A model generated the notes under the pieces. That model ran no database searches. It saw only the letters and a program-made list of their open reading frames with translations, and was not told the origin of the DNA. A stretch of 64,000 bases of DNA, from contig CAZJUI010000002.1 in NCBI GenBank assembly GCA_964549185.1, forward strand, positions 28,409 through 92,408. Reading direction: 5' to 3'. Source of the stretch: Candidatus Woesearchaeota archaeon. Its GTDB lineage: Archaea; Nanobdellota; Nanobdellia; SCGC-AAA011-G17; JAGVZF01. The position numbers were made by a program, and so were the translations under genes. This document shows, one piece after another, positions 1-64,000 of the stretch. The number at the start of each line of letters is the position of its first letter. Within the stretch, counting starts at the first letter, position 1.

Positions 1-300
1 AGATCCTATTGCACCAAATACTTTGCCAATATTAAACCCACGTTTCACTTTATTCTCTAAACTATCTGGTTCAGCTCTTGCGGTATCAATATTTTCAATT
101 TTTTTAACAGGTTTTACTTGAATAGTATCATTATATCCAAAACCTCTAAGACTACTATTTAATTCTCTGAGCCTTTGACTTTGACTTTTGATATTTGGTA
201 ATATTTGTTCCTTAGCATAAGCCATAGTTGGCGAAGCTATAGCTAATGATAAAGCAGTCAATAGGGCACTTCTTGTTAATTTTCTATTACTATTTCCCAT
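1..300 (-). CDS. Secreted hypothetical protein. Only the N-terminal 100 aa lie in the window and the gene continues past the window start.
   Basis: ATG is the reverse complement of 298-300. The frame is open to position 1. The N-terminus reads MGNSNRKLTRSALLTALSLAIASPTMAYA, which looks like a signal peptide with an AxA cleavage site. Confidence 0.5.
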   Translation of the reverse strand, partial: MGNSNRKLTRSALLTALSLAIASPTMAYAKEQILPNIKSQSQRLRELNSSLRGFGYNDTIQVKPVKKIENIDTARAEPDSLENKVKRGFNIGKVFGAIGS

Positions 301-360
301 TTTACAACTACAATATAATTATTACAAAATATATTTTTAAGTGTCTATTTATAAACTTTT

Positions 361-1494
361 CTATTTATCTTTTCTTCCTTTATCTTCCCTGTGCTCAGAA
401 TTACTTTCATCTCTTTTTTCCTCTTTTTTTTCTCCTTTCTCTCCAGAAGCAGCGCTGTTATCACTTCTCTCTTGTTGCTTCTCTTCTTTTTTCTCCTGTC
501 CCTTGTTTACTGGAACATTTGAAGTAGGAACATATTCAACATCTCTTACATGTGATTTTTCTTTCTTTTCCTGCTCTTTATTTACATTATCGTTATTTTT
601 GTTATTTGATTTATTAGAATTATTTTCTTCATGTTTAATTTGATTGTCATCTGCATGCTTATTCTTATGCTCTTCATCTTTTCCATTATTCTCTTTATTA
701 CCATTTTGATTATTATTATCATCAGAAGTTTGATCTTTCCCATTATCTTTTTCTTCCTTATCATCTTTTTTGTCTTGTCCATTATTTTCTTCATTATCAT
801 TAGAACCTTGATCATCATCTTCATTCTCTTCATCATCACTTTCTCTTTCATCATCATCATCATGTTTCTCTTTTCTCTTTTCTTCCTTTACTTCTTTCTT
901 ATCTTCTTTTTCTTTATCATCATCTTCATGAACTGTTGGAGTTAAAACATTAAATGTATCAACTGCATTTAATTTCTTTCCATCAATATAAACATTAAAC
1001 ATGACTCTATAACTTCCAGGATGTAAATTTTCCGGAGTTTGCCACTCAACATGATAAGTTAATCCATCGCTTACTGATTCTTGATATCCATATCCATACC
1101 CGTAACCATATCCATATCCAGGATTATTATAACCATATCCATATCCTAAATTTGTTCCTAACATCCAAATTTGAATATCCTCATAGGTTTTAGGATTATT
1201 CAAACTTCCTTTATATCTTACACACTCATAACTTCCTTTATCATCAATTGAACAAACAAACTTATCAACATGATTTTGTTCTTTCCCATTTTTGTTTGCA
1301 AAATATTCTATTATTAATTCTGCTTTATCAACATGATCACTATTTACATCTATATCAAACTTTAATAATCCGCCCTTGTTAACATCACTAATATTATCAA
1401 TTGACAAAGAATATGCTTTGGCTGGTCCAGCCATTACCAAAACACCCACTACTATGAGTGAAATTATAACTCCGAAGATTTTTTGTTTTTGCAT
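361..1494 (-). CDS. Secreted GYGY-motif protein. It has a signal peptide, a Cys-pair beta domain with a (GY)n stretch, and a C-terminal tail of about 200 aa rich in D/E/K/N.
   Basis: ORF of 377 aa. The N-terminus is hydrophobic and ends in AKA. It is a paralog of 6570..7061 (DVNKG, GSYEC, GYGY, NVLTP motifs). The tail is extremely charged and low-complexity. Confidence 0.75.
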   Translation of the reverse strand: MQKQKIFGVIISLIVVGVLVMAGPAKAYSLSIDNISDVNKGGLLKFDIDVNSDHVDKAELIIEYFANKNGKEQNHVDKFVCSIDDKGSYECVRYKGSLNNPKTYEDIQIWMLGTNLGYGYGYNNPGYGYGYGYGYGYQESVSDGLTYHVEWQTPENLHPGSYRVMFNVYIDGKKLNAVDTFNVLTPTVHEDDDKEKEDKKEVKEEKRKEKHDDDDERESDDEENEDDDQGSNDNEENNGQDKKDDKEEKDNGKDQTSDDNNNQNGNKENNGKDEEHKNKHADDNQIKHEENNSNKSNNKNNDNVNKEQEKKEKSHVRDVEYVPTSNVPVNKGQEKKEEKQQERSDNSAASGEKGEKKEEKRDESNSEHREDKGRKDK

Positions 1495-1662
1495 ATCGTG
1501 ATAGAGATAAAGAAAAATATATAAATGTTACCATTTTTAAATGGCTAAAATAGCAATATTTATAAATCGAAATAACAAAAGTTTTTTAAAAGTTATGTTT
1601 TGAAAAATTAAAATGGAATTGGAATATGAACTAAAATCATTAATGAAAATAAAAAAATAATT

Positions 1663-2115
1663 CTATCTTTTTATTTCTATATTAACACCAGCTAATTCCT
1701 CCAGATTGTGACTTTTATTATTAAAAGAAATCTTTGGAATTATTATATCATTATCAGTTAGATTTAGATTTTTAACATCATTCCTAAATACTGGAAAATC
1801 ATTTAATTGGATTATATCATCATACCATTCTTTTTTATTGCTGGAAATTATGTACATCCCGCTATCGTCCTTATGGCAAAGTAAAACAGGTTTTTCTTTA
1901 ATTGAATAAAGATACAATCCATTAAATTGATTGCATCCTAAGATAAAATCACAATTTTTTATAAGATTTTTATAATCAGCAACGTTTCCACTTAGAAAAA
2001 CATCCAGTCCATAATCTGTAAATGTAAGATATATATCACCGCAAAAATCTTTATCTATGTCATATTTTGTTTCTTCCTTAAAATTAACTCCAATTAATCT
2101 TATATTTGCTGTCAT
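1663..2115 (-). CDS. Hypothetical protein.
   Basis: ORF of 150 aa with no recognisable motif. Confidence 0.45.
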   Translation of the reverse strand: MTANIRLIGVNFKEETKYDIDKDFCGDIYLTFTDYGLDVFLSGNVADYKNLIKNCDFILGCNQFNGLYLYSIKEKPVLLCHKDDSGMYIISSNKKEWYDDIIQLNDFPVFRNDVKNLNLTDNDIIIPKISFNNKSHNLEELAGVNIEIKR

Positions 2116-2139
2116 AAAATAACATTCCCCAAATAATAT

Positions 2140-2649
2140 TTAAATTTTATCATCTAAACTTCCTTTGTGTCTATTGATTAATCTTCTTTTAGCATTATTT
2201 ACTTGATATCTTCCAATTTCATAAATGCCGGAAATAACATTGGTAGCTACAGGTAATAATAAAAATTCTTCTTTGCCGTGTCTTGCCAATTGATAATAAC
2301 CAAAAACTTGCATTCCAACTCCGCAAACGCCTGCAAGGATAGAAGACACCGTAATAACATGATCTGTTTTTGTATATATTCTATTTTTTTCTTCCTCTGA
2401 AACTGGCTCTTTAAAATATCTGATTGCACTAGCGATGCTATAAGGAAAAATATTTATTAAAGCCATAATTGCAACAGCTTCCTCCAAAATAGAATTTTTA
2501 AATTTCAAATTTTTAACAGAATCTACAAAATTATTTCCAATCTCTTTAGCAATCTCGCTTTTTGTAGGAACATAATTCTCTGGGTCTACATATTTCTTAA
2601 TTTTCTTTTTATCCACACTTAATTTTCTTAAATCATCATCTATTGGCAT
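2140..2649 (-). CDS. Hypothetical protein. It is a tandem paralog of 2654..3310.
   Basis: ORF of 169 aa. It shares motifs with the neighbouring ORF (IFPYSIA/IIPYAIA, LLPVATNVISGIYE/LIPGITNSVSGVYE). Confidence 0.5.
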   Translation of the reverse strand: MPIDDDLRKLSVDKKKIKKYVDPENYVPTKSEIAKEIGNNFVDSVKNLKFKNSILEEAVAIMALINIFPYSIASAIRYFKEPVSEEEKNRIYTKTDHVITVSSILAGVCGVGMQVFGYYQLARHGKEEFLLLPVATNVISGIYEIGRYQVNNAKRRLINRHKGSLDDKI

Positions 2650-2653
2650 TTTA

Positions 2654-3310
2654 TTAATCTATTTTATTTTCCAAATCTTTTTTATGTTTTTCAATTAGTT
2701 TATTTTTAGCTGCTCTTCTAAGCTCATAAACCCCGGATACAGAATTTGTAATTCCAGGAATTAAAAAAACTTCAGGATGTTTAAATTGAAGTGTCATAAC
2801 AAGATAAGCTATGCCTTGTGTAACTCCTCCTATTAATCCACCAAATAATTGTCCATAAGACTTTGGGTCAAGTAATTTTTTTTCTTTAGTATAAGGAAAT
2901 ACCCGACCTTTTTCTTCATGTATTCTAACATTTGTAGCAATTGCATATGGGATAATATTTGCATAAATTGCCGCACTTAAAAACTGTACAAATCCATACT
3001 CCATATATTTCTTATCATTAACAAAATCTTTTAAACAACTTCCCATCTCTTTAACAATATCTTTATTAGATGGAGCATATTCTTTTTTGACATTATCATC
3101 AATATATTTTTCAATCCTTTTTCTTTTTTCTACAGGCAAATCTTCTAAAACATCATCTATAGTTCTATTACCTTGTTTCTTTTTTCCAAACGCCATATTT
3201 TCATTATGATTAAAAAGATTTATAAAACTATCTATAATAACGACTAACCAGTAAGTAAGATAAATAACATAAATAAAACTTATAAAAATCTTTAAATATA
3301 TCTTTATCAT
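2654..3310 (-). CDS. Hypothetical membrane-associated protein. It is a tandem paralog of 2140..2649.
   Basis: ORF of 218 aa with an N-terminal TM segment. The C-terminal 140 aa are homologous to the neighbouring ORF. Confidence 0.5.
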   Translation of the reverse strand: MIKIYLKIFISFIYVIYLTYWLVVIIDSFINLFNHNENMAFGKKKQGNRTIDDVLEDLPVEKRKRIEKYIDDNVKKEYAPSNKDIVKEMGSCLKDFVNDKKYMEYGFVQFLSAAIYANIIPYAIATNVRIHEEKGRVFPYTKEKKLLDPKSYGQLFGGLIGGVTQGIAYLVMTLQFKHPEVFLIPGITNSVSGVYELRRAAKNKLIEKHKKDLENKID

Positions 3311-3393
3311 TCATTTTATCCTAATAATGATTAAAACAAGAAGAAACTTACCTTTAACAGAAACAATATTTTGTATTTCTGATATATTAAAAA

Positions 3394-4149
3394 ATGAAAA
3401 CTCACTTAATCTATGATGAAAGAGTACTAATGGGGGGAGCATTAGACACTGCAATTAGTGAAACAGCAATATATATCTATAACAAAGAAAAATTACAACA
3501 TTCAGAATTTTTTGGCGTTCCATCATCCAATAGGCAAGAATCTCTAAAAGCGATATACCAAGAATATTTGTTTCCAGGAATATTTGAATCATCATTATCC
3601 CCCAAAGGAGAAAGTTTTAAGACAATAAAATCTAAACTTGAAGAAGATCACTTAAAATTTTTTACATCTTCCTTATCAAAAAATTACCCTTCAGACTCAA
3701 GGCCACATATTCACAATATGATAAACAAAAACCGTGATGTTACATTGTTAACAATTCTTCCTTTTTATTTATTTTTAATAGCATATAATATTAATAAAAA
3801 TCCATTCATTGAATTTATACAAACAAACAAATTAACAATTTTAACTCCGGCAGAATATGCAAAAAAAGATCCACAGTTAAAGTATATTATTAATTCATTG
3901 GTAAATTATGTAAAAGAGGAGATTAATAAACGCGAAAGAACAATTTTTACAGGACCAAGTCTGGAAAACATTAAAGAAATAAGCAAATCTTTGGGAAAAA
4001 ATATAGATAAAAAAAGGATAGTTTTATGTAGTCCAACACGTCCCGGAGAAGAATTTCCACCATATTATTATGTTCCAAATATTTCTAAATTGGAAGATGT
4101 TGTGGAAGCTTTAGAAGCAGACAATGTTATAGATATCTTAGGAAAATGA
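3394..4149 (+). CDS. Hypothetical protein, member 1 of a tandem three-gene paralog set.
   Basis: ORF of 251 aa with N-terminus MKTHLIYDE. It shares the LTILPFYLF and LTILTP motifs with the next two ORFs. Its stop overlaps the next start (ATGA). Confidence 0.55.
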   Translation: MKTHLIYDERVLMGGALDTAISETAIYIYNKEKLQHSEFFGVPSSNRQESLKAIYQEYLFPGIFESSLSPKGESFKTIKSKLEEDHLKFFTSSLSKNYPSDSRPHIHNMINKNRDVTLLTILPFYLFLIAYNINKNPFIEFIQTNKLTILTPAEYAKKDPQLKYIINSLVNYVKEEINKRERTIFTGPSLENIKEISKSLGKNIDKKRIVLCSPTRPGEEFPPYYYVPNISKLEDVVEALEADNVIDILGK

Positions 4150-4904
4150 CAAAAATAATCTATGATGATAAAGTGCTTGTAAAAGGAGCTGTAACAAACT
4201 CTTTGGATAGTTTGACTAATGAACTCTCTAATGATCCTGTAATAAGCTCTAAAGTTTACGATATGTTAACCAATAAAGAATCAAAACAGGAAGATTCTGT
4301 TAAGAAAATAATTGCTGACGAAATGCATGAATTATATATTAAAGCTTCATTATCTCCATTAGAAGAATCCTATAAATTGTTTAAAGATAAGTTAGGCGAA
4401 CTTACAACAAAACACCTATTTTACATTCTAGCTCAAAATTACCCAAAATCTTCTGTTGAACATATTAATAATATCCTTAAAAATGATAAAAATATTGTTT
4501 TGTTGACAAGAATGCCATTACTTTTTTTTAATGCTATTCACACGATGGATGAAAATCAGGAATTTAAAACAGCAATTGAAAAAGAAAGATTAAAAGTCCT
4601 TACACCTTACAATTTCTATCGCAAACATTTCCTAGTTGATGAAAAAAATGCAATAACTCGAGGTTCCATAGATTCAGCATTACTCTTACAGGCATCAAAA
4701 GAATTTCAAGAAGAAAAAAACAATACATTGTACGTTAGTAGTCATCTGAGAGATGTATTATTAATGAGGGAAAATATTACAGAAGATTTAAAAAATACCA
4801 AGATAGTAAAGCATGTTGGAAGTCAACACCCTCCAAAATGTAAATTATTGGATGGATGTTTCCTAGATTTGCTTGAGCTTGAATCATATTTGAAAACAGC
4901 ATGA
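4146..4904 (+). CDS. Hypothetical protein, member 2 of the tandem paralog set.
   Basis: ORF of 252 aa. The start and stop overlap on both sides, which suggests translational coupling. Confidence 0.55.
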   Translation: MTKIIYDDKVLVKGAVTNSLDSLTNELSNDPVISSKVYDMLTNKESKQEDSVKKIIADEMHELYIKASLSPLEESYKLFKDKLGELTTKHLFYILAQNYPKSSVEHINNILKNDKNIVLLTRMPLLFFNAIHTMDENQEFKTAIEKERLKVLTPYNFYRKHFLVDEKNAITRGSIDSALLLQASKEFQEEKNNTLYVSSHLRDVLLMRENITEDLKNTKIVKHVGSQHPPKCKLLDGCFLDLLELESYLKTA

Positions 4905-5698
4905 AAACACATTTAATCTACGATGAAGCTGCATTAACAAAAGGAGCAGTGAACAAAGCATTAGAAAGCACATCCACTTTAATATACTTGTTCGAAAGTT
5001 CTCAAGATTCAAGCTTATTCCATGGTGTTTCAAAAGAAAAAGCAGTAAAAGCAATCTATGTTCAAAGATTATTTCCGGCATTTATTAGAGCCTCTCTTTT
5101 GCCAGAAAAACAAGGCTATCAATCTTTATTATCTGAATTTAAACTTGAAGATGTAGAAGCTATCTCTAGTTTTCTAAAGCAATATTATCCAACAGATTCA
5201 AAAAAGCATATTCTTGATATGTTAAGCAATGACAGAAAGATAACAATAATCACAAGACTTCCCACTTATCTGTTCGCAGAGGTATACAACTTAAACGAAA
5301 AATCTGATTTTTATTTTGCTGTAAAGAATAATAGTCTTGTGATACTTACGCCTTATAATTATTTCCCAAGAAACAGGCTTGCAGTATCTTATACAATGGA
5401 AAATGAAATAATTCAGTATACAGTATCAGAAATATTAAATTCCAGGGCAAAATTAACATTCTTTGTAAATCCATTAATAGATTATATTAAAAGTATCGGC
5501 CACAGCATAAAAGGAATTTCAGAAAACAAGACTACAGTGTTAATTAATGATGAACGTCCTGAAGATACAGAGTTCATAGATCATTACGTTCCGGATTTCG
5601 AGAGATTAGAAGATTTAGTGGAAGTTCAGGAAGTAGATAATCTTAAAGATGTCTTGAATTTTCCATATATAAAAGATAAACCCAATCAAAACCTTTAA
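4901..5698 (+). CDS. Hypothetical protein, member 3 of the tandem paralog set.
   Basis: ORF of 265 aa with N-terminus MKTHLIYDE, identical to member 1. It carries the ITRLPTYLF and LVILTPYNYF motifs. Confidence 0.55.
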   Translation: MKTHLIYDEAALTKGAVNKALESTSTLIYLFESSQDSSLFHGVSKEKAVKAIYVQRLFPAFIRASLLPEKQGYQSLLSEFKLEDVEAISSFLKQYYPTDSKKHILDMLSNDRKITIITRLPTYLFAEVYNLNEKSDFYFAVKNNSLVILTPYNYFPRNRLAVSYTMENEIIQYTVSEILNSRAKLTFFVNPLIDYIKSIGHSIKGISENKTTVLINDERPEDTEFIDHYVPDFERLEDLVEVQEVDNLKDVLNFPYIKDKPNQNL

Positions 5699-5722
5699 AA
5701 TCTTTTCTGATATTTTACAATT

Positions 5723-6556
5723 ATGAAAGAAATCATATTCGGTAATGGTTATCTTGCATCTAGACTAAAAGAGGAATTAAAATATGAAACAGTCTCAAGA
5801 TCTCAGGTAGATACTACGGATTTGTCAAGAGTAAGAAGATTTTTAGATTTAGCAAAGCCTTCAGTTGTGATAAACGCCATCGGATTAACAGGCGGCCCTG
5901 GAGCCAAAGGAATTGACTACTGTGAATTGCATAAAGAACAGACAATAGCATCAAATATTACATCACCAATAAATATTGCAAGCGAATGTTCTTTACGAGA
6001 AATATATTTTGTACATTTTGGAAGCGGTTGTATTTATAATGGATATGAAAAGGCCTGGACAGAAATAGATACCCCAAACTTTTATGGTCCTCAGTTTTAT
6101 GCTAAGACAAAGATAGATGCTGAAAGACTTCTAAATCTTCTTCCACATCCTGGATTAATATTAAGGATAAGAATGCCCATTGATAATAGATCTCATCCAA
6201 GAAATTTAGTTGACAAGCTAAGAAACTATCAGAAAGTTATTGATGCTCAAAACTCAATGACAACAGTCCCGCACATGATAAAAGCCATAAATTATCTTGT
6301 TAATGAAAGAGTAGAAGGAACAGTTAATTTTACAAACCCCGGAACAATATCAGCAGCTGAAATAATGGGATTATATAACAAATTTATTATGTCACATTCA
6401 TTTGGTATAATGTCCTTAAAAGAACTTGATTCAGAAACTATCGGAAAAAGATCAAATTGTGTATTGGATACAACAAAACTAGAGAGTATACTTCCAAATG
6501 CAATAAAGCTTCCCGAAATTCATAAAGCTGTTGAAGAATGTTTAGCTAAATATTAA
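5723..6556 (+). CDS. NAD(P)-dependent sugar reductase or epimerase, similar to RmlD (dTDP-4-dehydrorhamnose reductase).
   Basis: ORF of 277 aa. It has an N-terminal Gly-rich Rossmann motif (IIFGNGYLASRL) and its length and layout resemble the RmlD substrate-binding fold. It lies next to a glycosylation locus. Confidence 0.45.
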   Translation: MKEIIFGNGYLASRLKEELKYETVSRSQVDTTDLSRVRRFLDLAKPSVVINAIGLTGGPGAKGIDYCELHKEQTIASNITSPINIASECSLREIYFVHFGSGCIYNGYEKAWTEIDTPNFYGPQFYAKTKIDAERLLNLLPHPGLILRIRMPIDNRSHPRNLVDKLRNYQKVIDAQNSMTTVPHMIKAINYLVNERVEGTVNFTNPGTISAAEIMGLYNKFIMSHSFGIMSLKELDSETIGKRSNCVLDTTKLESILPNAIKLPEIHKAVEECLAKY

Positions 6557-6569
6557 AAAAATAAAAAAT

Positions 6570-7061
6570 TTATTTAGGCTTTGCTGGTGTTAATACACTA
6601 AATGTATCACTTTCTGTTACTGGACTTCCATTAATCATCGCTGTTAATGTTGCTTTATAATTTCCAGGCTGTAAACTTGTTGGTGTATTCCATTCAATTC
6701 CATATAATGTACTTCCCGGATTATATCCATATCCAAAATCATTTACTAGATTTATTAAAATATCATTGTATGGTTTTGGATTGTTAAAACTTCCTTGGCT
6801 TCTTGTACATTCATAGCTTCCATCATTTGCTATCTCACATTTAATAATATCTAACTTAGCACCTAAATTTTCTATAGTTAAAGTTGCACTAGTTACTTGT
6901 CCTGTAAAGTTAACATCAAAGTCTACTGTTTGTCCTTTGTTGACATCTGCAATATTGCTTATGCTAGAAGTTACAGCTTTCGCTCCTCCAGCCAAGAATA
7001 AAGCACTTATAACTAACACAGAAAATATCGTTCCTATAATCTTTTCTTTCATTGCTATCAC
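6570..7061 (-). CDS. Secreted GYGY-motif protein. This is the short paralog of 361..1494.
   Basis: ORF of 163 aa with a signal peptide ending GGAKA. It carries the DVNKG, GSYECTR, FGYGYNPGS, WNTP and FSVLTP motifs. Confidence 0.7.
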   Translation of the reverse strand: MIAMKEKIIGTIFSVLVISALFLAGGAKAVTSSISNIADVNKGQTVDFDVNFTGQVTSATLTIENLGAKLDIIKCEIANDGSYECTRSQGSFNNPKPYNDILINLVNDFGYGYNPGSTLYGIEWNTPTSLQPGNYKATLTAMINGSPVTESDTFSVLTPAKPK

Positions 7062-7170
7062 CCCCGTTCATAAAGAACATATTTGTTCAAAATAACGATA
7101 TATAAGCTTTATGCATTACTGATTTCACTTTGCATTAAAATGACATGATTTTTAACTAAAAGTAAGTATT

Positions 7171-7203
7171 AATTTTGAACTAAAACTAATTCTTTTTTAC
7201 TTT
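7171..7203. repeat. Direct repeat, copy 1 of 33 bp. It duplicates the 3' end of the wHTH gene 8599..8922.
   Basis: aatTttgaactaaaactaattcttttttacttt is repeated at 8601..8633 with one mismatch. Confidence 0.8.
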
Positions 7204-7883
7204 AATGCTTTATCACTAGAAACAATTTTACAAATTTTTCCTACTTGCTCTATATCTACATCAAATTTCTTTTCTATGAATACACCTTTAAAAGAATCAA
7301 TAAAATTTTTATCGTTTATAGTATGATCTAACCTCTTAAGATTTTCCTTTATTTTATCTAAATATCCAATAAATAAAAACCTCTTTATTAATCCTAAATC
7401 CGTATCTTTTGCTAATGCTGCTATATCTCTGAAATCTGTCAATCTTCCAGAATGAATTTTCATAACTATCAATAATTCTTTTATCGGTATTTTACCTGAA
7501 ACCTCTTTTTCAACTCCTATGATTTTCCTTTTGATTGAATTATCAGCAAGTAATCTATAACTAAATGAGGCATTTGTTGTTCTCGAGGCTAAGGCATCTA
7601 TTAATATATCAATACTTGCATTATCTTTTTCATATCTCATAAATCTTGAAGAATAAATATTTTTTAGTTCTTTTGAAATAACTTTCTTAAATTTTTCTTT
7701 TGTTAATATTTGTTCAAATTTATTTAAATCTGCACTTTCAATAACAATATCTGCATCGACAGAAAACCTATGCTTGAATGAAGAAACTGCATATCCACCG
7801 ACAATTATAAAATCTAACTTTTTTTCTATAAATTTTTGTAAAATATAAAATATCTCATTTTCTTTCTTTATCAGTTCTTCCAT
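7197..7883 (-). CDS. AbiEii/AbiGii-like nucleotidyltransferase (DUF1814-like toxin).
   Basis: ORF of 228 aa. It has the NTase-fold motif IIVGGYAVSSFKHRFSVDADIV, which matches the GG-T/Y-A...RFSxDxD pattern. It sits directly downstream of a wHTH gene in the same orientation. Confidence 0.55.
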   Translation of the reverse strand: MEELIKKENEIFYILQKFIEKKLDFIIVGGYAVSSFKHRFSVDADIVIESADLNKFEQILTKEKFKKVISKELKNIYSSRFMRYEKDNASIDILIDALASRTTNASFSYRLLADNSIKRKIIGVEKEVSGKIPIKELLIVMKIHSGRLTDFRDIAALAKDTDLGLIKRFLFIGYLDKIKENLKRLDHTINDKNFIDSFKGVFIEKKFDVDIEQVGKICKIVSSDKALK

Positions 7884-7890
7884 TTTATCA

Positions 7891-8529
7891 CTATAAAAAG
7901 TTAGTTTCTCTATATTTTATATTTAAGTTTTTATTATACATTTCATTAATCATTTCTAAAGCTGGTTCAAAATTATATATATTTTTTTGCATAAATCTTA
8001 TTGTTTCATCCAATGGTTCAACCAAAAAATTACCTTTTTTAACATATTTAAATCTTTCTAAAATCTCTGGAGCAAAGAAAACTTTTTTTTTCGAGTTAAC
8101 TTTTAAATCTAATTTTTTACAATATTCTAAAAAGATATCATAATCCGATTTCTTAATTTTAATAAATATTGGATAATATTCTTTGTATCTGGCTACATTA
8201 TATCTTCCTTCAGTCCAGACATAGACTGCATCTGTTTTTGTAAAACAATATTCTATTCCAAATAAACTTAAAATAGAATAATAATGACTAATATCATTAA
8301 AATTATTTTGTATAAACTTTAATATTATTTTGTATGTTGAATTTTCTTTTTGTAAGGTGACTCCGCGCCATCTTTCCTTAAAAATGCCTTCTTTTATTAA
8401 TTCTTCGATCCATTTATGTGTCCAGCCATATGACAATCCAATTCTTTTGGAAATAGAGCTCACGCTATCTTGGTCTCTTGCAGATATCAATATTTTCATT
8501 ACATATGGATTTATCAAGTCAAATTTCAT
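7891..8529 (-). CDS. AbiEi-like antitoxin or transcriptional regulator with an N-terminal wHTH.
   Basis: ORF of 212 aa with an N-terminal HTH (ISKRIGLSYGWTHKWIEELIKEGIF). It is 8 nt upstream of the NTase gene. Confidence 0.45.
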   Translation of the reverse strand: MKFDLINPYVMKILISARDQDSVSSISKRIGLSYGWTHKWIEELIKEGIFKERWRGVTLQKENSTYKIILKFIQNNFNDISHYYSILSLFGIEYCFTKTDAVYVWTEGRYNVARYKEYYPIFIKIKKSDYDIFLEYCKKLDLKVNSKKKVFFAPEILERFKYVKKGNFLVEPLDETIRFMQKNIYNFEPALEMINEMYNKNLNIKYRETNFL

Positions 8530-8598
8530 ACTATCACTATAATGATACTATATAAAAACCTTTCTATTATCTTATTTTATATAAAATACTTTAAATTA

Positions 8599-8922
8599 TC
8601 AATGTTGAACTAAAACTAATTCTTTTTTACTTTGTTTCTCAATTTCTGAATCAACAACACTCCAATAATAATTAATAAATTTTTCAACTTGCGGATTTTC
8701 CCTGTTTAATTTATACATCTTTGCTTTTCCAACATCTCTCGTATGATTAACTATCTTTCTCTTAACAAAATCTTTCCATATTTCTTTTAAACTAGTATAA
8801 CTTATTTCTGAAAACTTAGCAATATCTCTCATAGAATAATCAAATTCAGAATGAACTATCAAAAAGTTCCAGATCCTGTTTCTTACAGTATTTCCTTCTA
8901 GTTTTAAAAACAATTTTTTCAT
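8599..8922 (-). CDS. Winged-helix transcriptional regulator.
   Basis: ORF of 107 aa with an HTH-like core (MRDIAKFSEISYTSLKEIWKDF). Its last 10 codons lie inside repeat copy 2. Confidence 0.45.
   Translation of the reverse strand: MKKLFLKLEGNTVRNRIWNFLIVHSEFDYSMRDIAKFSEISYTSLKEIWKDFVKRKIVNHTRDVGKAKMYKLNRENPQVEKFINYYWSVVDSEIEKQSKKELVLVQH
8601..8633. repeat. Direct repeat, copy 2 of 33 bp.
   Basis: It matches 7171..7203 and encodes ...KKELVLVQH plus the stop of 8599..8922. Confidence 0.8.
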
Positions 8923-9031
8923 TTTCTAAGTTTTTTCTTAGATTCTTATTAGAAATTAATTGACCCTTTTTTTTCATTAATATAACTTTCTTCAAGTAAT
9001 TTTTTCTCTTGAAATGTTAAGATATTATATT

Positions 9032-9427
9032 TCATATTTTTATTCCAAGTTTAATTTCGTCATATCTTAATATAGGTTTTGCAAGTTTTCTACTTGTTTT
9101 TTCTTTTATGATCTCTATTAATCCTACATCTTTTAATATTTTTATATCAGTGGTAATGCTTTTTCTATCTCTTTTTGCTATTCTTGAAAGCTCATAAATT
9201 GATTTTGGTTTATTTAATTTTATTAAATGTAAAAGTTCTAATCTCTTTTTAGTTAAAGTTTTTTTGAACAATTCTAGATTATCAAAAGATACACTAGTCT
9301 CACTCTTCGGAAATATGCCTTTATCTAAATCTTTAAATACTTTCTCAGTCCTATCCCAAAATGCATTTGAGGGTTCTATTCTTACATTAATTTCCTTTGT
9401 TTTTATTACCATTTTCCATTTCTCCAA
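9032..9427 (-). CDS. HTH transcriptional regulator. It is the putative antitoxin-like partner of 9387..9716.
   Basis: ORF of 131 aa with a C-terminal wHTH (KPKSIYELSRIAKRDRKSITTDIKILKDVGLIEI). It overlaps the upstream small ORF by 41 nt. Confidence 0.45.
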   Translation of the reverse strand: MEKWKMVIKTKEINVRIEPSNAFWDRTEKVFKDLDKGIFPKSETSVSFDNLELFKKTLTKKRLELLHLIKLNKPKSIYELSRIAKRDRKSITTDIKILKDVGLIEIIKEKTSRKLAKPILRYDEIKLGIKI

Positions 9428-9716
9428 CTTCTTTTCTAAATTTTTTTATTAAATCATATATATTTGTAAATTCATATTTGAATTCTTTTTCATAAATATG
9501 TTTATGATGTCCTTTTGAAGCCTCATTATCATATCCCAATATTCTTTTTCCATTTCTTATTAAAACCAATGCATATCTTATTCCTTCTGGGAATTTATCA
9601 CTCTTAGGAACCTTTGTAATTTTTATTTCTGTTATATAATTATTAAAAACTTTTTTAGTATGGTAAATCACTTTAGTTGTAATTACTATCACCATACAGG
9701 GTAAAGTATAACCCAT
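9387..9716 (-). CDS. Small hypothetical protein. It is the putative toxin-like partner of the HTH gene.
   Basis: ORF of 109 aa with a conserved-looking His cluster (ASKGHHKHIYEKEF). It overlaps the following HTH regulator, which is a two-gene arrangement typical of TA modules. Confidence 0.35.
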   Translation of the reverse strand: MGYTLPCMVIVITTKVIYHTKKVFNNYITEIKITKVPKSDKFPEGIRYALVLIRNGKRILGYDNEASKGHHKHIYEKEFKYEFTNIYDLIKKFRKEVGEMENGNKNKGN

Positions 9717-9828
9717 ATATAAACTTTATTATTCTATAAAATATTAATTAAAACATTCAATAAAAACCCTTATTTCCCTAGACCTTACGTCCACAACATT
9801 TATATACTACTTCGTCTTACTTAGTAAT

Positions 9829-10086
9829 ATGGAATCTATAACTATAAAACTGGACAACGAATTTGCTAAAGATGTGAAGAAAGCTCTAAAAAAACATAAC
9901 TATACTACAAAAACAGAATTCATAAGAGAATCAATGAGGCTTAGATTAAAAGACTTAGAAAAGGAAGAAGCATTAAAACGCGTAAATGCAATGTACGGAT
10001 CTTTAAAACATAAAAAAATAACCGATAAAAGACTTCATGAAGCAAGACAAAGAGCAGTAGAAGAACTAGAGAAAGAACTTAAATAA
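9829..10086 (+). CDS. Ribbon-helix-helix (CopG/Arc-like) protein, antitoxin-like.
   Basis: ORF of 85 aa. N-terminus ITIKLDNEFAKDVKKALKK followed by helices, which is an RHS... RHH pattern. Confidence 0.5.
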   Translation: MESITIKLDNEFAKDVKKALKKHNYTTKTEFIRESMRLRLKDLEKEEALKRVNAMYGSLKHKKITDKRLHEARQRAVEELEKELK

Positions 10087-10480
10087 TTTCTTCAGGTTTT
10101 TTAGTCTCTACAATGTTAACCAATGCTTTAAAATGAGAATCTCTTGAAATCATTATTGCATCGTTATCTCTTGCAAGAATCGCTTGCCAAGCATCTCCTA
10201 TTGGAATTCTTTTCTGATAAGCTATTTGTTTTGCTTCTTTTAATTGCTCTTTTGTAGTATGAACATATCTAAGGTTATTTGGTTTAACAATTGTAAAAAT
10301 AGAGTTAATTTCATCCATGCTACAACCGAAATCTCTTAATTCTTTTATATGAATATTGGAATATATAATTCTAGAATCTTCTTCAATAATCTTTATTATT
10401 AACTTTAAAGCACCCTCTCCATTCTCTCCCCGCTTCATACCAAAATCCAGCCAAATTGATGTATCAAGATTATATATCAT
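10079..10480 (-). CDS. PIN-domain nuclease, VapC-like.
   Basis: ORF of 133 aa with the motifs LDTSIWLDF, DAWQAILA and ISRDSHF. It is convergent with the RHH gene and overlaps it tail-to-tail by 8 bp. Confidence 0.6.
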   Translation of the reverse strand: MIYNLDTSIWLDFGMKRGENGEGALKLIIKIIEEDSRIIYSNIHIKELRDFGCSMDEINSIFTIVKPNNLRYVHTTKEQLKEAKQIAYQKRIPIGDAWQAILARDNDAIMISRDSHFKALVNIVETKKPEEII

Positions 10481-10604
10481 ACTAAGTATAATGCCAAAAA
10501 ATTTAAATTACTATCTAAAGTCCTGAACTTCACATCCGCAACATTTAAAAACATCTAAATAACTAGTTTATCATATATATTCTAAAAGGGGCGATGAGGT
10601 AATT

Positions 10605-11588
10605 ATGAAAGCAAAAAAAACCCCTAAAAAAAGTATAAAACTAGTTGTAATAATTCCAGCCTATAATGAAGCTAACTCTCTTCCTATTGTACTTAAAAAT
10701 ATTCCTAAAAGATTATTGGGAATAAAAGAAGTTCAAGTTGTTGTCATAGATGATGGAAGTGATGATTCAACAGCTGATATAGCACGTTCATTTAACGCTC
10801 TCGTTCTTTCTAACGGAAGAAATATGGGTGTTGGTTATTCTTTCCAGAAAGGACTTGAAAAAGCAATTGAATTACATGCTGATATCCTAGTTAACATGGA
10901 TGCAGATGGACAATTTTCTCCATTAGATATTGAAAAACTAGTCTATCCAATATTAGAAGGCAAAGCAGACATGGTTACAGCTTCTAGATTTAAAGATAAA
11001 AGTTTAACTTACAAAATGCCTTTTATCAAGAAATATGGAAATAAAGCTTTTATTTACTTGATTAATACTCTTACTCATAAAAAATTTACAGATGTTACAT
11101 GTGGTTTTCGCTCTTATTCAAAAGAAGCAATGCTTAACTTAACTGTATTTGGCCAGTTTACTTATACTCAGGAAGTATTTCTTGATCTAGCTTCTAAGAA
11201 TATGAAGATAATTGAAGTTCCTATAAAAGTATTTCCAAGAACATCTGGGAAGAGTAAGGTTACTAAATCATTGATTAAGTATATATTTAATTCTAATTTG
11301 ATTGTTATGAAAGCTTTTCGTGATTATCAGCCTTTAACTTTTTTTGGTTTGATTGGATTGTTTTTTTTCTCTTTTGGATTTTTTGTTGATTTTATATTGT
11401 TTATTAGATGGCTTTCTATTCATAGAACATCTCCTTATGAGACTTTAGTTAATATAGGAATATTTTCAATGATATTTGGATTTTTGCTTATTGTGTTAGC
11501 TTTATTGGCTGATATGCTTGATAGGCAAAGAAGGTTAAATGAAAGAATACTTTATTATCAGAGAAGAAATATGAATGGGTTTAAGTAA
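10605..11588 (+). CDS. GT2 glycosyltransferase, dolichyl-phosphate mannose/glucose synthase-like (DPM1/GtrB type), with C-terminal TM segments.
   Basis: ORF of 327 aa with motifs VVIIPAYNE, VVVIDDGSDDST and DADGQF. There are two C-terminal TM helices and a strong SD (ggggcgatgaggt). Confidence 0.8.
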   Translation: MKAKKTPKKSIKLVVIIPAYNEANSLPIVLKNIPKRLLGIKEVQVVVIDDGSDDSTADIARSFNALVLSNGRNMGVGYSFQKGLEKAIELHADILVNMDADGQFSPLDIEKLVYPILEGKADMVTASRFKDKSLTYKMPFIKKYGNKAFIYLINTLTHKKFTDVTCGFRSYSKEAMLNLTVFGQFTYTQEVFLDLASKNMKIIEVPIKVFPRTSGKSKVTKSLIKYIFNSNLIVMKAFRDYQPLTFFGLIGLFFFSFGFFVDFILFIRWLSIHRTSPYETLVNIGIFSMIFGFLLIVLALLADMLDRQRRLNERILYYQRRNMNGFK

Positions 11589-12681
11589 GATGAATAAATC
11601 TTTAGATAAAATAAAAGTTTGCTATTTTTCCAGTTATTATATAAAAGATTACACCAGAACACAGGTAATAATAAATGGATTAAAAAAGAATAATGTTGAA
11701 GTTATAGAATGTATAGATAATTCTAAATCAATTTTAAGATATCCAAGAGCGATTATAAAATTTTTAAAGCTCAAAGATAATTTCGATTTAGTTATAGTTG
11801 GATTTAGGGGGCATGAAATAATGCCAATAATAAGAAAACTAACAAAAAAACCAATTATATTTGACGCATTCCTATCTTCTTATGACACTATGTGTTTTGA
11901 TAGAAAGAAGTTCAAGCCAAATTCTTTTTTTGGTAAATTCTTTTTTTGGTTGGATAAATATGATTGCACTATTGCTGATAAAGTTTTATTAGAAACAAAA
12001 CAACATGTAGATTATTTTGTTAAAACATTTGAAATTAATATTAATAAGTTCGATAGCATTTATGTTGGAGCTGATGAAGACATGTTTTTTCCACAAAATA
12101 AAGAAAAATCAAATAAGTTCATTGTTTTTTATTACGGAACATATAGACCACTACAAGGTATAGAATATATAATTAAAGCTGCAAAATTATTGGAGAAAGA
12201 TAAAGATATTTTATTCAGATTAATTGGTGGTGGGAAACATTATGATGTTGATTACTATAATTCAATAAAGAAATTAACTAAAGATTTAAACATTAAAAAC
12301 ATTGAATTTGTAGATTGGATTCCATATAAGAAAATTCCAGAAGAAATTTCCAAAGCAGATATATGTTTAGGTGGCCACTTTTCAAATATTGACAAAGCAT
12401 CTAGGGTAATAGCTGGAAAAACTTTTCAATTTATAGCAATGAAAAAACCAACAATAGTGGGAGAAAATAAAGCAAATAAAAGCATTTTTTTAAATAGAAA
12501 GAACGTATATATGTGTAAAATAGCTGATGAAAAATCTTTAGCAAAAGCAATAGTTGAATTAAAAGACAACCCAAAATTAAAATCTAATATTGCAAATAAT
12601 GGTTACAGGTTATTTGTTGAAAAATATAGCAGCAAAGCAATTGGAAAAGACTTAAAGGAGATAATTTTTAATTTAAAATGA
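11575..12681 (+). CDS. Glycosyltransferase of the GT4-like group 1 family.
   Basis: ORF of 368 aa. The C-terminal GT-B half resembles the group-1 fold (FVDWIPYKKIPEEISKADICLGG). Confidence 0.5.
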   Translation: MGLSKMNKSLDKIKVCYFSSYYIKDYTRTQVIINGLKKNNVEVIECIDNSKSILRYPRAIIKFLKLKDNFDLVIVGFRGHEIMPIIRKLTKKPIIFDAFLSSYDTMCFDRKKFKPNSFFGKFFFWLDKYDCTIADKVLLETKQHVDYFVKTFEININKFDSIYVGADEDMFFPQNKEKSNKFIVFYYGTYRPLQGIEYIIKAAKLLEKDKDILFRLIGGGKHYDVDYYNSIKKLTKDLNIKNIEFVDWIPYKKIPEEISKADICLGGHFSNIDKASRVIAGKTFQFIAMKKPTIVGENKANKSIFLNRKNVYMCKIADEKSLAKAIVELKDNPKLKSNIANNGYRLFVEKYSSKAIGKDLKEIIFNLK

Positions 12682-13649
12682 AAATTGCAATAATAAGTGA
12701 GTTGTATGGAACGCAAAGGCAAGGTGGAGAGAATCAAGCAATGCATAATCTTTATAATAATATAAAAAATGAAGGATATTTAGCCGATTTCTATTCTTAT
12801 AAATCTGAAAATCAGATAAATTCTATAATTCCACTAAAAATAAGATGCATTCCATTTATTAGAGATATATTATTTGCTCCAATTATAGGAAAAAATCTTA
12901 TTAAAAGATTAGATAAAGATTATGATTATATTATAATCTCAACTCCAAGTTTAGCTAGCCTTTCAAATTCTAAAAAAATAATTTGTTGGACACATGCATG
13001 TAGAACAATGAAAGCAGAAAAATTAATAAAGGAAAGGAAGTATAAGTTAATATATAATAAAATCACATTAAAGATCATTAAATACTTAGAAGATAAATCA
13101 TTTAATAAGCTAAATAAAATACTTGTTATTACAGAACCTATCGGAGAATTCATAAAAGTTAATTTTAATATAGATAAATCAAAAATAATTAAATTTGAAA
13201 ACATTATAGATAAGAATTTGTTCAAACCAATTAAAACTAAAAAGATATATGATCTTATTTTTGTGGGCAGGGGAACAAAACAAAAAGGGTTTGATAAATT
13301 AATTGAAATTGCAAAACAAAACAAAAACTTAAAGATATTAGCAGTAGTTAATATACTAGAGTTTAAAAATATCCCACACAATATTGATATTAAATATAAT
13401 ATAAAAAATGATGAAATGCCGAAGTATTATAATCTAGCTAAAACATTTATACTTCCATCATTAGATGAAGAGCAACCATTGACTATCTTAGAAGCAGCAT
13501 CATGCGGATTAAAGATATTAGCAAGTAAAGAAGCATTAAAAAATTTTGAAAATATTAAAAAATCGGAATATGGATTATATGCAATAAGAATTGTAAAAAA
13601 TAAATCATATAATAGGATTTCAAAAGAATTATTTACAAACAATGTATAA
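12678..13649 (+). CDS. Glycosyltransferase family 4 (group 1).
   Basis: ORF of 323 aa with the EX7E-type motif region EEQPLTILEAASCGLKILAS. Confidence 0.65.
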   Translation: MKIAIISELYGTQRQGGENQAMHNLYNNIKNEGYLADFYSYKSENQINSIIPLKIRCIPFIRDILFAPIIGKNLIKRLDKDYDYIIISTPSLASLSNSKKIICWTHACRTMKAEKLIKERKYKLIYNKITLKIIKYLEDKSFNKLNKILVITEPIGEFIKVNFNIDKSKIIKFENIIDKNLFKPIKTKKIYDLIFVGRGTKQKGFDKLIEIAKQNKNLKILAVVNILEFKNIPHNIDIKYNIKNDEMPKYYNLAKTFILPSLDEEQPLTILEAASCGLKILASKEALKNFENIKKSEYGLYAIRIVKNKSYNRISKELFTNNV

Positions 13650-15147
13650 AGGTAGAAAAACACATTCAAAAAATGAAAATGAAAGAAAATTGATTAATAT
13701 ATTAGTAATAACATTAATAATAATTATTTATCTTCTTTATACATTTTTATTTATTAACATCCATACTCCATTTTATCAAAAAGGATTTGACTCATATGCT
13801 AATTTGGGGACTATTAAATATTTAGAATCGCAAGTAAATCATGATATTACATATGAACCAGACCTTTTTCCTGGAAATTACAAAGGAGATTTTCACATAG
13901 GGTTAAATACAATATTAATGATAATCTTAATTAAAATATTAGATATAAGCTATGTAAATTTATTTTTAATATTGGGATTAATAAATATAATTTTGTTTAT
14001 TATATCTCTTAAAATATTTTTAAATTCTATGAATATAAAAGATAATATACAATTAAATTTTTTTATTTTATTTTTACTTTTATCTACTTCAATCCCAGTT
14101 CTTTATGGTAGTTCAATGTCTATATCAGACATTTTAGTTACTGCACATTATTCTTCTTTTTTTGCATTTTCTATATTTTTATTATTACTTTCTATAAATA
14201 TAAATCAAAAATTTAATAAAAATGTTACATATATGTTAAATCTAATATTATTCTTTTTATTATTCTCTTCACATTTATTAACAGGTTTTATATATCTTGG
14301 ATTATATTTTATATTTTTATTTTCTATATTAATCCAAAATAAGAAAATTGAATCTTTTAGGATATATACAATTTTAATATATCTATTTGCAATGTTGTTA
14401 CTATTATCTTGGCCATATAATAATTGGTTAAAATTCTTTATTAGCTCAGAACCTTTGCAGAATAGCATATTGTCATATAACCAATTTGACCTTAATGTAA
14501 TATTGGGATATATATCTATCATATCCTTGGGTATTGTTGGTTTGTGGAAATCCACTAGAAAGATTTTCCTCTATCTTTGGAGCATTTTGTTCTTTTTAAT
14601 TTGTATATCTCTTTTATTTCCTATAAGAATATCTTCTTACTGGAGATTTCTTCCATTTTTAAAAATTCCATTAACATTAGGACTTTCATTTTTGTTTATA
14701 TCTATATTAAAAAATAATAAATTAAAGATAGTAATATTTTCCATTACCATTATTATCCTAATCTTAGCAAATATTTATAATATTAATAATACGATATTAA
14801 CAAAAGAAAATGACTATGATAAAACATTACAATTAATGAATTTTATCCCACAAAAATCAAAAATTCTTTCAGATCCATTTATTTCATATGATCTACAAGG
14901 AATTGGAAATTATCAGGTGCTTTTTATAGCAAGTGGGCATATTACTGATCCAGAAATTAATAAACAGAACGATGATTATATTAATCGGTGGTATGATGGA
15001 TGTAACTTTACAGATCAAGAATTTAAAATATTTGATTATGTTATCATACCAAAAAATAACCAAGCATGTATGACTCAAATTACCAACAAAAATTTCCAAA
15101 TTAAAAATGAAACAAAAGACTATAACATCTATGAAAAAATCTCTTAG
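13642..15147 (+). CDS. Polytopic membrane protein, possibly an O-antigen or oligosaccharide polymerase or a membrane GT.
   Basis: ORF of 501 aa with 10 or more predicted TM helices. It lies inside the glycosylation locus. Confidence 0.45.
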   Translation: MYKGRKTHSKNENERKLINILVITLIIIIYLLYTFLFINIHTPFYQKGFDSYANLGTIKYLESQVNHDITYEPDLFPGNYKGDFHIGLNTILMIILIKILDISYVNLFLILGLINIILFIISLKIFLNSMNIKDNIQLNFFILFLLLSTSIPVLYGSSMSISDILVTAHYSSFFAFSIFLLLLSININQKFNKNVTYMLNLILFFLLFSSHLLTGFIYLGLYFIFLFSILIQNKKIESFRIYTILIYLFAMLLLLSWPYNNWLKFFISSEPLQNSILSYNQFDLNVILGYISIISLGIVGLWKSTRKIFLYLWSILFFLICISLLFPIRISSYWRFLPFLKIPLTLGLSFLFISILKNNKLKIVIFSITIIILILANIYNINNTILTKENDYDKTLQLMNFIPQKSKILSDPFISYDLQGIGNYQVLFIASGHITDPEINKQNDDYINRWYDGCNFTDQEFKIFDYVIIPKNNQACMTQITNKNFQIKNETKDYNIYEKIS

Positions 15148-16102
15148 ATTTTCCATCATAATTCCAACAAAAGATAGGGAGAAAGATTTAACTAAGTGTA
15201 TAAATTCTATATTAAAACAAAAAGTTAATTTTAATTACGAAATTATAATCATAGATGACGGAAATTTAAATGATGAGCTTATTACTAATTTTAAAAATAA
15301 ATTATCTAAAAAAAATATTTTTTTAACATATATAAAAAAGGATGGTGAACCTGGAACCGCAAAATCAAGAAATATGGGAATAAGATTATCTCACGGAGAG
15401 ATAATATTTTTCCTTGATGATGATATTGTTTTAGCACCCAGATATTTTAATGAAATATTAAAAATGTACAATAATAATAAAATTGCAGGAGTTAGTGGGT
15501 TAATTATAAATCAAGAATATGGAAAAGAAGGTTTTATAGGATTAATTGCAGAAAAACTAGGATGGATAGATAAAAGATACGGCAAGGTAAGTAAGATTGG
15601 TATCAATAAATTAAATAGATTAAAATCAGAAGAGATAAGAGAAATTGATTGGATGCCAACATGTTGTGCTTCTTACAGGAAAAAAATATTACTAAGATAT
15701 GAATTTGATGATAAGTTTTATACAGATTATTCTCTCGGTGAAGATTTAGATTTATCTTTTAGAATTTCTAGAGAACATATTTTAGTAGTAAATCCTAAAG
15801 CTAAATTATATCATTTTAATAGTGAGATTGGTAGAGATTATAAAAAAATAGGTTTTATGAGCATATATAATAGTTTTTATTTTTTTAATAAAAATCTTAA
15901 TGGAAAACTTTTTGATAAAATAAGTTTTTTAACATACATAACAATTTCCCCAATTGCAATAATGTTGTCAAAAAAACCATTTAATAAAAAGGTATTATTT
16001 ATATTTGGGCAAATTAAAGCATTACTTAATGTTTATTGCAGACTAATCTATACTCTATTTAATAAAAAATCACTTTCGACAGTTTTACATAGATATAATT
16101 AA
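15107..16102 (+). CDS. GT2 glycosyltransferase.
   Basis: ORF of 331 aa with motifs FSIIIPTKD, IIIIDDGN and FFLDDDIVL. Confidence 0.75.
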   Translation: MKQKTITSMKKSLRFSIIIPTKDREKDLTKCINSILKQKVNFNYEIIIIDDGNLNDELITNFKNKLSKKNIFLTYIKKDGEPGTAKSRNMGIRLSHGEIIFFLDDDIVLAPRYFNEILKMYNNNKIAGVSGLIINQEYGKEGFIGLIAEKLGWIDKRYGKVSKIGINKLNRLKSEEIREIDWMPTCCASYRKKILLRYEFDDKFYTDYSLGEDLDLSFRISREHILVVNPKAKLYHFNSEIGRDYKKIGFMSIYNSFYFFNKNLNGKLFDKISFLTYITISPIAIMLSKKPFNKKVLFIFGQIKALLNVYCRLIYTLFNKKSLSTVLHRYN

Positions 16103-16162
16103 TAACAACAGTAAATTACTTCAAATAAAAACACTTAAAAGTATATCTATTTTGATAGGTAC

Positions 16163-17518
16163 ATGAAAAAATCAATAAAGCCAATAAAGATAATAATCTT
16201 AATAGTTTTAGTTATTTTAGTTTTAACATTATTTTATTTAAATATAAAGCCATTTGGTGGATCAGTAAGATATTCAAAAATAATAAATCAAGAAAATACA
16301 TTATTACCTCAAGATAGGATATCTGAAATTAAAACAGAAGGAAATATAAAATACCAAGAAGCTTTAGCAGATTTAATTTATACAGATATTTCAACTCCAG
16401 GTGATATTAATGAAGACATATTACTTAAAATAAGATTTAAGGATAATTTTCCTAAAGATTCTAAAATATCTGTTGGAATACAAGATAAAGAAAATCATTA
16501 TAATCAACAAACAGCTTATATTAAAGTTCCAAATGAAAAAGTAATCTCTTCAGATAGTATAAATCAAATTCCAGAAAATTCAATAGTCTACATTGATGAT
16601 ATAAATTTGATAGTTAATAATCAAAACATAATATCAGGGGAAATAAAACCATTAGACCTTCAACCTTTTTTAAGAGGAAGTTATAATATCTTAATATATT
16701 TAGATGGAGATTTATCATTTACAGTCAAACAACAAGACCTAAATTGGTATAATAATACAGATGAAACGAATATTACATTAAAAGACAGTAAAGATAATAT
16801 ATTAACATCTGTAACTATAGAAGATGATAATGATAATAAAAATGATAGAAAATTACATGACCCAAGACAAGCAACATTAACATATCCCAATTTACAGGGA
16901 ATATACAAAATAGAAATAAGAAACAATGAAGATTCTATAATAACAGAAATTCAATCATCAACAGATAAAATAATATTTTTAAATAAATTATTTTTAGCAG
17001 CCTCAAAAAATTATGTTAATAATGATGATCAATTTTCACAAGTTTATTTTAATATAATAAAAGACACAAACATATCTTTGTCAACACCACACAAACAATA
17101 CGAACAAAACATTCAAATCAACAACATCTCATATAAAGTTCCATATCAACAAAAGAATACAATAACACTACCCCAAGGTTCATACAATCTCTTATCATTC
17201 AACTCTAATATTATAGTAGAAGGTAACACTTACTTTGCATTTAATAAAGATTCATTATTCAATCCATATAAGTTTACAATAACAAAGAACATAGCGGAGG
17301 CAGATTACATAATAACAAACTATATTCCTCCAATAGAAGACAATGGATGGTTAATATCAACTGTTAAGTTTAATCTTAGTGATTTATACATAAAAGACAA
17401 CAAATTAAACGTTTTAATTAACATTCCTCATCTAGCTAAGAATGAAACTAAGAACTACACTATTCCTATTGATTACATTGAACTAGAATATTACAAAAAG
17501 CCTTTATTCTCTAGATAG
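16163..17518 (+). CDS. Membrane-anchored or secreted hypothetical protein, rich in Asn and Ile. Its 3' 250 bp is the founding copy of a three-copy repeat.
   Basis: ORF of 451 aa with an N-terminal TM segment (IKIIILIVLVILVLTLFYL). Confidence 0.55.
   Translation: MKKSIKPIKIIILIVLVILVLTLFYLNIKPFGGSVRYSKIINQENTLLPQDRISEIKTEGNIKYQEALADLIYTDISTPGDINEDILLKIRFKDNFPKDSKISVGIQDKENHYNQQTAYIKVPNEKVISSDSINQIPENSIVYIDDINLIVNNQNIISGEIKPLDLQPFLRGSYNILIYLDGDLSFTVKQQDLNWYNNTDETNITLKDSKDNILTSVTIEDDNDNKNDRKLHDPRQATLTYPNLQGIYKIEIRNNEDSIITEIQSSTDKIIFLNKLFLAASKNYVNNDDQFSQVYFNIIKDTNISLSTPHKQYEQNIQINNISYKVPYQQKNTITLPQGSYNLLSFNSNIIVEGNTYFAFNKDSLFNPYKFTITKNIAEADYIITNYIPPIEDNGWLISTVKFNLSDLYIKDNKLNVLINIPHLAKNETKNYTIPIDYIELEYYKKPLFSR
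17265..17518 (+). repeat. Repeat copy 1, about 250 bp. It is the intact 3' coding end of 16163..17518.
   Basis: Homologous to 18247..18486 and 19489..19733. Confidence 0.85.
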
Positions 17519-17570
17519 AAAGGTTTATAAGTAAGATAATCTTACAGTAAGATTAGGAGGTGAAAGGAAA

Positions 17571-17840
17571 ATGGAAGTCGAAACAACTAAAATGTCATCT
17601 AAAGGACAAATTGTAATACCCCAAGATATAAGGGAAGATATAGAAGCTACAGAAGGAACTATATTTGCTGTTACACATAATAAAGATACAATAATTTTAA
17701 AAAAAATGGAAAAGCCATCAAAAGAATTTATATTAAAAGAAATCGAGAAAATGGCCAAAGAAAATAGAAAATACTTAGAAAGCAAAGGATTTACAGAAAA
17801 AGATGTTATGGAAAAAATCCTAAAATCAAGAGGAAAATAA
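17571..17840 (+). CDS. AbrB/MazE/SpoVT-type antitoxin, VapB-like.
   Basis: ORF of 89 aa with the swapped-hairpin motif KGQIVIPQDIREDI. It has a strong SD (aggaggtga). Confidence 0.6.
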   Translation: MEVETTKMSSKGQIVIPQDIREDIEATEGTIFAVTHNKDTIILKKMEKPSKEFILKEIEKMAKENRKYLESKGFTEKDVMEKILKSRGK

Positions 17841-17843
17841 ACT

Positions 17844-18245
17844 ATGAATGTGGTCTTAGATACAAACGTTCTTATATCTTTAAGTGTATGGGAAACAAGC
17901 GAAGCAAAAAAATTACTTGATGAGTTAGTTCATAAAAATATAAACATATTTTCCTCAGAAGAAATTAAATTTGAATATGTAAAAGTTTTAAGAAGAGATT
18001 TTGAATTATCAGATAATAGAATTGAAGAAATGTTAGAAAAAATATTTTTCTATATAGATTTCGTAGAACCAGCAGAAAAAGTAGATATTGTAAAAGATGA
18101 TCCTACAGATAATAAGATAATAGAATGTGCAATAGCTTCTAATTCTGAGTATATAATAACTTATGACAAACATTTATTAGATATTAAAAAATTTAGAAAC
18201 ATCAAGATGATAAAACCAAAAGAAGCATTTCAAGTTATAAAATAA
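17844..18245 (+). CDS. PIN-domain toxin, VapC.
   Basis: ORF of 133 aa with motifs MNVVLDTNVLI and IITYDKHLL. It lies 4 nt after the antitoxin. Confidence 0.7.
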   Translation: MNVVLDTNVLISLSVWETSEAKKLLDELVHKNINIFSSEEIKFEYVKVLRRDFELSDNRIEEMLEKIFFYIDFVEPAEKVDIVKDDPTDNKIIECAIASNSEYIITYDKHLLDIKKFRNIKMIKPKEAFQVIK

Positions 18246-18246
18246 T

Positions 18247-18486
18247 CATATAAGTTTACAATAACAAAGAACATAGCAGAAGCAGATTACATAATAACAA
18301 ACTATCAGCCTCCAATAGAAGACAATGGATGGTTAATATCAACTGTTAAGTTTAATCTTAGTGATTTATACATAAAAGACAATAAAACGTTTTAATTAAC
18401 ATTCCACATCTAGCTAAGAATGAAACAAAGAACTACACAATTACATAGAATTAGAATATTACAAGAAACTCTTATTCTCTAGATAA
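18247..18486 (+). repeat. Repeat copy 2. It is a decayed copy of the 3' end of 16163..17518, with deletions and a frameshift.
   Basis: About 90% identical to copy 1 but has two internal deletions. It starts immediately after the PIN stop codon. Confidence 0.85.
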
Positions 18487-18529
18487 AAACCGAAACATTT
18501 ATATAACAGTTGTTATATTATTATTACAT

Positions 18530-19060
18530 ATGTTACAAAATTATAACAAGTGGAAATTATTAAAAGTATTTTTTGAAGATCCTTTAAAAGAAGGTGGTTT
18601 TCAATTAAGAGAACTTAGCAGAAAAATAAAACTAGCTCCAATTTCAGTAAAACTATATCTAAATGAATTAGTTAAAGACAATTTAATAAAAAAATCAACG
18701 CTTCATAATTACCCAATATATCAAGCTAATCGAGATAATGAAAAATTTCTGCTATTTAAGAAAATAGATACAATTATTTTAATAAAAGAGTTTAATCTAA
18801 TAGATTACCTAAATGATAAATGTCTGCCATCCGTAATAATTCTTTTTGGAAGTGCCTCAAAAGGTGAAGATTTAAAAGATAGTGATATAGATATATTTGT
18901 TCAGGCAAAAGAATCAAAATTAGATTTACAAGAATTCGAAACTAAATTAAAACGAAAGATTAATATATTTTTCTCTGATAACTTTAATAATTTAAGTAAA
19001 GAATTAAAAAACAATATGTTGAACGGCATTATTTTAAAGGGATATTTAAAGGTATTTTAG
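18530..19060 (+). CDS. Minimal nucleotidyltransferase (MNT-type), the partner of a HEPN-like protein.
   Basis: ORF of 176 aa with the motif IILFGSASKGEDLKDSDIDIFV, which matches GSx10DxD. It has an N-terminal HTH-like region. Confidence 0.7.
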   Translation: MLQNYNKWKLLKVFFEDPLKEGGFQLRELSRKIKLAPISVKLYLNELVKDNLIKKSTLHNYPIYQANRDNEKFLLFKKIDTIILIKEFNLIDYLNDKCLPSVIILFGSASKGEDLKDSDIDIFVQAKESKLDLQEFETKLKRKINIFFSDNFNNLSKELKNNMLNGIILKGYLKVF

Positions 19061-19474
19061 ATGATAGAAGGAATAATAAGGATAACTCCAGATAAAGAGA
19101 AAGCAAAATCTATAAAGAAGATGTCAGAGATAACATCAGAAATGATAAAAACTATAGATATAGAAAGATTTCCCTCAAATATATTAAAAGATTATTATGA
19201 TGTAATTAGAGAATTGATAACAGCGATTCTCCTTTTAGACGGATATAAATTTATTGGAGAAGAAGCTCACAAAAAATCAATACAATATATAGAACAAAAT
19301 TATAATGAATTTACAAAATATGAAATAGTAATGTTAGATGATTTAAGAATATTAAGGAATAAAGTAGCATATGATGGATTTTTTATAAAGAAGGAATACA
19401 TTCAAGAAAGAATAAAAGAAATACTCAATATTATAAATAAGTTAAATAAGATAATAATTGCAAAATTAGAATAA
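19061..19474 (+). CDS. HEPN-like protein, the partner of the MNT.
   Basis: ORF of 137 aa starting 1 nt after the MNT stop. It is helical, but the canonical Rx4-6H motif is not clear. LRNKVAYDG is the only candidate. Confidence 0.45.
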   Translation: MIEGIIRITPDKEKAKSIKKMSEITSEMIKTIDIERFPSNILKDYYDVIRELITAILLLDGYKFIGEEAHKKSIQYIEQNYNEFTKYEIVMLDDLRILRNKVAYDGFFIKKEYIQERIKEILNIINKLNKIIIAKLE

Positions 19475-19488
19475 TAATCCATATAAAT

Positions 19489-19733
19489 ATCAAATAACAA
19501 AGAACATAGCAGAAGCAGATTACATAATAACAAACTATCAGCCTCCAATAGAAGACAATGGATGGTTAATATCAACTGTTAAGTTTAATCTTAGTGATTT
19601 ATACATAAAAGACAATAAACTAAACGTTTTAATTAACATTCCTCATCTAGCTAAAAATGAAACAAAGAACTATACTATTCCTATAGATTACATAGAGCTA
19701 GAGTATTATAAGAAGCCTTTATTCCAACGATAA
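19489..19733 (+). repeat. Repeat copy 3. It is a near-intact copy of the 3' end of 16163..17518.
   Basis: It could still encode ...ITKNIAEADYIITNYQPPIEDNGWLISTVKFNLSDLYIKDNKLNVLINIPHLAKNETKNYTIPIDYIELEYYKKPLFQR*. Copies 2 and 3 share variants (gcagaagcag, cagcctcc) that are absent from copy 1. Confidence 0.85.
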
Positions 19734-19825
19734 TATTAAGAAATATATCTTGCTATCACTTCTCACATCTCACACATTTCACATATGCGCGTAAAGTTTA
19801 TAAATGAGTATTATTTAGTATATTT

Positions 19826-20065
19826 ATGCAACAAGAATCAATAGTTCAAATGCTTGTATCTGGTCAAAATGACCTAGAATGGTTCGAACAAAACCAAGAT
19901 TATCTTAAATCTGAGTATAATAATAAGTTTATTGCTTTTTATGATAAGAAAGTTATAGATTCTGATGCTAATTTAGATAGATTAATGAAAAAATTAGAAA
20001 AAAAAGAAATAAACATTTCTAGAGTATTTATAGAATTTATCAGTAAAGTAAAAACAATATTATAA
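19826..20065 (+). CDS. Small hypothetical protein, DUF5678-like and antitoxin-like.
   Basis: ORF of 79 aa. The pattern NNKFIAFYDKKVIDSDANLDRL resembles small archaeal antitoxin-like proteins. Confidence 0.35.
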   Translation: MQQESIVQMLVSGQNDLEWFEQNQDYLKSEYNNKFIAFYDKKVIDSDANLDRLMKKLEKKEINISRVFIEFISKVKTIL

Positions 20066-20321
20066 AGTGATTACAATGAATGAAAGAATACCATTACAAA
20101 TAATTAGAAGAAGACTGATTTTAACATCAGTTATTGAATATAAAAACCTAAGAAGTACTAGAAAATATATGTAAATTACAATAGACAATGGAAGTCATAA
20201 TTCTTATATCAGTGATAAAGATGTTAAAAAATTACAAATACCAATTAGAGATAAATTAGCAATCGAAGAGGTCGATCTTGGTGGCTCAAGATTCAAACAA
20301 GTTTCCCTTCCAAGAATAACT

Positions 20322-20525
20322 ATGTATATCCTAAAAGAAAATCGTGATTATTTGATATTAAACACTTCATTATCTGCCTTAAAGACAACTAAATCTTCTG
20401 AGCAAAAAATTCAAATAGCACAAATATTACCATCAATATTAGGTTTAGACTTTCTTGAAGACCAAAAACTTTCTTTACATGTTATTTTAAATGAAAACAT
20501 TGCATATTTGGAGGTAGAAAAATGA
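20322..20525 (+). CDS. Hypothetical protein, possibly the remnant of a longer disrupted gene.
   Basis: ORF of 67 aa. The reading frame stays open upstream to 20175 without an ATG. Confidence 0.3.
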   Translation: MYILKENRDYLILNTSLSALKTTKSSEQKIQIAQILPSILGLDFLEDQKLSLHVILNENIAYLEVEK

Positions 20526-20872
20526 AACAAAATAGCAAAAGTTATGCAAGCAAATTTTGGAAAGATTGGTTAGAAGCAGATCTTTTAAAAAGAGAAGACA
20601 TGATCAAAAAATTGCCAATAGTTAAAAATATATGGGATATAAAAAAACTCCCAAAAAAGATAAGAGAACATTCATTTGCTTTATTGCTTCTTGGTTTTTT
20701 TGAAGATTTAGAATCCGCAGTTTATACAAAGATAGAACTTGAAGAAAATAAGAAAAAAGATTTGGAAATTATTAAAAAATTCAAATCAGATAGTACTATG
20801 ACTGAAGAAGACGCAATTAGATTAGGAAGAGAATTAAATAAAAAGATAGCGAAAAGAAGGAAATTCCAATAA
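20522..20872 (+). CDS. Hypothetical protein.
   Basis: ORF of 116 aa, rich in Lys. It overlaps the previous stop by 4 nt. Confidence 0.35.
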   Translation: MKQNSKSYASKFWKDWLEADLLKREDMIKKLPIVKNIWDIKKLPKKIREHSFALLLLGFFEDLESAVYTKIELEENKKKDLEIIKKFKSDSTMTEEDAIRLGRELNKKIAKRRKFQ

Positions 20873-20907
20873 AAAACCTTATAAAACCTATCTTCTCCAG
20901 TATATAC

Positions 20908-21303
20908 ATGAAAAAACAAGAAATATTAGAATTAGTAAGCTACACATTTCAAACCTTACTAGTTACATATCTAGTATTAATTTTATTAGAAGAACTAAAG
21001 AAAGGTTTTGTTTCAGCTTATTTTAACTCAAATTACTTATTAGTCATAGTTATCATTCTAGGAATAGTAACTGTTTTATTCTATAAAGAAGAAAAAAAAT
21101 TCACTTTAGAAGATAAAATAACAAAAAAAGATTATATTTTAATTTCTTTACTTTCAATAGCAGGAATTATTATAATTTTTATAAAAACTAAAAATCTAGG
21201 TTTTCTTAGGTATATAATTTCAATAATAACAGGAATATTAATTTTTTTATTATCATTGCTAGTTTTACAAGAAGATGAGAAAGAAGAAACAGAATGGGTT
21301 TAA
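20908..21303 (+). CDS. Small membrane protein.
   Basis: ORF of 131 aa with 3 or 4 TM helices. Its stop abuts the next start. Confidence 0.4.
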   Translation: MKKQEILELVSYTFQTLLVTYLVLILLEELKKGFVSAYFNSNYLLVIVIILGIVTVLFYKEEKKFTLEDKITKKDYILISLLSIAGIIIIFIKTKNLGFLRYIISIITGILIFLLSLLVLQEDEKEETEWV

Positions 21304-22842
21304 ATGAAAGCTATAATTAAAAATTCATTATTTCAATTATTAATAGTATACACAATTTTAGTAACTTTAGCTAATTTTGATTTTATTTCAAGATATATAA
21401 TTCACTTTGAGATATTTGCATTAATCTTGGCAATTTTCGCCATCTTCACATTAAAAGAAAGCAATAATTTCGAAATAAAACAATATTTTATTTTTCTCCC
21501 ATTATTTTTAATTATAATTACAAGAGCAATTCCTTTCTTATTCTCAAATATTCCTCTTGGTTATGATGTTGGAATCTACAAATATGCTTTTGATACTTAT
21601 ACTTCATCTCTTCCAAATATTCCTTATCAAACAACACAATGGTTTACAAACACATTTCCTTTAGGATTTGCAGCAGTAATAGATACTTTAACCATAGCAG
21701 GATTTAACACATCTTTATTATTAACAATAGGATTAATATTCCTAGAAATATTGCTTGGTTTATCTTTATACATAACAACAAAGAAATTATTCAACAAAGA
21801 AATAGCTTTTTTCTCATTGTTATTATTCTCAGTTTCAATAGCCCAGTTTAAAACATTTTCATATTTCTATTATAAAAATATCATAGCTTTAATTTTCTTA
21901 TTAATTGCATTTTACTTTTTGAAATCAAAAAAATACATTCCATTTGTATTGGTTTCAGTAATGATAGGCTCTATCCATCAGCCAACATTTTTATTATTCG
22001 CTTTAATTGCAGTTATTTACTCTTTAATTAACTATAAAGAATTAAAATACACAATTCCAAGCGGTTTAGCAATTATTATTCTAACTTTACCTTTCTATAT
22101 TGACAGATTAAAAGAATTAATCTTAGATAACATTCAGCCAATAATAACAGCCAATATAGGAGCAGGAACTTTCATAACATTTTTACAATATCAATTTTTA
22201 TCTATAGCTTATTTACCATTTGCAGCTCTAGGTTTTTTCTATTTAATAAAAAAGAAAGATTACACTTTCGCTTTAATTTGGTTTATCATTAATTTCATCA
22301 TAGTTTTCTTCCAATTAATCTTCTTCAATAGATTTATCATTCATCTAGATATTATTTTTATAATCACAGCAGGAATAGGAATTTTCTATTTAATAAAAGA
22401 TAATAAAAAACTAGGTTATACTATAGCAATTGTTTTATTATTATCAACAACATTCTTAACATTAAAAGATGCAGCTGCTTCTAAGCCATTAATCACAGAA
22501 GAAAATCTTAAACTTATACAATCTTTGCAAAACACAGAACAAAATTCATATGTAATGGCAACTTCCTCTTCTTTATCTCCATGGGTTTTAGGATATTCAG
22601 GAAGAGAAACAATAGCTCCTGGATTATTTGATCTAAACAAATGGAATCTTGATCAATGGAAAAGATTTTGGTCAGCTAATAATTACAATGAAATAAGAGA
22701 TTTAATGTTAGATTATTCAAATTTAAAGCCAATGTATATTGTAGCTTACAAAGGTCAACTAAACCTAAATAAATTTAACGATAAATGTTTCTCATTATAC
22801 AATAAAACAAATAACTTATTCATCTATAAACTAGAATGCTAA
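21304..22842 (+). CDS. Polytopic membrane protein, possibly a GT-C-type glycosyltransferase of the PMT/ArnT type.
   Basis: ORF of 512 aa with about 12 TM helices followed by a soluble C-terminal domain of about 120 aa. It has an early extracytoplasmic-loop YD motif (NIPLGYDVGIYKY). Confidence 0.35.
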   Translation: MKAIIKNSLFQLLIVYTILVTLANFDFISRYIIHFEIFALILAIFAIFTLKESNNFEIKQYFIFLPLFLIIITRAIPFLFSNIPLGYDVGIYKYAFDTYTSSLPNIPYQTTQWFTNTFPLGFAAVIDTLTIAGFNTSLLLTIGLIFLEILLGLSLYITTKKLFNKEIAFFSLLLFSVSIAQFKTFSYFYYKNIIALIFLLIAFYFLKSKKYIPFVLVSVMIGSIHQPTFLLFALIAVIYSLINYKELKYTIPSGLAIIILTLPFYIDRLKELILDNIQPIITANIGAGTFITFLQYQFLSIAYLPFAALGFFYLIKKKDYTFALIWFIINFIIVFFQLIFFNRFIIHLDIIFIITAGIGIFYLIKDNKKLGYTIAIVLLLSTTFLTLKDAAASKPLITEENLKLIQSLQNTEQNSYVMATSSSLSPWVLGYSGRETIAPGLFDLNKWNLDQWKRFWSANNYNEIRDLMLDYSNLKPMYIVAYKGQLNLNKFNDKCFSLYNKTNNLFIYKLEC

Positions 22843-22883
22843 GCTTTAAAAACAGACATATATACTGCAGTATATAGATTAAC

Positions 22884-23804
22884 ATGGAAGAAAAGCGCAT
22901 AATAATACCAAGACCATATAGAAGAAAAAAAATTCAAAATCCAAGGCAATCAAGAGATTATGCATGGTTCTTGGGAGTAATGGCAGGAGATGGTTCTTCT
23001 ACCTATGGGGATAATACTACAAATAATGCAATAAGATTAACAGTTACCTCTGAAGAATTCAGAAACGAATTTGCAAGAAAAGGACAAGAATTATTTGGAT
23101 TAGAAGCAAGAGGATATAAAATTTTCATATCAGAAATAAATCCTAATTGGAAAGATACGTATTATGCAGGATTTAATTCTGCTAATCTTGTTGATTTATT
23201 GGGGGATTTTAGATCAGATAAATGGGTAGATACAATAAAAAATAAACATCTATGGGTTACAGATAAACAAGGATTTATTTGGGGATTTCTTAGTGGATAT
23301 TTCGATTCAGAAGGGAGTGTAAGTAATCCATATAAATTAAGAAGAAAAGCAAAAAATGGGTATGAAACACGAATTCGTTTCGCAACTGCATATAGAAATG
23401 CCGCTGAATTTACTGTAAATTTATTAAATCGAGTAGGAATTAAAAGTTATATAGAAAAAAGTGCTAGCAAAAGAGAAGGAATATCATCCGTAACATTTAC
23501 TAAGTTAGAATATATGAAAAGATTTTCTGAAAATGTTTATTCATTTGTTCAAGAAAAAGAAGAAAGATTAAAATTTTATAGAAACACCAAATTAGTAACA
23601 GGACCATCTCTTGATGTAATAGAAGCTTATCATTTAACAATGAAATTAAGAAAGGAAACTGGATTTGGTTCAAGAAAATTAGCTAAACATCCATTATTAG
23701 AAAAATACAATCTTTCACATACTACAATTAATAATTGGATTTATGCAGGTAATAATCCCACAATTAATGGAAGACATTATACATATTTTAGTTTGGTTGA
23801 TTAA
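22884..23804 (+). CDS. Free-standing protein with two LAGLIDADG motifs, homing-endonuclease-like.
   Basis: ORF of 306 aa carrying AWFLGVMAGDGSS and WGFLSGYFDSEGSV, about 100 aa apart. Confidence 0.6.
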   Translation: MEEKRIIIPRPYRRKKIQNPRQSRDYAWFLGVMAGDGSSTYGDNTTNNAIRLTVTSEEFRNEFARKGQELFGLEARGYKIFISEINPNWKDTYYAGFNSANLVDLLGDFRSDKWVDTIKNKHLWVTDKQGFIWGFLSGYFDSEGSVSNPYKLRRKAKNGYETRIRFATAYRNAAEFTVNLLNRVGIKSYIEKSASKREGISSVTFTKLEYMKRFSENVYSFVQEKEERLKFYRNTKLVTGPSLDVIEAYHLTMKLRKETGFGSRKLAKHPLLEKYNLSHTTINNWIYAGNNPTINGRHYTYFSLVD

Positions 23805-23849
23805 ATTCAAATAACAATTCTTAAAAACCTTTATTTTTGTCATATTTTC

Positions 23850-25286
23850 ATGGAATCCGCAGGAAAAGGAACATTATACTTAATAATAGCACAAGTTGTA
23901 ATGATAATCTCAGGTTATCTTACACATTTTGTTCTAGGTAGATATCTAGGACCTGAAAGCTATGGAACTTACGGATTAATATTAACAATAGCCACAACAT
24001 TAAACTTAATCTTAACTTCTGGAATTCCAACCTCAGTTTCAAAGTTTATTGCAGAACAAGAATCAAGATCCAAATCAATTTTAAAAAAAGCATTAAAAGT
24101 ACAATTAATATTCTCAGTTATAATTTCTTTATTATTCTTAGCATCAGCTCATTTAATATCAACATTATTGCAAGATGCTTCATTAACAAATTATTTTAGA
24201 TTAATGTCAATAGTTATCATTCCATATTCCTTATTTTCAATTTTAATTGGTTATTTTAATGGGAAAAGATTATTCAAAACCCAAGCAATATTAAATATTT
24301 TTTATTCAATTGCAAGAGCTGCAGCAATTATAGGTTTAGCCTTCTTATTCCATCTATATGGAACAATTATTGCATTTATGGTATCTCCAATATTAATATT
24401 AATCATAGCATTATATCTATCAAGAAAAGATAAAACCCAAGAAGATTCCATTTCATCCAAAACATTAATAAAATATGCAATTCCAATTTCAATTTTTGCA
24501 GTAATCTTTAATTTTGTACAAACTTTAGATTTATATTTTGTTAAATCTTTGTTAAAACAAGACATCTTTACAGGTTATTACACAGCTTCAATAACAATTT
24601 CCAGAGTTCCATTGTATATTTTAACTTCGTTATCCATAGTTATACTTCCTTTAATATCAAATGCATTAAATGACAAGGAAAGAACAAAAAGATTAATCAA
24701 CTCAGCAACAAAATATACCCTAATTATTTTAATGCCTTTAACAATTTTATTTGCTACAACATCAGAAAGAATAATTTCATTATTTTATTCCAATGTTTAC
24801 TCTCCTGCTTCAACTTCATTATCAATTTTAATAATTGCCATAGCCTTCTTTACAATATATTCATTTTTATCCAATATTCTAAACGGAGCAGGAAAACAAA
24901 GAGTTCCAATGTATATTATTCTAGTCTTATTAGTCATAGATTTTATTTTACTTAATTTCCTAGTTCCAAAATATCAATTGGTTGGAGCAGCAATATCTAC
25001 ATTAATAGTAAGTTTTCTAGCTTTTTTATTATCATCAATCATAGTTTACAAAGAATTCAAAGCTTTAATTTCATTTAGATCTTTAGTAAGAATATTATTT
25101 GCATCTTTAATACTATTTGCTCCATTATTCTACACTTTAAACAAATACTTCTTGCCATTGGAGTATTTAATATTAACTTTACTATATTTAATAATCTTAT
25201 ATTTATTCAAGGAAATAAGAAAACAAGATATCAAAGAATTACTTCCAACTAAATTTCATGGAATATTAAACTTCATTCCCGAATGA
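23850..25286 (+). CDS. Polysaccharide biosynthesis flippase, Wzx/MOP superfamily.
   Basis: ORF of 478 aa with about 12-14 TM helices, typical of MATE/Wzx-like proteins. It is in the glycosylation locus. Confidence 0.7.
   Translation: MESAGKGTLYLIIAQVVMIISGYLTHFVLGRYLGPESYGTYGLILTIATTLNLILTSGIPTSVSKFIAEQESRSKSILKKALKVQLIFSVIISLLFLASAHLISTLLQDASLTNYFRLMSIVIIPYSLFSILIGYFNGKRLFKTQAILNIFYSIARAAAIIGLAFLFHLYGTIIAFMVSPILILIIALYLSRKDKTQEDSISSKTLIKYAIPISIFAVIFNFVQTLDLYFVKSLLKQDIFTGYYTASITISRVPLYILTSLSIVILPLISNALNDKERTKRLINSATKYTLIILMPLTILFATTSERIISLFYSNVYSPASTSLSILIIAIAFFTIYSFLSNILNGAGKQRVPMYIILVLLVIDFILLNFLVPKYQLVGAAISTLIVSFLAFLLSSIIVYKEFKALISFRSLVRILFASLILFAPLFYTLNKYFLPLEYLILTLLYLIILYLFKEIRKQDIKELLPTKFHGILNFIPE
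25246..25286. repeat. Direct repeat, copy 1. It is the 3' end of the flippase gene.
   Basis: ctaaatttcatggaatattaaacttcattccCgaatGa is repeated at 25966..26006 with two mismatches. Confidence 0.8.
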
Positions 25287-25289
25287 TTA

Positions 25290-25676
25290 TTAATAAGATA
25301 TAACTTTAACATCATCAATTCTAGAAAAATGTTGTTTATTATTTGTTATTATTATATTACAATTATTTTTTAACATTATTGCAGATATTAAACAGTCATT
25401 TTGTCCGATCATTTTTCCCTTTTTAGCTAGATCAGATAGAATTTTAGCAGCATTTCTCCCCCAATTATTATTACATAAGATTTTTATAGTTTCAAAAAAG
25501 GATAAAGCAATTTCTTCTTCATTTTTATTAAATTTTTTATTATAAATTCCAAAAAAAACTTCAAAAACATTAATCTCTGTAGTTGCAATGTCTTCTTTAT
25601 ATCTTTCTATAACATTTTTAGCTTCTTTATTTCCATTTAAAAAATCAATAATGCAATCAGAGTCTATACATATCAT
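25290..25676 (-). CDS. PIN-domain toxin, VapC.
   Basis: ORF of 128 aa with motifs MICIDSDCIIDFL, NDCLISAIML and ITNNKQHF. Confidence 0.65.
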   Translation of the reverse strand: MICIDSDCIIDFLNGNKEAKNVIERYKEDIATTEINVFEVFFGIYNKKFNKNEEEIALSFFETIKILCNNNWGRNAAKILSDLAKKGKMIGQNDCLISAIMLKNNCNIIITNNKQHFSRIDDVKVISY

Positions 25677-25912
25677 TTTTTCTTATACAATCTTAAAAGT
25701 TCTTTACTTGAATTGTCTCTAAGTTTTAAAATATCTCCCTTCATTTTTTTTATTTCAGTTTCTGGCGTATCTTTCCAAGCGCCGGCAAATTTCATTACAT
25801 CTCCCTTTTTTGCAATTCTTCTAATAACATCAGAAAAACTTTCTTCTTCATTTTTAGTTTTTTTTAAAATGTCATACACATCATCCATTATTGATATAGT
25901 TTTAGTTCCCAT
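25673..25912 (-). CDS. VapB-type antitoxin. The true start is probably at MGTK or MDDV rather than the MCMCMCM in the ORF track.
   Basis: ORF of 79-85 aa that overlaps the PIN start by 4 nt. The start of the ORF-track version runs through an (ATACAC)n microsatellite. Confidence 0.45.
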   Translation of the reverse strand: MGTKTISIMDDVYDILKKTKNEEESFSDVIRRIAKKGDVMKFAGAWKDTPETEIKKMKGDILKLRDNSSKELLRLYKKK

Positions 25913-25934
25913 ACACATACACATACACATACAT
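25911..25934. repeat. Hexanucleotide microsatellite, (ATACAC)3 plus ATACAT.
   Basis: The sequence reads atacacatacacatacacatacat. It sits at the junction between the TA cassette and the right-hand flanking repeat. Confidence 0.9.
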
Positions 25935-25965
25935 CTATATAAACTTTTCTATCAAAGAACTTCTC

Positions 25966-26006
25966 TCATCTAAATTTCATGGAATATTAAACTTCATTCC
26001 TGAATA
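25966..26006. repeat. Direct repeat, copy 2. It duplicates the 3' end of the flippase gene.
   Basis: It matches 25246..25286. Confidence 0.8.
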
Positions 26007-26066
26007 ACCACTTTTAAAAAGTAACAATAGAAAACTTTATAAGCTAATAATTTTCATAAAGAACCC

Positions 26067-26933
26067 ATGGCAAATATTAAAATTGAAGGTTATAGAACAA
26101 TTTCACCAAACGAGGTATTTGGAAGAGCTTCAAACCCAATACCACATAATGAAACAAAACTTCTTACTGAAACTACTGAACTAATTTATTTGCAAAGATA
26201 TGGTATACCAAGAACAGACGATGTTTTGCAAGCAATTGTAACAAGTGCAGCAGAAGTTAGAGATGAAAAATCAAAGGATAAATATACTTTTTCAGAAATA
26301 GCAAAATTCTTAAAAATAGGCATTAGATTAAATCGCATTAATTCAGAATATATAGAAAAAATAGCAAGCTCTGAAAAAGAAACAATAGACCATATCAAAA
26401 GACATATGCCACCAACAGATTTGGAGCAAGGAAGATATTATCTAAAACTGTTTAATGGCACAATCATTAATGATATTTTAAAAACCTCGGCTCCAGTTAT
26501 AAAATCCATAGGTAACAATAAATATGGAGAAATGATAGAATTATGTTGCAACGATTCACTAATTTTTACATTGATGATGCAAGACAGTAAAACATTGCCA
26601 GATAGATCAGAAATAGAATATCTAATGAAAAGAAGAGCCAATAACCCAGCTGTTAGTTCCATAGCGGGAAAAGGAATAGATTATCAAAAATTTATAAGAA
26701 TTGTAGAATGGTTTTATAATTTATCTACTACTAAAGAAGTTGAGAAAATTCCAGACACATCTTTACCCCTATTTGTAACAACTGCATCTACTGCAATAGC
26801 GGTTTCCGCAATCTGCAAAAGATTAAGAGAATCTCCTTTCGAAAAAGAAGGTAATGGAACTTTAATGGAAACATTGGAAAGTTTATTTGGACAGCTCAAA
26901 AGAGTTGATGAAACAGGCTTTCAAAAAAATTAA
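26067..26933 (+). CDS. Hypothetical protein.
   Basis: ORF of 288 aa with no recognisable motif. Confidence 0.45.
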   Translation: MANIKIEGYRTISPNEVFGRASNPIPHNETKLLTETTELIYLQRYGIPRTDDVLQAIVTSAAEVRDEKSKDKYTFSEIAKFLKIGIRLNRINSEYIEKIASSEKETIDHIKRHMPPTDLEQGRYYLKLFNGTIINDILKTSAPVIKSIGNNKYGEMIELCCNDSLIFTLMMQDSKTLPDRSEIEYLMKRRANNPAVSSIAGKGIDYQKFIRIVEWFYNLSTTKEVEKIPDTSLPLFVTTASTAIAVSAICKRLRESPFEKEGNGTLMETLESLFGQLKRVDETGFQKN

Positions 26934-26967
26934 ATAAGTTTATATAATTTCTTAATATACTTATCCT

Positions 26968-27264
26968 ATGCATAAAAAGTTTAAAACAAGAACATTGCTT
27001 GAGAGAATAGTAAAACCAAAAGATTCTGAGCTTACAGTATTAGTTGTAGATGTTTTTGATAATTCCGCAGGTGCAGGATTTGCATATCCATATAATGATC
27101 CAAAAGGAGAAGGAATATTTTTAGACTGTCATCATGGAGATAGATCAAAATACAAGCATGGAAAGATAAAGCACAAACAAGGAGATTTAATTTTTGCTTT
27201 TGTCCAACAGAGGGATAAAGGATTTTACGCTTCTTATTATCGCCCATATAAAAAGAATTATTAA
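26968..27264 (+). CDS. Divergent cold-shock-domain (OB-fold) like protein.
   Basis: ORF of 98 aa. The stretch VLVVDVFDNSAGAGFAYP...GEGIFLDCHHGD resembles the CSD pattern VKWFN..KGFGFI...DVFVH. It is a paralog of 28136..28429. Confidence 0.4.
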   Translation: MHKKFKTRTLLERIVKPKDSELTVLVVDVFDNSAGAGFAYPYNDPKGEGIFLDCHHGDRSKYKHGKIKHKQGDLIFAFVQQRDKGFYASYYRPYKKNY

Positions 27265-27316
27265 CCCAATTCTTGCATAAAAAAGGTTTAAAAATTTATC
27301 TATTAACAAGATTAGT

Positions 27317-27727
27317 ATGTTATCCACAATAAACAGAGAAAAAGGAAGAAAAGTATTGAGATTGGAATTCTTTAACGAAGAAATAAGAGGTTTAGAATAT
27401 TATATAAAATTTAATTTAAAAGAAGAACCTAAGGGGAAAAGATATGATATAAAAAATAATAACCTATTGTTAGGATATAAAGAAAACATTCCATTATGGA
27501 TAAACCTAACAAAAGAAAGAAAAGATTCCATAAGATATTATCGTGGCGGTATAGTTATAGAGCTTACTAGAGTATCCAAGAATAACTTATTAAAAGAGGG
27601 TAAGCTTTCTCCTTACAGAATATCAAATCCAGATGAATATGATTTATTGTTGGTCTCTCATCCGGATCAAGAAGCTATATCCTATAAAAAAATCCCAGAA
27701 TATAAAAAAACAAGCCCAATAGAATAA
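27317..27727 (+). CDS. Hypothetical protein.
   Basis: ORF of 136 aa. Confidence 0.4.
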   Translation: MLSTINREKGRKVLRLEFFNEEIRGLEYYIKFNLKEEPKGKRYDIKNNNLLLGYKENIPLWINLTKERKDSIRYYRGGIVIELTRVSKNNLLKEGKLSPYRISNPDEYDLLLVSHPDQEAISYKKIPEYKKTSPIE

Positions 27728-27729
27728 AA

Positions 27730-28098
27730 ATGAGAAAACTAATATCAGAATTGGAAAATAAACAAGTAAGGATAAGGTTGGAGTTTACAAAAAGTGATAT
27801 AAAAGATTTAGCTTCTGAAAATGGGTTATTGGAAAGTTTGAATAATAAATTAAGACTATTACATCAGCGCTTTGATACAATAGATTTGTCTATAAAATTA
27901 GTAAACGGAAATGATTCAGTAACCTATAAAAATGGGGAAATAACTCTTAATCTATCTAGACAATCTTACATAAAATTAAAAGATCTTAAAAATTCTGGGA
28001 AAACCCATGAGCATCTTTCCTATGGATTTGGTCCTGAAATTTCACAAAATAGTAAAAAATACGAACTTATCCTGACAAAAGAGGGAGCATATTTTTAA
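27730..28098 (+). CDS. Hypothetical protein.
   Basis: ORF of 122 aa starting 3 nt after the previous gene. Confidence 0.4.
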   Translation: MRKLISELENKQVRIRLEFTKSDIKDLASENGLLESLNNKLRLLHQRFDTIDLSIKLVNGNDSVTYKNGEITLNLSRQSYIKLKDLKNSGKTHEHLSYGFGPEISQNSKKYELILTKEGAYF

Positions 28099-28135
28099 AA
28101 GATAAGTTTAAATATTTTTTCTACATATTCATTAT

Positions 28136-28429
28136 ATGGAATCGATTCAAGATCCAAGAAGACCTAAAAATAGAATAACTTCTACTCCAGAAAATGTAAA
28201 TCTTGAATCAACAGTAGTCATTTGGTTTAATAATAATAGGGGTTATAGATTTGCTCTGCCCACTGCCGAATCTGAAAATCATGATATTTTCTTACATTGT
28301 AACAATGGAGATATATCGAAATATGTTGATGGATATATAAATCATCAAAAAGGAGACAAAATATTAGTTAAAGTTGAAAAACATAAAGAAAAGTATTATG
28401 CATCATATTTTTGTCCGAATAAATCATAA
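28136..28429 (+). CDS. Divergent cold-shock-domain-like protein. It is a paralog of 26968..27264.
   Basis: ORF of 97 aa. The stretch VVIWFNNNRGYRFALP...HDIFLHCNNGDISKY is CSD-like. Confidence 0.45.
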   Translation: MESIQDPRRPKNRITSTPENVNLESTVVIWFNNNRGYRFALPTAESENHDIFLHCNNGDISKYVDGYINHQKGDKILVKVEKHKEKYYASYFCPNKS

Positions 28430-29209
28430 TATTTTTTCTTCAAGAACCTTAAATACATAATCTCTATCTTCAAATCTTATCATAAAGCCAGCTTTATTAA
28501 CATTTTTCTTAAATTCACCATCAAGATAATAACAAGTACCAATATGTTTATCCAAACCTTCAGTTATAGGTTCAATTAACTTGTTAAAAATATTTAATAA
28601 GGTTATTATATCATTATCTTTAGTGGCAATATAAGTACTGTTATCATTAACAATTAATTCATAAAATGCTAAAGCGCACAATCTTTCATCGTTAAATCTA
28701 TGCCTTCTTTTCCCATCATTAATTAAAGATTCATTAGGTTCCTTGATATTGTATCTTTGTCCAATTTCAACAAATAAATTTTCTATCGCTTCAAGTCTAT
28801 CCGAAAATTCAGCTTTATACGTGTTATTTCTCAATAAACTTCTTACACTCTTCATCCTGTTTAACAAACTGTCAAAATATTTCATATGCTCCTTAGAATA
28901 AACTCTGGGATATATCGACCCAGGACTTCCAAGATATTTGAGATTTAAAATTCTAGCCAGATAACATTCAACAAAATTACTAAATTCTTTTAAACAACCT
29001 TTGCTGGTAAAAACTCTCTTGTCAGGATCTTTCAGGTTTGCTATGATACCACTATAAAATTTTTCTTTATTTTCATAATCAAGAAAAAAATTCATTATTG
29101 ATGGGGTTAGAGCACTTTCCTTTATACTGATATATCCATAATTTATAGGGTCTGCTAAAAAAGATGTATCTAGCAATATTGTATCTTTATTATTTCTATT
29201 ATCTGACAT
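28424..29209 (-). CDS. Hypothetical protein with PIN-like signatures.
   Basis: ORF of 261 aa. It has TILLDTSFLAD near the N-terminus and YIATKDNDI near the C-terminus, which suggests an extended PIN-like fold. Confidence 0.35.
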   Translation of the reverse strand: MSDNRNNKDTILLDTSFLADPINYGYISIKESALTPSIMNFFLDYENKEKFYSGIIANLKDPDKRVFTSKGCLKEFSNFVECYLARILNLKYLGSPGSIYPRVYSKEHMKYFDSLLNRMKSVRSLLRNNTYKAEFSDRLEAIENLFVEIGQRYNIKEPNESLINDGKRRHRFNDERLCALAFYELIVNDNSTYIATKDNDIITLLNIFNKLIEPITEGLDKHIGTCYYLDGEFKKNVNKAGFMIRFEDRDYVFKVLEEKIL

Positions 29210-29262
29210 GTTTAGTTTACATAATCAAAAAGCTTTTAAATGTTATTCTTTTAAAATATATT

Positions 29263-29628
29263 ATGGAAAAGATATTTAAGGTATGGCTTGCTGTAATAAT
29301 CTCATTAATTATATTATCATTCATATTAGCTCCTTTTCTTACAATATCAACATCATTTAGAATAGTATTCGGATCATTATTTGTTTTATTTATTCCAGGG
29401 TATTTCATTACATATATCTTCTTCCCAGAAACAACAAAAGAGCATAAAATAGATTCTATAGAAAGAATAACCTTGAGCTTTGCATTGTCAATAGCAACTG
29501 TTCCATTAATAATCTTTTACTTAAACAGGATAGGAGTAAAAATAAATTTATTAAACTCTACACTAATAATAATTGCAATAATTGTGGCTTCGTTAGTAAT
29601 AATATATTTTAAGCAGAAAAAGCATTAG
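29263..29628 (+). CDS. Small membrane protein. The start has been moved to the internal ATG.
   Basis: MEKIFKVWLAVIISLIILSF... with 3 or 4 TM helices. The ORF-track start at 29164 would overlap the upstream gene. Confidence 0.4.
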   Translation: MEKIFKVWLAVIISLIILSFILAPFLTISTSFRIVFGSLFVLFIPGYFITYIFFPETTKEHKIDSIERITLSFALSIATVPLIIFYLNRIGVKINLLNSTLIIIAIIVASLVIIYFKQKKH

Positions 29629-29633
29629 TTATA

Positions 29634-30365
29634 ATGTCACTAATCTCAATAATCAATTTAAAGAAAGAATTCAAAACAGAAAATAAAATAATTAAGGTAT
29701 TTGATGATTTATCGCTAGAAATTCAAGAAAAAGAATTTTTAGTCATTCTAGGTCCAAATGGTTGTGGAAAAACAATATTGTTGAATATGATTGCAGGTTT
29801 TGAAAAATATACAAAAGGACAAATATTGGTTAAAGGAAATCAGATATCTCAACCATCAAAAGAGATAGGATTTGTGTTTCAAGAATTATCTCTTTTCCCC
29901 TGGAAAACCGTTTCCAAAAATGTCCTATTCGGTTTAGAAGTAAATAAAGTCAAAAATGCAGAAGAGATTGCAACAAAATATATAGATATTTTAGGATTAT
30001 CAGAGTTTAAACATACATATCCAAATCATTTATCTACAGGCATTAAACAAAAAGTAGCTATAGCAAGGACTCTTACCCTAGATCCAGATATATTATTGAT
30101 GGATGAGCCATTTTCTAATTTAGATGTTACTACAAAAAAAGTTTTGCAGCAGGAACTTATTAGCTTATGGAAATCAACCAATAAAACCATAATCTATGTA
30201 ACCCATAATGTTGATGAAGCAATAGCAATTGCTACAAGGATAGTATTATTAAATAATGATGGATGTATAAAAAAGATTATAAACATTAAACATCATCATC
30301 CTAAAGATTTATCACTGCCATATTTTAAAAAATTAAAAATAGATATTGAAAAGATAAGAAAATGA
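29634..30365 (+). CDS. ABC transporter ATP-binding protein of the NitT/TauT (SsuB/TauB-like) family.
   Basis: Walker A GPNGCGKT, signature LSTGIKQKVAIARTL and Walker B LLMDEPFSNLD. Confidence 0.8.
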   Translation: MSLISIINLKKEFKTENKIIKVFDDLSLEIQEKEFLVILGPNGCGKTILLNMIAGFEKYTKGQILVKGNQISQPSKEIGFVFQELSLFPWKTVSKNVLFGLEVNKVKNAEEIATKYIDILGLSEFKHTYPNHLSTGIKQKVAIARTLTLDPDILLMDEPFSNLDVTTKKVLQQELISLWKSTNKTIIYVTHNVDEAIAIATRIVLLNNDGCIKKIINIKHHHPKDLSLPYFKKLKIDIEKIRK

Positions 30366-31333
30366 AAAAGAAAATAAAAATATTTTTAATAACCGGAATT
30401 TTATTAATAATGCTGATAATAATTTCAGTAAAGACAATAGAAAAGAAAGAGCAACCATCTATAAATTTTGGATATGCTTATAATATTGGAATGCTTCCGG
30501 GCATTGTAGGTGTAGAAAGAAATCTTTTTGAAAAACAAGGATTAAAAGTCAATCCAAGGATCCTTACAGGTGGCAAAGAAGTTGTGGAAGCGATGATTGC
30601 CGGAGATATAGATTTTGGATTAGCATCTTCAGGTAATATAATTCCCGCAGCTTCAAAAACAGATGATATCAAAATAATAGCAACTACAAGCTGGGGTGGG
30701 GGGAGGAAAAGGTTAATGATAAGAAAAGATCTTTTAATAAATAATTTCTCAGAATTAAAAAGTAAAAAAATAGCAGTAAAGATTGGAGGAACAAATTATA
30801 AGAATCTATTAAAATTAATAGAACTTTCAAATACCAACATAAAGGATTTTAGAATCATGAATATGAAGGATGATGATGCCATGGTAGCATTACAAACTAA
30901 AGATATAGATGCTTTCTTATGCGGTGAACCTTATTGTGCTACTATGGAATATAAAGATGTAGCTTACGAACTCTTAAATTTTGATAAAACCGAGAAAGAC
31001 CCAAATTTCTTATTGATTAGAAAAGATTTTATGGAAAAAAATCCGGAATTGGTTATCGAATTTTTAAAAGCTTGGATAGAATCAGTAGATTTTGTAAATA
31101 ATAATATTGATGAATCAAAGAATATAATAAGCAAAAAAGGTAACATAGAACCAGAAATCATTGACTTAGCGATAAAATACGCTAGATATGATTCAGATTT
31201 AGACGATTCGATGATACAATCATTTAAAGAAGATTCTAAGTTCTTACTCGATCAAAAAGTTATAGAAAAGCTGCCTAATTTTGATGATATAATAGTCAAG
31301 AGATATTTAGCAGAAGCTATAAAGATAAAATGA
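30362..31333 (+). CDS. ABC transporter substrate-binding protein, NMT1/THI5-like (SsuA/TauA/ThiY type).
   Basis: ORF of 323 aa with an N-terminal TM/signal segment. Its size and position between the ATPase and the permease fit this role. Confidence 0.6.
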   Translation: MKKKIKIFLITGILLIMLIIISVKTIEKKEQPSINFGYAYNIGMLPGIVGVERNLFEKQGLKVNPRILTGGKEVVEAMIAGDIDFGLASSGNIIPAASKTDDIKIIATTSWGGGRKRLMIRKDLLINNFSELKSKKIAVKIGGTNYKNLLKLIELSNTNIKDFRIMNMKDDDAMVALQTKDIDAFLCGEPYCATMEYKDVAYELLNFDKTEKDPNFLLIRKDFMEKNPELVIEFLKAWIESVDFVNNNIDESKNIISKKGNIEPEIIDLAIKYARYDSDLDDSMIQSFKEDSKFLLDQKVIEKLPNFDDIIVKRYLAEAIKIK

Positions 31334-32109
31334 AATTAAAAGAAAAAACTAAAAATATATTATTATTCCTGTATCCATTGATAATAATTATAATAATCTG
31401 GCAAGTAATATCTACTTTTTTTATACCAAACTCAATAATCCTACCATCCCCATTTAAAGTTTTTACATCATTTTATAAATTATTGGTTGAAGGGGTTCTG
31501 CAAGTAAATTTATTTTATAGTTTAATTAGAGTAATAATAGGATTTTTAATTGGATCAATTTTAGGCGTGATACTAGGTGCACTTATGGGAAGTATAAAAC
31601 AAATAGAGATATTTTTAAATCCGATAGTAAATTTATTACAGCCAATCCCAAAGATAGCATGGATTCCACTAGCTATTCTTTGGTTTGGTTTAGGTTTTAC
31701 TGCTACAATATTCATTATAGCTCTAGCAACATTTTGGGCAGTTTTATTCACAGCATGGAATGGAGTAAAAAGTGTAAACAAAATTCTTATAAAAGCAGCC
31801 CAATCCTTGGGCGCCAAAAAAGGATATATTTTTTTTAATGTTTTATTACCAGCAGCTTTCCCTCAGATAATAACAGGAATGCGCTTAGGTATAGGGATGG
31901 CTTGGAGAGCATTAGTTGCAGCAGAATTATTGATAGCAAGTACAAATGGATTAGGATATATGATATTTAATGCCAGAGAATTTTTTAGAACAGAAGAGAT
32001 TATTGTTGGAATGTTGATAATAGGATTAATCGGCATCCTTATAGAAAAGGTAGTTTTCAGAAAAATAGAGATACTGACTATGGAAAGATGGGGGATGTAT
32101 AATAATTAG
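31330..32109 (+). CDS. ABC transporter permease (BPD_transp_1).
   Basis: Six TM helices. The EAA-like loop AAQSLGAKKGYIFFNVLLP is present. Confidence 0.75.
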   Translation: MKLKEKTKNILLFLYPLIIIIIIWQVISTFFIPNSIILPSPFKVFTSFYKLLVEGVLQVNLFYSLIRVIIGFLIGSILGVILGALMGSIKQIEIFLNPIVNLLQPIPKIAWIPLAILWFGLGFTATIFIIALATFWAVLFTAWNGVKSVNKILIKAAQSLGAKKGYIFFNVLLPAAFPQIITGMRLGIGMAWRALVAAELLIASTNGLGYMIFNAREFFRTEEIIVGMLIIGLIGILIEKVVFRKIEILTMERWGMYNN

Positions 32110-32113
32110 CAAC

Positions 32114-32812
32114 ATGTTTTCTATAGATAAATATCGCGGGATACACAAAGGCACAAGAATTGCTGTATTGGGATCTTCTCCAACTTTATCTTTATATCAT
32201 AATGAAGAAGATATAGCTATTGCAGTTAACGGTGCCCCACAAGCATTAAATAAGCAAAGTAAAGTAGATTATTTTATGTGCGGGGATAAAGATTCTTATA
32301 AAAGACAATGGTTTCTTTCATCTCAAAGATTTAATGCTACACGAATTGTTTCCTCATTTGTACTCCCATTTGATGAAATAATAATTCCCGACATTCAAGA
32401 AAGAAAAAAACTTCAAAAAAGATTAATGGATTTTGAAAGCACAAAGGAATCCCTAATTAAATTTATACTAGATGATTATATTTTAGATTCCAGCCACGGT
32501 TTCTTTTATTACAGCAGACCTTGGAATCAGGAAATATCTAGAGATCAAAAAAGATTTGCTAAAAGTTGTACGATTACTGGGGTTGCTTCTCAGATGGCGT
32601 TAGTTATGGGTGCGGAAGAAATACATTTATATGGTTGCTCTTTTGGAGATGTAAAAGGAAACCATTACAGTTATGATGCAAAAGATGAGCCTGGTGAAAT
32701 CAAACCCTGGCAACCAACAGTAATGGATTTTATAATCTATCAAATAATTCAACAGGGTGTAAGGGTTTATTCACACGGATTTACTACATTAAGAATGCCG
32801 GAAAAGCATTAA
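32114..32812 (+). CDS. DUF115/MptE-like family protein, possibly a pyrophosphokinase or a Maf-type transferase.
   Basis: GxGPS-like N-terminal motif IAVLGSSPTLS and the C-terminal motif TGVASQMALVMGAEEIHLYGCSF. Confidence 0.35.
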   Translation: MFSIDKYRGIHKGTRIAVLGSSPTLSLYHNEEDIAIAVNGAPQALNKQSKVDYFMCGDKDSYKRQWFLSSQRFNATRIVSSFVLPFDEIIIPDIQERKKLQKRLMDFESTKESLIKFILDDYILDSSHGFFYYSRPWNQEISRDQKRFAKSCTITGVASQMALVMGAEEIHLYGCSFGDVKGNHYSYDAKDEPGEIKPWQPTVMDFIIYQIIQQGVRVYSHGFTTLRMPEKH

Positions 32813-33195
32813 ATTCCTATTATTCTAAATTGAAAAGGTATAACCATAGTCAATACTTTTATGTTATAGATATTTTTTAATCTTGTAATTTCGAGCTTAA
32901 AACTCATATCCTCACAAATCTTTTCCAATGATTCCAAATCAGAAATAAATCTTTTTTTTAGATCATCAATAGCATCATCTCTCTTGCTAAAATCTACATG
33001 ATAATAAAAATCTAAAGCACATTCTCCAATTTCTAACTCATGATCTAATCTACTGTCAGGAAATCCATCTCTCACACCATAATAATCAAAATTTAGGGGA
33101 ACAGCACATTCAATTGAATCTTTAACAACATCAATCCCGTTATCACTAACACATATTTCATAACTTCCCTGTCTTCTCATTTGCAATATCTTCAT
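32809..33195 (-). CDS. Hypothetical protein.
   Basis: ORF of 128 aa. Confidence 0.4.
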   Translation of the reverse strand: MKILQMRRQGSYEICVSDNGIDVVKDSIECAVPLNFDYYGVRDGFPDSRLDHELEIGECALDFYYHVDFSKRDDAIDDLKKRFISDLESLEKICEDMSFKLEITRLKNIYNIKVLTMVIPFQFRIIGI

Positions 33196-33253
33196 ATTAA
33201 TAGAAATGTTAATAACTTTATAATATTTATCTTTGATTATTCCGTTAAATAAT

Positions 33254-33290
33254 TTTCTGATTTTAAGTTACAACAAAACTATTAAGCTTT
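33254..33290. repeat. Direct repeat, copy 1 of about 35 bp, with core agttacaacaaaactatt.
   Basis: It is repeated at 33844..33882. It overlaps the stop of 33282..33530. Confidence 0.65.
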
Positions 33291-33530
33291 AACACCCTTT
33301 TTAGGTATTAATTGTATTTTAAAAGGTAATTCTACATTAATATCATGTAATTTTTCTGTTCTTTTTTTAAAATTGAATACAGCTATCCCAGTTGTTTTTT
33401 TTGTTTTTTTATCAATCCTTTCAAAAATATCATTACCCAAGTTTTTAAAATAACCTTCAGTATATTTTCCCATATTTATTTCTAGAAAATCTCCTTCATC
33501 ATCATAATATAAATTTAAATTGTTTTTCAT
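33282..33530 (-). CDS. DUF2283-like small protein, antitoxin-like.
   Basis: ORF of 82 aa. MKNNLNLYYDDEGDFLEINMGK matches the YDxExDxLxI signature of DUF2283. Confidence 0.45.
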   Translation of the reverse strand: MKNNLNLYYDDEGDFLEINMGKYTEGYFKNLGNDIFERIDKKTKKTTGIAVFNFKKRTEKLHDINVELPFKIQLIPKKGVKA

Positions 33531-33814
33531 TTTATTTTATCTGTATAAAAGCTTGTAATTATAAATCCTTTTCCATTTAAATACTTTACTGCTACTAACA
33601 AATATTTTATCCTATCCTTATTGTATTTATAATAAACATTGACATTTTTATCAGTTTTTGATTCAACAACAATATTTGGGTTAATTAAAAAATCTTTAAT
33701 TTCTTCTAATCTATTAGACATTTCTGGATGTTTCAATATATGGTTATATCTTTCATCAGTCAGATAGATAATTCTTCCATTTTCATCTTTTATTTCAGAT
33801 ATAATCATTGTCAT
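33527..33814 (-). CDS. Small toxin-like protein, DUF4258-like. It is the partner of the DUF2283-like gene.
   Basis: ORF of 95 aa. It overlaps the downstream gene by 4 nt in a two-gene operon arrangement. Confidence 0.35.
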   Translation of the reverse strand: MTMIISEIKDENGRIIYLTDERYNHILKHPEMSNRLEEIKDFLINPNIVVESKTDKNVNVYYKYNKDRIKYLLVAVKYLNGKGFIITSFYTDKIK

Positions 33815-33843
33815 ATAAAAAATATAAAATCTTTTAAAACTAT

Positions 33844-33882
33844 CTTTTCTTAATTTCTAGTTACAACAAAACTATTTAAACT
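33844..33882. repeat. Direct repeat, copy 2.
   Basis: It matches 33254..33290. Confidence 0.65.
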
Positions 33883-33902
33883 AAATAAAATAAATCTATA
33901 TT

Positions 33903-35219
33903 ATGAAAAAAGAGGATAAAGTAGTTAAAAAATCATTGAGATATTCAATAATTGACGGCTCTTTCTATTCCTTAATGACCGGAGTTGGACATTCTTTGAT
34001 TATACCATTTGCATTAGCAATGAAAGCAACCAATCTGCAAATTGGTTTTCTAAGTTCCTTTCCGGATTTAATCTCTCCTTTATCTCAGTTTGCAACAATA
34101 AAAGCAATGAAGCATAATCAAAGAAAATCATTAATTCTTAGAGCAGCATTGTTCCAAGCTTTTATGTGGATTCCAATTTTAATGATTCCCTTCATAATTT
34201 TATCACATGGTCCATTGGTTTTAGTTTTAACCTTTTCATTACTTGCTTTATTTGGTAGCTTTATTGGTCCGGCATGGGCTTCCTGGATAGGAGATTTGGT
34301 TCCGGAAGAAAAAAGAAGTTCATATTTTGGAACTAGAAATAAAATTATAGGATTAGTTGCATTAATCTCAACATTATTAGCAGGATTTTTCTTAGATAAG
34401 TTCAAAGCAGTTAATAAAATATTTTTAGGTTTCGCAATTCTGTTCTTTATAGCATTTATTGCAAGATTAATTTCAATTTCATATATGAAAAAAATGTACG
34501 AGCCTAAATTTAAGCTTGAAGAAAAATATCAATTCACATTCTGGCAATTCATAAAAAAAGCGCCATCTAATAATTTTGGAAGATTTACAATCTATTTTAC
34601 TTTAATCAATCTGACTGCGAATATAGCCTCCCCGTTCTTCACAGTTTACATGTTAAAAAGCTTAAATTTTAGTTATGCACAATATACCATAGCAGGTTTT
34701 GTTTCTGCTTTTTGTGGTTTATTAATTATGTCCCAAATAGGAAAGATAGGAGATAAATATGGCAATATTTCAATAATAAAAATATCTGGATTTTTAATTC
34801 CTTTTGTTCCATTGCTATGGCTCTTAACAAAAAATTTTTATTTGATATTATTAATACAAATATTTTCAGGAATTGCCTGGGCAGCATTTAATCTATCTTC
34901 ATCTAATTTTTATTTTGATTCAACATCTCCGCAAAGAAGGGCAACTTGCTTGACTTACTTAAATGTTTTGACAGGAATTGGAGTTTTTCTCGGCGGTATT
35001 CTCGGCGGTTATCTTTCAACAACAATTAAACTTAATTTTGATTCAATATTAATTCTTTTCATTATTTCAGGAGCATTAAGATTAGCGACGTCTTTGATAT
35101 TTATTCCAATGTTAAAGGAAATTAGAGAAACTCCAAAAGTGAACCTCATCCATTCTATAGAATCAACAATAACCCAAAGATTCTTTAAACTCACCCATCT
35201 TCCGATAAAAAAACCTTAA
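33903..35219 (+). CDS. MFS transporter.
   Basis: ORF of 438 aa with 12 TM helices in a 6+6 arrangement. Confidence 0.6.
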   Translation: MKKEDKVVKKSLRYSIIDGSFYSLMTGVGHSLIIPFALAMKATNLQIGFLSSFPDLISPLSQFATIKAMKHNQRKSLILRAALFQAFMWIPILMIPFIILSHGPLVLVLTFSLLALFGSFIGPAWASWIGDLVPEEKRSSYFGTRNKIIGLVALISTLLAGFFLDKFKAVNKIFLGFAILFFIAFIARLISISYMKKMYEPKFKLEEKYQFTFWQFIKKAPSNNFGRFTIYFTLINLTANIASPFFTVYMLKSLNFSYAQYTIAGFVSAFCGLLIMSQIGKIGDKYGNISIIKISGFLIPFVPLLWLLTKNFYLILLIQIFSGIAWAAFNLSSSNFYFDSTSPQRRATCLTYLNVLTGIGVFLGGILGGYLSTTIKLNFDSILILFIISGALRLATSLIFIPMLKEIRETPKVNLIHSIESTITQRFFKLTHLPIKKP

Positions 35220-35362
35220 ACTATATTTTCTACAATTTAATTAACCATTGTATTAAAGTATCATCTTCATTTATATAGTTTGGTTAATTATAAGTTATTG
35301 CTCTTTTTCCCTAAAAAACGAGGCGCTAACCCTTGGGGAAAAAAGAGGTTTATTTTTATTGA

Positions 35363-35827
35363 TTATGAATCCATTTCTATTAAAGGTTTAAATCTTTTAA
35401 GCTGTTTTTCCAAATCAATATCAGCTTCCTCAAAAAATCTTTCATTGCCAACAAGATCTTCATCCCTATCAAGATTAATATAATTAGGTCCCCTAGTATA
35501 GAAAGAACTTCTAAGTATTAATATATCATCAACGCGCAAATCACCATCTTTATCAGTGTAAATTTTATCATCTAAAAAAGTAGAGTGTCTTTTTACTTCT
35601 ATTTTACCTTCTGCTTCATAAAGATTAACCTCAGTATGTCCAAAAAATCCATCAGCCTTTTTACAAACAAGATGACGATCATTACGTCCGAAACCTTTAT
35701 CGAAATATCTCACATTATTATAGGAATAATAATTCATTCCACTAACAACCAAAGCAGCGGTTGCAAAGGCAGTTATAGGCATACCCAGAGATAATGCAAC
35801 CCTTCCAATAGATCTTAACAATGTCAT
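35363..35827 (-). CDS. Hypothetical membrane-anchored protein.
   Basis: ORF of 154 aa with an N-terminal TM segment. Confidence 0.4.
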   Translation of the reverse strand: MTLLRSIGRVALSLGMPITAFATAALVVSGMNYYSYNNVRYFDKGFGRNDRHLVCKKADGFFGHTEVNLYEAEGKIEVKRHSTFLDDKIYTDKDGDLRVDDILILRSSFYTRGPNYINLDRDEDLVGNERFFEEADIDLEKQLKRFKPLIEMDS

Positions 35828-36105
35828 TTTATATTTTCATAAAATAGCTATTTATAAATCTTTCTATTTGTAACCACTATATAATAATATTATAATTAAC
35901 ACATATTTTACCTTATAAAAACCATTTTAAACAATATAATCAAAATTTATAATACAACTACTTGTGCCAAATAAATAATAAAATACAACAGCTTGTATCT
36001 ATATTATAAGAAGATTATTTTAGCCTAGTAATTTTACTATCCTCGTCAAGTATCATTGGTGTTTAAATACTTTAACACATATTAACTGATTAAGAGGTAT
36101 GTAAT

Positions 36106-37119
36106 ATGTTGAAAAAGAGGATATTCCTAAGTGGATTTATAACTATTGTAGTAATTATCTTATTAATAGTTGCAGGTCCAGCGAGCGCAGTTCAACTTTC
36201 TATTACTTTTAATGATCCAGACAAAACTTACTTCGAAAACGAGTTAATATCTTTTGATTCAGATATTAAAATTGAAAATATAGATTCAAGAGTCCCATTA
36301 ACAGATGTTGCTTTAAAGTTCACCGGTCCAAAATCATTTACTTGTTCTATAAAATTAAATGGAGATAATGATTGTAATGAAGTTAATCTAACTATTCTAG
36401 AAAACCCAAGCAATTATGGCTATGGTTACAGCTATGCATTCGAAGATGGTAATAAGACCAACTTTGGTTATGGTTACGGATATGGTTATAATACCCAAGA
36501 ACATTTTAAATTTAGAATAAGCTTTTCCAACTACCCATTAGGAGATTATAATGTAATAATACAGGCTAATACTGGAAAAGACATTAAACCTTTCTTTGAA
36601 AAGGAAGAAAAATTTAAAATAATAAAAGTTCCAATAATAAAATGTATTGATTTAGAAAAGAATAATACAAAAAAGAAATTAAGAGAGCTAAGATTATTTG
36701 CTCCAAATGATATTCCAAACCCAGAATGTATCTCAAAAGGCAGAGTCTTAATCAACTCAGTAATCACTCCTAATTTCAAGAAGCCATTCAATCAGCCAAT
36801 CACAAACTTAAATGGTCAAGTATTGGTAGATGCAAAAAAACTTCCTGATTTGGGCGAAGATGAAATTTATGAAGTTTGGTTAGTTGACAACGAATCAGGG
36901 TATAAACTAAGCATCGGCTTAATAGACTCAAATCCAAGTGGAAACGGGAAATTAACATATCAAATTAATAGTTATTTACCAATTCCAGGATTAAATCTAA
37001 CAAAAGCAGAAAGAACTTATGATATGGTTATAATAACAAAAGAACCATTCCCAGATCTTGATCCAAGTCCATCATCAAACATAATATTGGAGGGCGCAAT
37101 ATGGGCAAAAGACGATTAA
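36106..37119 (+). CDS. Secreted GYGY-motif protein with a C-terminal WLVDNESGYKLSIGL domain.
   Basis: Signal peptide ending PASA. It has NYGYGYSY and FGYGYGYGYN stretches. It is homologous to 38362..39672 over the N-terminal 150 aa. Its C-terminal domain is duplicated in 37101..37583. Confidence 0.65.
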   Translation: MLKKRIFLSGFITIVVIILLIVAGPASAVQLSITFNDPDKTYFENELISFDSDIKIENIDSRVPLTDVALKFTGPKSFTCSIKLNGDNDCNEVNLTILENPSNYGYGYSYAFEDGNKTNFGYGYGYGYNTQEHFKFRISFSNYPLGDYNVIIQANTGKDIKPFFEKEEKFKIIKVPIIKCIDLEKNNTKKKLRELRLFAPNDIPNPECISKGRVLINSVITPNFKKPFNQPITNLNGQVLVDAKKLPDLGEDEIYEVWLVDNESGYKLSIGLIDSNPSGNGKLTYQINSYLPIPGLNLTKAERTYDMVIITKEPFPDLDPSPSSNIILEGAIWAKDD

Positions 37120-37583
37120 TATTAATAACATTTATAGTATTAACTTTAATTTCAACAGCCATAGTTACAGCTATTACTGAAAAATGGACAGCTAATTTAA
37201 CAACTCCAGATTCAACTAAGATTATTGGAAAAGCAGTAATAACCTCTTCAATAAATCTATTTATTACAAGTAGAAGTGAAAGAGCAAAAAGAAATTTCCA
37301 AGGTTCAATTATAATCGATACAAAAAACCTTCCAAAACTAAAGAAGAATTCAAAAGGAACTTTGATCGAAGTTTATGAAGCATGGCTAGTTGACAATGAA
37401 TCAGGATATAAACTAAGCATCGGTTTATTCGAGACAGATAAAAATAATCAGGGTACATTAGCATTTAAAACAAGAGCTTACTTTACAGAATACGATAAAG
37501 TTGTTATCACAAAAGAACCATTCCCAGATCTTGATCCAAGTCCTTCTTCAACAATAGTTTTATCTGGCGACATTAATAAATAA
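37101..37583 (+). CDS. Secreted protein carrying a duplicate of the C-terminal domain of 36106..37119.
   Basis: ORF of 160 aa with its own signal/TM segment. EAWLVDNESGYKLSIGL...VVITKEPFPDLDPSPSS is about 70% identical to the upstream gene's C-terminus. The two genes overlap by 19 nt. Confidence 0.55.
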   Translation: MGKRRLILITFIVLTLISTAIVTAITEKWTANLTTPDSTKIIGKAVITSSINLFITSRSERAKRNFQGSIIIDTKNLPKLKKNSKGTLIEVYEAWLVDNESGYKLSIGLFETDKNNQGTLAFKTRAYFTEYDKVVITKEPFPDLDPSPSSTIVLSGDINK

Positions 37584-37584
37584 A

Positions 37585-38238
37585 TTAGAAAAATCCAGTA
37601 TTATATTCGTTCTCAAAAGCATACCTGTCCCCAGTCAGTTCTAACATGGTGCCCGTTTTGTTTCTTCCAAGCATCCATCGCAATGTTTTATTGTTTTTAT
37701 CAATCTCCTCCCCAACATGATTTATCCTTTCAACAAGAGGGATAGTTGAAGATTGTTCACAACCCACCATAAATTCTTTCATAAACGCTTCATGAACTTG
37801 TCTAGCATATTTTCTGTCTGGAAAAGTGAATGTTACATCAACTACTGGAAGATAAGCTTCCTTATTCTTTTTATCAACAAATATTTTTCCTAAGGTATTT
37901 GTTTTAAAAAAAATTTGAAATGGATTTGTGTTATCCCAAGTTTCAAAATTATGATATCCAGATGGTCCAATTCCAGAATTAAATTCCGGACTAGATTCTT
38001 CTAAAATTTTATCATTAACAAAAATTATCCTTCTTCTCAAATTATTCCTGTATTGTATAGGTAAATAAAGAATAATTTTAGATAATTTAGTATCTAAATT
38101 TTTAAATGCTTCCCCTTCATCTAAATAAATAGGATTATGCAATAAATCACGAGGGGTATATGCTGCTTTAATAATATCTCTAGCAAGACCAACTTCACCA
38201 TCAGATATTTTTAATGACATAAACAATAAAAAAATCAA
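37585..38238 (-). CDS. Hypothetical protein.
   Basis: ORF of 217 aa. Confidence 0.4.
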   Translation of the reverse strand: MIFLLFMSLKISDGEVGLARDIIKAAYTPRDLLHNPIYLDEGEAFKNLDTKLSKIILYLPIQYRNNLRRRIIFVNDKILEESSPEFNSGIGPSGYHNFETWDNTNPFQIFFKTNTLGKIFVDKKNKEAYLPVVDVTFTFPDRKYARQVHEAFMKEFMVGCEQSSTIPLVERINHVGEEIDKNNKTLRWMLGRNKTGTMLELTGDRYAFENEYNTGFF

Positions 38239-38361
38239 TAAATATTTAAAATGTTTCTTTCTTCAATTTATATTTTCTACAACAACATTAGTTTGCTCTA
38301 GTGGTATCATCATTCTTTAAATAGTTTATTAACATTTTTATATCATTCTTAGAGGTTAATT

Positions 38362-39672
38362 ATGAAAAAAAGAGCTGCACTAATGCTAATAGTAGCAACT
38401 ATGCTTGCAATCGAATTAGCTGCTGCTTTAACAATAGATGTAAATTCAGATAAAGAACTTTATTCTTATCAAGAATTTGTAAAAATTAACTCTTTAATTG
38501 TGATTCAATATCCCGACACACAACTTCCAATAACAAATTTTACAGTTAAAATTAATGGTCCAGTAAAAGATGAATGCACATTTTTAATGAATGGATATAA
38601 TTCCTGTCCATCATTTACAATAATTCCAATAACAACATCATCGGCCTATGGTTTTGATAACTCCTCCGTTATATTTGATGGAAAACTTTACGATTTCAAC
38701 GAATCATTTGGATATGGTTATAATGAATCTTCATCAGAATTCAAATATGATATTATATGGAATTCAACAAATTCCCCATTAGGAAGGTATGTAGCAATAT
38801 TCTATGTTAACACAGGAAATGAGATTAAGCCATTATTCTCAGAATTTAATTCATTTAAGATTGCAAATTTTAATCTTCCTGAAATAACAATAATCTCCCC
38901 AAATAAAACTATTTATGGAAAAAGGCAAGTTCCAATAATAATTAAATCAAATAAATTACTAGAGAAAATAGAAATATCCGATAATAATAAACTATTTCAA
39001 AGATTATGTAATAGATGTTCTTCTTTTTCTAGACCAATGAGTTTTAATGATGGATATCATAAAATTATTGTAAAAGGAACAGATGAATTTAATAATGTTG
39101 ATCAAGAAGAATTTTCATTTAAGGTAATATCAAAACCTCCAATAATATTTTCATTTAACCCAAAAAAGACAACTAATGGAAAGTTTGAAATATCTTATTC
39201 AGAAGAAAATCTTAGAGATACAATATTTTACTATCGTTCTTTATCATCTGGTGTATTTGATTCTGTTTCGATCGGTTTCATAAATCAAAGTTGCCCATCT
39301 GGAATGAAGAAAAAGTGTTCATTCTTAATTAATGTAACCGATTTTCCCTCTCCTTTTGAATATTTTATAGTTCTATCAAACGAAGCTTTATCATCATCCA
39401 CAAAACTAACTAAAGTTTATATCGATAATAATATTCCTGAAATAACATTAAACTATCAACAACAGGACAAAAAACTAAATTTAGATATTCAATTAACAGA
39501 AAAAGCTAGATTAACATATTCCATTGATAATGGTCTTCCAAGGGTCATATGTAATAATTGTAATCATGCTACTAAACTTCTTTTCCTTAATTATGGAAAA
39601 CACAGTATTGTCATAAATTCTATCGATGGAACAGGCAATTCAGATTCAGAAATAATAGAAATCACAATATGA
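38362..39672 (+). CDS. Secreted GYGY-motif protein, the long paralog.
   Basis: Signal peptide. Residues 1-160 are homologous to 36106..37119 (FGYGYNESS, NTGNEIKPLF). Confidence 0.6.
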   Translation: MKKRAALMLIVATMLAIELAAALTIDVNSDKELYSYQEFVKINSLIVIQYPDTQLPITNFTVKINGPVKDECTFLMNGYNSCPSFTIIPITTSSAYGFDNSSVIFDGKLYDFNESFGYGYNESSSEFKYDIIWNSTNSPLGRYVAIFYVNTGNEIKPLFSEFNSFKIANFNLPEITIISPNKTIYGKRQVPIIIKSNKLLEKIEISDNNKLFQRLCNRCSSFSRPMSFNDGYHKIIVKGTDEFNNVDQEEFSFKVISKPPIIFSFNPKKTTNGKFEISYSEENLRDTIFYYRSLSSGVFDSVSIGFINQSCPSGMKKKCSFLINVTDFPSPFEYFIVLSNEALSSSTKLTKVYIDNNIPEITLNYQQQDKKLNLDIQLTEKARLTYSIDNGLPRVICNNCNHATKLLFLNYGKHSIVINSIDGTGNSDSEIIEITI

Positions 39673-39796
39673 TAACTATAACATATTAATTACCGATTAT
39701 ATTTTATATCATAATAATGTTTATATATAAACTAGCTCACATATTCATTTACTAAAGGTAGTTAAAACAAATAACCACTATCAAAGGGGGATTTTA

Positions 39797-40537
39797 ATGA
39801 GTAAAAAGATAAGTTTGATTTTTGTAACATTACTTCTATTAATTATTCCTTTAGCATTTGCAATAACAGGCTCAGTAGGTAGCGGAAAAATTTATTTAAA
39901 AGAAGAAATATCTCCTAATCAGCCTACAGAAATTCAAAAAACTTTAAGGGTAATCAATAACAATGATTTTCCTGTTACGATTACCATAAGTGTAGTAGAA
40001 GACTTAACAGATATAACTGAAATAATAGATAATGATTTTGTTCTTAAAGCGAATGAAGAAAAAGATGCTCGTTATGCTTTTATCTTAAAACGTCCCGGAA
40101 CTTATAGCGGTAAAATTCTTACAATGTTTAAACCCGAAGAAGGTAATGGTATTGCCCTAGCAACCGAAGTTCAAGTTATTGCATATGGAGAAGGAGATTT
40201 CCCACCTCCCGAAGAGAATAACCAAGAAGATGATACACCTACTGATAACAATGCAGATCAAAATGATAATAATGATCCCGAAACTGATGATAATACAGAT
40301 GATTCACAACAAAACCAGGATACAACAACAGACCAGACACCACCTTCAACAACTCCATCTAAAACAAATATAAAAACAGATAATATTCAACCAACTACAC
40401 CAACAGGAAAAACAACTAAAACAACTAAAACAAAACCAAACCCATTCTATGGCACATTTCTAATCTTAGTGATAGTAGTACTTGGATTGATGATATATTT
40501 CCTATTAACAAAAAACTCAGGGAGCAATAAAAAATGA
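39797..40537 (+). CDS. Surface protein with a signal peptide, a Thr/Pro/Asp-rich linker and a C-terminal TM anchor.
   Basis: ORF of 246 aa. The C-terminus reads ...NPFYGTFLILVIVVLGLMIYFLLTKNSGSNKK. The SD is aagggggat. Confidence 0.55.
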   Translation: MSKKISLIFVTLLLLIIPLAFAITGSVGSGKIYLKEEISPNQPTEIQKTLRVINNNDFPVTITISVVEDLTDITEIIDNDFVLKANEEKDARYAFILKRPGTYSGKILTMFKPEEGNGIALATEVQVIAYGEGDFPPPEENNQEDDTPTDNNADQNDNNDPETDDNTDDSQQNQDTTTDQTPPSTTPSKTNIKTDNIQPTTPTGKTTKTTKTKPNPFYGTFLILVIVVLGLMIYFLLTKNSGSNKK

Positions 40538-43500
40538 ATAAAAAAATAATTCCATTAATATTAATAACAATCATATTTGCATACACAACATTAGCTACAG
40601 ATATAGGTTATGTTGTTAGGGATAATAACTATGTTGATAGTAAGATAACTTCTATGTTTGATCAAATGTCATTAACTTATGAAGTTATTTTATCAAATAA
40701 TATTCCATCAACAAATTTTTTACAATATAAAGCAATAGTAATTAATGATAATATTCTTAACAATGCAGATCAATTACCAGTAAATACTGTTCCAGTAGTT
40801 TCACTTAATACAAAACATCCAAAATTATGGGGATGGACATTTAATGGAGTTTCATCAATAGTCAACTCCCAACCTTTAGACATAAAAAACATCGCCCAAG
40901 ATAGTCCAATAATGAAAGATCAATTTACATTTATTCAAGTTTATACACAATGTTGTTTTGATTCTTCTCCAAACAACCCATCAAGTGGTCATCAAGGAAT
41001 TCCAGCATACTATTTACTAAGATCAAATATAAGGAAGGTTCCATGGACAATAATTGGTTCAACTGTAGTAAATAATAATGATGCAGTAATTGGTGCAGCT
41101 GAAAAAGGAACACCATTCCTTAACGGACAAACAGCCCAGCAAAGAATAGTCTTCTTCGGAATAACAAAAACACAGTATTGGACATTACAAACAGAAGAAT
41201 TATTTAAGAATTCAATTACCTGGGTTATTGCCGGAAGTCTACCTCCAGAATTTAACGGTCCCATTCCAGATATTGAAATAGAAAAAAATGTAGAAAAATT
41301 AAATGCATATAATCTTAATGATTACTTTAGTTCACCTCATGGAGCAACATTAACTTATACGCACACTCAAGCTCCAAATATAGATATAACAATAGATGAA
41401 AATGGTATAGTTTCACTAAAACCAAGGAAAAAATTTGTTGGAATCCAAAAAGTAACATTTACAGCATCAGATGGAATTAAATCAACAGATAGTAATGAAG
41501 TTACAATAACAGTTCTTGATATTAATCACAAACCATCATTATCTAATTTGACAGATATGACAGTAGCAGCAGGAACTTTAATAAAATTAAAAGCTCTAGC
41601 TACAGATATTGACGATGATCCATTATCATTCACATTCTCAGCTCCATTTAATAGTAATGGGGAATGGCAAACAACAATAGCAGATCTTGGAATAAAACAA
41701 GTTACCGTAACTGTTACAGATTCTTTCGGATTATCAGATACAAAAACAGTTCAAATTACAATAGTTCCTAAAGTTGTTATTAATGAATTCGTTTCTAATC
41801 CAAGCACAGGAGACGAAGAATGGATTGAATTGTTTAATCCAAATGATATCTCTGTAACATTGTCGGGATTTAAACTTCAAGATGGTACAACCACCAAATT
41901 CTCTTTATCTGGCACAATACCACCAAAAGGATTTTTAGTTGTAAGCCCTACATTTACGTTAAACAATGATGGAGATATAATTCAACTAAAATCATTAGAT
42001 GATTCAGTAATAGATAAAGTAACTTATGGAGACTTTGACGATGGAAATTTACAAGATAATGCATTAAATCCAGGAAAAGGAAAATCATCTGGACGTTTAC
42101 CAGATGGATTTGACACAGATAATGACAAAAATGATTTCCATATATTTGATTTTCCAACAAAAGGAATTTCAAATTCAGCAGATGTAAGACCTCCAACAGT
42201 AAATTTACTTTCACCGACTTCAGGAGCAGTATTAAGAACAAGAAACATAGATTTTACATTTTCAGTTTCAGATAATAATGCTCAACAAATTAGTTGCACA
42301 TTATTTACCGATATATCGGGAATATTTGTTTCATCATCAACAAAAACAGTAGGAAATGGCCAAACAAGTTCATTTAATATACAGGAGATTGCAAATGGGG
42401 ATTATAGATGGAATGTAAAATGTTCAGATGGAAATAATGAAGCATTTGCTCGAGAAGATTTCACATTTACAATGGATGCTCCATTTGCTCCAGTTTTACA
42501 ACCAATTTTAGATATCACAGTTAATGAAAATGATTTGGTTACAGTCACAGCAATAGCATCTGATCAAACTCCAGGAGATACCATAATATATTCAATATCA
42601 GATTCAAGATTTACACAAATAGGTCCCGGAATTTTCCAATGGCAGACCGACTTTTCATCATCTGGAGTACATATTGTGACAGTAATAGCAGAGGATACAG
42701 AAGGCTTATCAGATTCAGAAACATTTAAGGTTATAGTAAACAACATAAACAGAGCCCCAGTATTTAACGGTCCAGTTTCAGATATTATAATTGATGAAGA
42801 CACAACAACCCAAGTTTCATTAGCAACTTATTTCGATGATTTAGACAACGATGCACTAACATTCACTTCAATATCTCCAGTAACAGCGATAATATCGATA
42901 TCACCAGCAGGACTTGCAACAATAAGCCCAGCAACAGATTTTAATGGAATTGTGAAGATAAAGTTTAAAGCATCTGATGGTCCATCATTTGTTGAATCTA
43001 ACGAAATTACTTTAACAATTAATCCAGTTAATGATGCTCCAAAACTATTGACAAATATTCCAGATGTTAGCTGGCCCCAAGACACTTCATTGACAGATAA
43101 TGTTGATCTTAACACATATTTCATAGATGTAGATTCATCATTAATAACATACATAGTTTCTGGAAATAACAGAATAACAGTAACAATAAGTCCTGAAGGA
43201 AAAGTTTCATTTTCTCCAATTGGACATTTCAATGGACAAGAAACAATAACATTTACAGCATCTGATTCATTATTATCAACAAATTCAAATCCAGTCAATT
43301 TAATTGTTACAAGGCAAAATATTGCTCCGGTAATAGATCCAATTCCAGATCAGACAATGCCTGAAGATGCTACAATAGGTCCAGAAGTAACTCTTTCTGC
43401 TTCTGATGAAGATGGAACAATATCAAAATTTGAGGTTGCAAAACAAGATGAATCTAAAGTTAGATGTATTATCTCAGATAAAAGATTAACATTTATTCCA

Positions 43501-45633
43501 GGAAAAGATTTCAATGGATTAGCAACATGCGATATTCAAGTTGTAGATGATGAAAATGCAGCAACTTTAACAACAGTTAAAATAAATGTAACTCCAGTTA
43601 ATGATGCTCCTGAAATAAAAGATTACTCTCCAAAGAGAGATCCAAAAATAACAGAGAATGGAAAACAATTATTTTCAGTAGATGTTAATGATATTGACAG
43701 TCCAGAAGCAGATATCTTAGTTAGATGGACTGTCGATGATAATTTTGTTGCCTTAGGAAAAACATTCACATTCAATTCACCTGGGGAAGGAACTTACAAG
43801 ATTAAAGTAACAGTTTCAGATGGTGAATTTACAGTATTCAGAGAATGGAAATTAATCTCATCAAGAATTCCAATAGCAGACTCATTTGATGGAAACACAA
43901 CAGATTTCAGTAATCTAACAGATGAACAATTAAAAAATATGAATTGTTTAATCCTAGAAAAAACACAATATGGTAAAATAGATTTCTGCGGAAGAGCAGT
44001 TATTGACATGAGAGATGTTGTTGACCTAGATTCATTTGTAACAATATCTAAAGGATTAATTGGAATAGATACAGTTGAACTTCTTGCATTCAAGGGAAAA
44101 GCAGCCCAGCTTTCAATGTACAATCTAGAATCAACAAAGACACCTTTAATTTTCTTCAACGATCCATATACCTTAGATTTATCAAAGATAACAACTTCTT
44201 GTCCCCGGGATAGATGTAAGAATGTCAACTTCAATCCATTAACAAAAAAATTAGTATTTGATTTAAGCAAATTTTCAATATACAAAGCATCTGATCAAAC
44301 TCAATTAACCTGTTCACAGCAAAATGGATTTTCCTGTTCATCCCAAGATCAATGTTCAGGTAATTTGCTTCCAAGCTCAGACTCAGCATTCTGCTGCTCA
44401 GCAAAATGTTCGTTGGGAAACGAAACAAGTTTAGACAGATGTGAAGAAGGAATTAAAGGAAACTTAGAAATTACAATAAAAGAACCTGATGCAAATGATG
44501 ATTTTTCTCCAGGAGAAACAATTCCATTAAATGTAAAAATAAAAAATAACAATAACGAGAAAAAAGATTTAATTGTTCAAGCAACATTATTTGATGAAAC
44601 AGAAGATGATGAACTTGATAAAGTTGAATCAGATTCATTTTCAGTAAGAAAATCAGATTCTAGAGATGTTGAACTTCCATTAAAAGTTCCAAGCTTCGAC
44701 CTAGATGAAGACAATGATTACTCAATATTTGTAAAAGTATTTGAAGAAAGTGATGAAGAGCTTCAATGTAATGAAGATATAATAAATGTAGACATAAAAT
44801 TAAAGAAACATAATGTTGTTATTAATAGATTTGATCTAGCTCCATTAGATGTTCAATGCGGAGATGTAGTCTCAGCAATAGTTGATGTACACAACATTGG
44901 AACAAGTGATGAAGACGATATTCAGGTTATTTTATCAAATAAAGATTTAGATTTATTAGCAAAGACAGACATATTTGAACTTCAAAGAATAGGAGATGAT
45001 GATTCAAAATCTCTAGAAAGATTTACATTTAAAATTCCAGATAAAGTAAAAGGTACATTTTTAATAGACGCTACAGTATTCTCTGGTGGAAATGAGGACA
45101 CAGTTACGAAAGAGTTGATAATAGATTGCAATATTCCTTACATTGATTTAGTATTATTGCAGGAAATATTGGATGCAAAACCAGGATCTTCGATATCAAT
45201 TCCAGTTTCAATAGCTAATACAGGAACTGATCCTATTACAATTAGCCTAGAATCAGATCCATTAGCTTCCTGGTTAAGCAAGGACTCTGTTTCAATTAGT
45301 TTGCAACCTTCCGAAACAACAACAACTTCATTAACAATCCACATTGCAGATGAGGCTCCAGCAGGAACATACCCATTATCAATAAAAACAAGAGTAAACG
45401 GAGCAACAACAACCCAACAAACACAAACAATTAATATTGCTCCATCAGATACAAAATATGTTCCAGTATATTCAGAGGGAAACACAAAAACAAGATCAGG
45501 AAATTTGAAATTATCAAGAATTCCAACAATAATACCAGAAGCAAATTCACCAATTGCAGTAATATTCTTGATAATAGCAAACATATTGCTTTTAATCTTG
45601 ATTATTGTTATATTGAAAAGATTGATGGATTAA
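40534..45633 (+). CDS. Giant surface protein of 1699 aa. It has a lamin-tail domain, multiple cadherin/Ig-like repeats with VNDAP, a C-terminal CARDB-like module and a TM anchor.
   Basis: Signal peptide. LTD signature VVINEFVSNPSTGDEEWIELFNPND...GFKLQDG...GFLVVS. There are repeated PVNDAP boundaries. The 250-aa C-terminal module is homologous to 47734..49710. The C-terminus has a TM segment and ends KRLMD. Confidence 0.75.
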   Translation: MNKKIIPLILITIIFAYTTLATDIGYVVRDNNYVDSKITSMFDQMSLTYEVILSNNIPSTNFLQYKAIVINDNILNNADQLPVNTVPVVSLNTKHPKLWGWTFNGVSSIVNSQPLDIKNIAQDSPIMKDQFTFIQVYTQCCFDSSPNNPSSGHQGIPAYYLLRSNIRKVPWTIIGSTVVNNNDAVIGAAEKGTPFLNGQTAQQRIVFFGITKTQYWTLQTEELFKNSITWVIAGSLPPEFNGPIPDIEIEKNVEKLNAYNLNDYFSSPHGATLTYTHTQAPNIDITIDENGIVSLKPRKKFVGIQKVTFTASDGIKSTDSNEVTITVLDINHKPSLSNLTDMTVAAGTLIKLKALATDIDDDPLSFTFSAPFNSNGEWQTTIADLGIKQVTVTVTDSFGLSDTKTVQITIVPKVVINEFVSNPSTGDEEWIELFNPNDISVTLSGFKLQDGTTTKFSLSGTIPPKGFLVVSPTFTLNNDGDIIQLKSLDDSVIDKVTYGDFDDGNLQDNALNPGKGKSSGRLPDGFDTDNDKNDFHIFDFPTKGISNSADVRPPTVNLLSPTSGAVLRTRNIDFTFSVSDNNAQQISCTLFTDISGIFVSSSTKTVGNGQTSSFNIQEIANGDYRWNVKCSDGNNEAFAREDFTFTMDAPFAPVLQPILDITVNENDLVTVTAIASDQTPGDTIIYSISDSRFTQIGPGIFQWQTDFSSSGVHIVTVIAEDTEGLSDSETFKVIVNNINRAPVFNGPVSDIIIDEDTTTQVSLATYFDDLDNDALTFTSISPVTAIISISPAGLATISPATDFNGIVKIKFKASDGPSFVESNEITLTINPVNDAPKLLTNIPDVSWPQDTSLTDNVDLNTYFIDVDSSLITYIVSGNNRITVTISPEGKVSFSPIGHFNGQETITFTASDSLLSTNSNPVNLIVTRQNIAPVIDPIPDQTMPEDATIGPEVTLSASDEDGTISKFEVAKQDESKVRCIISDKRLTFIPGKDFNGLATCDIQVVDDENAATLTTVKINVTPVNDAPEIKDYSPKRDPKITENGKQLFSVDVNDIDSPEADILVRWTVDDNFVALGKTFTFNSPGEGTYKIKVTVSDGEFTVFREWKLISSRIPIADSFDGNTTDFSNLTDEQLKNMNCLILEKTQYGKIDFCGRAVIDMRDVVDLDSFVTISKGLIGIDTVELLAFKGKAAQLSMYNLESTKTPLIFFNDPYTLDLSKITTSCPRDRCKNVNFNPLTKKLVFDLSKFSIYKASDQTQLTCSQQNGFSCSSQDQCSGNLLPSSDSAFCCSAKCSLGNETSLDRCEEGIKGNLEITIKEPDANDDFSPGETIPLNVKIKNNNNEKKDLIVQATLFDETEDDELDKVESDSFSVRKSDSRDVELPLKVPSFDLDEDNDYSIFVKVFEESDEELQCNEDIINVDIKLKKHNVVINRFDLAPLDVQCGDVVSAIVDVHNIGTSDEDDIQVILSNKDLDLLAKTDIFELQRIGDDDSKSLERFTFKIPDKVKGTFLIDATVFSGGNEDTVTKELIIDCNIPYIDLVLLQEILDAKPGSSISIPVSIANTGTDPITISLESDPLASWLSKDSVSISLQPSETTTTSLTIHIADEAPAGTYPLSIKTRVNGATTTQQTQTINIAPSDTKYVPVYSEGNTKTRSGNLKLSRIPTIIPEANSPIAVIFLIIANILLLILIIVILKRLMD

Positions 45634-45679
45634 ATTTTTCTTTTAATTAAATTTATATATTTATCTATTATAACCCATT

Positions 45680-46057
45680 ATGATGATTGTTGCTAGTCTA
45701 GAAAATTACGTATTGGAAAAACCTTTAGAATGTTTTGTAGAAGCGGAAATTGAAAGGGAAGAATTAAACAAGCCAGGAATATTATTAATTTATTCTTCTA
45801 AGGATCCAGGTATTTTACAGGTATTCTTTATGAATCATAATCCACAAGATAGATCTGCTATTTATTATCAAAAAACAGATTATCATAATAATCCCTTATC
45901 TTGGGGGTTTATTATATATAAAAATCAAGATATTGGGCCTGTAGAAAAAATTCTTACAGTCAGAAATAAAAAACCATTTATCGGTTATATCGGACATGAA
46001 GATGATGAATATGCTGTTGCAAAAATAAGAGATAAACCAAGATTAAGATATAGTTAA
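45680..46057 (+). CDS. Hypothetical protein.
   Basis: ORF of 125 aa. Confidence 0.4.
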   Translation: MMIVASLENYVLEKPLECFVEAEIEREELNKPGILLIYSSKDPGILQVFFMNHNPQDRSAIYYQKTDYHNNPLSWGFIIYKNQDIGPVEKILTVRNKKPFIGYIGHEDDEYAVAKIRDKPRLRYS

Positions 46058-46089
46058 GTTTATAAATTTATAAACAGGATATTTATTTT

Positions 46090-47628
46090 ATGCAAAAAGA
46101 GGTTATCGGTGTATTTTTAGTAGCTATTTTATTAGTTCCATTTTCTCAAGCTCAATTAAATTCTATTGAAATTGAAGATGTAAATGTTAATGATAATTCT
46201 ATACAAGTTTTAATACAAAATAATTTTAACCAGGATTTTAATAAGATAACTTTTATTATTAATAGTCAATATACGATAATTCAAGATAATGAATTAAAAG
46301 CTCTAGAAACTAAATTCTTTGTTGTTAACTATCCAGGTGGAATTAAATTAGAAACAATAAAAGTTATTGTTGGAGATCAATCAGCTGATTATGTATTTAC
46401 AGGAAACGAAGATATGTTTGTTGTTAATCAAGAGATAAGTTCAACTACATCAACAACTGAAAGTAATTCACCTATAAGTTATATTTATTCTAATCAAAGA
46501 TTAGCTAAGCTTCAAGATAACAATGTTGTTTATTATCATTCAGATAATATTGGAAGTACAAGTTTACAAACAGATGTCAATAGCAACATTAAATTTAAAG
46601 CTAACTATCTTCCATTTGGTAAAGAGCTAAGTTTTTCATCTATAAATGAACAAAGATATGGATTTACAGGAAAAGAGCTTGATACAGAAAGTTCATTAAA
46701 TTACTTCAATGCACGTTATTACATTCCATCAAATGGAAAGTTTATTTCTAATGATCCCATCTTTAAACCAACTGAAGGCGGTTATCAGTATGTTAGTAAC
46801 AATCCTTTGACAATTACTGATCCTAGTGGGAAACAAGCTTCGGCCGATGCTACTTACACAGATATAGGTTATCCATCTGGAGATTATAAATCATTACAAG
46901 TTCATATACATCAACAATCTTTTGAATCCTATTTGGCAACATTAGAATATGAAAAAACAACCAAAAAGGTAGATATGATTCAAAAATTAACACTTACTGC
47001 AATGGGCGCTGACGTGGTTTTAGCATTTGGTGGAGCTCCTTTTTCAAATTCTGCTCCTACAAGCGCAGCTAGACCCAGGAGGATCACACCCAGACTTCCA
47101 CCAAGAATGAGGCAAGAAATGTCTAGTGAACCAATTCCAGAATCAATTGATCGTAAAAGAGAACCACCAGCCATTAAAAAATTAATAGAAATAGGATTTT
47201 TTAAACCACCATCACCTAAACCATCACTCGGAGCAATTCATTCAGGAATAATGCAATCATTAAATGCAGGAGAATCAGTTAATCTAGTTATAGTAAAATA
47301 TCCTGGAAAAGAAAATGTGGGTATAATTCCTGGAAATTCGCACCTGGGAATATTTCGAGATCAAGTGCAAACTCAATTTAAGGATAATGATGTAATATCG
47401 ATAGGAATTCAACTAACAAAAACAGAAAAAGGCGTTTATCTTCAAATAAGACATAGAGGAAACAGTGACAATGGAGAACCTTTACGAATAGCAAATGCAG
47501 CCCTTCGTACTATATCTAGTTCAAACCAAGGTGAGTTAGGAAAACCAGGAACGCCTTATAATTTTTATACAAAAATAGATGAAAAATCTCATGGCGAATG
47601 GGATGGAACAACATTCGAAATAAAATAA
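46090..47628 (+). CDS. Secreted polymorphic-toxin-like protein with a signal peptide, an RHS repeat-associated core, and a C-terminal domain of about 270 aa of unknown function.
   Basis: The stretch YYHSDNIGSTSLQTDVNSNIKFKANYLPFGKELSF...RYGFTGKELDTESSLNYFNARYYIPSNGKFISNDPI matches the Rhs core consensus (DHLGS..TD...YxPFGE...RYxFTGKExDxETGLYYFGARYYDPxxGRFxSxDP). Confidence 0.7.
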   Translation: MQKEVIGVFLVAILLVPFSQAQLNSIEIEDVNVNDNSIQVLIQNNFNQDFNKITFIINSQYTIIQDNELKALETKFFVVNYPGGIKLETIKVIVGDQSADYVFTGNEDMFVVNQEISSTTSTTESNSPISYIYSNQRLAKLQDNNVVYYHSDNIGSTSLQTDVNSNIKFKANYLPFGKELSFSSINEQRYGFTGKELDTESSLNYFNARYYIPSNGKFISNDPIFKPTEGGYQYVSNNPLTITDPSGKQASADATYTDIGYPSGDYKSLQVHIHQQSFESYLATLEYEKTTKKVDMIQKLTLTAMGADVVLAFGGAPFSNSAPTSAARPRRITPRLPPRMRQEMSSEPIPESIDRKREPPAIKKLIEIGFFKPPSPKPSLGAIHSGIMQSLNAGESVNLVIVKYPGKENVGIIPGNSHLGIFRDQVQTQFKDNDVISIGIQLTKTEKGVYLQIRHRGNSDNGEPLRIANAALRTISSSNQGELGKPGTPYNFYTKIDEKSHGEWDGTTFEIK

Positions 47629-47733
47629 TAATACTTTTTGACATACTTAAACAACCACCAAAACACATCCTTTCTAACACTATTATCCCAATAATATCAA
47701 TCAAAACCTTTATATATTAGTTATAACTTTAGA

Positions 47734-49710
47734 ATGGTAATTATCTATCATAGTAATAACAAATCGGGGGTTTTAAAAGTGAAAAAGATAACAATTTTAA
47801 GTATATTATTGATATTGGCAGTAGTTTTAACTCCTATTGCACAAGCAGCTGATTTAATAGTAACCTCTCCTAGTAACCCAAGCGGTAATCCAGGAGCAAC
47901 AGTTACAGTAACATTTTCAGCAAGAACAACAGGGTCAGTTCCTAAGCCAGTTACATTCTCAAGCTCAACATTAACTAAAGGAGCAGACACAATTACAGTT
48001 CCAGGAACATTTACAGACACATTAAATGATAATAACATTAAAACATTAAGCTTCCAAGTAACAATTCCAGCCGGAAAAGCAGCAGGAACATACTCTGGAA
48101 CAATAACAATTAAAGAGACAGGAAATGATGCAAACTCAGCTACATTACCTTATTCAGTAACAGTAAATTCAATAACAGCATTAGATGTTCAAACTTATAC
48201 AACTACAAATCCATTAACAGTTAATGTAGATAAAGGAGAATCAACAAGTTCTTCTTTTACAGTTCAAAATACAGGAACCAATGCATTAACATTAGATGCA
48301 AACTCATTTACATACGATGTAACAAAGTTTACAGATTCAAATGGAAAGATATTAACTTTATCATTTGTTCCATTAAAATCTAGCTTAGCAGCCGGAGAGC
48401 AAACAACAGTTACAGTTAGCATTAATGCTCCATCAGGAATAGAAATAGGAAATTATCTTGGAACAATAATTGCTAAATCAGGAACAGCACAAGATACATT
48501 TGCAATAGAAGCTAAAGTTCAACCAAGCATTTGTTCTGATGGTGTTCGTGGAAGAGTAACAGTTGATATAAAAGATCCAGATAATGGAGACGATTTCAAG
48601 CCAGGAGATACAATTCAAGTAACAGCTAAAGTTGATAATGATATAGGCGATGATTCGGACTTTGTAATAACAGCTGTTTTATATGATATTTCAGATGATA
48701 ACGAAGTTGAATCAGTAGATTCAGATTCAGTTTCAATAGATGATGGAGATAACGAAGATATAGATGTTGATTTGGAAGTTCCATATTCAGACATTAAAAA
48801 AGGAAGTTCTTACAAATTATTTGTGAAAGCTTATGAAGATGGAGAAGAAGACACAAATTGTGCTCTTGATAGTATTGACTTAGATTTAAAACTTGAAAAG
48901 CACGAAGTTCAAATTGACAAATTCACATTAGCTCCAATCCAAGTTTCATGCAGCGATACAGTAACAGCGGTAATTGGATTACAGAACATTGGCTCAAATG
49001 ACGAAGATGATGTCTATGTTTCATTAGTAAATTCATTGCTTGGATTAAATGAACAATCAACAACATTCGACTTAGATAAGCTTGGTGGAAGCGATGATAC
49101 ATCAACTGAAAGAATATCATTCCAAGTTCCAAATGATGCTAAAGATCAACAATATCAAATAACAGCAACTGTTTACTATAACGATGGAAAAGATTCAAGA
49201 GACAAAACACAAACATTAACAGTTAAAGGCTGTTCACCAACAACAGGAAAAATATATGAAGTTTCAACACCATCATCACTATCTGTTGATTCAGGAGATA
49301 CATTATCTCTTCCAGTTTCAATAACAAACAATGGAGATGAAAAAGTAACATTGACAGTATCAGCAGTTTCAAGTGATGGAAGTTTAAGTTCAGACAGTAA
49401 AACAGTAGTCCTTGATCCAGGAAAATCAACAACAGTAAATTTAGCTTTAGACGCTAAAGAAGGAATTTCAGGAACTAAAACATTAACATTAACAACAAAA
49501 TCAGGGAACACAGTTGTCGATACCAAAAACTTAAATGTCAACATAAGAAGTGCAGCTCCACCTGTAACAGGCGGAACAACAGGAACTGGTAAGGTTGATC
49601 AAAAAACAATATTCTGGATAATTGGAGACATAGTCTTGATTATAGTAGGATTATTCTTCATAAAATTGATCTTTTCCAGAAGAAAGAAAGACAAAGATGA
49701 ACTAGATTAA
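47734..49710 (+). CDS. Surface protein with a signal peptide, Thr/Ser-rich beta-domains, a CARDB-like module shared with the 1699-aa protein, and a C-terminal TM anchor.
   Basis: ORF of 658 aa. The C-terminus reads IFWIIGDIVLIIVGLFFIKLIFSRRKKDKDELD. Confidence 0.65.
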   Translation: MVIIYHSNNKSGVLKVKKITILSILLILAVVLTPIAQAADLIVTSPSNPSGNPGATVTVTFSARTTGSVPKPVTFSSSTLTKGADTITVPGTFTDTLNDNNIKTLSFQVTIPAGKAAGTYSGTITIKETGNDANSATLPYSVTVNSITALDVQTYTTTNPLTVNVDKGESTSSSFTVQNTGTNALTLDANSFTYDVTKFTDSNGKILTLSFVPLKSSLAAGEQTTVTVSINAPSGIEIGNYLGTIIAKSGTAQDTFAIEAKVQPSICSDGVRGRVTVDIKDPDNGDDFKPGDTIQVTAKVDNDIGDDSDFVITAVLYDISDDNEVESVDSDSVSIDDGDNEDIDVDLEVPYSDIKKGSSYKLFVKAYEDGEEDTNCALDSIDLDLKLEKHEVQIDKFTLAPIQVSCSDTVTAVIGLQNIGSNDEDDVYVSLVNSLLGLNEQSTTFDLDKLGGSDDTSTERISFQVPNDAKDQQYQITATVYYNDGKDSRDKTQTLTVKGCSPTTGKIYEVSTPSSLSVDSGDTLSLPVSITNNGDEKVTLTVSAVSSDGSLSSDSKTVVLDPGKSTTVNLALDAKEGISGTKTLTLTTKSGNTVVDTKNLNVNIRSAAPPVTGGTTGTGKVDQKTIFWIIGDIVLIIVGLFFIKLIFSRRKKDKDELD

Positions 49711-49759
49711 TTTTTTCTTTTTTAATAATCTTTTTAAATAGCTAAATAATTCTAATAAT

Positions 49760-51121
49760 ATGAAAAAACATCAAGATTTTTTATCTCTTGGAGAAGAATA
49801 TTATAAGATTATTGAGATGCATAAGAAATATGTAGCAGAAACTATCCCAAGAAGAACTGACCCAAATCCAAAAGATAGTGTAAAAAGAATTCATAAAGCC
49901 CTGAATATATTAAAACCATTTTTAGATATAGAGGTAAAATTTGAAGAAAATTGGTTATACAACAATATTGTAGAAGAACCTTGCTCGTTACATGGCTGCA
50001 CACATCGTAATTTTGATATAACACAATATTCAACAGATATTAAAGAACATTTAGATGAAATAAAATTAAGTTTAAAGAGAAAATTAGTAAAAAATTCATT
50101 AGCTCTTTTATTTTCATCAGAAAGAGAAACAATATTTTCTTCTGAAAAATTAAGATATCCAAAATTAAACTCAGAGGAAAAAGAAATAATAAAAGAATTA
50201 GGACAACATTTTCCATTTGGTTACGATTCAAATAAAGAAATTCCAGAAATAAAAAAACTTAATTTATTATCACAAAATAAACTAGAAGAAATAATAGTTT
50301 CTTTATCATCAAAAGGATTTTCTCATGAATTTATAACAGCGATAAGAATGTCTTATCAACCAAGAAAAATAGAAGAATATAAAACTATAAAACAGGAAAA
50401 AGAAATAAAACAAGCAATAAATAAAGAGATATCAGAGGAAGATAAAGCTTATTCATTGGAAATATTAAAAGTTATCGGAATAGAAGGAGATATTGCAACA
50501 ATAATATCTTCGAAATTTTCTACAGAGAAAATAGAAGAAAGATATAAAAAACTTGAAGACTTAGTAGGATATCATTTAGCTGAAAAATTGATACACAAAA
50601 ATAATGAAATAGCATTATTAGATCCGCCAGAATATTCATTATATCTTAGATTATTAAAAAATACTTTAAATAAGATTAGAATAAATGAAATAACAGATGA
50701 TGAATATAACATCGAACATAATGTTAAGGTATTTTCCAGCATACCATCTTTAGAAAATTTGTTAAAGAAACTGAAAGAAGAAAATCCAAGCATAGTTGAA
50801 GAACAAGAGTTTGATGATGAAACAGAAGTTGAAAAAATTAGAATAACTGGTCAAGATTTAACAACTATAAAAAATGTTCTTAAAAACGTTTATGATGGAG
50901 AAAGAATAGTCAGAGAATTAAGTCCAATAATTAAAAAATATGGATTATCATTTGATATGACTGGAAAACAACACATAGGTCTATATGGAGAATTTGATGG
51001 AAAAAAGAGAATAATAAAAACATTTGCACTTTCACCTAGCGATGTTCGTGCAGGTAGACCAGCATTTACAGAACTTAAAAGAAGGCTTAAAGAAGAGGGA
51101 TATATATTATCAAATGATTGA
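49760..51121 (+). CDS. Hypothetical protein, possibly a partner of the downstream AsnB-like enzyme.
   Basis: ORF of 453 aa. Its stop overlaps the start of the next gene. Confidence 0.45.
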   Translation: MKKHQDFLSLGEEYYKIIEMHKKYVAETIPRRTDPNPKDSVKRIHKALNILKPFLDIEVKFEENWLYNNIVEEPCSLHGCTHRNFDITQYSTDIKEHLDEIKLSLKRKLVKNSLALLFSSERETIFSSEKLRYPKLNSEEKEIIKELGQHFPFGYDSNKEIPEIKKLNLLSQNKLEEIIVSLSSKGFSHEFITAIRMSYQPRKIEEYKTIKQEKEIKQAINKEISEEDKAYSLEILKVIGIEGDIATIISSKFSTEKIEERYKKLEDLVGYHLAEKLIHKNNEIALLDPPEYSLYLRLLKNTLNKIRINEITDDEYNIEHNVKVFSSIPSLENLLKKLKEENPSIVEEQEFDDETEVEKIRITGQDLTTIKNVLKNVYDGERIVRELSPIIKKYGLSFDMTGKQHIGLYGEFDGKKRIIKTFALSPSDVRAGRPAFTELKRRLKEEGYILSND

Positions 51122-52040
51122 AACCTATATTAAAAATAACAAACTAATCTCAGAAAAAGAATGGCATAATAATATTTTTAAATTAGAAACGAAATATGAA
51201 AATCTAATTGATAATAAACAGATAGCAATAAGGCTAATACAAAGACACTTAACAGAAGCAATTAAGAAAAGAGCAACAAATAATTTTGCAATTTTATTAT
51301 CTGGAGGTTTAGATTCAAATTTGCTTGCAATAATAGCAAAAAATCTTAATCTTAACTTTACTTGTTATTCTCTTGGTTTAGAAGATTCAGAAGACTTAAA
51401 GTTTGCGATTAAATTAGTTAAAAAATATAAATTGAGACATAAAGTAAAAATAATATCGTTAAAAGAACTAGAAGATTCATTAAAACAGGTTATTCAAATT
51501 CTTAAATCAGATGATGTTGTTAAACTTGAAATTGGAGTTTTAAATTATTTAGCATTAAAAGAAGTAAAGAAAGATAATTTTAAAGTTGTTCTAACTGGTT
51601 TAGGTGCAGAGGAGATGTTTGGTGGTTATCAGCGTCATCAAGATTTATATAATAATCAAAAACAAGTCCATGAAGAATGTTGGCGAGGCTTAAAAAATGA
51701 CATATATCAAAGAGATCTAACAAGAGATGTAAACATTGCATTAAATTTAGGTATAGATGTAAGAACGCCTTTTTTAGATGAAGATGTTATAAAACAAGGG
51801 ATGTTTATACACCCTACACTAAAAGTAGATGAAATTAGAAGAAAAATTATCTTACAAGAATTAGCATTATCATTAGATATATCAGAAGAATTTGCTTTAC
51901 GTCCAAAAAAAGCAGCACAATATGGTTCATCTATTTCTAAAGCAATAGAAAAATTAACTAAGCAAAACAGATTTAAATACAAAAAAGATTATATTTCTTC
52001 ACTTAGTAAACTTCAAAAACCCAAAGATTTGCATAAATAA
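51114..52040 (+). CDS. Asparagine synthetase-like PP-loop ATPase. It is the AsnB C-terminal synthetase domain only, with no glutaminase domain.
   Basis: PP-loop FAILLSGGLDSN and the AsnB motif GAEEMFGGYQRH. The start is set at ATG 51114. The ORF-track start at 51024 is probably over-extended. Confidence 0.65.
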   Translation: MIETYIKNNKLISEKEWHNNIFKLETKYENLIDNKQIAIRLIQRHLTEAIKKRATNNFAILLSGGLDSNLLAIIAKNLNLNFTCYSLGLEDSEDLKFAIKLVKKYKLRHKVKIISLKELEDSLKQVIQILKSDDVVKLEIGVLNYLALKEVKKDNFKVVLTGLGAEEMFGGYQRHQDLYNNQKQVHEECWRGLKNDIYQRDLTRDVNIALNLGIDVRTPFLDEDVIKQGMFIHPTLKVDEIRRKIILQELALSLDISEEFALRPKKAAQYGSSISKAIEKLTKQNRFKYKKDYISSLSKLQKPKDLHK

Positions 52041-52129
52041 ATCTTTTTTGAATAAATAAAACAACACTAATAAGATTACTATTATCAATATTATATTCCA
52101 AATTTTCATTTTTTCCTCCCTTTATTATA

Positions 52130-52213
52130 AGGGCAGTATGGGATTTGCACCCATGAATAATCGCTTACCACTTTTAACTGCAGGCGATCGCCTTACTGCT
52201 TGGCCAACTGCCC
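52130..52213 (-). tRNA. Putative tRNA-Cys(GCA) with a 12-nt intron at 37/38 and discriminator U. The T-loop is unusual (TGCAAAT).
   Basis: The reverse complement folds as a cloverleaf: GGGCAGT/ACTGCCC acceptor, anticodon stem ATCGC/GCGAT, loop CTGCAG plus intron plus A, and T-stem ATGGG/CCCAT. The upstream TATA box TTTATAAA lies at -32 to -25. Confidence 0.5.
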
Positions 52214-52237
52214 GTAATTATTTCTCATTAATAAAAC

Positions 52238-52245
52238 TTTATAAA
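52238..52245 (-). promoter_or_regulatory. Archaeal TATA box for the tRNA-Cys candidate.
   Basis: TTTATAAA is centred about 28 nt upstream of the tRNA 5' end, and a purine-rich BRE-like sequence lies upstream of it. Confidence 0.5.
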
Positions 52246-52263
52246 GCTTTCTCGAAGGGTAAT

Positions 52264-52503
52264 TTAATCTTTTTTTAGTTCTTCTAACATCTTTTTCTCT
52301 AAAAATCTTGACATATTAATATTCTTCTTTCTACAATAAGCCTTAAAATCTCTTAATATATTTTCATCTATTGTAATGTTTAATCTTTGCCTTCTATATA
52401 TCTTTGGAAGTTTTCTTGTTCTTTCATATTCTTCTAAGCTTTCAAAAATTTCAGGATATCTATCTATTATTTTTCTAGCTCTTTTAACATTATATGATAC
52501 CAT
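52264..52503 (-). CDS. RHH-type (CopG-like) protein, antitoxin-like.
   Basis: ORF of 79 aa. The C-terminal part ITIDENILRDFKAYCRKKNINMSRFLEKKM has an RHH pattern. It overlaps the doc-like gene by 14 nt. Confidence 0.45.
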   Translation of the reverse strand: MVSYNVKRARKIIDRYPEIFESLEEYERTRKLPKIYRRQRLNITIDENILRDFKAYCRKKNINMSRFLEKKMLEELKKD

Positions 52504-52822
52504 TTTTTATACTCCTTTCAATTTCATTTATACTAACTAACTTTTTTCTCAAAATTTTTATTACTATTCTTGGAATTTCTTCTCGATTGTAATCTATTTT
52601 ATTAAGATCCATTAAAAGCATTATCACAGCAGTAGCAGTCCTTTTATTTCCATCTTCAAATACATAATCGGTTAATATTGCCCTTGAAATTGTAGCAGCC
52701 GACCTAAGCCAATTCTTACTACTTGCATTTGTTTGAACAGCATAATCAATACTATTTTCATTAACTATCCTCCCATTTGAAAACTTCTTATTTATCTCTA
52801 TAATATCCTTTTTGCTTAACAT
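52490..52822 (-). CDS. Doc (death-on-curing)/Fic-family toxin.
   Basis: Fic/Doc motif VFEDGNKRTA (HxFxDGNKR). The start is set at MLSKKDII (ATG 52822). The ORF-track start at 52894 is probably over-extended. Confidence 0.6.
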   Translation of the reverse strand: MLSKKDIIEINKKFSNGRIVNENSIDYAVQTNASSKNWLRSAATISRAILTDYVFEDGNKRTATAVIMLLMDLNKIDYNREEIPRIVIKILRKKLVSINEIERSIKNGII

Positions 52823-52827
52823 TTTAA

Positions 52828-52845
52828 TACGTACGTATACGTATA
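52828..52845. promoter_or_regulatory. Palindromic putative operator/TATA region directly upstream of the doc start.
   Basis: tacgtacgtatacgtata contains the perfect 10-bp palindrome acgtatacgt and tacgta. It lies -6 to -23 from ATG 52822. Confidence 0.35.
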
Positions 52846-52921
52846 GATATTTAAGGCTTTCGGAGATACCGTTCCTTTTTTTATTAAAAGACAATTAGCT
52901 TTTTTGTAGAAAATACAAGAA

Positions 52922-53251
52922 TTATACACTGATTAACCCATTTATCTTATTAATAATTTCTTTATGTGTATTTTTAGATATCTTAGCTATTTTTTTAATT
53001 GCTAAATCTTTCAAAAAAGTATGTATCTGCCAATATTTAACCTTGCTTTTTAAAGGAAGATTTCCATATTCAAAATTGGTTATCGAAATGCCTTCACTTT
53101 CAGGATTGCTAGTTATTGCACAGCCGATAATATCTTGTCCCCTGATACCAAGAACAAGCATCGGCCTTTTCTTTGCATTAATTAAATCGGAAAACGGAAA
53201 ATTAATTATTACAATATCACCTTTAGAGAACATCATCCCACCTTTCGTCAT
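52922..53251 (-). CDS. MazF/PemK-family endoribonuclease toxin.
   Basis: ORF of 109 aa. FSKGDIVIINFPFSDLINAKKRPMLVL matches the MazF/PemK N-terminal signature. Confidence 0.65.
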   Translation of the reverse strand: MTKGGMMFSKGDIVIINFPFSDLINAKKRPMLVLGIRGQDIIGCAITSNPESEGISITNFEYGNLPLKSKVKYWQIHTFLKDLAIKKIAKISKNTHKEIINKINGLISV

Positions 53252-53456
53252 ATTTATTGTTCCAGATTTTTTTTAACGAGGATTCACTAAGAAGCATTAA
53301 TAAATGTTTTTCATTTAATTTTATAGGTTTAATAAATATATTCTCTTTTCCCTCGCTAACTAAAAGTTTTGTACCTTTCTGAATCCTAAAATCTTCTCGA
53401 ATCTTCTTAGGTATCACAATCTGTCCTTTTTCTCCAACTGTGATTACTTCTGCCAT
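53223..53456 (-). CDS. MazE/AbrB-type antitoxin.
   Basis: ORF of 77 aa with VGEKGQIVIPKKIREDF. It overlaps the mazF-like start. Confidence 0.55.
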   Translation of the reverse strand: MAEVITVGEKGQIVIPKKIREDFRIQKGTKLLVSEGKENIFIKPIKLNEKHLLMLLSESSLKKIWNNKYDERWDDVL

Positions 53457-53597
53457 ACTAGTAGGAAAATACTACAAATATAAAAGGCTTTCTATCAATG
53501 AGTCTGTTAAATATTCTCTGTTTAAGATATGATGGAAAAAGTTTCCTTTTATTTAGCATTAATTAGGTTTAACAAAACTCTACCGATAAATGATAAG

Positions 53598-53685
53598 CGG
53601 GCCCACGGGGATTTGAACCCCGGACCTATTGCTCTCCCCTTAAGAATAGAAGGCAATTGCGCTATCCAGGCTGCGCTATGGGCCC
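53598..53685 (-). tRNA. tRNA-Arg(TCT) with a 13-nt intron at 37/38.
   Basis: The reverse complement reads GGGCCCATAGCGCAGCCTGGATAGCGCAATTGC-CTTCTA-[TTCTTAAGGGGAG]-A-GCAATAGGTCCGGGGTTCAAATCCCCGTGGGCCCG. The D-stem is GCGC/GCGC, the T-loop is TTCAAAT, and a TATA box (TTTAATAT) lies at -34 to -27. Confidence 0.75.
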
Positions 53686-53710
53686 ACAACGAGAAATAAG
53701 CTAATTAAAC

Positions 53711-53720
53711 AATATTAAAG
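53711..53720 (-). promoter_or_regulatory. Archaeal TATA box for tRNA-Arg.
   Basis: The minus strand reads cTTTAATATt at -35 to -26. Confidence 0.5.
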
Positions 53721-53741
53721 CTTTTCTATTAACAATTAAAA

Positions 53742-54584
53742 CTAAAAATTAACTCCAAAATTTATTACACCAATAGAGAATAATATTAATAAAATTCCTA
53801 ATGCAACCATAACAATTCCCGTAGCTAGTCTCATCCATTTCCTGTCTTTCTTCCTAATATCTTCTAATTTTTTCATGCTTGAACCGAAATAAGCCAATAA
53901 CAGTATAATAATTAAAGGCAATACAAAAATAAAGTTATACAACAATAAATATCCCAAAACAGTAAGGTCAAAACCTATTCTAGATAACAAAGTTGTTATA
54001 GCTAAATATGGTCCACCTGTGCAAGGCAGTTCAACAGCAGCAACAAATATCCCTAAGATAATAGCTCCAGGGGCAGAAAGTTTCTTTACCTTCTCTTTAA
54101 TCTGTAAACTCCTCTTATAAGGTATGCTTAAACTAAATCCTTTTCCATACCACCAAAAATCTTTAATCTCCACTAATCCAAGTAAGATTACCAATATTCC
54201 AACTCCAATTCCAATTGGCTCAGCCAGGTTAAATCTTTGTATGAATAATAATAAACCGACTCCCGCTAAGAAATAAGTTATATAAACAGCTAAGATATAA
54301 ATTGTCCCTATTAATAACATTTTTTTCTTATCTTTAGATAATGCAAGTAATGTACTTATTAATAATATTAAAACACCAATTGCACAAGGATTAATGCTAT
54401 CAATTAAAGCAGTTGTTATTACAACAGGAAGCGCAGGTAAAGAAACACCTTCTTTTATAACAGCTCCTGTGATCAAATTAGATTCTCTGCCAAGAAATAA
54501 TGATTGTCCAAATATCAATATTCCAAATAACATAAGAAATAAAACAAATATCGAAATAATCTTATATCTCATACCAATGTGCAC
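53742..54584 (-). CDS. CcdA/DsbD-like transmembrane thiol-disulfide electron transfer protein.
   Basis: ORF of 280 aa with about 8 TM helices. Conserved Cys lie in TM helices (DSINPCAIGV and VELPCTGGPY). Confidence 0.6.
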   Translation of the reverse strand: MHIGMRYKIISIFVLFLMLFGILIFGQSLFLGRESNLITGAVIKEGVSLPALPVVITTALIDSINPCAIGVLILLISTLLALSKDKKKMLLIGTIYILAVYITYFLAGVGLLLFIQRFNLAEPIGIGVGILVILLGLVEIKDFWWYGKGFSLSIPYKRSLQIKEKVKKLSAPGAIILGIFVAAVELPCTGGPYLAITTLLSRIGFDLTVLGYLLLYNFIFVLPLIIILLLAYFGSSMKKLEDIRKKDRKWMRLATGIVMVALGILLILFSIGVINFGVNF

Positions 54585-54991
54585 CCGCTTTTATCAGCTA
54601 ATTGTTGAAGTTCTGTTACACCAACAATAACACTTCCATCGCTAAACTCCCAAGTTGGATATTTAGCCACATTTTTTTCTAAACATAAACTAGATTGTCC
54701 TCTTATTCCTCTGCAAGCAATTGGTAAATCTTCTGTATCGCATCTAGGATCACATTCTACATAAACTTCCCTAGATTTTATTATCGCCATCGAACTTCCA
54801 AATAATTTTTCTTGTTTTGCACAATTTGGACACCAAAAAGCACCATATTCTTTTACCCCTTTATCAGCTAAACAGTTTGCTAATCCATCTACTTGTTCCT
54901 TGCTATATTTAACACCACTACAACCAATAATAAAGATTAAACCCAATGAAAGCAAAATTATTATCTCTTTTTTCATGAATAACACCTCCAT
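54569..54991 (-). CDS. Secreted or lipid-anchored thioredoxin-fold thiol-disulfide oxidoreductase.
   Basis: ORF of 140 aa with the signal LSLGLIFIIGCSG. The active site is FWCPNCAKQ (WCPxC). Confidence 0.6.
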   Translation of the reverse strand: MEVLFMKKEIIILLSLGLIFIIGCSGVKYSKEQVDGLANCLADKGVKEYGAFWCPNCAKQEKLFGSSMAIIKSREVYVECDPRCDTEDLPIACRGIRGQSSLCLEKNVAKYPTWEFSDGSVIVGVTELQQLADKSGCTLV

Positions 54992-55416
54992 AGTTTATAT
55001 GAGAATATAAGTAATAATATTATAAAGATATCTAAAGTTACACATAATATGCAAATTGACAAAATTAAAAACAATTCAGCATAAACTAAATATAAAGCAA
55101 ATAATAAACTTATTATCATTAAATAAAAGAGAATCTTTGATAACTTTTTCTTAGCATCTTTATTACCTTTCTCAATCTTATTTAATAAAATCAAGATAAC
55201 TATAAACGTGACAAATCCCATCAAAGAAACAGGTATCCCAGATCCAGGTGGAAATTCTGAATAAATACTTTTATTAACAATATCACAACTTAATCCTTCA
55301 CTTACATCACAAAAACTGGATTTATCAGAATAATGTAAATATATTAGATATACAGAAAGAATTATAGATATAAATACAATAATTCTCATCCATTTTATTA
55401 TTTTATTTGGTTTCAT
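54973..55416 (-). CDS. VKOR-like disulfide bond formation protein.
   Basis: ORF of 147 aa with 4 TM helices. A loop Cys pair (FCDVSEGLSCD) and a TM CxxC (ICILC) are arranged as in VKOR. Confidence 0.5.
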   Translation of the reverse strand: MKPNKIIKWMRIIVFISIILSVYLIYLHYSDKSSFCDVSEGLSCDIVNKSIYSEFPPGSGIPVSLMGFVTFIVILILLNKIEKGNKDAKKKLSKILFYLMIISLLFALYLVYAELFLILSICILCVTLDIFIILLLIFSYKLWRCYS

Positions 55417-55712
55417 TTTACGAACTCATAAACAAAAAATAAGAATATTGCTAAACAACCAATTATTGCAGTTATCACAACTAAATTTATTTGTTTGTTT
55501 ATATTCTTCCCTTCTTTAATAATATTTTTTAATATAAGATAAACTAAAAAAAAGAAAATTAAAGATAAGACGCTTTTTGCAATCCAATGATGTCCGAAAA
55601 TACTAGCAAGCATGTTTTTAAAAGCTTCATTTAATTCACTATAAATTGTTAGAAAAACTATTAATATAAATGTTGAAATTGCTGATATTGATAAAACTCT
55701 TAAATTTTTCAT
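55413..55712 (-). CDS. Small membrane protein.
   Basis: ORF of 99 aa with 3 TM helices. It overlaps its neighbours by 4 nt. Confidence 0.35.
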   Translation of the reverse strand: MKNLRVLSISAISTFILIVFLTIYSELNEAFKNMLASIFGHHWIAKSVLSLIFFFLVYLILKNIIKEGKNINKQINLVVITAIIGCLAIFLFFVYEFVK

Positions 55713-56182
55713 ATTACTTTAGCCTCCAAGCCAGCTCTAGCTCCGCTAGATATTAAATATCCCATAGCACCTATAGCAAATGCAAGAAGAAATATTAATC
55801 CGCTTAATAAAATAACAGACATTCTTAATTTATTATTTTTTATAATCTCATTTGGATTTTTCCATAGAACAGCTGCTGCAAATATTGCTAAAAATGGCAA
55901 AAACAAAAATATATGCTCCTTAGTTTCCATAAAAATTGAGTGTGCCCAAGGTTGTGGCCCTTCCTTTATTATAGGTTTAACATTAGCTCCATAGGTATTA
56001 ACATAATAATAACCTCCAATAAACCAACTAGATAAAAACAAAATAACAGCAATTAAAGAAATTATTTTTGCTCTGTTTATCCTTTCAATTGTCGGATTTA
56101 ATAGTTCAATCAATATCCATAAAAAACCAATTCCCGCTAGCTCTCCAAGAAATGCATGTGCTCCTATAAGTAAACTCACCAT
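55709..56182 (-). CDS. Membrane protein, DoxX-like?
   Basis: ORF of 157 aa with 4 TM helices. Confidence 0.35.
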   Translation of the reverse strand: MVSLLIGAHAFLGELAGIGFLWILIELLNPTIERINRAKIISLIAVILFLSSWFIGGYYYVNTYGANVKPIIKEGPQPWAHSIFMETKEHIFLFLPFLAIFAAAVLWKNPNEIIKNNKLRMSVILLSGLIFLLAFAIGAMGYLISSGARAGLEAKVI

Positions 56183-56230
56183 CTTTTTTCCAATAAAAAT
56201 TTATCTTTCTGATATATAAGCTTTTTCACT

Positions 56231-56644
56231 TTAAAAATCATTGCATTTTTCTTTTATATCTTTGATGAATTTTAATTCTCCATCAACATATTTTATTATT
56301 CTGTCATTTAAGCAGATATAATTATAATTAAAATCTATTAATGCCTGGCTATTCCTTATCAACTGCGTTACAGCATCATCCCTAGTTAAGGCATTTCTTC
56401 TTATATTTATCTTTCCTTCGCCAATCAGATCATCACCATAATAAAATTTCCAATAACCTTTCCCTTTTGCAATATAATGTGCATTTCCCCCTCCATCTAT
56501 AAATTCCTTAACCGTATACCATAATTCAGTGCATATTGTAAGCCCAAAATCAGTATAATAACATTCAAAATAATCTGGTTTATTATCTGCTATAACTACT
56601 GGAAAAATCAATATTAATAACAAGAACATAATAAATATTTTCAA
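56231..56644 (-). CDS. Secreted 4-Cys small protein, paralog A.
   Basis: ORF of 137 aa with a signal peptide. The four Cys and the motif GYWKFYYGDDLIGEGKINIRRN are shared with 56719..57126. Confidence 0.55.
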   Translation of the reverse strand: MKIFIMFLLLILIFPVVIADNKPDYFECYYTDFGLTICTELWYTVKEFIDGGGNAHYIAKGKGYWKFYYGDDLIGEGKINIRRNALTRDDAVTQLIRNSQALIDFNYNYICLNDRIIKYVDGELKFIKDIKEKCNDF

Positions 56645-56718
56645 ATTGTCACCCCAAATAATTTAATAAAATTAAGGATATATAAATTTTTTAAACTACT
56701 TTTAAGGAAACATTTATC

Positions 56719-57126
56719 TTAAAATCCATTACACTTCATCTTACTATCTTTAATAAACTGTAATTCACCATTATTATATTTTATCATTCTATCAAAAAAA
56801 CATATTGTATTTTCATTAAAATTTATTAGGGCATTGCTCATTTTTAATATCTGTTTAACATCATCTTTGGTTAAAGAATTCCTTTGCACGTTTATTTTCC
56901 CCTTTCCTATAAGTTCATTATTGATATAAAACTTCCAATAGCCAATACTTCTGAACATGTAGTGATCATTATTGCCATCATTAAATTCCTTTATGCTATA
57001 CCATCCATCAATACAAAAAGAAAAATTATCCATTTCACTACATTCAGAATAATAATGTTTTCCATCATTGGCTAAAACAGCCACAGGTAATAACAAAATC
57101 AATGTCAGTAATACTACCCTTTTCAT
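56719..57126 (-). CDS. Secreted 4-Cys small protein, paralog B.
   Basis: ORF of 135 aa, about 50% identical to paralog A. Confidence 0.55.
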   Translation of the reverse strand: MKRVVLLTLILLLPVAVLANDGKHYYSECSEMDNFSFCIDGWYSIKEFNDGNNDHYMFRSIGYWKFYINNELIGKGKINVQRNSLTKDDVKQILKMSNALINFNENTICFFDRMIKYNNGELQFIKDSKMKCNGF

Positions 57127-57250
57127 TTTAGTTGAGCTAGATCAACTATATATAAGCCTTTCTATTATATATCTTATAATATATATCTTTAAGAATATAA
57201 AAGTTAAATAGAAAACTATATATATCAAAATTATTATTAATATTTAAAAA

Positions 57251-59257
57251 ATGAGGCAAAAAATAATATTCTTAATTGCATTTCTATTTATATCTAGTAA
57301 TGTGTATGCTCTTGATCAAGCTTCCAATTCTTCATTTTTAGATGTAGGAACAATACGCTCTGGAACAGCTCCAAATTGGCAAGGTTTAACTGGAAACGGA
57401 GTCATAGTAGGAATTGTAAGTACGGGAATTGATTATAATCATAAAGATTTTAAAAATACAGATGGAACAACAAGATTTCTTTATATTTGGGATCAAACTC
57501 GTGCTGGCGGAGGATTAACACCCCCTGCAGCTCCCTTTAATTATGGTGATGAATGCAATCAAGCTAAAATAAATTCTGGAAGTTGTGGTAATTTTGTTAG
57601 AGACAGCGATGGTTTTGGTACACACAATACAGGAATTGTAGCTGGAAATGGGCAAGATTATGATACCACAAAAGCAGCTCCACAATGTACACCTCATCCG
57701 GAATTATGTAATCCTTACATATATGTGGGAATTGCTCCCAAAGCAGATATGATATTTGTTAAAGCTCTTTTTGATTTTGGAAGTTATCAAATAAAAAAAG
57801 AAAATGAGGTAAAAGATGCTGTAGATTATATATTTCAAAAAGCTGCCTCTTTAAATAAAGATGCTGTTGTTTTAATAGGTGCAGAATTAAAATCTGGACC
57901 AAGAGATAGTACCCATTCATTAGAGCAAAACTTAAATTCTTTAACAGGATCTGGGAAAATAATAATAACTTCTGTAGGTGGCGATGGTAATTCGAATTAT
58001 CATGCCACTATTCCCCCATTGACCATCCCCAAAATTGTAAAGTTTAATGTGCCTAGCTATGCTCCAGATAGCACCACCCCACCAAATATCGTAGTTGAAG
58101 GATGGTATGATACAATAGATAATTTCGCTGTTAAAGTAACTTCACCTGCTCCTCCTGATGGTAGCGGAGCAATAATAGGACCGCTTGCAATGGGGGGAAC
58201 AACACTTATTTCTACAACACCAGATGGAACAGTATCTATACAAAATTCTATAGTAAATTCAGAAGGAGATCATAAAATATCGGTTAGTATATATAGAGAT
58301 GTGACTGGTTCACCAGAACCTGCTGATGGAGATTGGACTATTGAAATTATACCATCAATAGATCAAGTAAAAGATGCAAATTTTTGGATAACTAAATGGT
58401 TTTTAGATACATCCTCAATACCGAGATTTGTACAGGGAGTATCACAAGATACCACATTAACAACACCTTCAAGTGGATTAAATCTTATATCCGCAGGATC
58501 GTATTCTACAAGAGGATGGTTTTATAATGGAAATTCTTTAAATCCGACACTTCGTTCAGATTGTAATCTCTTAGGTGCAGTTTATTATGCATCAGGTCAT
58601 GGACCAAGATTAACATTAACAGATTCTACATCTCCCGATATAGTAGCTCCAGGATTTTGCATTATATCTTCATTGTCTGGAGCAGTTTCTACAAGTAATA
58701 CTTACAAAACTCCAGATAGAAAACATTATTCTAACGCAAACCCATTCGGAGGAGCAGCATTTGTTACAGGAACAGTTGCTTTAATCTTAGAACAATGTCC
58801 TGATTTATCTCCAACCGAAGTCAAAGATATACTTAAACTTCAGTTAACAGTTTCAGATTCTTACACAGGATTAATCCCAAACAATATTTATGGATATGGA
58901 AAATTGAAATTAAAACCATTTACCTGTACAAATCCTCCATTGGATTCTGATGGAGATGGTTGTATTAATTCAATAGATTATGATCCAAATAATCCTTGTC
59001 CTAAAGATACCTGCCAGCCATATAATTCATTATGTGACTCAACATGCAAATTAGTAGAATGTGCATCTAATCAAAAATGTGTTTCAAATAACTTGGGGAA
59101 TAAGGTATGTACAGATCTTCCAACTCAAAAAAAAATTGCTCGCTATTCTCAAGAAACTTCTTCAACTGCTTTCGTAGTAATAGTTTTATTAATCGCATTA
59201 TTAATCTATTTCACAGAGATTGAAAGAGATGGGAAAAAGATAAAGAAAAAAAGATAA
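57251..59257 (+). CDS. Subtilisin-like (S8) protein with a Cys-rich C-terminal module and a TM anchor. The catalytic Asp is apparently replaced.
   Basis: GNGVIVGIVSTGIDYNH aligns to GxGVxVAVxDTGI with Asp replaced by Ser. The His motif FGTHNTGIVAG is present. No GTSMA Ser motif is found, and the nearest match is PFGGAAFVTGTVALIL. The C-terminal TM segment is followed by KKIKKKR. Confidence 0.65.
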   Translation: MRQKIIFLIAFLFISSNVYALDQASNSSFLDVGTIRSGTAPNWQGLTGNGVIVGIVSTGIDYNHKDFKNTDGTTRFLYIWDQTRAGGGLTPPAAPFNYGDECNQAKINSGSCGNFVRDSDGFGTHNTGIVAGNGQDYDTTKAAPQCTPHPELCNPYIYVGIAPKADMIFVKALFDFGSYQIKKENEVKDAVDYIFQKAASLNKDAVVLIGAELKSGPRDSTHSLEQNLNSLTGSGKIIITSVGGDGNSNYHATIPPLTIPKIVKFNVPSYAPDSTTPPNIVVEGWYDTIDNFAVKVTSPAPPDGSGAIIGPLAMGGTTLISTTPDGTVSIQNSIVNSEGDHKISVSIYRDVTGSPEPADGDWTIEIIPSIDQVKDANFWITKWFLDTSSIPRFVQGVSQDTTLTTPSSGLNLISAGSYSTRGWFYNGNSLNPTLRSDCNLLGAVYYASGHGPRLTLTDSTSPDIVAPGFCIISSLSGAVSTSNTYKTPDRKHYSNANPFGGAAFVTGTVALILEQCPDLSPTEVKDILKLQLTVSDSYTGLIPNNIYGYGKLKLKPFTCTNPPLDSDGDGCINSIDYDPNNPCPKDTCQPYNSLCDSTCKLVECASNQKCVSNNLGNKVCTDLPTQKKIARYSQETSSTAFVVIVLLIALLIYFTEIERDGKKIKKKR

Positions 59258-59289
59258 AGCTTTTAAATTAAACTATTTCTAATTATATC

Positions 59290-61935
59290 ATGAATGAATT
59301 TAATAAAATAGAAAAAAAATGGCAAAAACTTTGGGAAGAAAAAAAAACATTTAAAACAAGATTAAATAAAAAAAAGAAACTATATGTTATAGAAATGTTT
59401 CCCTACCCAAGTGGTTTAGGATTACATATGGGCCATGCAAGAACTTATTGTATAGGTGATTGTTACGCTCGTTTTAAAAGATTGCAAGGTTTTAATGTTC
59501 TTTATCCGATGGGATATGATGCATTTGGGTTACCAGCAGAAAATGCAGCAATTAAAGAAAAAACTCATCCCAAAATTTATACAGAAAACGCAATCAAAAA
59601 TTTCAGAAAACAACTAACAGAACTTGGTTTAAGTTATGATTGGGATAAATCATTAGCAACTTGCTATCCTGATTATTATAAATGGAACCAATGGTTTTTC
59701 TTAAAGTTTTATGAAAAAAGCTTAGCTTACAGAAAAAAAGCTCCAATAAACTGGTGTCCGAAAGATCAAACTGTTTTAGCTAATGAACAGGTTATCGATG
59801 GAAAATGTTGGAGATGTGAAACTAAAGTTGAAATTAAACAACTTGAACAATGGTTTTTCAAAATTACAGATTATGCAGAAGAATTATTACAAGACATTAA
59901 AAATTTAGATTGGCCTGAAAAAATAAAATTAATGCAAGAAAATTGGATTGGAAAAAGTGAAGGGACACTAACAGAGTTCAAATTAAAAGATTCAGATGAA
60001 TATCTAGAGATATTTACAACAAGGATAGACACTTTATTCAGCGTGACATTTCTAGTGATGGCTCCCGAACATCCAAAAGTTTTGGAATTAGTAAAAGGAA
60101 CTTCTTATGAATCAAAAGCTAAAGAATTCATTAACAAGATTGTTTTAACAGAAAAATTTACAAGAACAGCAGAAGATAAGGAAAAAGAAGGGTTTTTTAC
60201 AGGACGATATGCAATAAATCCAGCAACTAATAAAGAAATCCCAATTTATCTCGCTAATTTTGTTGTTATGGATTATGGAACAGGAATTGTAATGGCAAAT
60301 GCTCATGATGAAAGAGATGTAGAACTAGCAAAAAAATATAACATTCCTTTAATTGAAGTATTAAAACATAAAGATGGAACAGATTTAGAAAAAGATGAAA
60401 TTTACACTGATTATGGAATATTAAAAAATTCAGCTCAATTTGACAATCTAACAAGCGAAGAAGCAATTCCCAAAATACAATCTTGGTTACAAAATAAAAA
60501 TCTAGGTAAAAAAACAATTCAATATAAAATAAGAGATTGGTTAATCTCAAGACAAAGATATTGGGGAACTCCAATTCCAATAATATATTGTGATAAATGT
60601 GGCATTGTTCCAGTTCCAGAAAAACAACTTCCGGTTATTCTTCCAGAAAAAGTAAAATTTACAGGAGAAGGTAATCCTTTATTGTCATCGAAAGAATTTG
60701 TTAATGTAAAATGTCCGAAATGTAAATCAAAAGCTAGAAGAGAAACAGATACAATGGATACATTTGTAGATTCTTCATGGTATTTCCTAAGATATACTTC
60801 AAATAAAGAGAAAAAAACACCTTTCAAAAAAGAAGCTGTAAAATATTGGCTTCCAGTTGATACCTATATTGGTGGAGCAGAACATGCTGTTTTACATTTG
60901 TTATATGCAAGATTCTTTACTAAAGTTTTAAGAGATTTAAAATTATTAAGTTTTGATGAACCTTTCTTAAAATTATTTAGTCAAGGAACAGTTACAAAAA
61001 ATAATGTTAGAATGAGTAAAAGTCACGGCAACGTTGTTTCTCAAAATGAAATTGCTGATAAATACGGAATAGATACAGCAAGATTATATCTATTGTTTGT
61101 TTCCTCTCCAGACAAAGACTTGGAATGGAATGATGAAGGAGCAGAAGGAGCTTTTCGTTTCATAAATAAATTTTATTCTTTATACAAAGAAAAACATTCT
61201 CCAATTTCAAATATAAAAGACAAATTTTTATTAAATAAATTAAATAAAACAATAAAGGAAGTTTCTTTAGATATAGAAGAATTCAAGCTTAATCTTGCTT
61301 TAATAAAAATCATGGAATTAGTTAATTACATAGTAAAAAATAAAGAATATATTAGTCAAAAATTTTACAAAAATTCTTTAACACAAATTGCTATATTAAT
61401 TAATTCATTTACCCCACATATTTCAGAAGAATGTTATAAATTATTAGGAAAGAAAGGATTTTCATCTCTACAAAAATGGCCAAAATACAATATAAAAAAG
61501 ATTGATGAAAGAGTAGATGCTATCGAATATTTAATAGAAGCAACAAAAGAAGATATAAGAAGAATTAAAGAATTAATTAAAATAGAACCGAAAGAAATAA
61601 CTTTATTTATTTCAGAAAAATGGAAATATAGTTTTTATTATAATCTAAAAAAAGAACTTGAAAAAACAAGAGATATTAAAACTTTGATGAATCATTTAAT
61701 GCTAAAAGAACATGAACAGGAAATTTCTAAGATAATTCCATCCGTTGTTAACAACCAACAAAAACTTCCATTATATATCTTGGATCAAAAGACAGAGTTT
61801 GAAAGTTTATCTAAAGAAAAACAATTACTAGAAAAAGAATTTAATGTAAAAATAAATATTATTCTTTCAGATAAAAACCAAGAACAAAAAGCAAAACAAT
61901 CCATTCCTGGAAAGCCAGCTATTATTCTTAAATAA
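59290..61935 (+). CDS. leuS: Leucyl-tRNA synthetase of the archaeal/eukaryal type.
   Basis: HIGH motif HMGHARTY. ARFKRLQGFNVLYPMG resembles the Pyrococcus LeuRS N-terminus. The KMSKS motif is VRMSKSHGN. The ORF is 881 aa. Confidence 0.9.
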   Translation: MNEFNKIEKKWQKLWEEKKTFKTRLNKKKKLYVIEMFPYPSGLGLHMGHARTYCIGDCYARFKRLQGFNVLYPMGYDAFGLPAENAAIKEKTHPKIYTENAIKNFRKQLTELGLSYDWDKSLATCYPDYYKWNQWFFLKFYEKSLAYRKKAPINWCPKDQTVLANEQVIDGKCWRCETKVEIKQLEQWFFKITDYAEELLQDIKNLDWPEKIKLMQENWIGKSEGTLTEFKLKDSDEYLEIFTTRIDTLFSVTFLVMAPEHPKVLELVKGTSYESKAKEFINKIVLTEKFTRTAEDKEKEGFFTGRYAINPATNKEIPIYLANFVVMDYGTGIVMANAHDERDVELAKKYNIPLIEVLKHKDGTDLEKDEIYTDYGILKNSAQFDNLTSEEAIPKIQSWLQNKNLGKKTIQYKIRDWLISRQRYWGTPIPIIYCDKCGIVPVPEKQLPVILPEKVKFTGEGNPLLSSKEFVNVKCPKCKSKARRETDTMDTFVDSSWYFLRYTSNKEKKTPFKKEAVKYWLPVDTYIGGAEHAVLHLLYARFFTKVLRDLKLLSFDEPFLKLFSQGTVTKNNVRMSKSHGNVVSQNEIADKYGIDTARLYLLFVSSPDKDLEWNDEGAEGAFRFINKFYSLYKEKHSPISNIKDKFLLNKLNKTIKEVSLDIEEFKLNLALIKIMELVNYIVKNKEYISQKFYKNSLTQIAILINSFTPHISEECYKLLGKKGFSSLQKWPKYNIKKIDERVDAIEYLIEATKEDIRRIKELIKIEPKEITLFISEKWKYSFYYNLKKELEKTRDIKTLMNHLMLKEHEQEISKIIPSVVNNQQKLPLYILDQKTEFESLSKEKQLLEKEFNVKINIILSDKNQEQKAKQSIPGKPAIILK

Positions 61936-62250
61936 TCACTTCCTTCTATTTCCAGCAATATTTATTGCTTTATTAACTTGTATCAATCCTATCAGAAATA
62001 ATATTACAAATAATACTCCTAATGGTCTTGAGGCAAACGGATCAAGTTTTCCCAAAGATATCAACAATGTCACTATTCTTGTAATAAACAAAACTATCAT
62101 ACTAAGCAGAGCCATAATAAAACCCTGCTTTAATAATCCATTAGTCTTTTTTATTAAATTATATAATATTATTAATATTGCTAAATTAATAATTAATCCT
62201 ATAATATCATAAACTACAGGCTTAAATAATATACTACTAATGTTTTTCAC
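61936..62250 (-). CDS. Small membrane protein with a GTG start.
   Basis: ORF of 104 aa with 3 TM helices. Confidence 0.3.
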   Translation of the reverse strand: MKNISSILFKPVVYDIIGLIINLAILIILYNLIKKTNGLLKQGFIMALLSMIVLFITRIVTLLISLGKLDPFASRPLGVLFVILFLIGLIQVNKAINIAGNRRK

Positions 62251-63999
62251 CCCCCTTTATTTTGTTTATCCTATTCAACAATGAATCTCTGGTTTTTCTA
62301 TAACTAGTTTCACTTATCACTCCTTGATCAAATACTTTATCCAATTTTTTTAATTCAAATCTTAGTTTTATAATTCTTTTATCAGTTATATTAGAACTTT
62401 TCTTTATATATCCAGCATCAGCTAATTCATGCTCATCAACGTGTTTTTTAAATTTTATCGTTTCTTTCTTTATATGTTTTAAATATATAAATATAAATAT
62501 CAAAACAGCTAACATAAACATTAAAATGGCAGCATAAGTTAGATAGTTGACAAATCCTTCAGGATATCTTGTCCCCCTCTTAACAGTAAATAAATGAGTA
62601 GAACTGCCAACTATATTATTATAAGAAACTTTTACATAAAGAACATACTCTCCTGGTTTAAGGTCTTCAGGAATATAAAACTTCTTTAGATAACTAACTT
62701 CCCTTTCCAATCCTCTAGTTTCATGTTCAGATAAAATGATAATATCGTCTAAACTTTTTATTTGATAGTCTATCCTTACATCAACTAAATCCTTTAAATT
62801 CTTAAGATTTAGTAATGTTATTTCAGCAGATAATGTTCCACCCGGAGCAACAACTCTATTTTCACCTGATATGGTTATAGTAGAGTCAAATAAAGGATTT
62901 TCAGATTCAACTTCAATAATTACAGGTATTTCTTTTTCTATATCTCCTCCAGTTATAATAATCTTTCTGTTATAAGCATAAGGTTCAGTCCCAGTAGAAG
63001 CACTAAATATTAATTGTATTAACTTCTCTTCATTTGGTTTTAATTTTAAGCTTAATTTACTTTCTCCATTAATGAAAGTAACAAATTCTTTTAAATCACT
63101 TAAATCAATCTCTAAATCAATATTTTTCTTTTCATTATTAAAAATTTTGATAAACTCTTTTACATTTTCATTCTGTCTTAATGAAACTTTTATTACATCT
63201 ATATTTAGAATAAATGAATCTCTTTTTACAATAGCAGCTCCCGAACTTCCGCTCCCCCCACCCCCTCCACCCCCTCCACCCCCACCTGAACTTCCACCGC
63301 TTCCAGAATCACCAGAACTTCCAGGAGTTTCCTCAGAAGAGTAAGCAGAAAAATGTGTTACATTAAAGACTAAACTCCCATCGCTATAACTAATCTTATT
63401 GCAAATTGAATTAGGACAAACTTCTTCATCAATTAATATTCTTGGATTAGTATAAGCTAATCCATACAAAGATAGTAAAGCGCTTTTATTTAAGAAAGAT
63501 ACATAAGAGCTATTAATAACTAGATAATTAGATCTTATCTCGGTAAACAAATCAAGATTAATATCATCTTGGCTGATATTTATATTTTCCAAAAACTTTA
63601 TCATTCCAAAACTAGGTTTTTCTAAAGTAAAATTAGTTATGTTTTGCATCTGCCATCTAGTCATAGAGTTAAGATTAGTTGTATTCCCAGAATACTGAGA
63701 ATAAGAAACATTATATCTAAAACTGTTATTCACACTAAAACTAACACTCTCACTATCATTTACTGCACCGAGAGTATTATTGGCATAAACTCTTATTATA
63801 TGATTTCCTTCACCTATACTAAAATTAACATAATCTCCATTTAATGTTATATTTACTCCATTATCTAAATTATACCATCTCCTGCTTATTATAGGAGGAT
63901 TACCTCCAAATACATAATATCTTAGTTCAATGCTTTGATTAAAATTATAAGTAAAATTAACAGGTCTATAAATAAAAATATTTGGCGGACTACCAGAAA
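62237..63999 (-). CDS. Type-I membrane surface protein with an Asn-rich ectodomain, a poly-Gly linker, one TM segment and a charged cytoplasmic tail of about 75 aa. The N-terminus lies beyond the window end.
   Basis: The ORF-track start at 63733 is a GTG. The frame stays open upstream to the window edge. The linker is GSSGDSGSGGSSGGGGGGGGGGGSGSSG and the TM segment is YLTYAAILMFMLAVLIFIFIYL. Confidence 0.5.
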   Translation of the reverse strand, partial: SGSPPNIFIYRPVNFTYNFNQSIELRYYVFGGNPPIISRRWYNLDNGVNITLNGDYVNFSIGEGNHIIRVYANNTLGAVNDSESVSFSVNNSFRYNVSYSQYSGNTTNLNSMTRWQMQNITNFTLEKPSFGMIKFLENINISQDDINLDLFTEIRSNYLVINSSYVSFLNKSALLSLYGLAYTNPRILIDEEVCPNSICNKISYSDGSLVFNVTHFSAYSSEETPGSSGDSGSGGSSGGGGGGGGGGGSGSSGAAIVKRDSFILNIDVIKVSLRQNENVKEFIKIFNNEKKNIDLEIDLSDLKEFVTFINGESKLSLKLKPNEEKLIQLIFSASTGTEPYAYNRKIIITGGDIEKEIPVIIEVESENPLFDSTITISGENRVVAPGGTLSAEITLLNLKNLKDLVDVRIDYQIKSLDDIIILSEHETRGLEREVSYLKKFYIPEDLKPGEYVLYVKVSYNNIVGSSTHLFTVKRGTRYPEGFVNYLTYAAILMFMLAVLIFIFIYLKHIKKETIKFKKHVDEHELADAGYIKKSSNITDKRIIKLRFELKKLDKVFDQGVISETSYRKTRDSLLNRINKIKGGEKH

Positions 64000-64000
64000 T

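Follow-up and report, generated by a model that had tools for sequence, protein, structure and literature searches.

A Two-Gene AbiE/MenAT-like Module of DPANN Archaea Lies between Two Copies of a Neighbouring Gene's 3' End

Introduction

Which genes lie between the two copies of a gene end found on a contig of a Candidatus Woesearchaeota archaeon, and by what process did they come to lie there? The locus is part of a stretch of 64,000 nucleotides (contig CAZJUI010000002.1, positions 28,409 to 92,408), here called the window, and all positions are given in its numbering. A first-pass annotation had described an AbiE-like cassette, made of a winged helix-turn-helix (wHTH) gene and a nucleotidyltransferase (NTase) gene, inserted at the stop codon of another wHTH gene between 33-bp direct repeats; it was counted as the third such case in the window, and a shared insertion mechanism was proposed. 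We find that the minus strand of 7225-8576 holds a copy of a discrete module, two genes in size, that DPANN archaea exchange horizontally.

Results

A Duplicated Gene End Brackets Two Genes

The 33-bp direct repeat (7171-7203 / 8601-8633) is present with its single mismatch, 7174 T versus 8604 G, and a repeat search extends it to 40 nt with three mismatches (7164-7203 vs 8594-8633), of which 29 nt match without a break (7175-7203 = 8605-8633). When the window was simulated 30 times with a third-order Markov model, exact direct repeats grew to at most 17-21 nt per simulation; a 29-nt exact match is therefore not explained by chance. The pair does bracket two minus-strand genes, 8529..7891 (212 aa) and 7883..7197 (228 aa). 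It is also correct that the copy at 8594-8633 carries the 3' end of the neighbouring 107-aa wHTH gene, with 11 codons at the 40-nt extent in place of the ten first counted, and the TGA stop of that gene (8599-8601) lies inside it.

The second copy is an orphan. It reads in frame as KKELVLVQN-TAA, against KKELVLVQH-TGA in the first, and a TAA stop at the equivalent position occurs naturally in the allele of the 107-aa gene carried by the relative L071. The first-pass annotation would have been undermined by a repeat scattered over many unrelated loci; the sequence was found nowhere else save in homologues of the 107-aa gene's end. Since frame and stop are kept, the TAA variant is natural and the repeat is confined to such homologues, we regard the second copy as an allele remnant: the 40-nt repeat is most likely the displaced 3' end of a resident 107-aa allele, rather than a target-site duplication produced by an enzyme that the element encodes. 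The same copy supplies the NTase stop codon (7197-7199), in a frame different from that of the orphan end.

The cassette does not start right at the neighbour's stop codon, as had been supposed. The neighbour's module continues for about 17-22 nt past the stop (to ~8577-8583), and its tail meets the cassette at 8577/8576. Repeat and cassette are thus not in contact: 17-22 nt belonging to the neighbour's module intervene at one end, and 21 nt of filler, coding for a non-homologous NTase tail, VSSDKAL, at the other. The repeat search detected no terminal inverted repeats at the cassette, which shows none of the marks of a transposon or IS element (a fixed abutting duplication, terminal inverted repeats, a transposase). 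A similarity between the end of the NTase gene (7209-7227) and an intergenic half-operator (7884-7902) was judged to be at chance level. The features are collected in Table 1.

Table 1. Features of the cassette locus and of other repeat-flanked cassettes in the window
Feature	Positions	Strand	Remarks
107-aa wHTH gene	8599..8922	-	Neighbour, intact; belongs to its own widely shared DPANN module
Repeat copy 1	8594..8633	-	Last 11 codons, TGA stop and 5 nt of the intact 107-aa wHTH gene
Post-stop tail of the 107-aa module	8577..8598	-	Homologous to L071/L083 up to ~8583
Cassette 5' end	8530..8576	-	BRE/TATA-like box at ~8550-8564 and 20-nt imperfect palindrome at 8530-8549
Partner, wHTH protein, 212 aa	7891..8529	-	First gene of the pair
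Pol-beta-type nucleotidyltransferase, 228 aa	7197..7883	-	Second gene of the pair
Junction filler	7204..7224	-	Separates repeat copy 2 from the point where cassette homology ends (~7225)
Repeat copy 2	7164..7203	-	Orphan remnant of the same gene end; frame kept, TAA at 7169-7171
Conserved upstream region of the 163-aa secreted-protein gene	7062..7166	-	Common to L071 and L081
PIN/RHH cassette	9775..10546	-	Diverged 26-nt flanking repeat, 10520-10546 / 9775-9801; weaker pair
Three copies of the last ~250 nt of gene 16163..17518	17261-17521 / 18243-18489 / 19476-19736	+	Bracket PIN and MNT/HEPN-type cassettes
Flippase gene 3' end, duplicated beyond a PIN cassette	25229-25304 / 25950-26025	+	

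The Module Is Sharply Bounded and Shared among DPANN Archaea

Homologues of the NTase number 678 and those of its partner 515, mostly at 65-77% identity, and the two genes lie side by side in 51 of the 53 GTDB species loci, all from DPANN archaea. Across 49 independent loci in unrelated contexts, DNA homology begins 40-70 nt upstream of the ATG and stops within -30 to +15 nt of the NTase stop. A gap of 7 nt separates the two genes in the window, and at most loci they overlap or directly adjoin each other. The family is large, spans Pacearchaeota, Woesearchaeota and Nanoarchaeota at 65-77% identity and is essentially unannotated; the NTase clade is small (340 clusters at 50% identity), archaeal and mostly from DPANN. 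No relative was found in IMG/VR, and the literature that we searched describes neither this protein family nor repeat-flanked TA cassettes in DPANN archaea.

Homologues of the 107-aa gene number 259 (70-93% identity) and vary at their ends; the gene shows no linkage to the NTase cassette in 49 other loci. It was rejected as a third component of the system because it is absent from these 49 other cassette loci, and the 104-aa gene upstream of the cassette in L016, considered as its counterpart, proved to be unrelated.

At the 5' end of the cassette, the palindrome adjoins the ATG, and its consensus, ACTATCAYTATARTGATAGT, is kept across loci and stands next to the ATG in nearly all of them. From the sequence, we read the BRE/TATA-like box and the palindrome as a predicted leaderless promoter with an operator.

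The NTase Is a Distant Relative of AbiEii

The NTase carries VGGYAVSSFKHRFSVDADIV. The signature that the first-pass annotation had quoted for it is present and combines the general Pol-beta motif with the arginine of motif II; the residues V28-G29-G30 ... R39-F-S-V-D43-A-D45 are all invariant in alignment A1. Motif I/II of AbiEii proteins is hG[GS]-x-DhD with an arginine within motif II (Dy et al. 2014, PMC3985639), and the window NTase has this AbiEii-typical arginine (R39-x3-D43-x-D45). The spacing x between the two motifs is 15 in AbiEii and 9-13 in other Pol-beta NTases (PMC3985639); the window NTase has 12 residues (Y31-V42) and lacks the longer AbiEii spacing. AbiEii motifs III and IV, near the C-terminus, are a KLxAaxxR-like lysine/arginine and +DxxD (PMC3985639). 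They are partly matched by the invariant K142-IHSG-R147-LT-D150-F-R152-D153, which holds the K...R pair and a DxxD, with a shorter K-R spacing and no basic residue before D150. The protein also has a C-terminal helical domain.

A search against Pfam AbiEii (PF08843 / DUF1814), as the first-pass annotation had proposed, gave a divided answer. The window NTase reaches 15.0 bits (E 0.024), below the gathering threshold of 22.5 bits, and scores about equally against NTP_transf_5 and DUF6036; all 20 of 20 close family members match AbiEii weakly, with a best E of 3.2e-4. Distant members of the clade, fetched with the family profile, pass the Pfam cut-off: P0505 at 35.9 bits, over profile positions 13-224 of 238, P0443 at 29.3, P0437 at 25.9 and P0424 at 22.6. 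Because these distant members pass and the window protein stays below the cut-off, it is by transitivity only that the NTase is placed in the AbiEii superfamily, of which, to judge by its profile relatives, it is a divergent clade member.

The nearest structures point the same way through weak matches. The sole PDB sequence match of the NTase is the MenT/AbiEii toxin 8an4 (MenT1; E 0.15), and the best Foldseek matches, which are not significant, are to Rv1045 TglT/MenT3 (7c46, 6j7r). The AlphaFold models of both proteins of the pair are mediocre (pLDDT 66.6 and 56.8), and PADLOC returned nothing for the NTase.

The Partner Shows No Match to AbiEi Families

The 212-aa protein has an N-terminal wHTH of the order H-H-H-strand-strand (residues 8-59), modelled with a pLDDT of 80-91, and a conserved stretch of 130 C-terminal residues with a pLDDT below 50. 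Its proposed identity as AbiEi was not borne out: AbiEi families gave no match at E up to 1 for 7891..8529 or for any of 26 family members, and a profile search of the PDB at E up to 10 returned only Sso10a (E 0.15) and no AbiEi or Rv2827c structures.

In AbiE/MenAT systems (AbiEi, COG5340, with AbiEii, DUF1814, PF08843; MenT1-4 of M. tuberculosis), which are of types IV (or VII), the operon is likewise bicistronic, with the wHTH gene first and the NTase gene second, and an inverted repeat lies at the promoter. The window module has both the regulator-first bicistron and the promoter inverted repeats, the palindrome being the predicted operator. What stands of the AbiE-like description is therefore the gene order, the tight operon and the promoter palindrome, together with a transitive link of the NTase to AbiEii; the partner has no detectable similarity to AbiEi families or to Rv2827c. 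Since the NTase is below threshold and the partner lacks AbiEi similarity, the module is AbiE/MenAT-like in its logic but is not a member of the family.

MNT-HEPN and minimal-NTase TA pairs are abundant in archaea, and an MNT/HEPN-type pair is present in the window at 18530-19474. They resemble our module in pairing an NTase of Pol-beta fold with a second gene in a TA-like operon; unlike them, the module has no HEPN partner, and its NTase is larger and bears AbiEii-type motifs. The NTase of MNT-HEPN pairs is the antitoxin, whereas the NTase described here is most likely the toxin.

By analogy with AbiE/MenAT, then, the NTase is likely a toxin and the 212-aa protein likely an autorepressor and antitoxin. 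The NTase would arrest growth, probably by nucleotidylating an RNA such as the acceptor end of a tRNA; the wHTH protein would repress the operon at the palindrome and counteract the toxin; and the pair could thereby stabilise itself or abort virus infection.

The Locus Is a Hot Spot of TA Cassettes

The site lies between a conserved sugar-biosynthesis/glycosyltransferase block and the secreted-protein gene, whose upstream region (7062..7166) is the right-hand anchor. The relatives L071/L082, in which the 107-aa gene is 93% identical, and L081 share the anchors and hold other cassettes: ParE, PIN/RHH and DUF433, or HicAB plus a 209-aa gene. With different TA cassettes occupying one place in close relatives, the site is a TA-cassette hot spot. 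L084 has a 107-aa gene of 91% identity and, after it, an almost identical cassette copy attached at another junction, so a donor-like arrangement exists.

An exact empty site, in which the 163-aa gene would come directly after the 107-aa gene, was not found in the relatives retrieved. Look-ups of the exact 107-aa, NTase and 163-aa proteins recovered just short contigs with this same arrangement; scanning metagenomes with the 163-aa protein turned up two relatives, both with other cassettes; and close 107-aa homologues led to L083 and L084, which are informative, neither being an empty site. The comparison that the first-pass annotation had called for thus yielded different cassettes at the spot and no exact empty site, and the reading as an inserted cassette draws on those syntenic relatives, on sharp boundaries over 49 loci and on a repeat confined to homologues of the neighbour's gene end. 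Nearby, L071 has two additional cassettes at a site whose unoccupied form is the interval 10480-10620 of the window: a glycosyltransferase promoter segment is single in the window and triplicated around two cassettes in L071, and the one copy against three makes an occupied/empty pair for the neighbouring cassettes.

Displacement of the Gene's 3' End Would Account for the Repeat

Homology-anchored recombination of a discrete mobile AbiE/MenAT-like module, by '3'-end displacement' and not by transposition or an integron, is the explanation that we favour for the locus, with slightly better than even confidence. Donor DNA would have carried a related allele of the 107-aa gene followed by the NTase module. 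Homologous recombination within the 107-aa gene, or upstream of it, would have anchored this DNA, and its far end would have joined illegitimately 32 nt before the stop codon of the resident gene, a process of homology-facilitated illegitimate recombination. The product would be an intact gene upstream and an orphan gene end past the cassette, with the NTase frame running out of the module and terminating in the orphan copy.

The other cassettes of the window for which gene-end repeats had been claimed do carry them, at 17261-19736 and 25229-26025. Among copies of the NTase cassette, flanking repeats scoring at least 15 occur in 4 of 49 loci against 0 of 591 control pairs, and repeats scoring at least 11 in 11 of 49 against 2.9 expected; about 42 of the 49 copies have no detectable flanking repeat. 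Repeat pairs spaced by 300-3000 nt in 469 kb comprise 41 direct and 3 inverted ones. Taking copies of this cassette and other TA cassettes together, the flanking repeats are 19 to 525 nt long.

This recurrence weighs against a local accident, that is, slippage or a small tandem duplication plus unrelated rearrangements, independent of the arrival of the cassette. We hold such an origin to be extremely unlikely: a single short pair is present and no empty site is available, as it would allow, but the pair brackets the module within ~20 nt on either side, its 29-nt exact match is far past chance, and the same geometry is seen at other copies of the cassette and at other cassettes.

The longer repeats differ in an informative way. 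In the D1 repeat of the window, differences fall at codon positions 1/2/3 as 3/3/14, and in the ABC-ATPase end of L058 as 7/8/30; pooled, 44 of 65 differences are at the third codon position (P = 1.9e-4 against a model of in-situ duplication and decay), and the long copies keep open frames. They look like diverged functional alleles and not like fresh target duplications. For the 40-nt repeat, the allele reading is borrowed from these longer ones, three differences in 40 nt being too few for a codon-position test. The third-position changes are not adenine-specific and the neighbouring ORFs hold no reverse transcriptase, and a DGR template/variable repeat was rejected on these grounds for the 249-nt repeats.

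The downstream repeat copy begins exactly 6 nt before the end of the NTase stop codon in the window, in L036 and in L052. A random illegitimate junction does not predict an offset common to these three loci, a point against displacement; the fixed offset may have been selected because it ends translation promptly, or a process with more specificity may lie behind it.

The boundaries of four repeat families were compared for the common core that the first-pass annotation had suggested; none is shared, the comparison giving just TATA-like k-mers. GTTCAGG-like strings were seen by eye at a few junctions, an observation with no statistic attached. No tRNA or small RNA was found at the repeats (ARAGORN, window and 11 loci; Rfam, window), the only tRNA found by Rfam in the window lying at 53598-53685, and a tRNA gene end as attachment site was rejected because the repeats of the window and 11 loci have none. 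The proposed shared mechanism holds in the sense of a shared process; dedicated machinery does not fit the missing core, the 19-525 nt range and the allele-like long copies.

An enzyme acting in trans, such as a transposase or a casposase-like nuclease, could in principle have made the repeat as a target-site duplication through staggered cuts, and have inserted the other TA cassettes of the window as well. Locus-specific direct repeats around the same cassette in several unrelated loci, the shared offset from the NTase stop in three of them, the excess of direct over inverted pairs and the nearby occupied/empty pair are what it would produce. Nevertheless, repeats of such different lengths do not suit a fixed stagger, nor does a repeat that fails to abut the cassette; the boundaries show neither terminal inverted repeats nor a shared core; long copies differing mainly at third codon positions are unlike a once-identical duplicate; and most copies of the cassette have no detectable repeat. 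Around 26 window ORFs scanned against Pfam include no transposase or integrase, the sole mobility-related match being a LAGLIDADG ORF. We therefore regard this origin as very improbable.

An attC site, 57-141 nt long, is an imperfect palindrome that bears R''/R' cores and folds in single-stranded form, and a CALIN is a cluster of attC sites without an integrase (IntI). Much about the modules described here is integron-like: they are small, promoter-proximal and TA-rich, they have sharp boundaries with an ORF ending at the boundary, and they occur in arrays whose order is shuffled between relatives. A ~45-nt palindromic element recurs behind the same cassette in L020, L023, L024 and L034 and punctuates the cassette boundaries of the arrays, which indicates that an integron-like route exists for some copies; moreover, integrons and CALINs enriched in TA cassettes have been reported in Nanoarchaeota/DPANN MAGs (PMC9668308). 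At the window locus itself, repeats serving as attC-like sites for an IntI-type recombinase in trans are difficult to credit, and we rate this origin as a slight chance. Its repeat regions (7110-7230 and 8540-8660) fold no better than shuffles on either strand when judged by DNA folding (z 0.0 to -1.0); the L034-type palindrome does not occur in the window; the repeats are different gene ends, coding sequence of the neighbours, with no common core; cassettes stand in both orientations (for example, the PIN cassette 25290-25676 and the L058 cassette); and no tyrosine recombinase is found among the ~26 ORFs scanned.

The same product as that of displacement would result from a Campbell-type single crossover of a circle bearing the same short homology. 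A small circle with one 40-nt gene-end copy, integrating and excising by host homologous recombination, would explain variable repeat lengths and allele-like differences alike. Glycosyltransferase promoter fragments travel with cassettes between strains, and L079 and L080 (from two samples) and L083 carry repeat-flanked cassette junctions that are circularly permuted with respect to L071. Yet such junctions could equally be those of tandem arrays or of alternative gene orders in other strains, and the exact-protein look-ups gave no circle junction for this cassette. Furthermore, 40 bp is short for efficient homologous recombination, and the origin of the first repeat is left unexplained, which makes this course of events unlikely. 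Against displacement, in turn, it must be counted that we know of no work on recombination in DPANN archaea.

Discussion

The scar that displacement would leave has a precedent. The same scar is described at Rhs, CDI and T6SS effector loci, for which homology-facilitated illegitimate recombination was proposed (PMC5361080): the incoming module brings a copy of the conserved neighbour and displaces the old gene end, and repeats of the process build arrays (PMC5361080). The triple copy D1 of the window and the triple copy of L071 look just so. The displaced ends differ, being here those of a small wHTH gene, a membrane protein, a flippase, an ABC ATPase and a glycosyltransferase promoter. Unlike those loci, ours have no polymorphic-toxin constant region, the cassettes being autonomous TA operons with their own promoters, and the hosts are DPANN archaea, in which the process is not described in the literature searched.

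A broader and more speculative picture, which we put forward as an outside possibility, is that DPANN archaea may run an integrase-free cassette economy, in which small TA operons carry short stretches of gene ends or promoters, taken from conserved host genes, as portable homology attachment sites. Cassettes would insert, be excised as circles and re-insert by host recombination, giving integron-like shuffled arrays that have neither attC nor IntI. The NTase module, open at its 3' boundary and with its frame closed by whatever flank it lands in, would be among the most successful passengers.

The family would extend the AbiE/MenT-type nucleotidyltransferase toxins into DPANN archaea and pair them with a putative antitoxin/regulator from a new sequence family. 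Taken together, the repeats offer a testable picture of how defence and addiction modules are exchanged in genome-reduced, host-dependent archaea: exchange appears to run through recombination anchored in neighbouring genes, which leaves orphan gene ends behind. Such orphan-end scars could be used to mark, date and trace cassette traffic in metagenomes, and integrase-free cycling, if true, would be a new route of gene mobility.

The repeat and its surroundings

The window has a G+C content of about 27% and encodes proteins matching those of Pacearchaeota, Woesearchaeota and Nanoarchaeota MAGs, which places its source among the DPANN archaea. A repeat search recovered the 33-bp direct repeat that had been proposed from the sequence alone, at 7171-7203 and 8601-8633 with a single mismatch, and extended it to 40 nt with three mismatches and an exact core of 29 nt, exceeding the longest exact direct repeat (at most 21 nt) in 30 third-order Markov simulations of the window. 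One copy ends the intact 107-aa winged-helix (wHTH) gene (copy 1) and the other is an orphan gene end beyond the cassette (copy 2). There is a gap between the repeat and the cassette on both sides: copy 1 is separated from the cassette by about 17-22 nt belonging to the 107-aa gene's own module, and copy 2 by 21 nt of filler. Rather than occurring at many unrelated loci, the 40-nt sequence is restricted to 107-aa gene ends and the orphan copy. This part of the window is densely packed with TA modules: a TumE/wHTH pair directly upstream of the 107-aa gene is followed by a PIN/RHH pair.

Coordinates of the cassette, the repeats and other features (window unless a locus is named)
Feature	Position	Strand	Details
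107-aa wHTH gene	8922..8599	minus	last 11 codons, TGA stop and 5 nt form copy 1
212-aa ORF (partner)	8529..7891	minus
228-aa ORF (NTase)	7883..7197	minus	stop codon 7197-7199 within copy 2, in a different frame
Copy 1	8594-8633	minus	reads KKELVLVQH-TGA
Copy 2	7164-7203	minus	reads KKELVLVQN-TAA, same frame as copy 1
TumE toxin (PF20126) and HVO_A0114-type wHTH	9032-9716	minus
PIN/RHH pair	9829-10480
LAGLIDADG_3 homing-endonuclease ORF	22884-23804	plus	free-standing, 306 aa, between polysaccharide-synthesis genes
Repeated segments	36862-37561		two adjacent, ~60-100 nt, ~500-nt spacing, in or near ORFs 36106-37119 and 37101-37583
tRNA	53598-53685	minus	88 nt; ARAGORN tRNA-Pyl (CTA); Rfam tRNA 57.9 bits
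L058 repeat	2575-3099, 4810-5334		NTase cassette between full ABC-ATPase gene and truncated copy of its last 175 codons
L071 glycosyltransferase start-plus-promoter copies	733-915, 1679-1853, 2385-2481		one more after each cassette (101-aa/107-aa; ParE)
L049 G+C-rich element AGCGAGCCCGAAGGGCGAGCG	3211-3231, 4707-4727, 5859-5880		adjacent G-runs
L084 extra stretch	454-612		52-aa lysine-rich ORF plus ~110 nt between 107-aa gene and cassette promoter
Palindromic element, L034	624-645, 2481-2502, 3593-3614, 4749-4770		GTTTACAC adjoining AAAGTATATCC-loop-GGATATACTTT; sites include directly after NTase stop
Palindromic element, L020	4448-4469		plus GTGTAAAC at 4472, 5573, 5687, 5815
Palindromic element, L023	4691-4712
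Palindromic element, L024			just after NTase stop

The NTase and its partner

The cassette had been called AbiE-like in the first-pass annotation. Searched directly against Pfam, the NTase gave sub-threshold matches only (DUF6036, E 3e-4; NTP_transf_5; AbiEii, E 0.024), and it had no match in PADLOC or NCBIfam. Its family is large and unusually uniform, the majority of 678 homologues being 70-77% identical, with invariant residues that include VGGYAVS..HRFSVDAD and K142..R147..D150-F-R152-D153. By definition, AbiEii proteins have motifs I and II spaced by 15 residues, with a motif II arginine, as well as a motif III of the K/R type and a motif IV of the form +DxxD (Dy et al. 2014, PMC3985639); the NTase has motifs I and II with the arginine, a spacing of 12, and only partial matches to motifs III and IV. 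The family profile gave one weak PDB sequence match, to the MenT/AbiEii toxin 8an4 (E 0.15), and the best Foldseek matches of the AlphaFold model (pLDDT 66.6), to Rv1045 TglT/MenT3, were not significant. The clade is compact: when 1.84 billion cluster representatives were searched exhaustively with the profile, only 340 proteins reached E <= 1e-3. The Pfam AbiEii threshold was passed by 4 of 10 distant full-length members, and P0505, a protein from this search, scored 35.9 bits over nearly the whole AbiEii model. Together, the motifs, the weak MenT/AbiEii matches and these distant members place the NTase, transitively, in a divergent archaeal clade of the AbiEii superfamily, outside the family as Pfam defines it.

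Homologues of the partner (n = 515) are almost all precisely 212 aa long. Structure prediction gave a confident N-terminal winged helix, and the conserved C-terminal domain could not be modelled. Neither an AbiEi family nor a solved AbiEi structure came up as similar in family and PDB searches. The AbiE-like label suits the architecture and, transitively, the NTase, but not the partner.

Mobility of the cassette and its hot spot

The cassette is mobile and occupies a hot spot. Its two genes adjoin in 51 of 53 GTDB species loci, the remaining two being cut by contig ends, and the loci have unrelated surroundings, which include other TA pairs, restriction-modification genes and housekeeping genes. 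When 49 independent loci were compared by all-against-all BLASTN, homology began 40-70 nt 5' of the first ATG and stopped between -30 and +15 nt relative to the NTase stop. The common 5' part comprises a BRE/TATA-like box together with a 20-nt palindrome, ACTATCAYTATARTGATAGT, that abuts the start codon; the two are predicted to form a leaderless promoter with operator. Since the 3' boundary falls inside the last NTase codons, the C-terminal tails are variable; in the window copy homology ends about 24-30 nt 5' of the stop, the tail VSSDKALK stemming from the junction. Comparison with the near-identical cassette of contig L084 sets the 5' boundary at exactly 8576. L084 also carries an additional stretch upstream of the cassette promoter (see table), which the window does not have.

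The closest relatives are contigs L071/L082 (107-aa gene 93% identical) and L081 (86% identical in the 163-aa secreted-protein gene on the far side of the cassette), which, like the window, carry sugar-biosynthesis genes on the flank and the 163-aa gene together with the region upstream of it. Between these anchors L071 contains ParE, PIN/RHH and DUF433 cassettes and L081 contains PIN/RHH, HicAB and a 209-aa gene, and the order of cassettes varies among these relatives. The exact empty site, with the 107-aa gene directly adjoining the 163-aa gene, was not found in any genome searched.

Repeats at other cassettes

Other copies of the NTase cassette are flanked by direct repeats of 19-30 nt (L016, L036, L049, L052), by a repeat of 525 nt (L058) or by a palindromic element (L034). 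Flanking repeats were clearly enriched: a score of at least 15 was reached at 4 of 49 cassette loci versus none of 591 control pairs, and a score of at least 11 at 11 of the 49 versus 2.9 expected. Between the two L058 copies (91% identity) the 45 differences fall 7/8/30 at codon positions 1/2/3, and the truncated ABC-ATPase copy has a new signal-peptide-like N-terminus fused on. Different cassettes are bracketed in the same manner: in the window, three copies of a 250-nt gene end enclose a PIN cassette and one of MNT type, and a PIN cassette has a flippase gene end on either side; in L005 a 79-nt repeat flanks a ParE cassette; in L071 a 175-nt glycosyltransferase start-plus-promoter segment is triplicated around two cassettes, the cassette/segment junction lying right after GTTCAGG, and window 10480-10620 is the single-copy, unoccupied state of this segment. 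Across the window and loci (58 non-redundant sequences, 469 kb), among repeats at least 20 nt long and 300-3000 nt apart, 41 pairs were direct and only 3 inverted.

Many direct pairs enclose small cassettes (e.g., L019, L025, L047, L054 and L059), and the three copies of the G+C-rich element in the otherwise A+T-rich contig L049 bracket the NTase cassette plus the next gene. The segments repeated at window 36862-37561 are likely a tandem gene-segment duplication unrelated to TA cassettes.

A dedicated insertion enzyme leaving transposition-type duplications appears quite improbable, as the repeats spread over 19-525 nt in length and are different neighbouring sequences, whose ends, compared at the cassette boundaries for a short consensus, have no common core; attC-like folding was not seen at either junction of the window's cassette, nor was a tRNA found at any repeat in the window and 11 loci. 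Integron recombination, which we consider equally improbable, finds a likeness in a ~45-nt palindromic element that follows the same NTase cassette in L020, L023, L024 and L034, recurs at cassette boundaries in arrays with 1.1-1.9 kb spacing, and resembles the attC clusters (CALINs) reported for Nanoarchaeota (PMC9668308); this element is absent from the window. The window's only tRNA is probably a mis-typed archaeal tRNA with an intron.

Origin of the orphan gene ends

In long orphan copies the reading frame stays open and the stop is retained, and most differences from the functional counterpart fall at third codon positions (3/3/14 at positions 1/2/3 for the window's repeated end of gene 16163..17518; 44 of 65 pooled, P = 1.9e-4 even against a model with one copy under selection and the other drifting). 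The orphan ends thus have a history as coding sequence of a different genome, and the long ones look like diverged alleles united by recombination. For the 40-nt repeat, to which the codon-position test is not directly applicable, the frame and stop of copy 2, its TAA being the variant in L071's allele, and the donor-like arrangement of L084 from another strain (107-aa gene, then the same cassette, with a different junction) fit this reading. The best reading, with somewhat better than even confidence, is that the repeat represents the neighbour's gene end from a displaced allele: homology-anchored recombination at the neighbouring gene would displace the allele beyond the cassette.

The closest alternative, Campbell-type cycling through the repeat, seems unlikely. 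L079 and L080 (two samples) and L083 contain circularly permuted junctions of repeat-flanked cassettes relative to L071, these short contigs reading ParE-repeat-101-aa/107-aa cassette or 107-aa gene-repeat-101-aa gene, which is compatible with excised circles, tandem arrays or alternative strain gene orders. In three loci (the window, L036 and L052) the downstream repeat copy begins at the same offset, exactly 6 nt before the NTase stop codon ends; this offset may reflect selection to terminate promptly an ORF that the module boundary leaves open, or could alternatively hint at a more specific process.

Neither the NTase cassette family nor the recombination process has previously been described in this lineage (DPANN) in the literature searched, and both are variations on known kinds.

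Follow-up and report, generated by a model that had tools for sequence, protein, structure and literature searches.

Chromosomal toxin-antitoxin (TA) modules have been called mobile on the basis of their phylogenetic distribution, most of them carry neither transposase nor integrase, and their movement between genomes is a long-standing gap. Integrative elements are known to occupy the 3' ends of genes, for example the tRNA- and pNOB8-type elements of archaea and the ICE/CIME accretions at fda in streptococci. In homology-facilitated illegitimate recombination, one homologous anchor suffices to trap adjacent foreign DNA, and Campbell-type integration by a single crossover duplicates the homologous segment. 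Both are laboratory and natural-transformation outcomes in bacteria, and we know of neither as a recurrent route to TA arrays in archaea. To our knowledge, DNA uptake in DPANN archaea is uncharacterised and their routes of gene exchange are unknown. Restriction-modification (RM) systems can insert with a long target duplication (Nobusato et al. 2000, Gene 259:99; Furuta, Abe & Kobayashi 2010, PMC2853133), the two repeats being more alike than either is to the empty site; a life cycle using the repeats for amplification and release was proposed, and no archaeal case passed the screen (PMC2853133). No description of this type of insertion for TA systems was found in the searchable literature. 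Finally, chromosomal integron arrays are reported to be stabilised by TA cassettes (PMC11023631), and integrons are reported to occur in archaea (bioRxiv 10.1101/2022.02.06.479319).

The window analysed here (W) is a 64-kb stretch of DNA from a DPANN-like archaeon with a small genome; L001 denotes a relative, L003 a third contig and L007 a further gene X locus. The target gene, gene X, belongs to an uncharacterised family with no match in Pfam or NCBIfam and 35 homologues, mostly in DPANN; its AlphaFold model (pLDDT 86) matches only generic beta-sandwich structures. It lies in a glycan-biosynthesis cluster: glycosyltransferases are encoded upstream of it, and a flippase and an EpsG-like protein on the downstream side. 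The last ~255 nt of gene X, which form the most conserved part of the family (C-terminal domain), are present as three direct copies in total within the window (Table 1), with one TA operon in each of the two spacers. Alignment of the copies thus confirms the three-copy array of a gene 3' end with a TA pair per spacer that the first-pass annotation had described, except that copy 3 starts at 19476 and not at 19489. Copies 1 and 3 align over 249 nt without gaps at 92% identity, and copy 2 is 88% identical. A 74-nt block (17327-17400, 18309-18382 and 19542-19615) is common to all copies with no mismatch (0 matches in 100 shuffles; permutation p = 0.0045 for an identical run of this length between copies 1 and 3). 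Copy 2 begins within the TAA of the PIN gene, and a single nucleotide separates the TAA of ORF 19061..19474 from copy 3. The intergenic segment that follows copy 3 belongs to every repeat unit of L001, and its ATGCGCGTAAAGTTTATAAAT is a putative promoter.

Table 1. Features of the gene X locus and of the other repeat-flanked inserts in the window
Feature	Coordinates	Strand	Description
Gene X, target	16163..17518	+	451 aa; N-terminal membrane helix, then beta-sandwich domains
Tail copy 1	17261..17518	+	functional 3' end of gene X; TAG stop
Cassette 1	17519..18245	+	leader, MazE/AbrB antitoxin, PIN_3 toxin
Tail copy 2	18244..18486	+	non-coding remnant; TAA end; 4-nt and 10-nt deletions
Cassette 2	18487..19474	+	leader, wHTH-MNT, 137-aa partner
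Tail copy 3	19476..19733	+	remnant; reading frame intact; TAA stop
Post-tail intergenic segment	19734..19825	+	conserved; BRE/TATA-like ATGCGCGTAAAGTTTATAAAT at 19785-19805
Older inserted material	19826..20872	+	colinear with L001 6813-8288
DUF5678 gene	19826..20065	+	within older inserted material
Aspartyl-protease partner, decayed	remnant ORF 20322..20525	+	within older inserted material
116-aa ORF	within 19826..20872	+	part of older inserted material
p131	20908..21303	+	small membrane protein, 131 aa; far side of insertion site
Second instance	25229..26007	.	last 56 nt of flippase (23850..25286) repeated at 25950-26007
Inverted VapB + PIN operon	VapB 25673..25930, PIN 25290..25676		between second-instance repeats
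Third instance	7164..8633	-	40-nt repeat (29 nt perfect), 7164-7203 and 8594-8633
Third-instance cargo	7197..8529		wHTH + nucleotidyltransferase pair; Pfam matches below curated cut-offs
Fourth instance	33266..33876	-	perfect 18-nt direct repeat, 33266-33283 and 33859-33876
Fourth-instance cargo	PBECR2-type toxin 33527..33814; DUF2283-like partner 33282..33530		

Cassette 1 is a predicted type II TA module, in which a small DNA-binding antitoxin (17571..17840; PF04014 MazE_antitoxin, 26.6 bits for a curated cut-off of 24.7) is separated by 3 nt from the adjacent toxin (17844..18245; PF13470 PIN_3, 70 bits for a curated cut-off of 27). Its leader carries a TATA-like AAAGGTTTATAAG and a palindrome GTAAGATAATCTTAC, putative promoter and operator, respectively. 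The leader of cassette 2 also harbors a TATA box and a palindrome, TATAACAGTTGTTATA, and inspection of the sequence places a TATA-like box 25-45 nt before the ATG of each cassette. The first gene of cassette 2 (18530..19060) codes for a winged-helix and MNT nucleotidyltransferase protein (PF18765, 34 bits; PF01909, 33 bits). Its conserved 137-aa partner (19061..19474) has no match in Pfam, NCBIfam or PDB, a single-sequence AlphaFold model that is all-helical at pLDDT 44, and no clear HEPN Rx4-6H motif, the sequence reading RNKVAY. Of the families first proposed, AbrB-type plus PIN and MNT are supported by Pfam, whereas the HEPN-like nature of the partner finds no confirming family or structure match. 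MNT and partner stay paired in every context examined, and 734 homologues of the module are spread over archaeal phyla. In five different genomic contexts, the conserved unit starts ~45 nt before the ATG and runs to the stop codon of the partner. Neither a circular or excised form nor a donor element or vector was seen, and the module is absent from plasmid, phage and IMG/VR collections.

The array, together with older inserted material, separates gene X from p131, which lies 3.4 kb downstream in the window. In tblastn searches of more distant genomes, gene X is followed by p131 within 10-50 nt at about 30 of 41 loci. p131 was ancestrally the gene next to gene X, and their adjacency, seen here in a comparison at the family level, is the empty site. 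An uninterrupted allele, the existence of which had been raised in the first-pass annotation, is thus present in relatives, and the array is not an ancestral tandem gene duplication. Nor is the repeat dispersed: matches to an exact 24-mer are confined to this clade. In relatives, the same repeat flanks other TA cassettes. L001, whose flanks are 89-91% identical to the window, has tail copies at 1665-1964, 2867-3166, 3611-3910 and 4592-4891 and a short remnant at 6799-6845, and all its cassettes differ from those of the window (Bro-N, HicAB, DUF5678 with an aspartyl protease, and others). L003 harbors another cassette and a 30-nt remnant. In L007, a two-gene pair with sub-threshold Pfam matches, including a weak one to HEPN, sits at the junction of gene X and p131 without a repeat.

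Three further sites in the window (Table 1) and several additional DPANN genomes show the tail-cassette-tail layout as well. It occurs on both strands and also involves 5' ends, and its repeats measure 18-365 nt and are unrelated in sequence. The repeats of the second instance are 89% identical, both end with a stop codon, and their pN/pS is 0.26 (18 codons). The third-instance repeat duplicates the 3' end of the minus-strand gene 8599..8922. At five other sites, 5'-end duplications included, pN/pS ranges from 0.09 to 0.28 and premature stops are absent. The inserts flanked by such repeats are nearly all TA-like and are found in either orientation.

The divergence between tail copies is of the coding type. 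Their dN/dS is 0-0.15 and their dS 0.23-0.6, close to an orthologue, p512, taken for comparison (dS 0.43, ω 0.046). Even between two non-coding remnants of the same genome, 9 changes are synonymous and 0 are nonsynonymous. Frame and stop codon are kept in six of seven copies, and the peptides show 0-3 differences per 77 residues. As the copies differ almost only synonymously, each is likely to have once worked as a gene end in a separate lineage, and a divergence like that of orthologues suggests that they were brought by recombination rather than duplicated in place. The proposal that the cassettes did not arise by local duplication therefore holds, and the substitutions that copies 2 and 3 have in common, absent from copy 1, are real. 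Copy 3 of the window is nearer to the copies of L001 than to copy 1, its translation equals the functional tail of L001 over 77 of 77 codons, and it is probably a former resident gene end. Moreover, the copies are mosaic. Copy 2 matches copy 3 exactly over its left 117 nt and resembles copy 1 at its right end (TCTCTAGATAA), and identical runs are longest (117 and 112 nt) between adjacent copies. The four-gamete test is failed by 99 of 190 informative site pairs, a count inflated by homoplasy at AT-biased synonymous sites. Parentage switches at several different internal positions (Rm at least 9 in 231 nt, to which homoplasy may add). At the point where the repeat starts on its left, nucleotide identity between gene X alleles rises from ~60-75% to ~90%, and homology usable for recombination begins there.

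We consider it somewhat more probable than not, at roughly 55%, that recombination has stacked addiction modules behind a conserved surface-glycan gene, at its 3' end: homologous recombination would have imported the TA modules together with an allelic gene end, and addiction would guard them against deletion between the repeats. Each TA operon would have arrived linked to a foreign allele of the C-terminal ~85 codons of gene X, from a donor already bearing the cassette behind its own gene X, and would have been inserted by homologous recombination inside the conserved tail. We infer two possible intermediates: a circle looped out of another array and integrated by a single crossover, or a linear fragment whose two ends recombined through their tail homology. 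One tail copy would then complete gene X and the old functional tail would become a non-coding fossil downstream of the cassette, so that repeated rounds would produce the alternation of tails and cassettes. The first insertion at a new site was probably illegitimate or homology-facilitated, and in compact genomes it would survive only if the gene end were duplicated and not deleted. Direct repeats of 50-350 nt are normally unstable, as recombination deletes the DNA between them. TA modules would persist, since loss of the cassette would free the toxin (post-segregational killing), and this could account for the near-exclusive presence of TA-type genes between such repeats. One feature fits a strict order with the newest unit proximal poorly, namely that the middle remnant is decayed and the distal, supposedly oldest, one is intact.

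An unlikely alternative is site-specific integration by a tyrosine or serine recombinase acting in trans, the cassettes being non-autonomous CIME- or satellite-like mini-elements that accrete in tandem and whose attP carries a replacement 3' end of gene X. Like integrative elements, the array has direct repeats that partly copy its target gene, with the target itself intact. The layout is that of tandem accretion at a gene 3' end with the gene restored, a single central block is common to all copies, and copies from different alleles are expected if every element brings its own target surrogate. In addition, five different cassettes, from two genomes, have tail copies whose left edge lies no more than about 15 nt from AATCCATATAA; such a near-constant edge fits a site-directed step and would not be predicted from a purely random first insertion. 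However, Pfam reveals no integrase, transposase or resolvase domain in the array, its neighbours and other candidate ORFs of the window (selected ORFs in 64 kb of a 93-kb contig), and no integrase was found at the 41 gene X loci. The targets are unrelated, their repeats vary from 18 to 365 nt and no edge motif common to them was found, so that several different integrases would be required in a genome of roughly 1 Mb. The shared segment of 250-350 nt far exceeds the usual att core, and its copies are mosaic at variable internal positions. Serial insertion that leaves the target intact, as first suggested, is supported. A pNOB8/tRNA-type integrase, none of which was found among the window ORFs scanned, is not supported, given the unrelated gene ends, the variable repeats and the internal mosaicism.

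The near-constant edge at AATCCATATAA could also be one cassette boundary of an integron-like but integrase-independent platform for cassette capture in DPANN, or of one that depends on an unrecognised factor in trans, with the gene tail (and the promoter, in L001) acting as the recombination site that sets the boundaries. Addiction and defence modules would then be stockpiled at the edge of a hypervariable glycan island and shuttled between lineages as tail-plus-cassette units. We regard this as a speculative and rather improbable extension. A true integron array, to which the locus had been likened, is contradicted by the data: no intI, attI or Pc lies beside the array, whose upstream neighbour is gene X itself. 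Repeat and intergenic DNA show no attC-like folding on either strand (z = +0.94 and +0.22 versus shuffles), and the cassettes are not promoterless, each having its own TATA-like box.

Insertion in situ with a long target duplication of recipient sequence, followed by divergence through allelic replacement of the functional copy, appears improbable for gene X. It is documented for addiction-type modules without mobility genes, with variable repeats of 30-420 bp (PMC2853133, PMC3874152), the short perfect repeats of the window (29 of 40 nt; 18 nt) resemble fresh duplications, and the first event at any site requires some such mechanism. Against it, all pairs of copies in the gene X array, remnant-remnant pairs too, have dS of 0.23-0.3 with almost no nonsynonymous change. 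An allelic replacement between every two insertions and no neutral decay would be needed. Moreover, published RM repeats are most alike each other, whereas these are as far apart as orthologues, and copy 3 of the window translates identically to the functional tail of L001.

An assembly artefact, in which a metagenome assembler chained strain variants of one locus serially, is very improbable. The sequences do come from metagenome assemblies and the copies resemble functional alleles of different strains, but the junctions of toxin stop and internal tail start are unique sequences that must exist in reads, copy 2 bears frameshifting deletions, and the same architecture recurs at other loci and in separate assemblies made by different projects. 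The array is not an isolated case, nor does it reflect misassembly. Finally, we give almost no credence to the downstream tails being a silent reservoir for gene-conversion switching of the gene X C-terminus: partial copies behind an expressed surface-related gene and signs of gene conversion would suit it, but the nearly identical peptides mean that switching changes nothing, and the TA operons, the other sites and the 5'-end cases would be left unexplained.

Such arrays are a readable record of successive arrivals, in which the displaced gene ends are in-frame fossils of working alleles. They indicate that TA modules may spread by hitch-hiking on a piece of a conserved host gene with the help of the host recombination machinery, and putative addiction would account for the survival of TA modules, and little else, between long direct repeats. 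If general, the arrangement would provide a searchable signature of TA insertion (a small repeat-flanked insert at a gene end with a remnant of low dN/dS), a way to date and order insertion events, and evidence of frequent homologous recombination between lineages of DPANN archaea. For annotation, short and intact-looking gene-end fragments beside TA pairs may be by-products of insertion.

Compared with known systems, the array shares with chromosomal integrons small cassettes in line with a repeated element between them, rich in TA modules that would counter deletion; it differs in having no IntI or attI, a protein-coding tail (plus promoter in L001) as the repeat, and cassettes with their own TATA-like promoters. 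Like integrative elements at gene 3' ends, it leaves the target intact, has a displaced end beyond the insert and accumulates partial target repeats by tandem accretion. It differs from them by the lack of a detected integrase, inserts of 0.7-1.2 kb made of TA genes only, a mosaic shared segment of 250-350 nt and many unrelated targets in a small genome. Homology-facilitated illegitimate recombination and Campbell-type integration both predict hybrid repeat copies, and neither needs a dedicated recombinase. The RM systems are likewise small addiction-type modules that lack a mobility gene and lie between long direct repeats; these repeats vary in length, are single-copy at the empty site and often overlap a gene 3' end. 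Here, too, repeats above 30 bp (40-365 nt) match a single-copy empty site, at about 30 loci. The gene X copies are not duplicates of the recipient's own target, nor most similar mutually, although at 7164/8594 and 33266/33859 the short perfect repeats would qualify as own-target duplicates. The present cases differ from RM insertions by their TA cargo, their archaeal host and their arrays of two to five units, and by repeat copies that are diverged alleles with dN/dS well below 1 rather than fresh duplicates.

The last ~255 nt of the target gene, gene X, are present again twice further downstream, and each of the three tail copies is terminated by a stop codon. The 64-kb window holds these three copies and no more, with a chance expectation of none. 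The first-pass annotation had described three copies with one toxin-antitoxin (TA) pair per spacer, a layout that stands, although copy 3 starts at 19476 rather than 19489. Copy 2 overlaps the TAA of the PIN gene, and copy 3 begins 1 nt past the preceding TAA. The pair of spacer 2 had been labelled as MNT plus HEPN-like; the MNT nucleotidyltransferase was recovered, but a HEPN identity of its 137-aa partner was sought and could not be confirmed.

Coordinates and content of the array and of the other loci discussed (positions along the window unless a relative's locus, L, is named)
Feature	Position	Details
Three consecutive paralogous ORFs	3394-5698 (+)	251, 252 and 265 aa; N-termini alike (MKTHLIYDE...)
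TA-rich island	7197-10480	wHTH + nucleotidyltransferase pair first
TA-rich island, second part	9032-9716	TumE toxin with HVO_A0114-type partner
TA-rich island, third part	9829-10480	85-aa ORF, convergent with PIN gene
Gene with repeated 3' end	8599..8922	40-nt repeat past wHTH/nucleotidyltransferase pair
Gene X	16163..17518	Target gene
Tail copy 1	17261-17518	Functional end of gene X
Spacer 1	between tail copies 1 and 2	MazE/AbrB antitoxin + PIN_3 toxin
Tail copy 2	18244-18486	
Spacer 2	between tail copies 2 and 3	Winged-helix MNT nucleotidyltransferase + conserved 137-aa partner
Tail copy 3	19476-19733	
Post-tail intergenic segment	19734-19825	Follows tail copy 3
Aspartyl-protease gene	20066-20525	Broken by stop codons; 67-aa ORF left
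Same gene in L001	L001 7157-7606	Intact, 149 aa
UPF0175-containing block	L001 8310-9056	Extra in L001, missing from window
LAGLIDADG_3 ORF	22884-23804 (+)	306 aa, between EpsG-like gene and flippase gene
Flippase gene, last 56 nt repeated	25229-26007	Repeat past inverted VapB-PIN operon
Adjacent secreted-protein genes	36106-37583 (+)	Two ~60-nt segments in common, 87% identity
Shared segments	36859-36921 = 37364-37427; 37018-37078 = 37491-37551	
tRNA-like gene	~52130-52213 (-)	Acceptor stem GGGCAGT...ACTGCCC; 12-nt intron
Phd/Doc-like pair	52264-52822	Between the two tRNA loci
MazEF pair	52922-53456	Between the two tRNA loci
tRNA-Arg(TCT)	53597-53685 (-)	13-nt archaeal-type intron
Perfect 18-nt repeat	window	Either side of PBECR2/DUF2283-like pair
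L006		365 nt of gene tail around HEPN/MNT
L019		Glycosyltransferase gene 5' end, two repeats upstream; PIN and PBECR2/DUF2283 pairs between
L027		75 nt around HepT/MNT, then DUF5615 cassette
L037		Three tail copies; MNT/HEPN, AbiEii-containing pair, another MNT-containing pair
L047		25 nt of 5' end around wHTH-MNT module
L048/L049 (Methanoperedens contigs)	4344-4775	wHTH-MNT module adjoining IS200-type Y1 transposase gene
L051	3945-6753	wHTH-MNT cassette between two divergent RNase HII genes (225, 270 aa)

Gene X codes for a 451-aa product in which beta-sandwich domains come after an N-terminal membrane helix. No named family was matched, and regarding its function the structural model reaches a pLDDT of 86, yet structural matches are to generic beta-sandwiches only (TM <0.2). 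The gene is part of a glycan-assembly cluster: glycosyltransferase genes precede it, and genes for an EpsG-like membrane protein and a Wzx-type flippase follow it. The LAGLIDADG_3 ORF of this cluster, which among 41 gene-X loci occurs in just the window and L001 (86% identity), is probably a free-standing homing-endonuclease insertion. The window has ~27% G+C, and its nearest protein homologues belong to MAGs of Nanoarchaeota, Woesearchaeota and Pacearchaeota; with the archaeal-type intron of its tRNA-Arg, this makes a DPANN archaeon the most likely source. Three consecutive paralogous ORFs lie elsewhere in the window. Amber recoding of the TAG stop of gene X was rejected: the tRNA-Pyl(CUA) called by ARAGORN under default settings becomes an intron-containing tRNA-Arg(TCT) when introns are searched for, and TAG is an ordinary stop, ending 9 of the 61 longer window ORFs without any sign of recoding. 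A second intron-containing, tRNA-like gene was overlooked by default ARAGORN and by Rfam at gathering threshold, and no tRNA-fragment repeats were found around the MazEF/Doc cluster between the two loci.

Of the 41 loci with a gene X relative, about 30 have a homologue of p131, a 131-aa membrane protein encoded at 20908..21303 in the window, 10-50 nt after gene X. This adjacency, the empty site, spans DPANN, Methanoperedens, Methanosarcinales, Omnitrophota, Dehalococcoidia and CPR bacteria; window positions 17519-20907 therefore represent inserted material. A p131 protein search for close relatives, which returned matches of <=60% identity only and missed even a known 97% orthologue, gave no further array variants or near-identical empty site. 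In the Nanoarchaeota locus L007, a two-gene pair lies exactly at the gene X-p131 junction without a repeat; its Pfam matches are under curated cut-offs, the second gene being weakly HEPN-like only.

The closest gene X homologue (70% amino-acid identity) is that of L001, JGI contig Ga0209542_10007402, the sequence of which occurs again in an ENA assembly (L002). L001 and the window are 89-91% identical across >4 kb downstream of the array, and gene X is separated from the shared downstream genes by 7.2 kb in L001 versus 3.4 kb in the window. Alignment reveals that L001 has four full tail copies as well as a short remnant, with cassettes all unlike those of the window (Bro-N, HicB/HicA, DUF5678 + aspartyl protease (twice), PIN, DUF2283, UPF0175 and others). 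In L001 the DUF5678 gene has an intact aspartyl-protease partner, which in the window is disrupted. The L001 repeat unit runs ~100 nt past the stop codon into a conserved intergenic segment, and this extension harbors a BRE/TATA-like motif, TGCGCGTAAAGTTTATAAA, ~25 nt ahead of the ATG of every cassette; in the window, the segment follows tail copy 3 only. L003, a contig from Hainich groundwater, displays in order the gene X tail, a toxin + zinc-ribbon/AbrB cassette, a 30-nt tail remnant and an inverted PIN gene, which is preceded by the same segment, likewise inverted and a putative promoter. Over its first 1.1 kb (16163-17240), gene X is just 60-80% identical between the window and L001 (1-1660), and homology is undetectable in the DNA upstream of it; both relatives' contigs stop just upstream of gene X. 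Because this side is divergent whereas the side downstream of the array is ~90% identical throughout, the TA array lies on the margin of a hypervariable glycosylation island.

The divergence among tail copies is of a coding type. The frame is open across the 77 compared codons in every copy but window copy 2, and the stop codon is present in all. Nei-Gojobori counts over 76 codons gave 14.7 synonymous and 5.3 nonsynonymous substitutions between window copies 1 and 3 (dN/dS 0.07), 9 and 1 between the functional tail of L001 and its first remnant (0.02), and 9 and 0 between L001 remnants 2 and 3, both non-coding (0). Moreover, translated window copy 3 is identical to the L001 functional tail. 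No ORF or start codon able to express the remnants was found, and coding constraint therefore acted elsewhere, not at their present positions: for almost the whole period over which the copies diverged, each must have been the working end of a gene X in a lineage of its own. The proposal that the cassettes arrived with their own tail is supported by these low ratios and by orthologue-like dS, which is 0.23-0.6 between tail copies and 0.43 (dN/dS 0.046) for the orthologous 512-aa gene of the window and L001.

Recombination-driven import is the most economical reading of the array. The C-terminal domain is a natural homologous anchor, since it is the sole part of gene X staying ~90% identical between lineages, alleles falling to 60-75% upstream of ~17240. 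The entering unit would be the tail of a donor together with the cassette that follows it. It would come in either as a circle that had looped out between two repeats in another array, through one crossover, or as a linear fragment with tail copies at its ends, through two. Both routes would yield hybrid copies, keep gene X intact and strand the former functional tail downstream. The tail copies are also mosaic. The longest identical runs are between adjacent copies (117 nt for window 2/3, 112 nt for L001 1/2), the pattern that crossover or heteroduplex tracts would give. The four-gamete test was failed by 99 of 190 informative site pairs, with at least 9 recombination events in 231 nt, a count probably inflated by homoplasy at AT-biased third positions. 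A first event at a new site would require an illegitimate step, such as homology-facilitated illegitimate recombination or a 'long target duplication' mode, and in gene-dense genomes the survivors would be those duplicating a gene end instead of deleting it. As long direct repeats would invite deletion and addiction modules would be the cargo expected to resist it, the nearly exclusive TA content may be accounted for.

Alternatively, the boundaries could be set by a site-directed mechanism. Across five different cassettes the left edge hardly moves, staying within ~15 nt of AATCCATATAA, and the right edge in L001 recurs just beyond the TATA box, a regularity that leaves room for a capture platform, although we regard a dedicated, integrase-independent capture mechanism behind these boundaries as unlikely. 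Pfam scans of ~55 ORFs from the window and related loci detected no integrase, transposase or resolvase. The same scans speak against the integrase-type site-specific integration suggested by the first-pass annotation, and its comparison with an integron-like cassette array did not hold, as DNA folding of the repeat gave no attC-like or other single-strand structure and IntI is lacking. Single protein or profile queries found no match of the MNT module in PLSDB, INPHARED or IMG/VR, and no copy of the repeat or the module was found among virus and plasmid sequences. The synonymous-dominated divergence leads us to reject both an ancient tandem duplication and a copying in situ with later decay. 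Finally, the repeat is not the widespread dispersed element that would have undermined the cassette reading: among metagenomes an exact 24-mer matched just the L001 contig and L003, and searches of genome representatives and viral contigs gave no match.

The array is a real, recurrent and informative feature, and the same layout is found at three other sites of the window and in other DPANN genomes (L006, L019, L027, L037 and L047). At these sites, remnant and functional copies differ with pN/pS of 0.09-0.28 and zero premature stops; repeats at different targets share no common edge motif. The wHTH-MNT module has 734 homologues in various archaeal phyla, and its conserved span in five contexts extends from ~45 nt upstream of the ATG (TATA box + palindrome) to the stop codon of the partner. 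An IS200-type Y1 transposase is a possible alternative vehicle for it in the Methanoperedens lineage. In L051, whole-gene duplication of RNase HII around the cassette was rejected, the two genes being old paralogues with weak similarity over ~55 nt only; this could be an old case in which a complete replacement gene came with the cassette, or coincidence. The repeats at 36859-37551 were likewise discarded as cassette boundaries, being paralogous segments of two secreted proteins, a partial duplication unrelated to TA cassettes. The window also contains a TA-rich island.

No published account of this layout for TA systems was found in the open-access literature, a scope that is no proof of novelty. 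Integrative elements accreting in tandem at gene 3' ends have a similar layout, but the present array is without integrase, and TA-rich integron arrays are similar, but the array has no IntI, attC or promoterless cassettes. The closest described phenomenon is the 'insertion with long target duplication' of RM systems, addiction-type modules without mobility genes that lie between direct repeats of variable length (30-420 bp), often overlapping gene ends, for which a life cycle built on the repeats has been suggested and which are reported in bacteria only (PMC2853133, PMC3874152). The array differs from these insertions in its cargo, TA instead of RM, and in its archaeal rather than bacterial host; moreover, the TA units here build arrays, and their repeats are diverged alleles, not fresh duplicates.

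Follow-up and report, generated by a model that had tools for sequence, protein, structure and literature searches.

Rhs and TcC toxins are understood as encapsulation devices, in which the toxin sits inside a cocoon of 650-1300 amino acids, built from YD repeats, that also embeds the plug. An exported version is WapA of Bacillus subtilis, which leaves the cell through Sec by means of a signal peptide and carries a polymorphic C-terminal (CT) toxin behind an Rhs core. WapA is longer than 2000 amino acids, has a full YD-repeat region, and its immunity gene, wapI, lies immediately downstream. The CdiA-CT toxins of contact-dependent inhibition are bipartite, with an entry domain and a toxin domain. 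Polymorphic toxin systems have reportedly been predicted in archaea as well, by Makarova et al. in 2019. These systems combine a conserved N-terminus for trafficking and processing with hypervariable, recombination-made CTs that include many novel domains, and a sharp cassette polymorphism behind an Rhs core is their hallmark (PMC3482391). They are rare in archaea, as the first-pass annotation of the present DNA had also remarked, and are mainly euryarchaeal there (PMC3482391). For the Rhs1 protein, experiments have established two DPxGx-type motifs 17 residues apart; the second one supplies the catalytic Asp and is directly followed by the cleavage site (PMC8636562). Among DPANN archaea, the surface protein SPEARE of Candidatus Nanohaloarchaeum antarcticus contains an Rhs/BC-toxin-like region, and has been proposed to act on the host (PMC6642349).

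This study addresses a gene of a DPANN archaeon at 46090..47628 of the window, the whole 64,000-nucleotide stretch of contig that was analysed; the gene and all its features described below lie on the plus strand. The open reading frame of 512 amino acids was present as first annotated, and its product is identical to a protein in the NCBI-derived data (P0001). It encodes a probably secreted protein with an Rhs core and a C-terminus that varies, and represents a new archaeal variant of the Rhs polymorphic toxins that is devoid of a shell; we infer its toxicity, and the label of toxin is derived from the architecture read in the sequence. Two features that define canonical Rhs systems were looked for here and not found, namely a shell of YD repeats and a neighbouring immunity gene that varies together with the CT. 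We consider, with moderate confidence, that this DPANN (Nanoarchaeia) protein is exported through Sec and belongs to the Rhs polymorphic-toxin superfamily as a member without a shell, joining a constant carrier to an exchangeable payload which would be released by an autoprotease and be intended for another cell.

The carrier begins with a probable Sec-type signal peptide (residues 1-21, MQKEVIGVFLVAILLVPFSQA, followed by Q; 46090..46152), read by eye from K3, the hydrophobic core and the S-Q-A site before Q. The hydrophobic region and the S-x-A site before Q are kept throughout the family as PFSxAQ, in line with the signal peptide proposed earlier, and residues 2-14 form a helix in the AF2 model. 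The residue ahead of the hydrophobic stretch is E, K or L, and not G, A or S, which led to the rejection of a class III (pilin) signal; the Foldseek matches to archaeal pilins reflect the combination of a helix and an Ig domain. Behind the signal peptide, residues 22-112 (46153..46425) are modelled by AF2 as an Ig/CBM-like beta-sandwich of seven strands, at pLDDT 80-90. Foldseek against the PDB returned generic beta-sandwich accessory domains only (best E=6e-3), and by both fold and Foldseek this domain is unrelated to YD shells. A Ser/Thr-rich linker follows (residues 113-127, ISSTTSTTESNS; 46426..46470), with pLDDT below 50 and a length that differs among family members. Profile searches of the protein in Pfam and NCBIfam gave no matches to the delivery modules PAAR, VgrG and LXG.

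Homology to Rhs/TcC proteins is confined to residues 128-247 (46471..46830), which hold approximately two YD-like repeats and the Rhs-associated core, as delimited by TIGR03696, NF041261 and PDB alignments. The TIGR03696 profile (Rhs_assc_core) covers residues 173-247 with model positions 1-75 of 76, at E=1.1e-19 and 70.7 bits, where the curated cutoff is 32.5, a match far too strong for chance. The E. coli-type RHS element core protein model, NF041261, matches residues 144-247 at its very end (positions 1155-1260 of 1261; 27.7 bits), and a full-length match above its 2000-bit cutoff was not obtained. In phmmer searches of the PDB, residues 143-249 align with the C-terminal shell ends of TccC3, TccC2, YenC2 and Rhs (E-values as low as 2e-9), and the two Asp motifs fall in register; the alignable part corresponds to the last ~110-135 shell residues. 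The Rhs-core identity proposed by the first-pass annotation thus passed the profile check. Of the motifs quoted there, the protein contains DNIGSTSLQTD, RYGFTGKELD, ARYYIPSNGKFISNDP and LTITDPSG (which ends at residue 247), whereas the quoted YLPFGE reads YLPFGKE. The Pfam search found neither PF05593 (RHS_repeat) nor PF25023 anywhere in the 512 residues, therefore the earlier statement that the protein has no YD shell is correct, and only residues ~114-249 can be aligned to any solved shell.

The core closes with an aspartyl autoprotease signature, D222-PIFK, 17 residues, and D244-PSGK (46753..46833), with cleavage predicted directly after it. Both Asp residues are invariant and the spacing of 17 is found in 43/43 family members, in agreement, at the level of sequence, with the published motif and cleavage position of Rhs1. 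The signature aligns with SDP...LDPDGL of TccC3. As AF2 gives no confident fold for residues 130-247 (pLDDT 30-47), autocleavage outside a shell stays a prediction.

The gene belongs to an expanded family that is confined to one lineage. About 42 close members were found, with 12 loci and at least 11 family genes in one metagenome-assembled genome, and with the family on ~13 contigs of one metagenome, whose contig names indicate Hainich-type groundwater. Across 14 paralogs, amino acid identity is 55-77% over residues 1-200, rises to 89-93% over residues 201-240 (79-86% at the nucleotide level), and is 12-17% from about residue 260 onward, the breakpoint of hypervariability being the DPSG motif of the core. 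The conserved N-terminal half is thus a constant carrier common to at least 11 paralogs per genome, and everything past ...DPSG(K) is an exchangeable cassette. The polymorphic C-terminus that had been anticipated is real, as the 40 unique CTs fall into ~21 classes behind this conserved half. Nearly all sister CTs are without a Pfam match, and the few matches fall under the curated cutoffs. Sister CT P0029 contains the LAS-peptidase motif SxHxxGxAxD (VanY, 22.8 bits), P0012 and P0022 present a kinase G-loop (Pkinase at E=6e-4 for one member), P0036 contains HEGWH, and P0011 partially matches Tiki/ChaN. When orphan or standalone CT-immunity cassettes were sought in the 64-kb window by tblastn with the protein as query, the gene itself was the only match; related loci have tandem full-length copies instead.

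For the CT of the present protein, the absence of a recognisable motif, as first noted, extended to sequence, profile and fold searches of the C-terminal 265 residues. A phmmer search over 1.84 billion representatives returned the self match alone, and among 5.8 billion proteins a word-indexed search found none. Together with the CT of P0019, it gave no Pfam match at E<=10; NCBIfam, PADLOC and PHROGs likewise gave none, and a PDB profile search reached E=0.85 at best. Alignment by hhalign with the 20 other CT classes kept every probability at or below 1%, and Foldseek of the full AF2 model returned the generic beta-sandwich alone, with no match to the CT fold. The only relative, P0019, is a mosaic: residues 1-89 of its CT resemble P0020 (37%, E=4e-10), and residues 80-244 resemble residues 82-243 of the query CT. 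There is no obvious catalytic set of His, Cys or Asp among the positions common to the two.

The cassette is therefore bipartite, with sub-modules A and B that recombine independently. Sub-module A (residues 249-328; 46834..47073) comprises a spacer and a Gly/Ala-rich hydrophobic segment (residues 300-318; 46987-47043). It shows no similarity to sub-module A of the ortholog, and at least 13 unrelated CTs have a comparable hydrophobic stretch 35-65 residues past the motif. Sub-module B (residues 329-512; 47074..47625) is a putative effector domain, in which a basic linker rich in Pro and Arg, reaching about residue 378, is followed by an alpha/beta domain at ~379-477 and a tail.

Comparison with the syntenic locus L001 delimits the exchange at the nucleotide level. 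DNA identity is 80-90% upstream and 90% over the last 90 nt before the motif, drops to 40-62% from the DPSG codons to the stop (46830-47639), and is 89-94% from 47640 onward. At this locus, the cassette alone differs from the syntenic ortholog, and no neighbouring gene has been exchanged along with the CT. The gene is flanked by a 1699-aa adhesin and an S-layer-type protein. The first-pass annotation had proposed that a downstream gene or a small upstream ORF could be the immunity protein. The downstream proposal fails: directly downstream there is no co-varying immunity gene, as DNA identity is back to 89-94% after the stop codon, and the gene there encodes a 658-aa S-layer-type surface protein (NF033506, 221.8 bits) with 86% identity in the ortholog, a family assignment and a conservation that led to its rejection. 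The 453-aa gene at 49760..51121, a candidate on account of its conservation of only 50%, was also rejected, being confined to the syntenic locus, separated by the S-layer gene, and without a family match. Neighbours of the other paralogs are housekeeping or convergent genes, and searches of locus neighbours in Pfam and NCBIfam matched no known immunity family. That no immunity gene is swapped with the cassette suggests targets outside the producer.

The upstream proposal concerns a 125-aa cytoplasmic ORF (45680..46057, plus strand), here called fam0, which is linked and co-oriented 33 bp upstream, and is an accessory or atypical immunity candidate. Homologs stand 32-37 bp upstream in the same orientation in three further variants (L001/L008/L025, L010/L027 and L054/L055). 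Searches of Pfam, NCBIfam, PADLOC, PHROGs and the PDB gave no match to fam0. Physically linked as it is, it does not co-vary with the CT: fam0 identity is 75% at a CT identity of 26%, and 36% between loci with unrelated CTs.

In the reading that we favour, the beta-sandwich would anchor the protein after export to the producer surface or to the target, and the Rhs aspartyl autoprotease would cleave after G247/K248, freeing residues 249-512. The hydrophobic segment may then aid the basic alpha/beta domain in reaching or crossing the target membrane. The payload would be directed at a different cell, be it the symbiont's archaeal host or a microbial competitor, and the cassette would carry no co-varying immunity gene because its action lies there. 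Points against this explanation include the absent YD shell, which in solved structures is the home of both the protease plug and the toxin, as well as a CT to which no activity can be assigned, the low AF2 confidence for the core, the missing canonical downstream immunity gene and the scarcity of Pfam matches among sister CTs.

Other explanations must be weighed against it. The family could consist of variable surface or secreted proteins without toxicity, serving host recognition, attachment or nutrient scavenging, with the core as a maturation or recombination module. The missing co-varying immunity gene, the position between adhesin and S-layer-type protein, the Ig/CBM-like N-terminal domain and a CT without a recognisable catalytic motif would all agree with such a role, as would the reliance of DPANN archaea on cell-cell contact with their hosts (PMC6642349). 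However, the strict conservation of the autoprotease Asp residues and their spacing suggests release of the CT rather than display, and cassette polymorphism behind an Rhs core is a toxin-system hallmark (PMC3482391). Several sister CTs also bear effector-typical enzyme signatures (LAS peptidase, kinase-like, HExxH), and in five CT classes small, class-specific, unannotated cytoplasmic genes abut the 3' ends of the CT genes, so that we consider a non-toxic role unlikely. A conventional toxin-immunity pair for kin competition appears decidedly unlikely. Here, the CT would be a toxin acting in the cytoplasm, with fam0 as its immunity protein, whose gene would lie upstream and not, as is usual, downstream. 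The constant position and orientation of fam0 in every variant examined, its restriction to the lineage of the Rhs family (6 clusters in 5.8 billion proteins), its mildly acidic character (pI 5.8-6.3, no signal peptide) beside basic CTs (pI 9.1-9.6), and a rank order of divergence that tracks that of the CTs are what such pairing would look like. Yet fam0 lies inside the conserved flank, with divergence beginning only at the DPSG codons, it is missing at most paralogs, and searches linked it to no known immunity family or structure. In fact, homologous fam0 genes precede two CT classes without detectable mutual similarity, and it is because of this pairing with unrelated CTs that fam0 is a doubtful immunity gene.

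Two further explanations are a decayed gene and a bacterial contig. Orphan rhs fragments with a core and a CT are common in bacteria, and the gene, of whose Rhs shell just the last ~110-135 residues are present, could be what is left, without function, of a bacterial rhs gene that was acquired horizontally and has decayed. Such decay is very improbable, since there are more than 40 intact family ORFs of 435-536 amino acids, each with a signal peptide and the conserved N-terminal domain, the functional residues are invariant, and at least 11 copies per genome are maintained, with the family kept across several environments and samples. Stop-containing copies are occasional only, and occur on low-coverage contigs. 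The contig itself could be bacterial, for example from a CPR bacterium, with the gene an ordinary small bacterial Rhs-core protein. In favour of a bacterial source are the leucyl-tRNA synthetase (LeuRS; 59290..61935), which is of bacterial type (TIGR00396 959.6 bits versus leuS_arch 285.5 bits), and a GC content of ~28% with many genes without annotation. Against it, the tRNA-Arg(UCU) of the contig is interrupted by a 13-nt intron immediately 3' of its anticodon, and such introns are excised by the archaeal/eukaryal splicing endonuclease. The NF033506 match of the downstream gene and an AglJ-like glycosyltransferase encoded in the window argue in the same direction, all contigs bearing close relatives are titled Candidatus Nanoarchaeia, and paralog neighbourhoods include the archaeal markers deoxyhypusine synthase, ATP-dependent DNA ligase and TrmB. 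A bacterial origin is thus hardly credible: the contig is archaeal (Nanoarchaeia/DPANN), as first supposed. Most of the further window genes screened for archaeal informational markers had no family match. A viral origin was excluded within the sensitivity of a pattern scan.

Attachment to other cells is the way of life of DPANN archaea, and their means of manipulation or competition are little understood. A family that occupies at least 11 genes in so small a genome, with ~21 classes of unannotated payload, provides a concrete list of candidate interaction effectors. These payloads are a reservoir of uncharacterised domains, the query CT being without a detectable relative among 1.84 billion representative proteins. 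If the targets truly lie outside the producer, the family would serve inter-domain or host-directed antagonism, and not kin competition. A conserved, expanded family that has only the aspartyl-protease end-piece of an encapsulation device raises the question of whether cargo may be cleaved and released by it without a cocoon. A bolder extension, possible though doubtful, is that Rhs has been reduced here to a cocoon-free and immunity-free carrier with a self-cleaving joint. The Sec-secreted paralogs, at least 11 in number, would then form the main host-directed arsenal, with bipartite payloads (a membrane-entry segment joined to an effector domain, the latter in more than 20 novel folds) set free where symbiont and host meet, and the upstream protein of 103-125 amino acids may be a new, lineage-specific accessory controlling export or cleavage, and not an immunity protein.

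Compared with WapA, the archaeal protein is short at 512 amino acids, shell-less, and without a co-varying neighbour. It differs from the systems of Zhang et al. 2012 (PMC3482391) in belonging to a DPANN family that has at least 11 paralogs in each small genome and no standalone cassettes in the window. SPEARE is a single giant multi-domain protein, whose toxin-like residues 3,300-4,800 have been modelled as a full BC-type shell (PMC6642349), whereas the present family is short, multi-copy, and has the terminal core only. A sequence relationship to CdiA is absent, as are a CdiB/CdiA filament and a VENN motif; the likeness to CdiA-CT toxins is an analogy, in that two parts are independently exchangeable and the N-proximal one, sub-module A, plausibly serves membrane entry, a role that we infer. 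The closest kinship is with the Rhs/TcC proteins. The archaeal protein lacks their cocoon, has just ~45 residues of YD-like sequence before the core, and carries no PAAR, VgrG, TcB or other delivery module. Nevertheless, the last ~110 residues of TccC3 (4O9X/6H6E), YenC2 (4IGL), Photorhabdus Rhs1 (7PQ5) and Tse5 (8CP6) are homologous to archaeal residues 143-249, the plug presents the same two Asp motifs 17 apart, and the variable toxin region starts at the same position.

The protein of 512 aa encoded at 46090..47628(+) matches the Rhs core, by profile and sequence comparison, far beyond chance. The NCBIfam model TIGR03696 (Rhs repeat-associated core) aligns as a whole with residues 173-247, at 70.7 bits (cutoff 32.5) and E=1.1e-19. 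In a phmmer search of all PDB chains, residues 143-249 align with the very C-terminus of the TccC3, TccC2, YenC2, Rhs1, Tse5 and teneurin-like shells (E as low as 2e-9), with NDP...TDPSG in register with SDP...LDPDGL of TccC3. NF041261, the NCBIfam model of the full Rhs protein of E. coli type, is matched over its last ~105 positions only (27.7 bits against a cutoff of 2000), and Pfam finds no RHS_repeat or YD-shell domain in the protein. The first-pass annotation, which had described an Rhs core without a YD-repeat shell, is borne out on both counts. Residues 1-21 resemble a Sec signal peptide, with K3, a hydrophobic core, SQA before the cut and Q after it, and family members conserve the PFSxAQ site. 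A beta-sandwich follows at residues 22-112, with a confident AF2 fold (pLDDT 80-90) and generic Ig/CBM-like matches only in Foldseek, then a Ser/Thr linker (113-127), about two YD-like repeats (128-172; SYIYSNQRLAKL, VVYYHSDNIGSTSLQTD) and the core (173-247). Residues 130-247 reach no confident fold in AF2 (pLDDT 30-47), which would fit a segment normally packed in a shell and equally a modelling limit.

The C-terminal autocleavage signature of Rhs proteins consists of two DPLGL motifs, 17 residues apart, with the catalytic Asp within the second and the toxin beginning a few residues downstream (PMC8636562). The archaeal protein reads D222PIFK, 17 residues, D244PSGK. At the sequence level this autoprotease motif is conserved in the family, the spacing of 17 residues being constant and both Asp invariant across 43 members. 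Elsewhere in the window, a 498-aa ORF at 62237-63733 (-) comes close to a match with PF04096 (Nup98-type autopeptidase S59) over residues 17-66, at 27.9 bits against a cutoff of 28.4, and may be another self-cleaving protein.

On these alignments the Rhs-core family is truly polymorphic. About 42 close relatives from the database search cover only the first ~48% of the protein, at 65-80% identity, and their sequences part immediately after DPSG, the end of the core at residue 247. Across 14 paralogs the mean aa identity is 55-77% over residues 1-200, rises to 89-93% over residues 201-240 (nucleotide identity up to 86%), and falls to 12-17% from residue ~260 onward. The DNA directly ahead of the breakpoint is the most conserved, as expected if this stretch were a recombination tract. 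The 40 unique C-terminal parts (CTs) fall into 21 classes, so the variable C-terminus that had been suspected behind the core is confirmed. The family is narrow but expanded. A pattern scan of 185,579 species-representative genomes found SMAG_U8169 as the only archaeal MAG with the family, at 12 loci representing at least 11 genes, and a single metagenome, Ga0209542, holds about 13 family contigs; these scans used exact peptide patterns, which may miss divergent relatives. Several of the SMAG_U8169 contigs break off within the conserved half, a pattern that multi-copy repeats would be expected to produce. The same MAG encodes a second subfamily with a different and longer N-terminal domain (P0043, L016, L018). 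Bacterial cores are only 31-43% identical to the archaeal one over about 100 residues, and the pattern scan found no family member on viral contigs. One copy behind the small upstream ORF family fam0 (L054, 917-1500), on a contig of 3x coverage, is interrupted by an in-frame stop after ...GSTSL, whereas L055 has a near-identical intact copy; the stop reflects a pseudogene or an error of assembly.

The CT of the protein, residues 249-512, was said to hold no assignable motif, and the wider searches agree. It has no match in Pfam (E<=10), NCBIfam, PADLOC or PHROGs, none in the PDB by profile search, and none beyond itself in a full HMMER pass over 1.84 billion representative proteins, which did recover the self hit. 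A word index of 5.8 billion proteins was also empty for the CT; it missed the exact-sequence carrier P0001 as well, and its result on the CT alone is therefore weak evidence. The sole relative is the CT of the syntenic ortholog P0019 (also found at L001, L008 and L025), with 26% identity over about 165 residues (pairwise E=5e-8). The part common to both, residues 330-491 (pI 9.6), opens with a basic Pro/Arg-rich linker in which TPxLPxR and LxxxGFFK are conserved; in a CT-only model the linker is followed by an alpha/beta domain (helix-strand-strand-helix-strand-strand-helix). The first ~80 CT residues are unrelated between the two proteins, and the first 89 of P0019 share 37% identity (E=4e-10) with the start of the CT of P0020, another family member, whose distal part is different again. 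P0019 thus shares its start with one protein and its distal part with the other, which indicates a bipartite CT with independently exchanged sub-modules. Within the proximal sub-module (249-328), residues 300-318 form a hydrophobic stretch rich in Gly and Ala; at least 13 CTs that are otherwise unrelated have a similar one 35-65 residues past the motif, and many CTs open with a CxxC or Cx4C loop. Nearly all sister CTs are without annotation as well. Enzyme signatures in a few of them, all under curated thresholds, fit an effector repertoire: the LAS-peptidase motif SxHxxGxAxD in P0029 (VanY 22.8 bits, cutoff 25), a kinase-type GRGxxGxV loop in P0012 and P0022 (one member matches Pkinase, E=6e-4), HEGWH in P0036, and a partial Tiki/ChaN match in P0011.

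The window has 28% GC. Its genome had been taken as apparently archaeal, and gene content and relatives uphold this. The sole tRNA, at 53597-53685(-), is by its sequence and by ARAGORN intron mode a tRNA-Arg(UCU) with a 13-nt intron just 3' of the anticodon, which points to an archaeal genome. The bacterial mode of ARAGORN calls the same positions tRNA-Pyl(cta), wrongly; this default mislabel could pass for an amber suppressor. The gene downstream of the Rhs gene matches NF033506 ('PACE-CTERM-PROT, putative S-layer protein') at 221.8 bits, and an AglJ-like glycosyltransferase is encoded in the window. The label 'Candidatus Nanoarchaeia archaeon' (phylum Nanobdellota per NCBI taxonomy) applies to the named relatives and to every close genomic relative, and among the neighbours of paralogs are deoxyhypusine synthase, ATP-dependent DNA ligase and TrmB. 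Only one gene disagrees, a LeuRS of bacterial type at 59290-61935(+) (TIGR00396 959.6 bits, leuS_arch 285.5 bits), which was probably acquired horizontally by an otherwise archaeal contig; that the contig itself is bacterial is extremely improbable.

The Rhs gene is flanked by an adhesin of 1699 aa (40534-45633 (+); Big_9 x6, cadherin-like, lamin-tail and PKD domains, C-terminal TM anchor) and an S-layer-type protein (47734-49710 (+)), in the same order as at the syntenic locus L001. The two flanking proteins end in homologous C-terminal modules of about 330-450 aa, which are 31-34% identical. Protein identity to L001 is 92% for the adhesin, 89% for asparagine synthase, 86% for the S-layer-type protein, 75% for the small upstream ORF, 68% for the Rhs N-terminal half and about 26% for the CT. 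A cytoplasmic protein of 453 aa without family match (49760-51121 (+)) is only 50% identical to its syntenic ortholog, against 86-92% for the flanking genes, and represents a second fast-evolving gene of the cluster. At L001, an RHH antitoxin and PIN toxin pair (4817-5460) is inserted between adhesin and small ORF; the window has no such pair between 45633 and 45680.

The small upstream ORF or a downstream gene had been put forward as a possible immunity gene. DNA identity to L001 is 80-90% through the small ORF and 90% over the last 90 nt ahead of the motif, drops to 40-62% from 46830 to 47639, and returns to 89-94% from 47640 on. The block of divergence coincides exactly with the CT cassette, and no neighbouring gene is co-exchanged with it in this comparison, so the downstream gene, conserved and of S-layer type, does not qualify. 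The small ORF (45680..46057(+), 125 aa, fam0) is clearly linked to the Rhs gene: three other variants likewise have it 32-37 bp ahead of a family member, and it is confined to this lineage (6 clusters among 5.8 billion proteins). Its pairing with a CT class did not hold, as fam0 precedes CT classes without mutual similarity and most paralogs are without it; an accessory of the conserved half fits better than a CT-specific immunity protein. TATA-like boxes at 45651-45658 (TTTATATA) and 46061-46068 (TTTATAAA), ~22-29 nt upstream of the two ATGs, are compatible with separate leaderless archaeal transcripts, but such boxes are weak evidence in a genome of 28% GC. Five other CT classes have different unannotated genes of 98-217 aa, convergent with the Rhs gene and touching or overlapping its 3' end (gaps -19 to +14 bp): at L004 (1545-2042 (-)), at L026 (minus strand, 166 aa, flanked by two tandem paralogs of a single kinase-like class), at L021/L022/L023 (159 aa), at L024 (98 aa) and at L032 (217 aa). 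Judged from the loci sampled, which are orthologous, these small cytoplasmic proteins may be immunity proteins specific to their classes. In the window, a convergent 62-aa TTG-start ORF (47516-47704 (-)) runs over the final 113 nt of the Rhs gene, in a position like that of a 66-aa gene called in L005/L006; the ORF is putative and may be spurious.

Alongside the established core homology, conserved autoprotease motif, exact cassette boundaries, mosaic CT, gene expansion and archaeal host genome, a mechanism can be proposed. The protein would be exported via Sec and anchored by the beta-sandwich, would cleave itself after G247/K248 without a shell, and its hydrophobic segment would mediate membrane entry. 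The payload would act on a non-self cell, host or competitor, which would account for the absent immunity gene.

In archaea, polymorphic toxins are reported to be rare and essentially limited to euryarchaea (PMC3482391), in line with the rarity assumed at first pass, and archaeal systems are predicted rather than characterised (PMC8416519). Our literature search on DPANN with Rhs or polymorphic toxin found no published account of this family; the only DPANN Rhs-like case that it brought up was the giant SPEARE protein (PMC6642349). Relatives are already labelled 'RHS repeat-associated core domain-containing protein' by automated NCBI annotation. The protein described here lacks two features that define the canonical Rhs family, having neither a YD cocoon nor an adjacent co-varying immunity gene. 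It is homologous to the Rhs polymorphic toxins in its core and would be expected to work in the same way.
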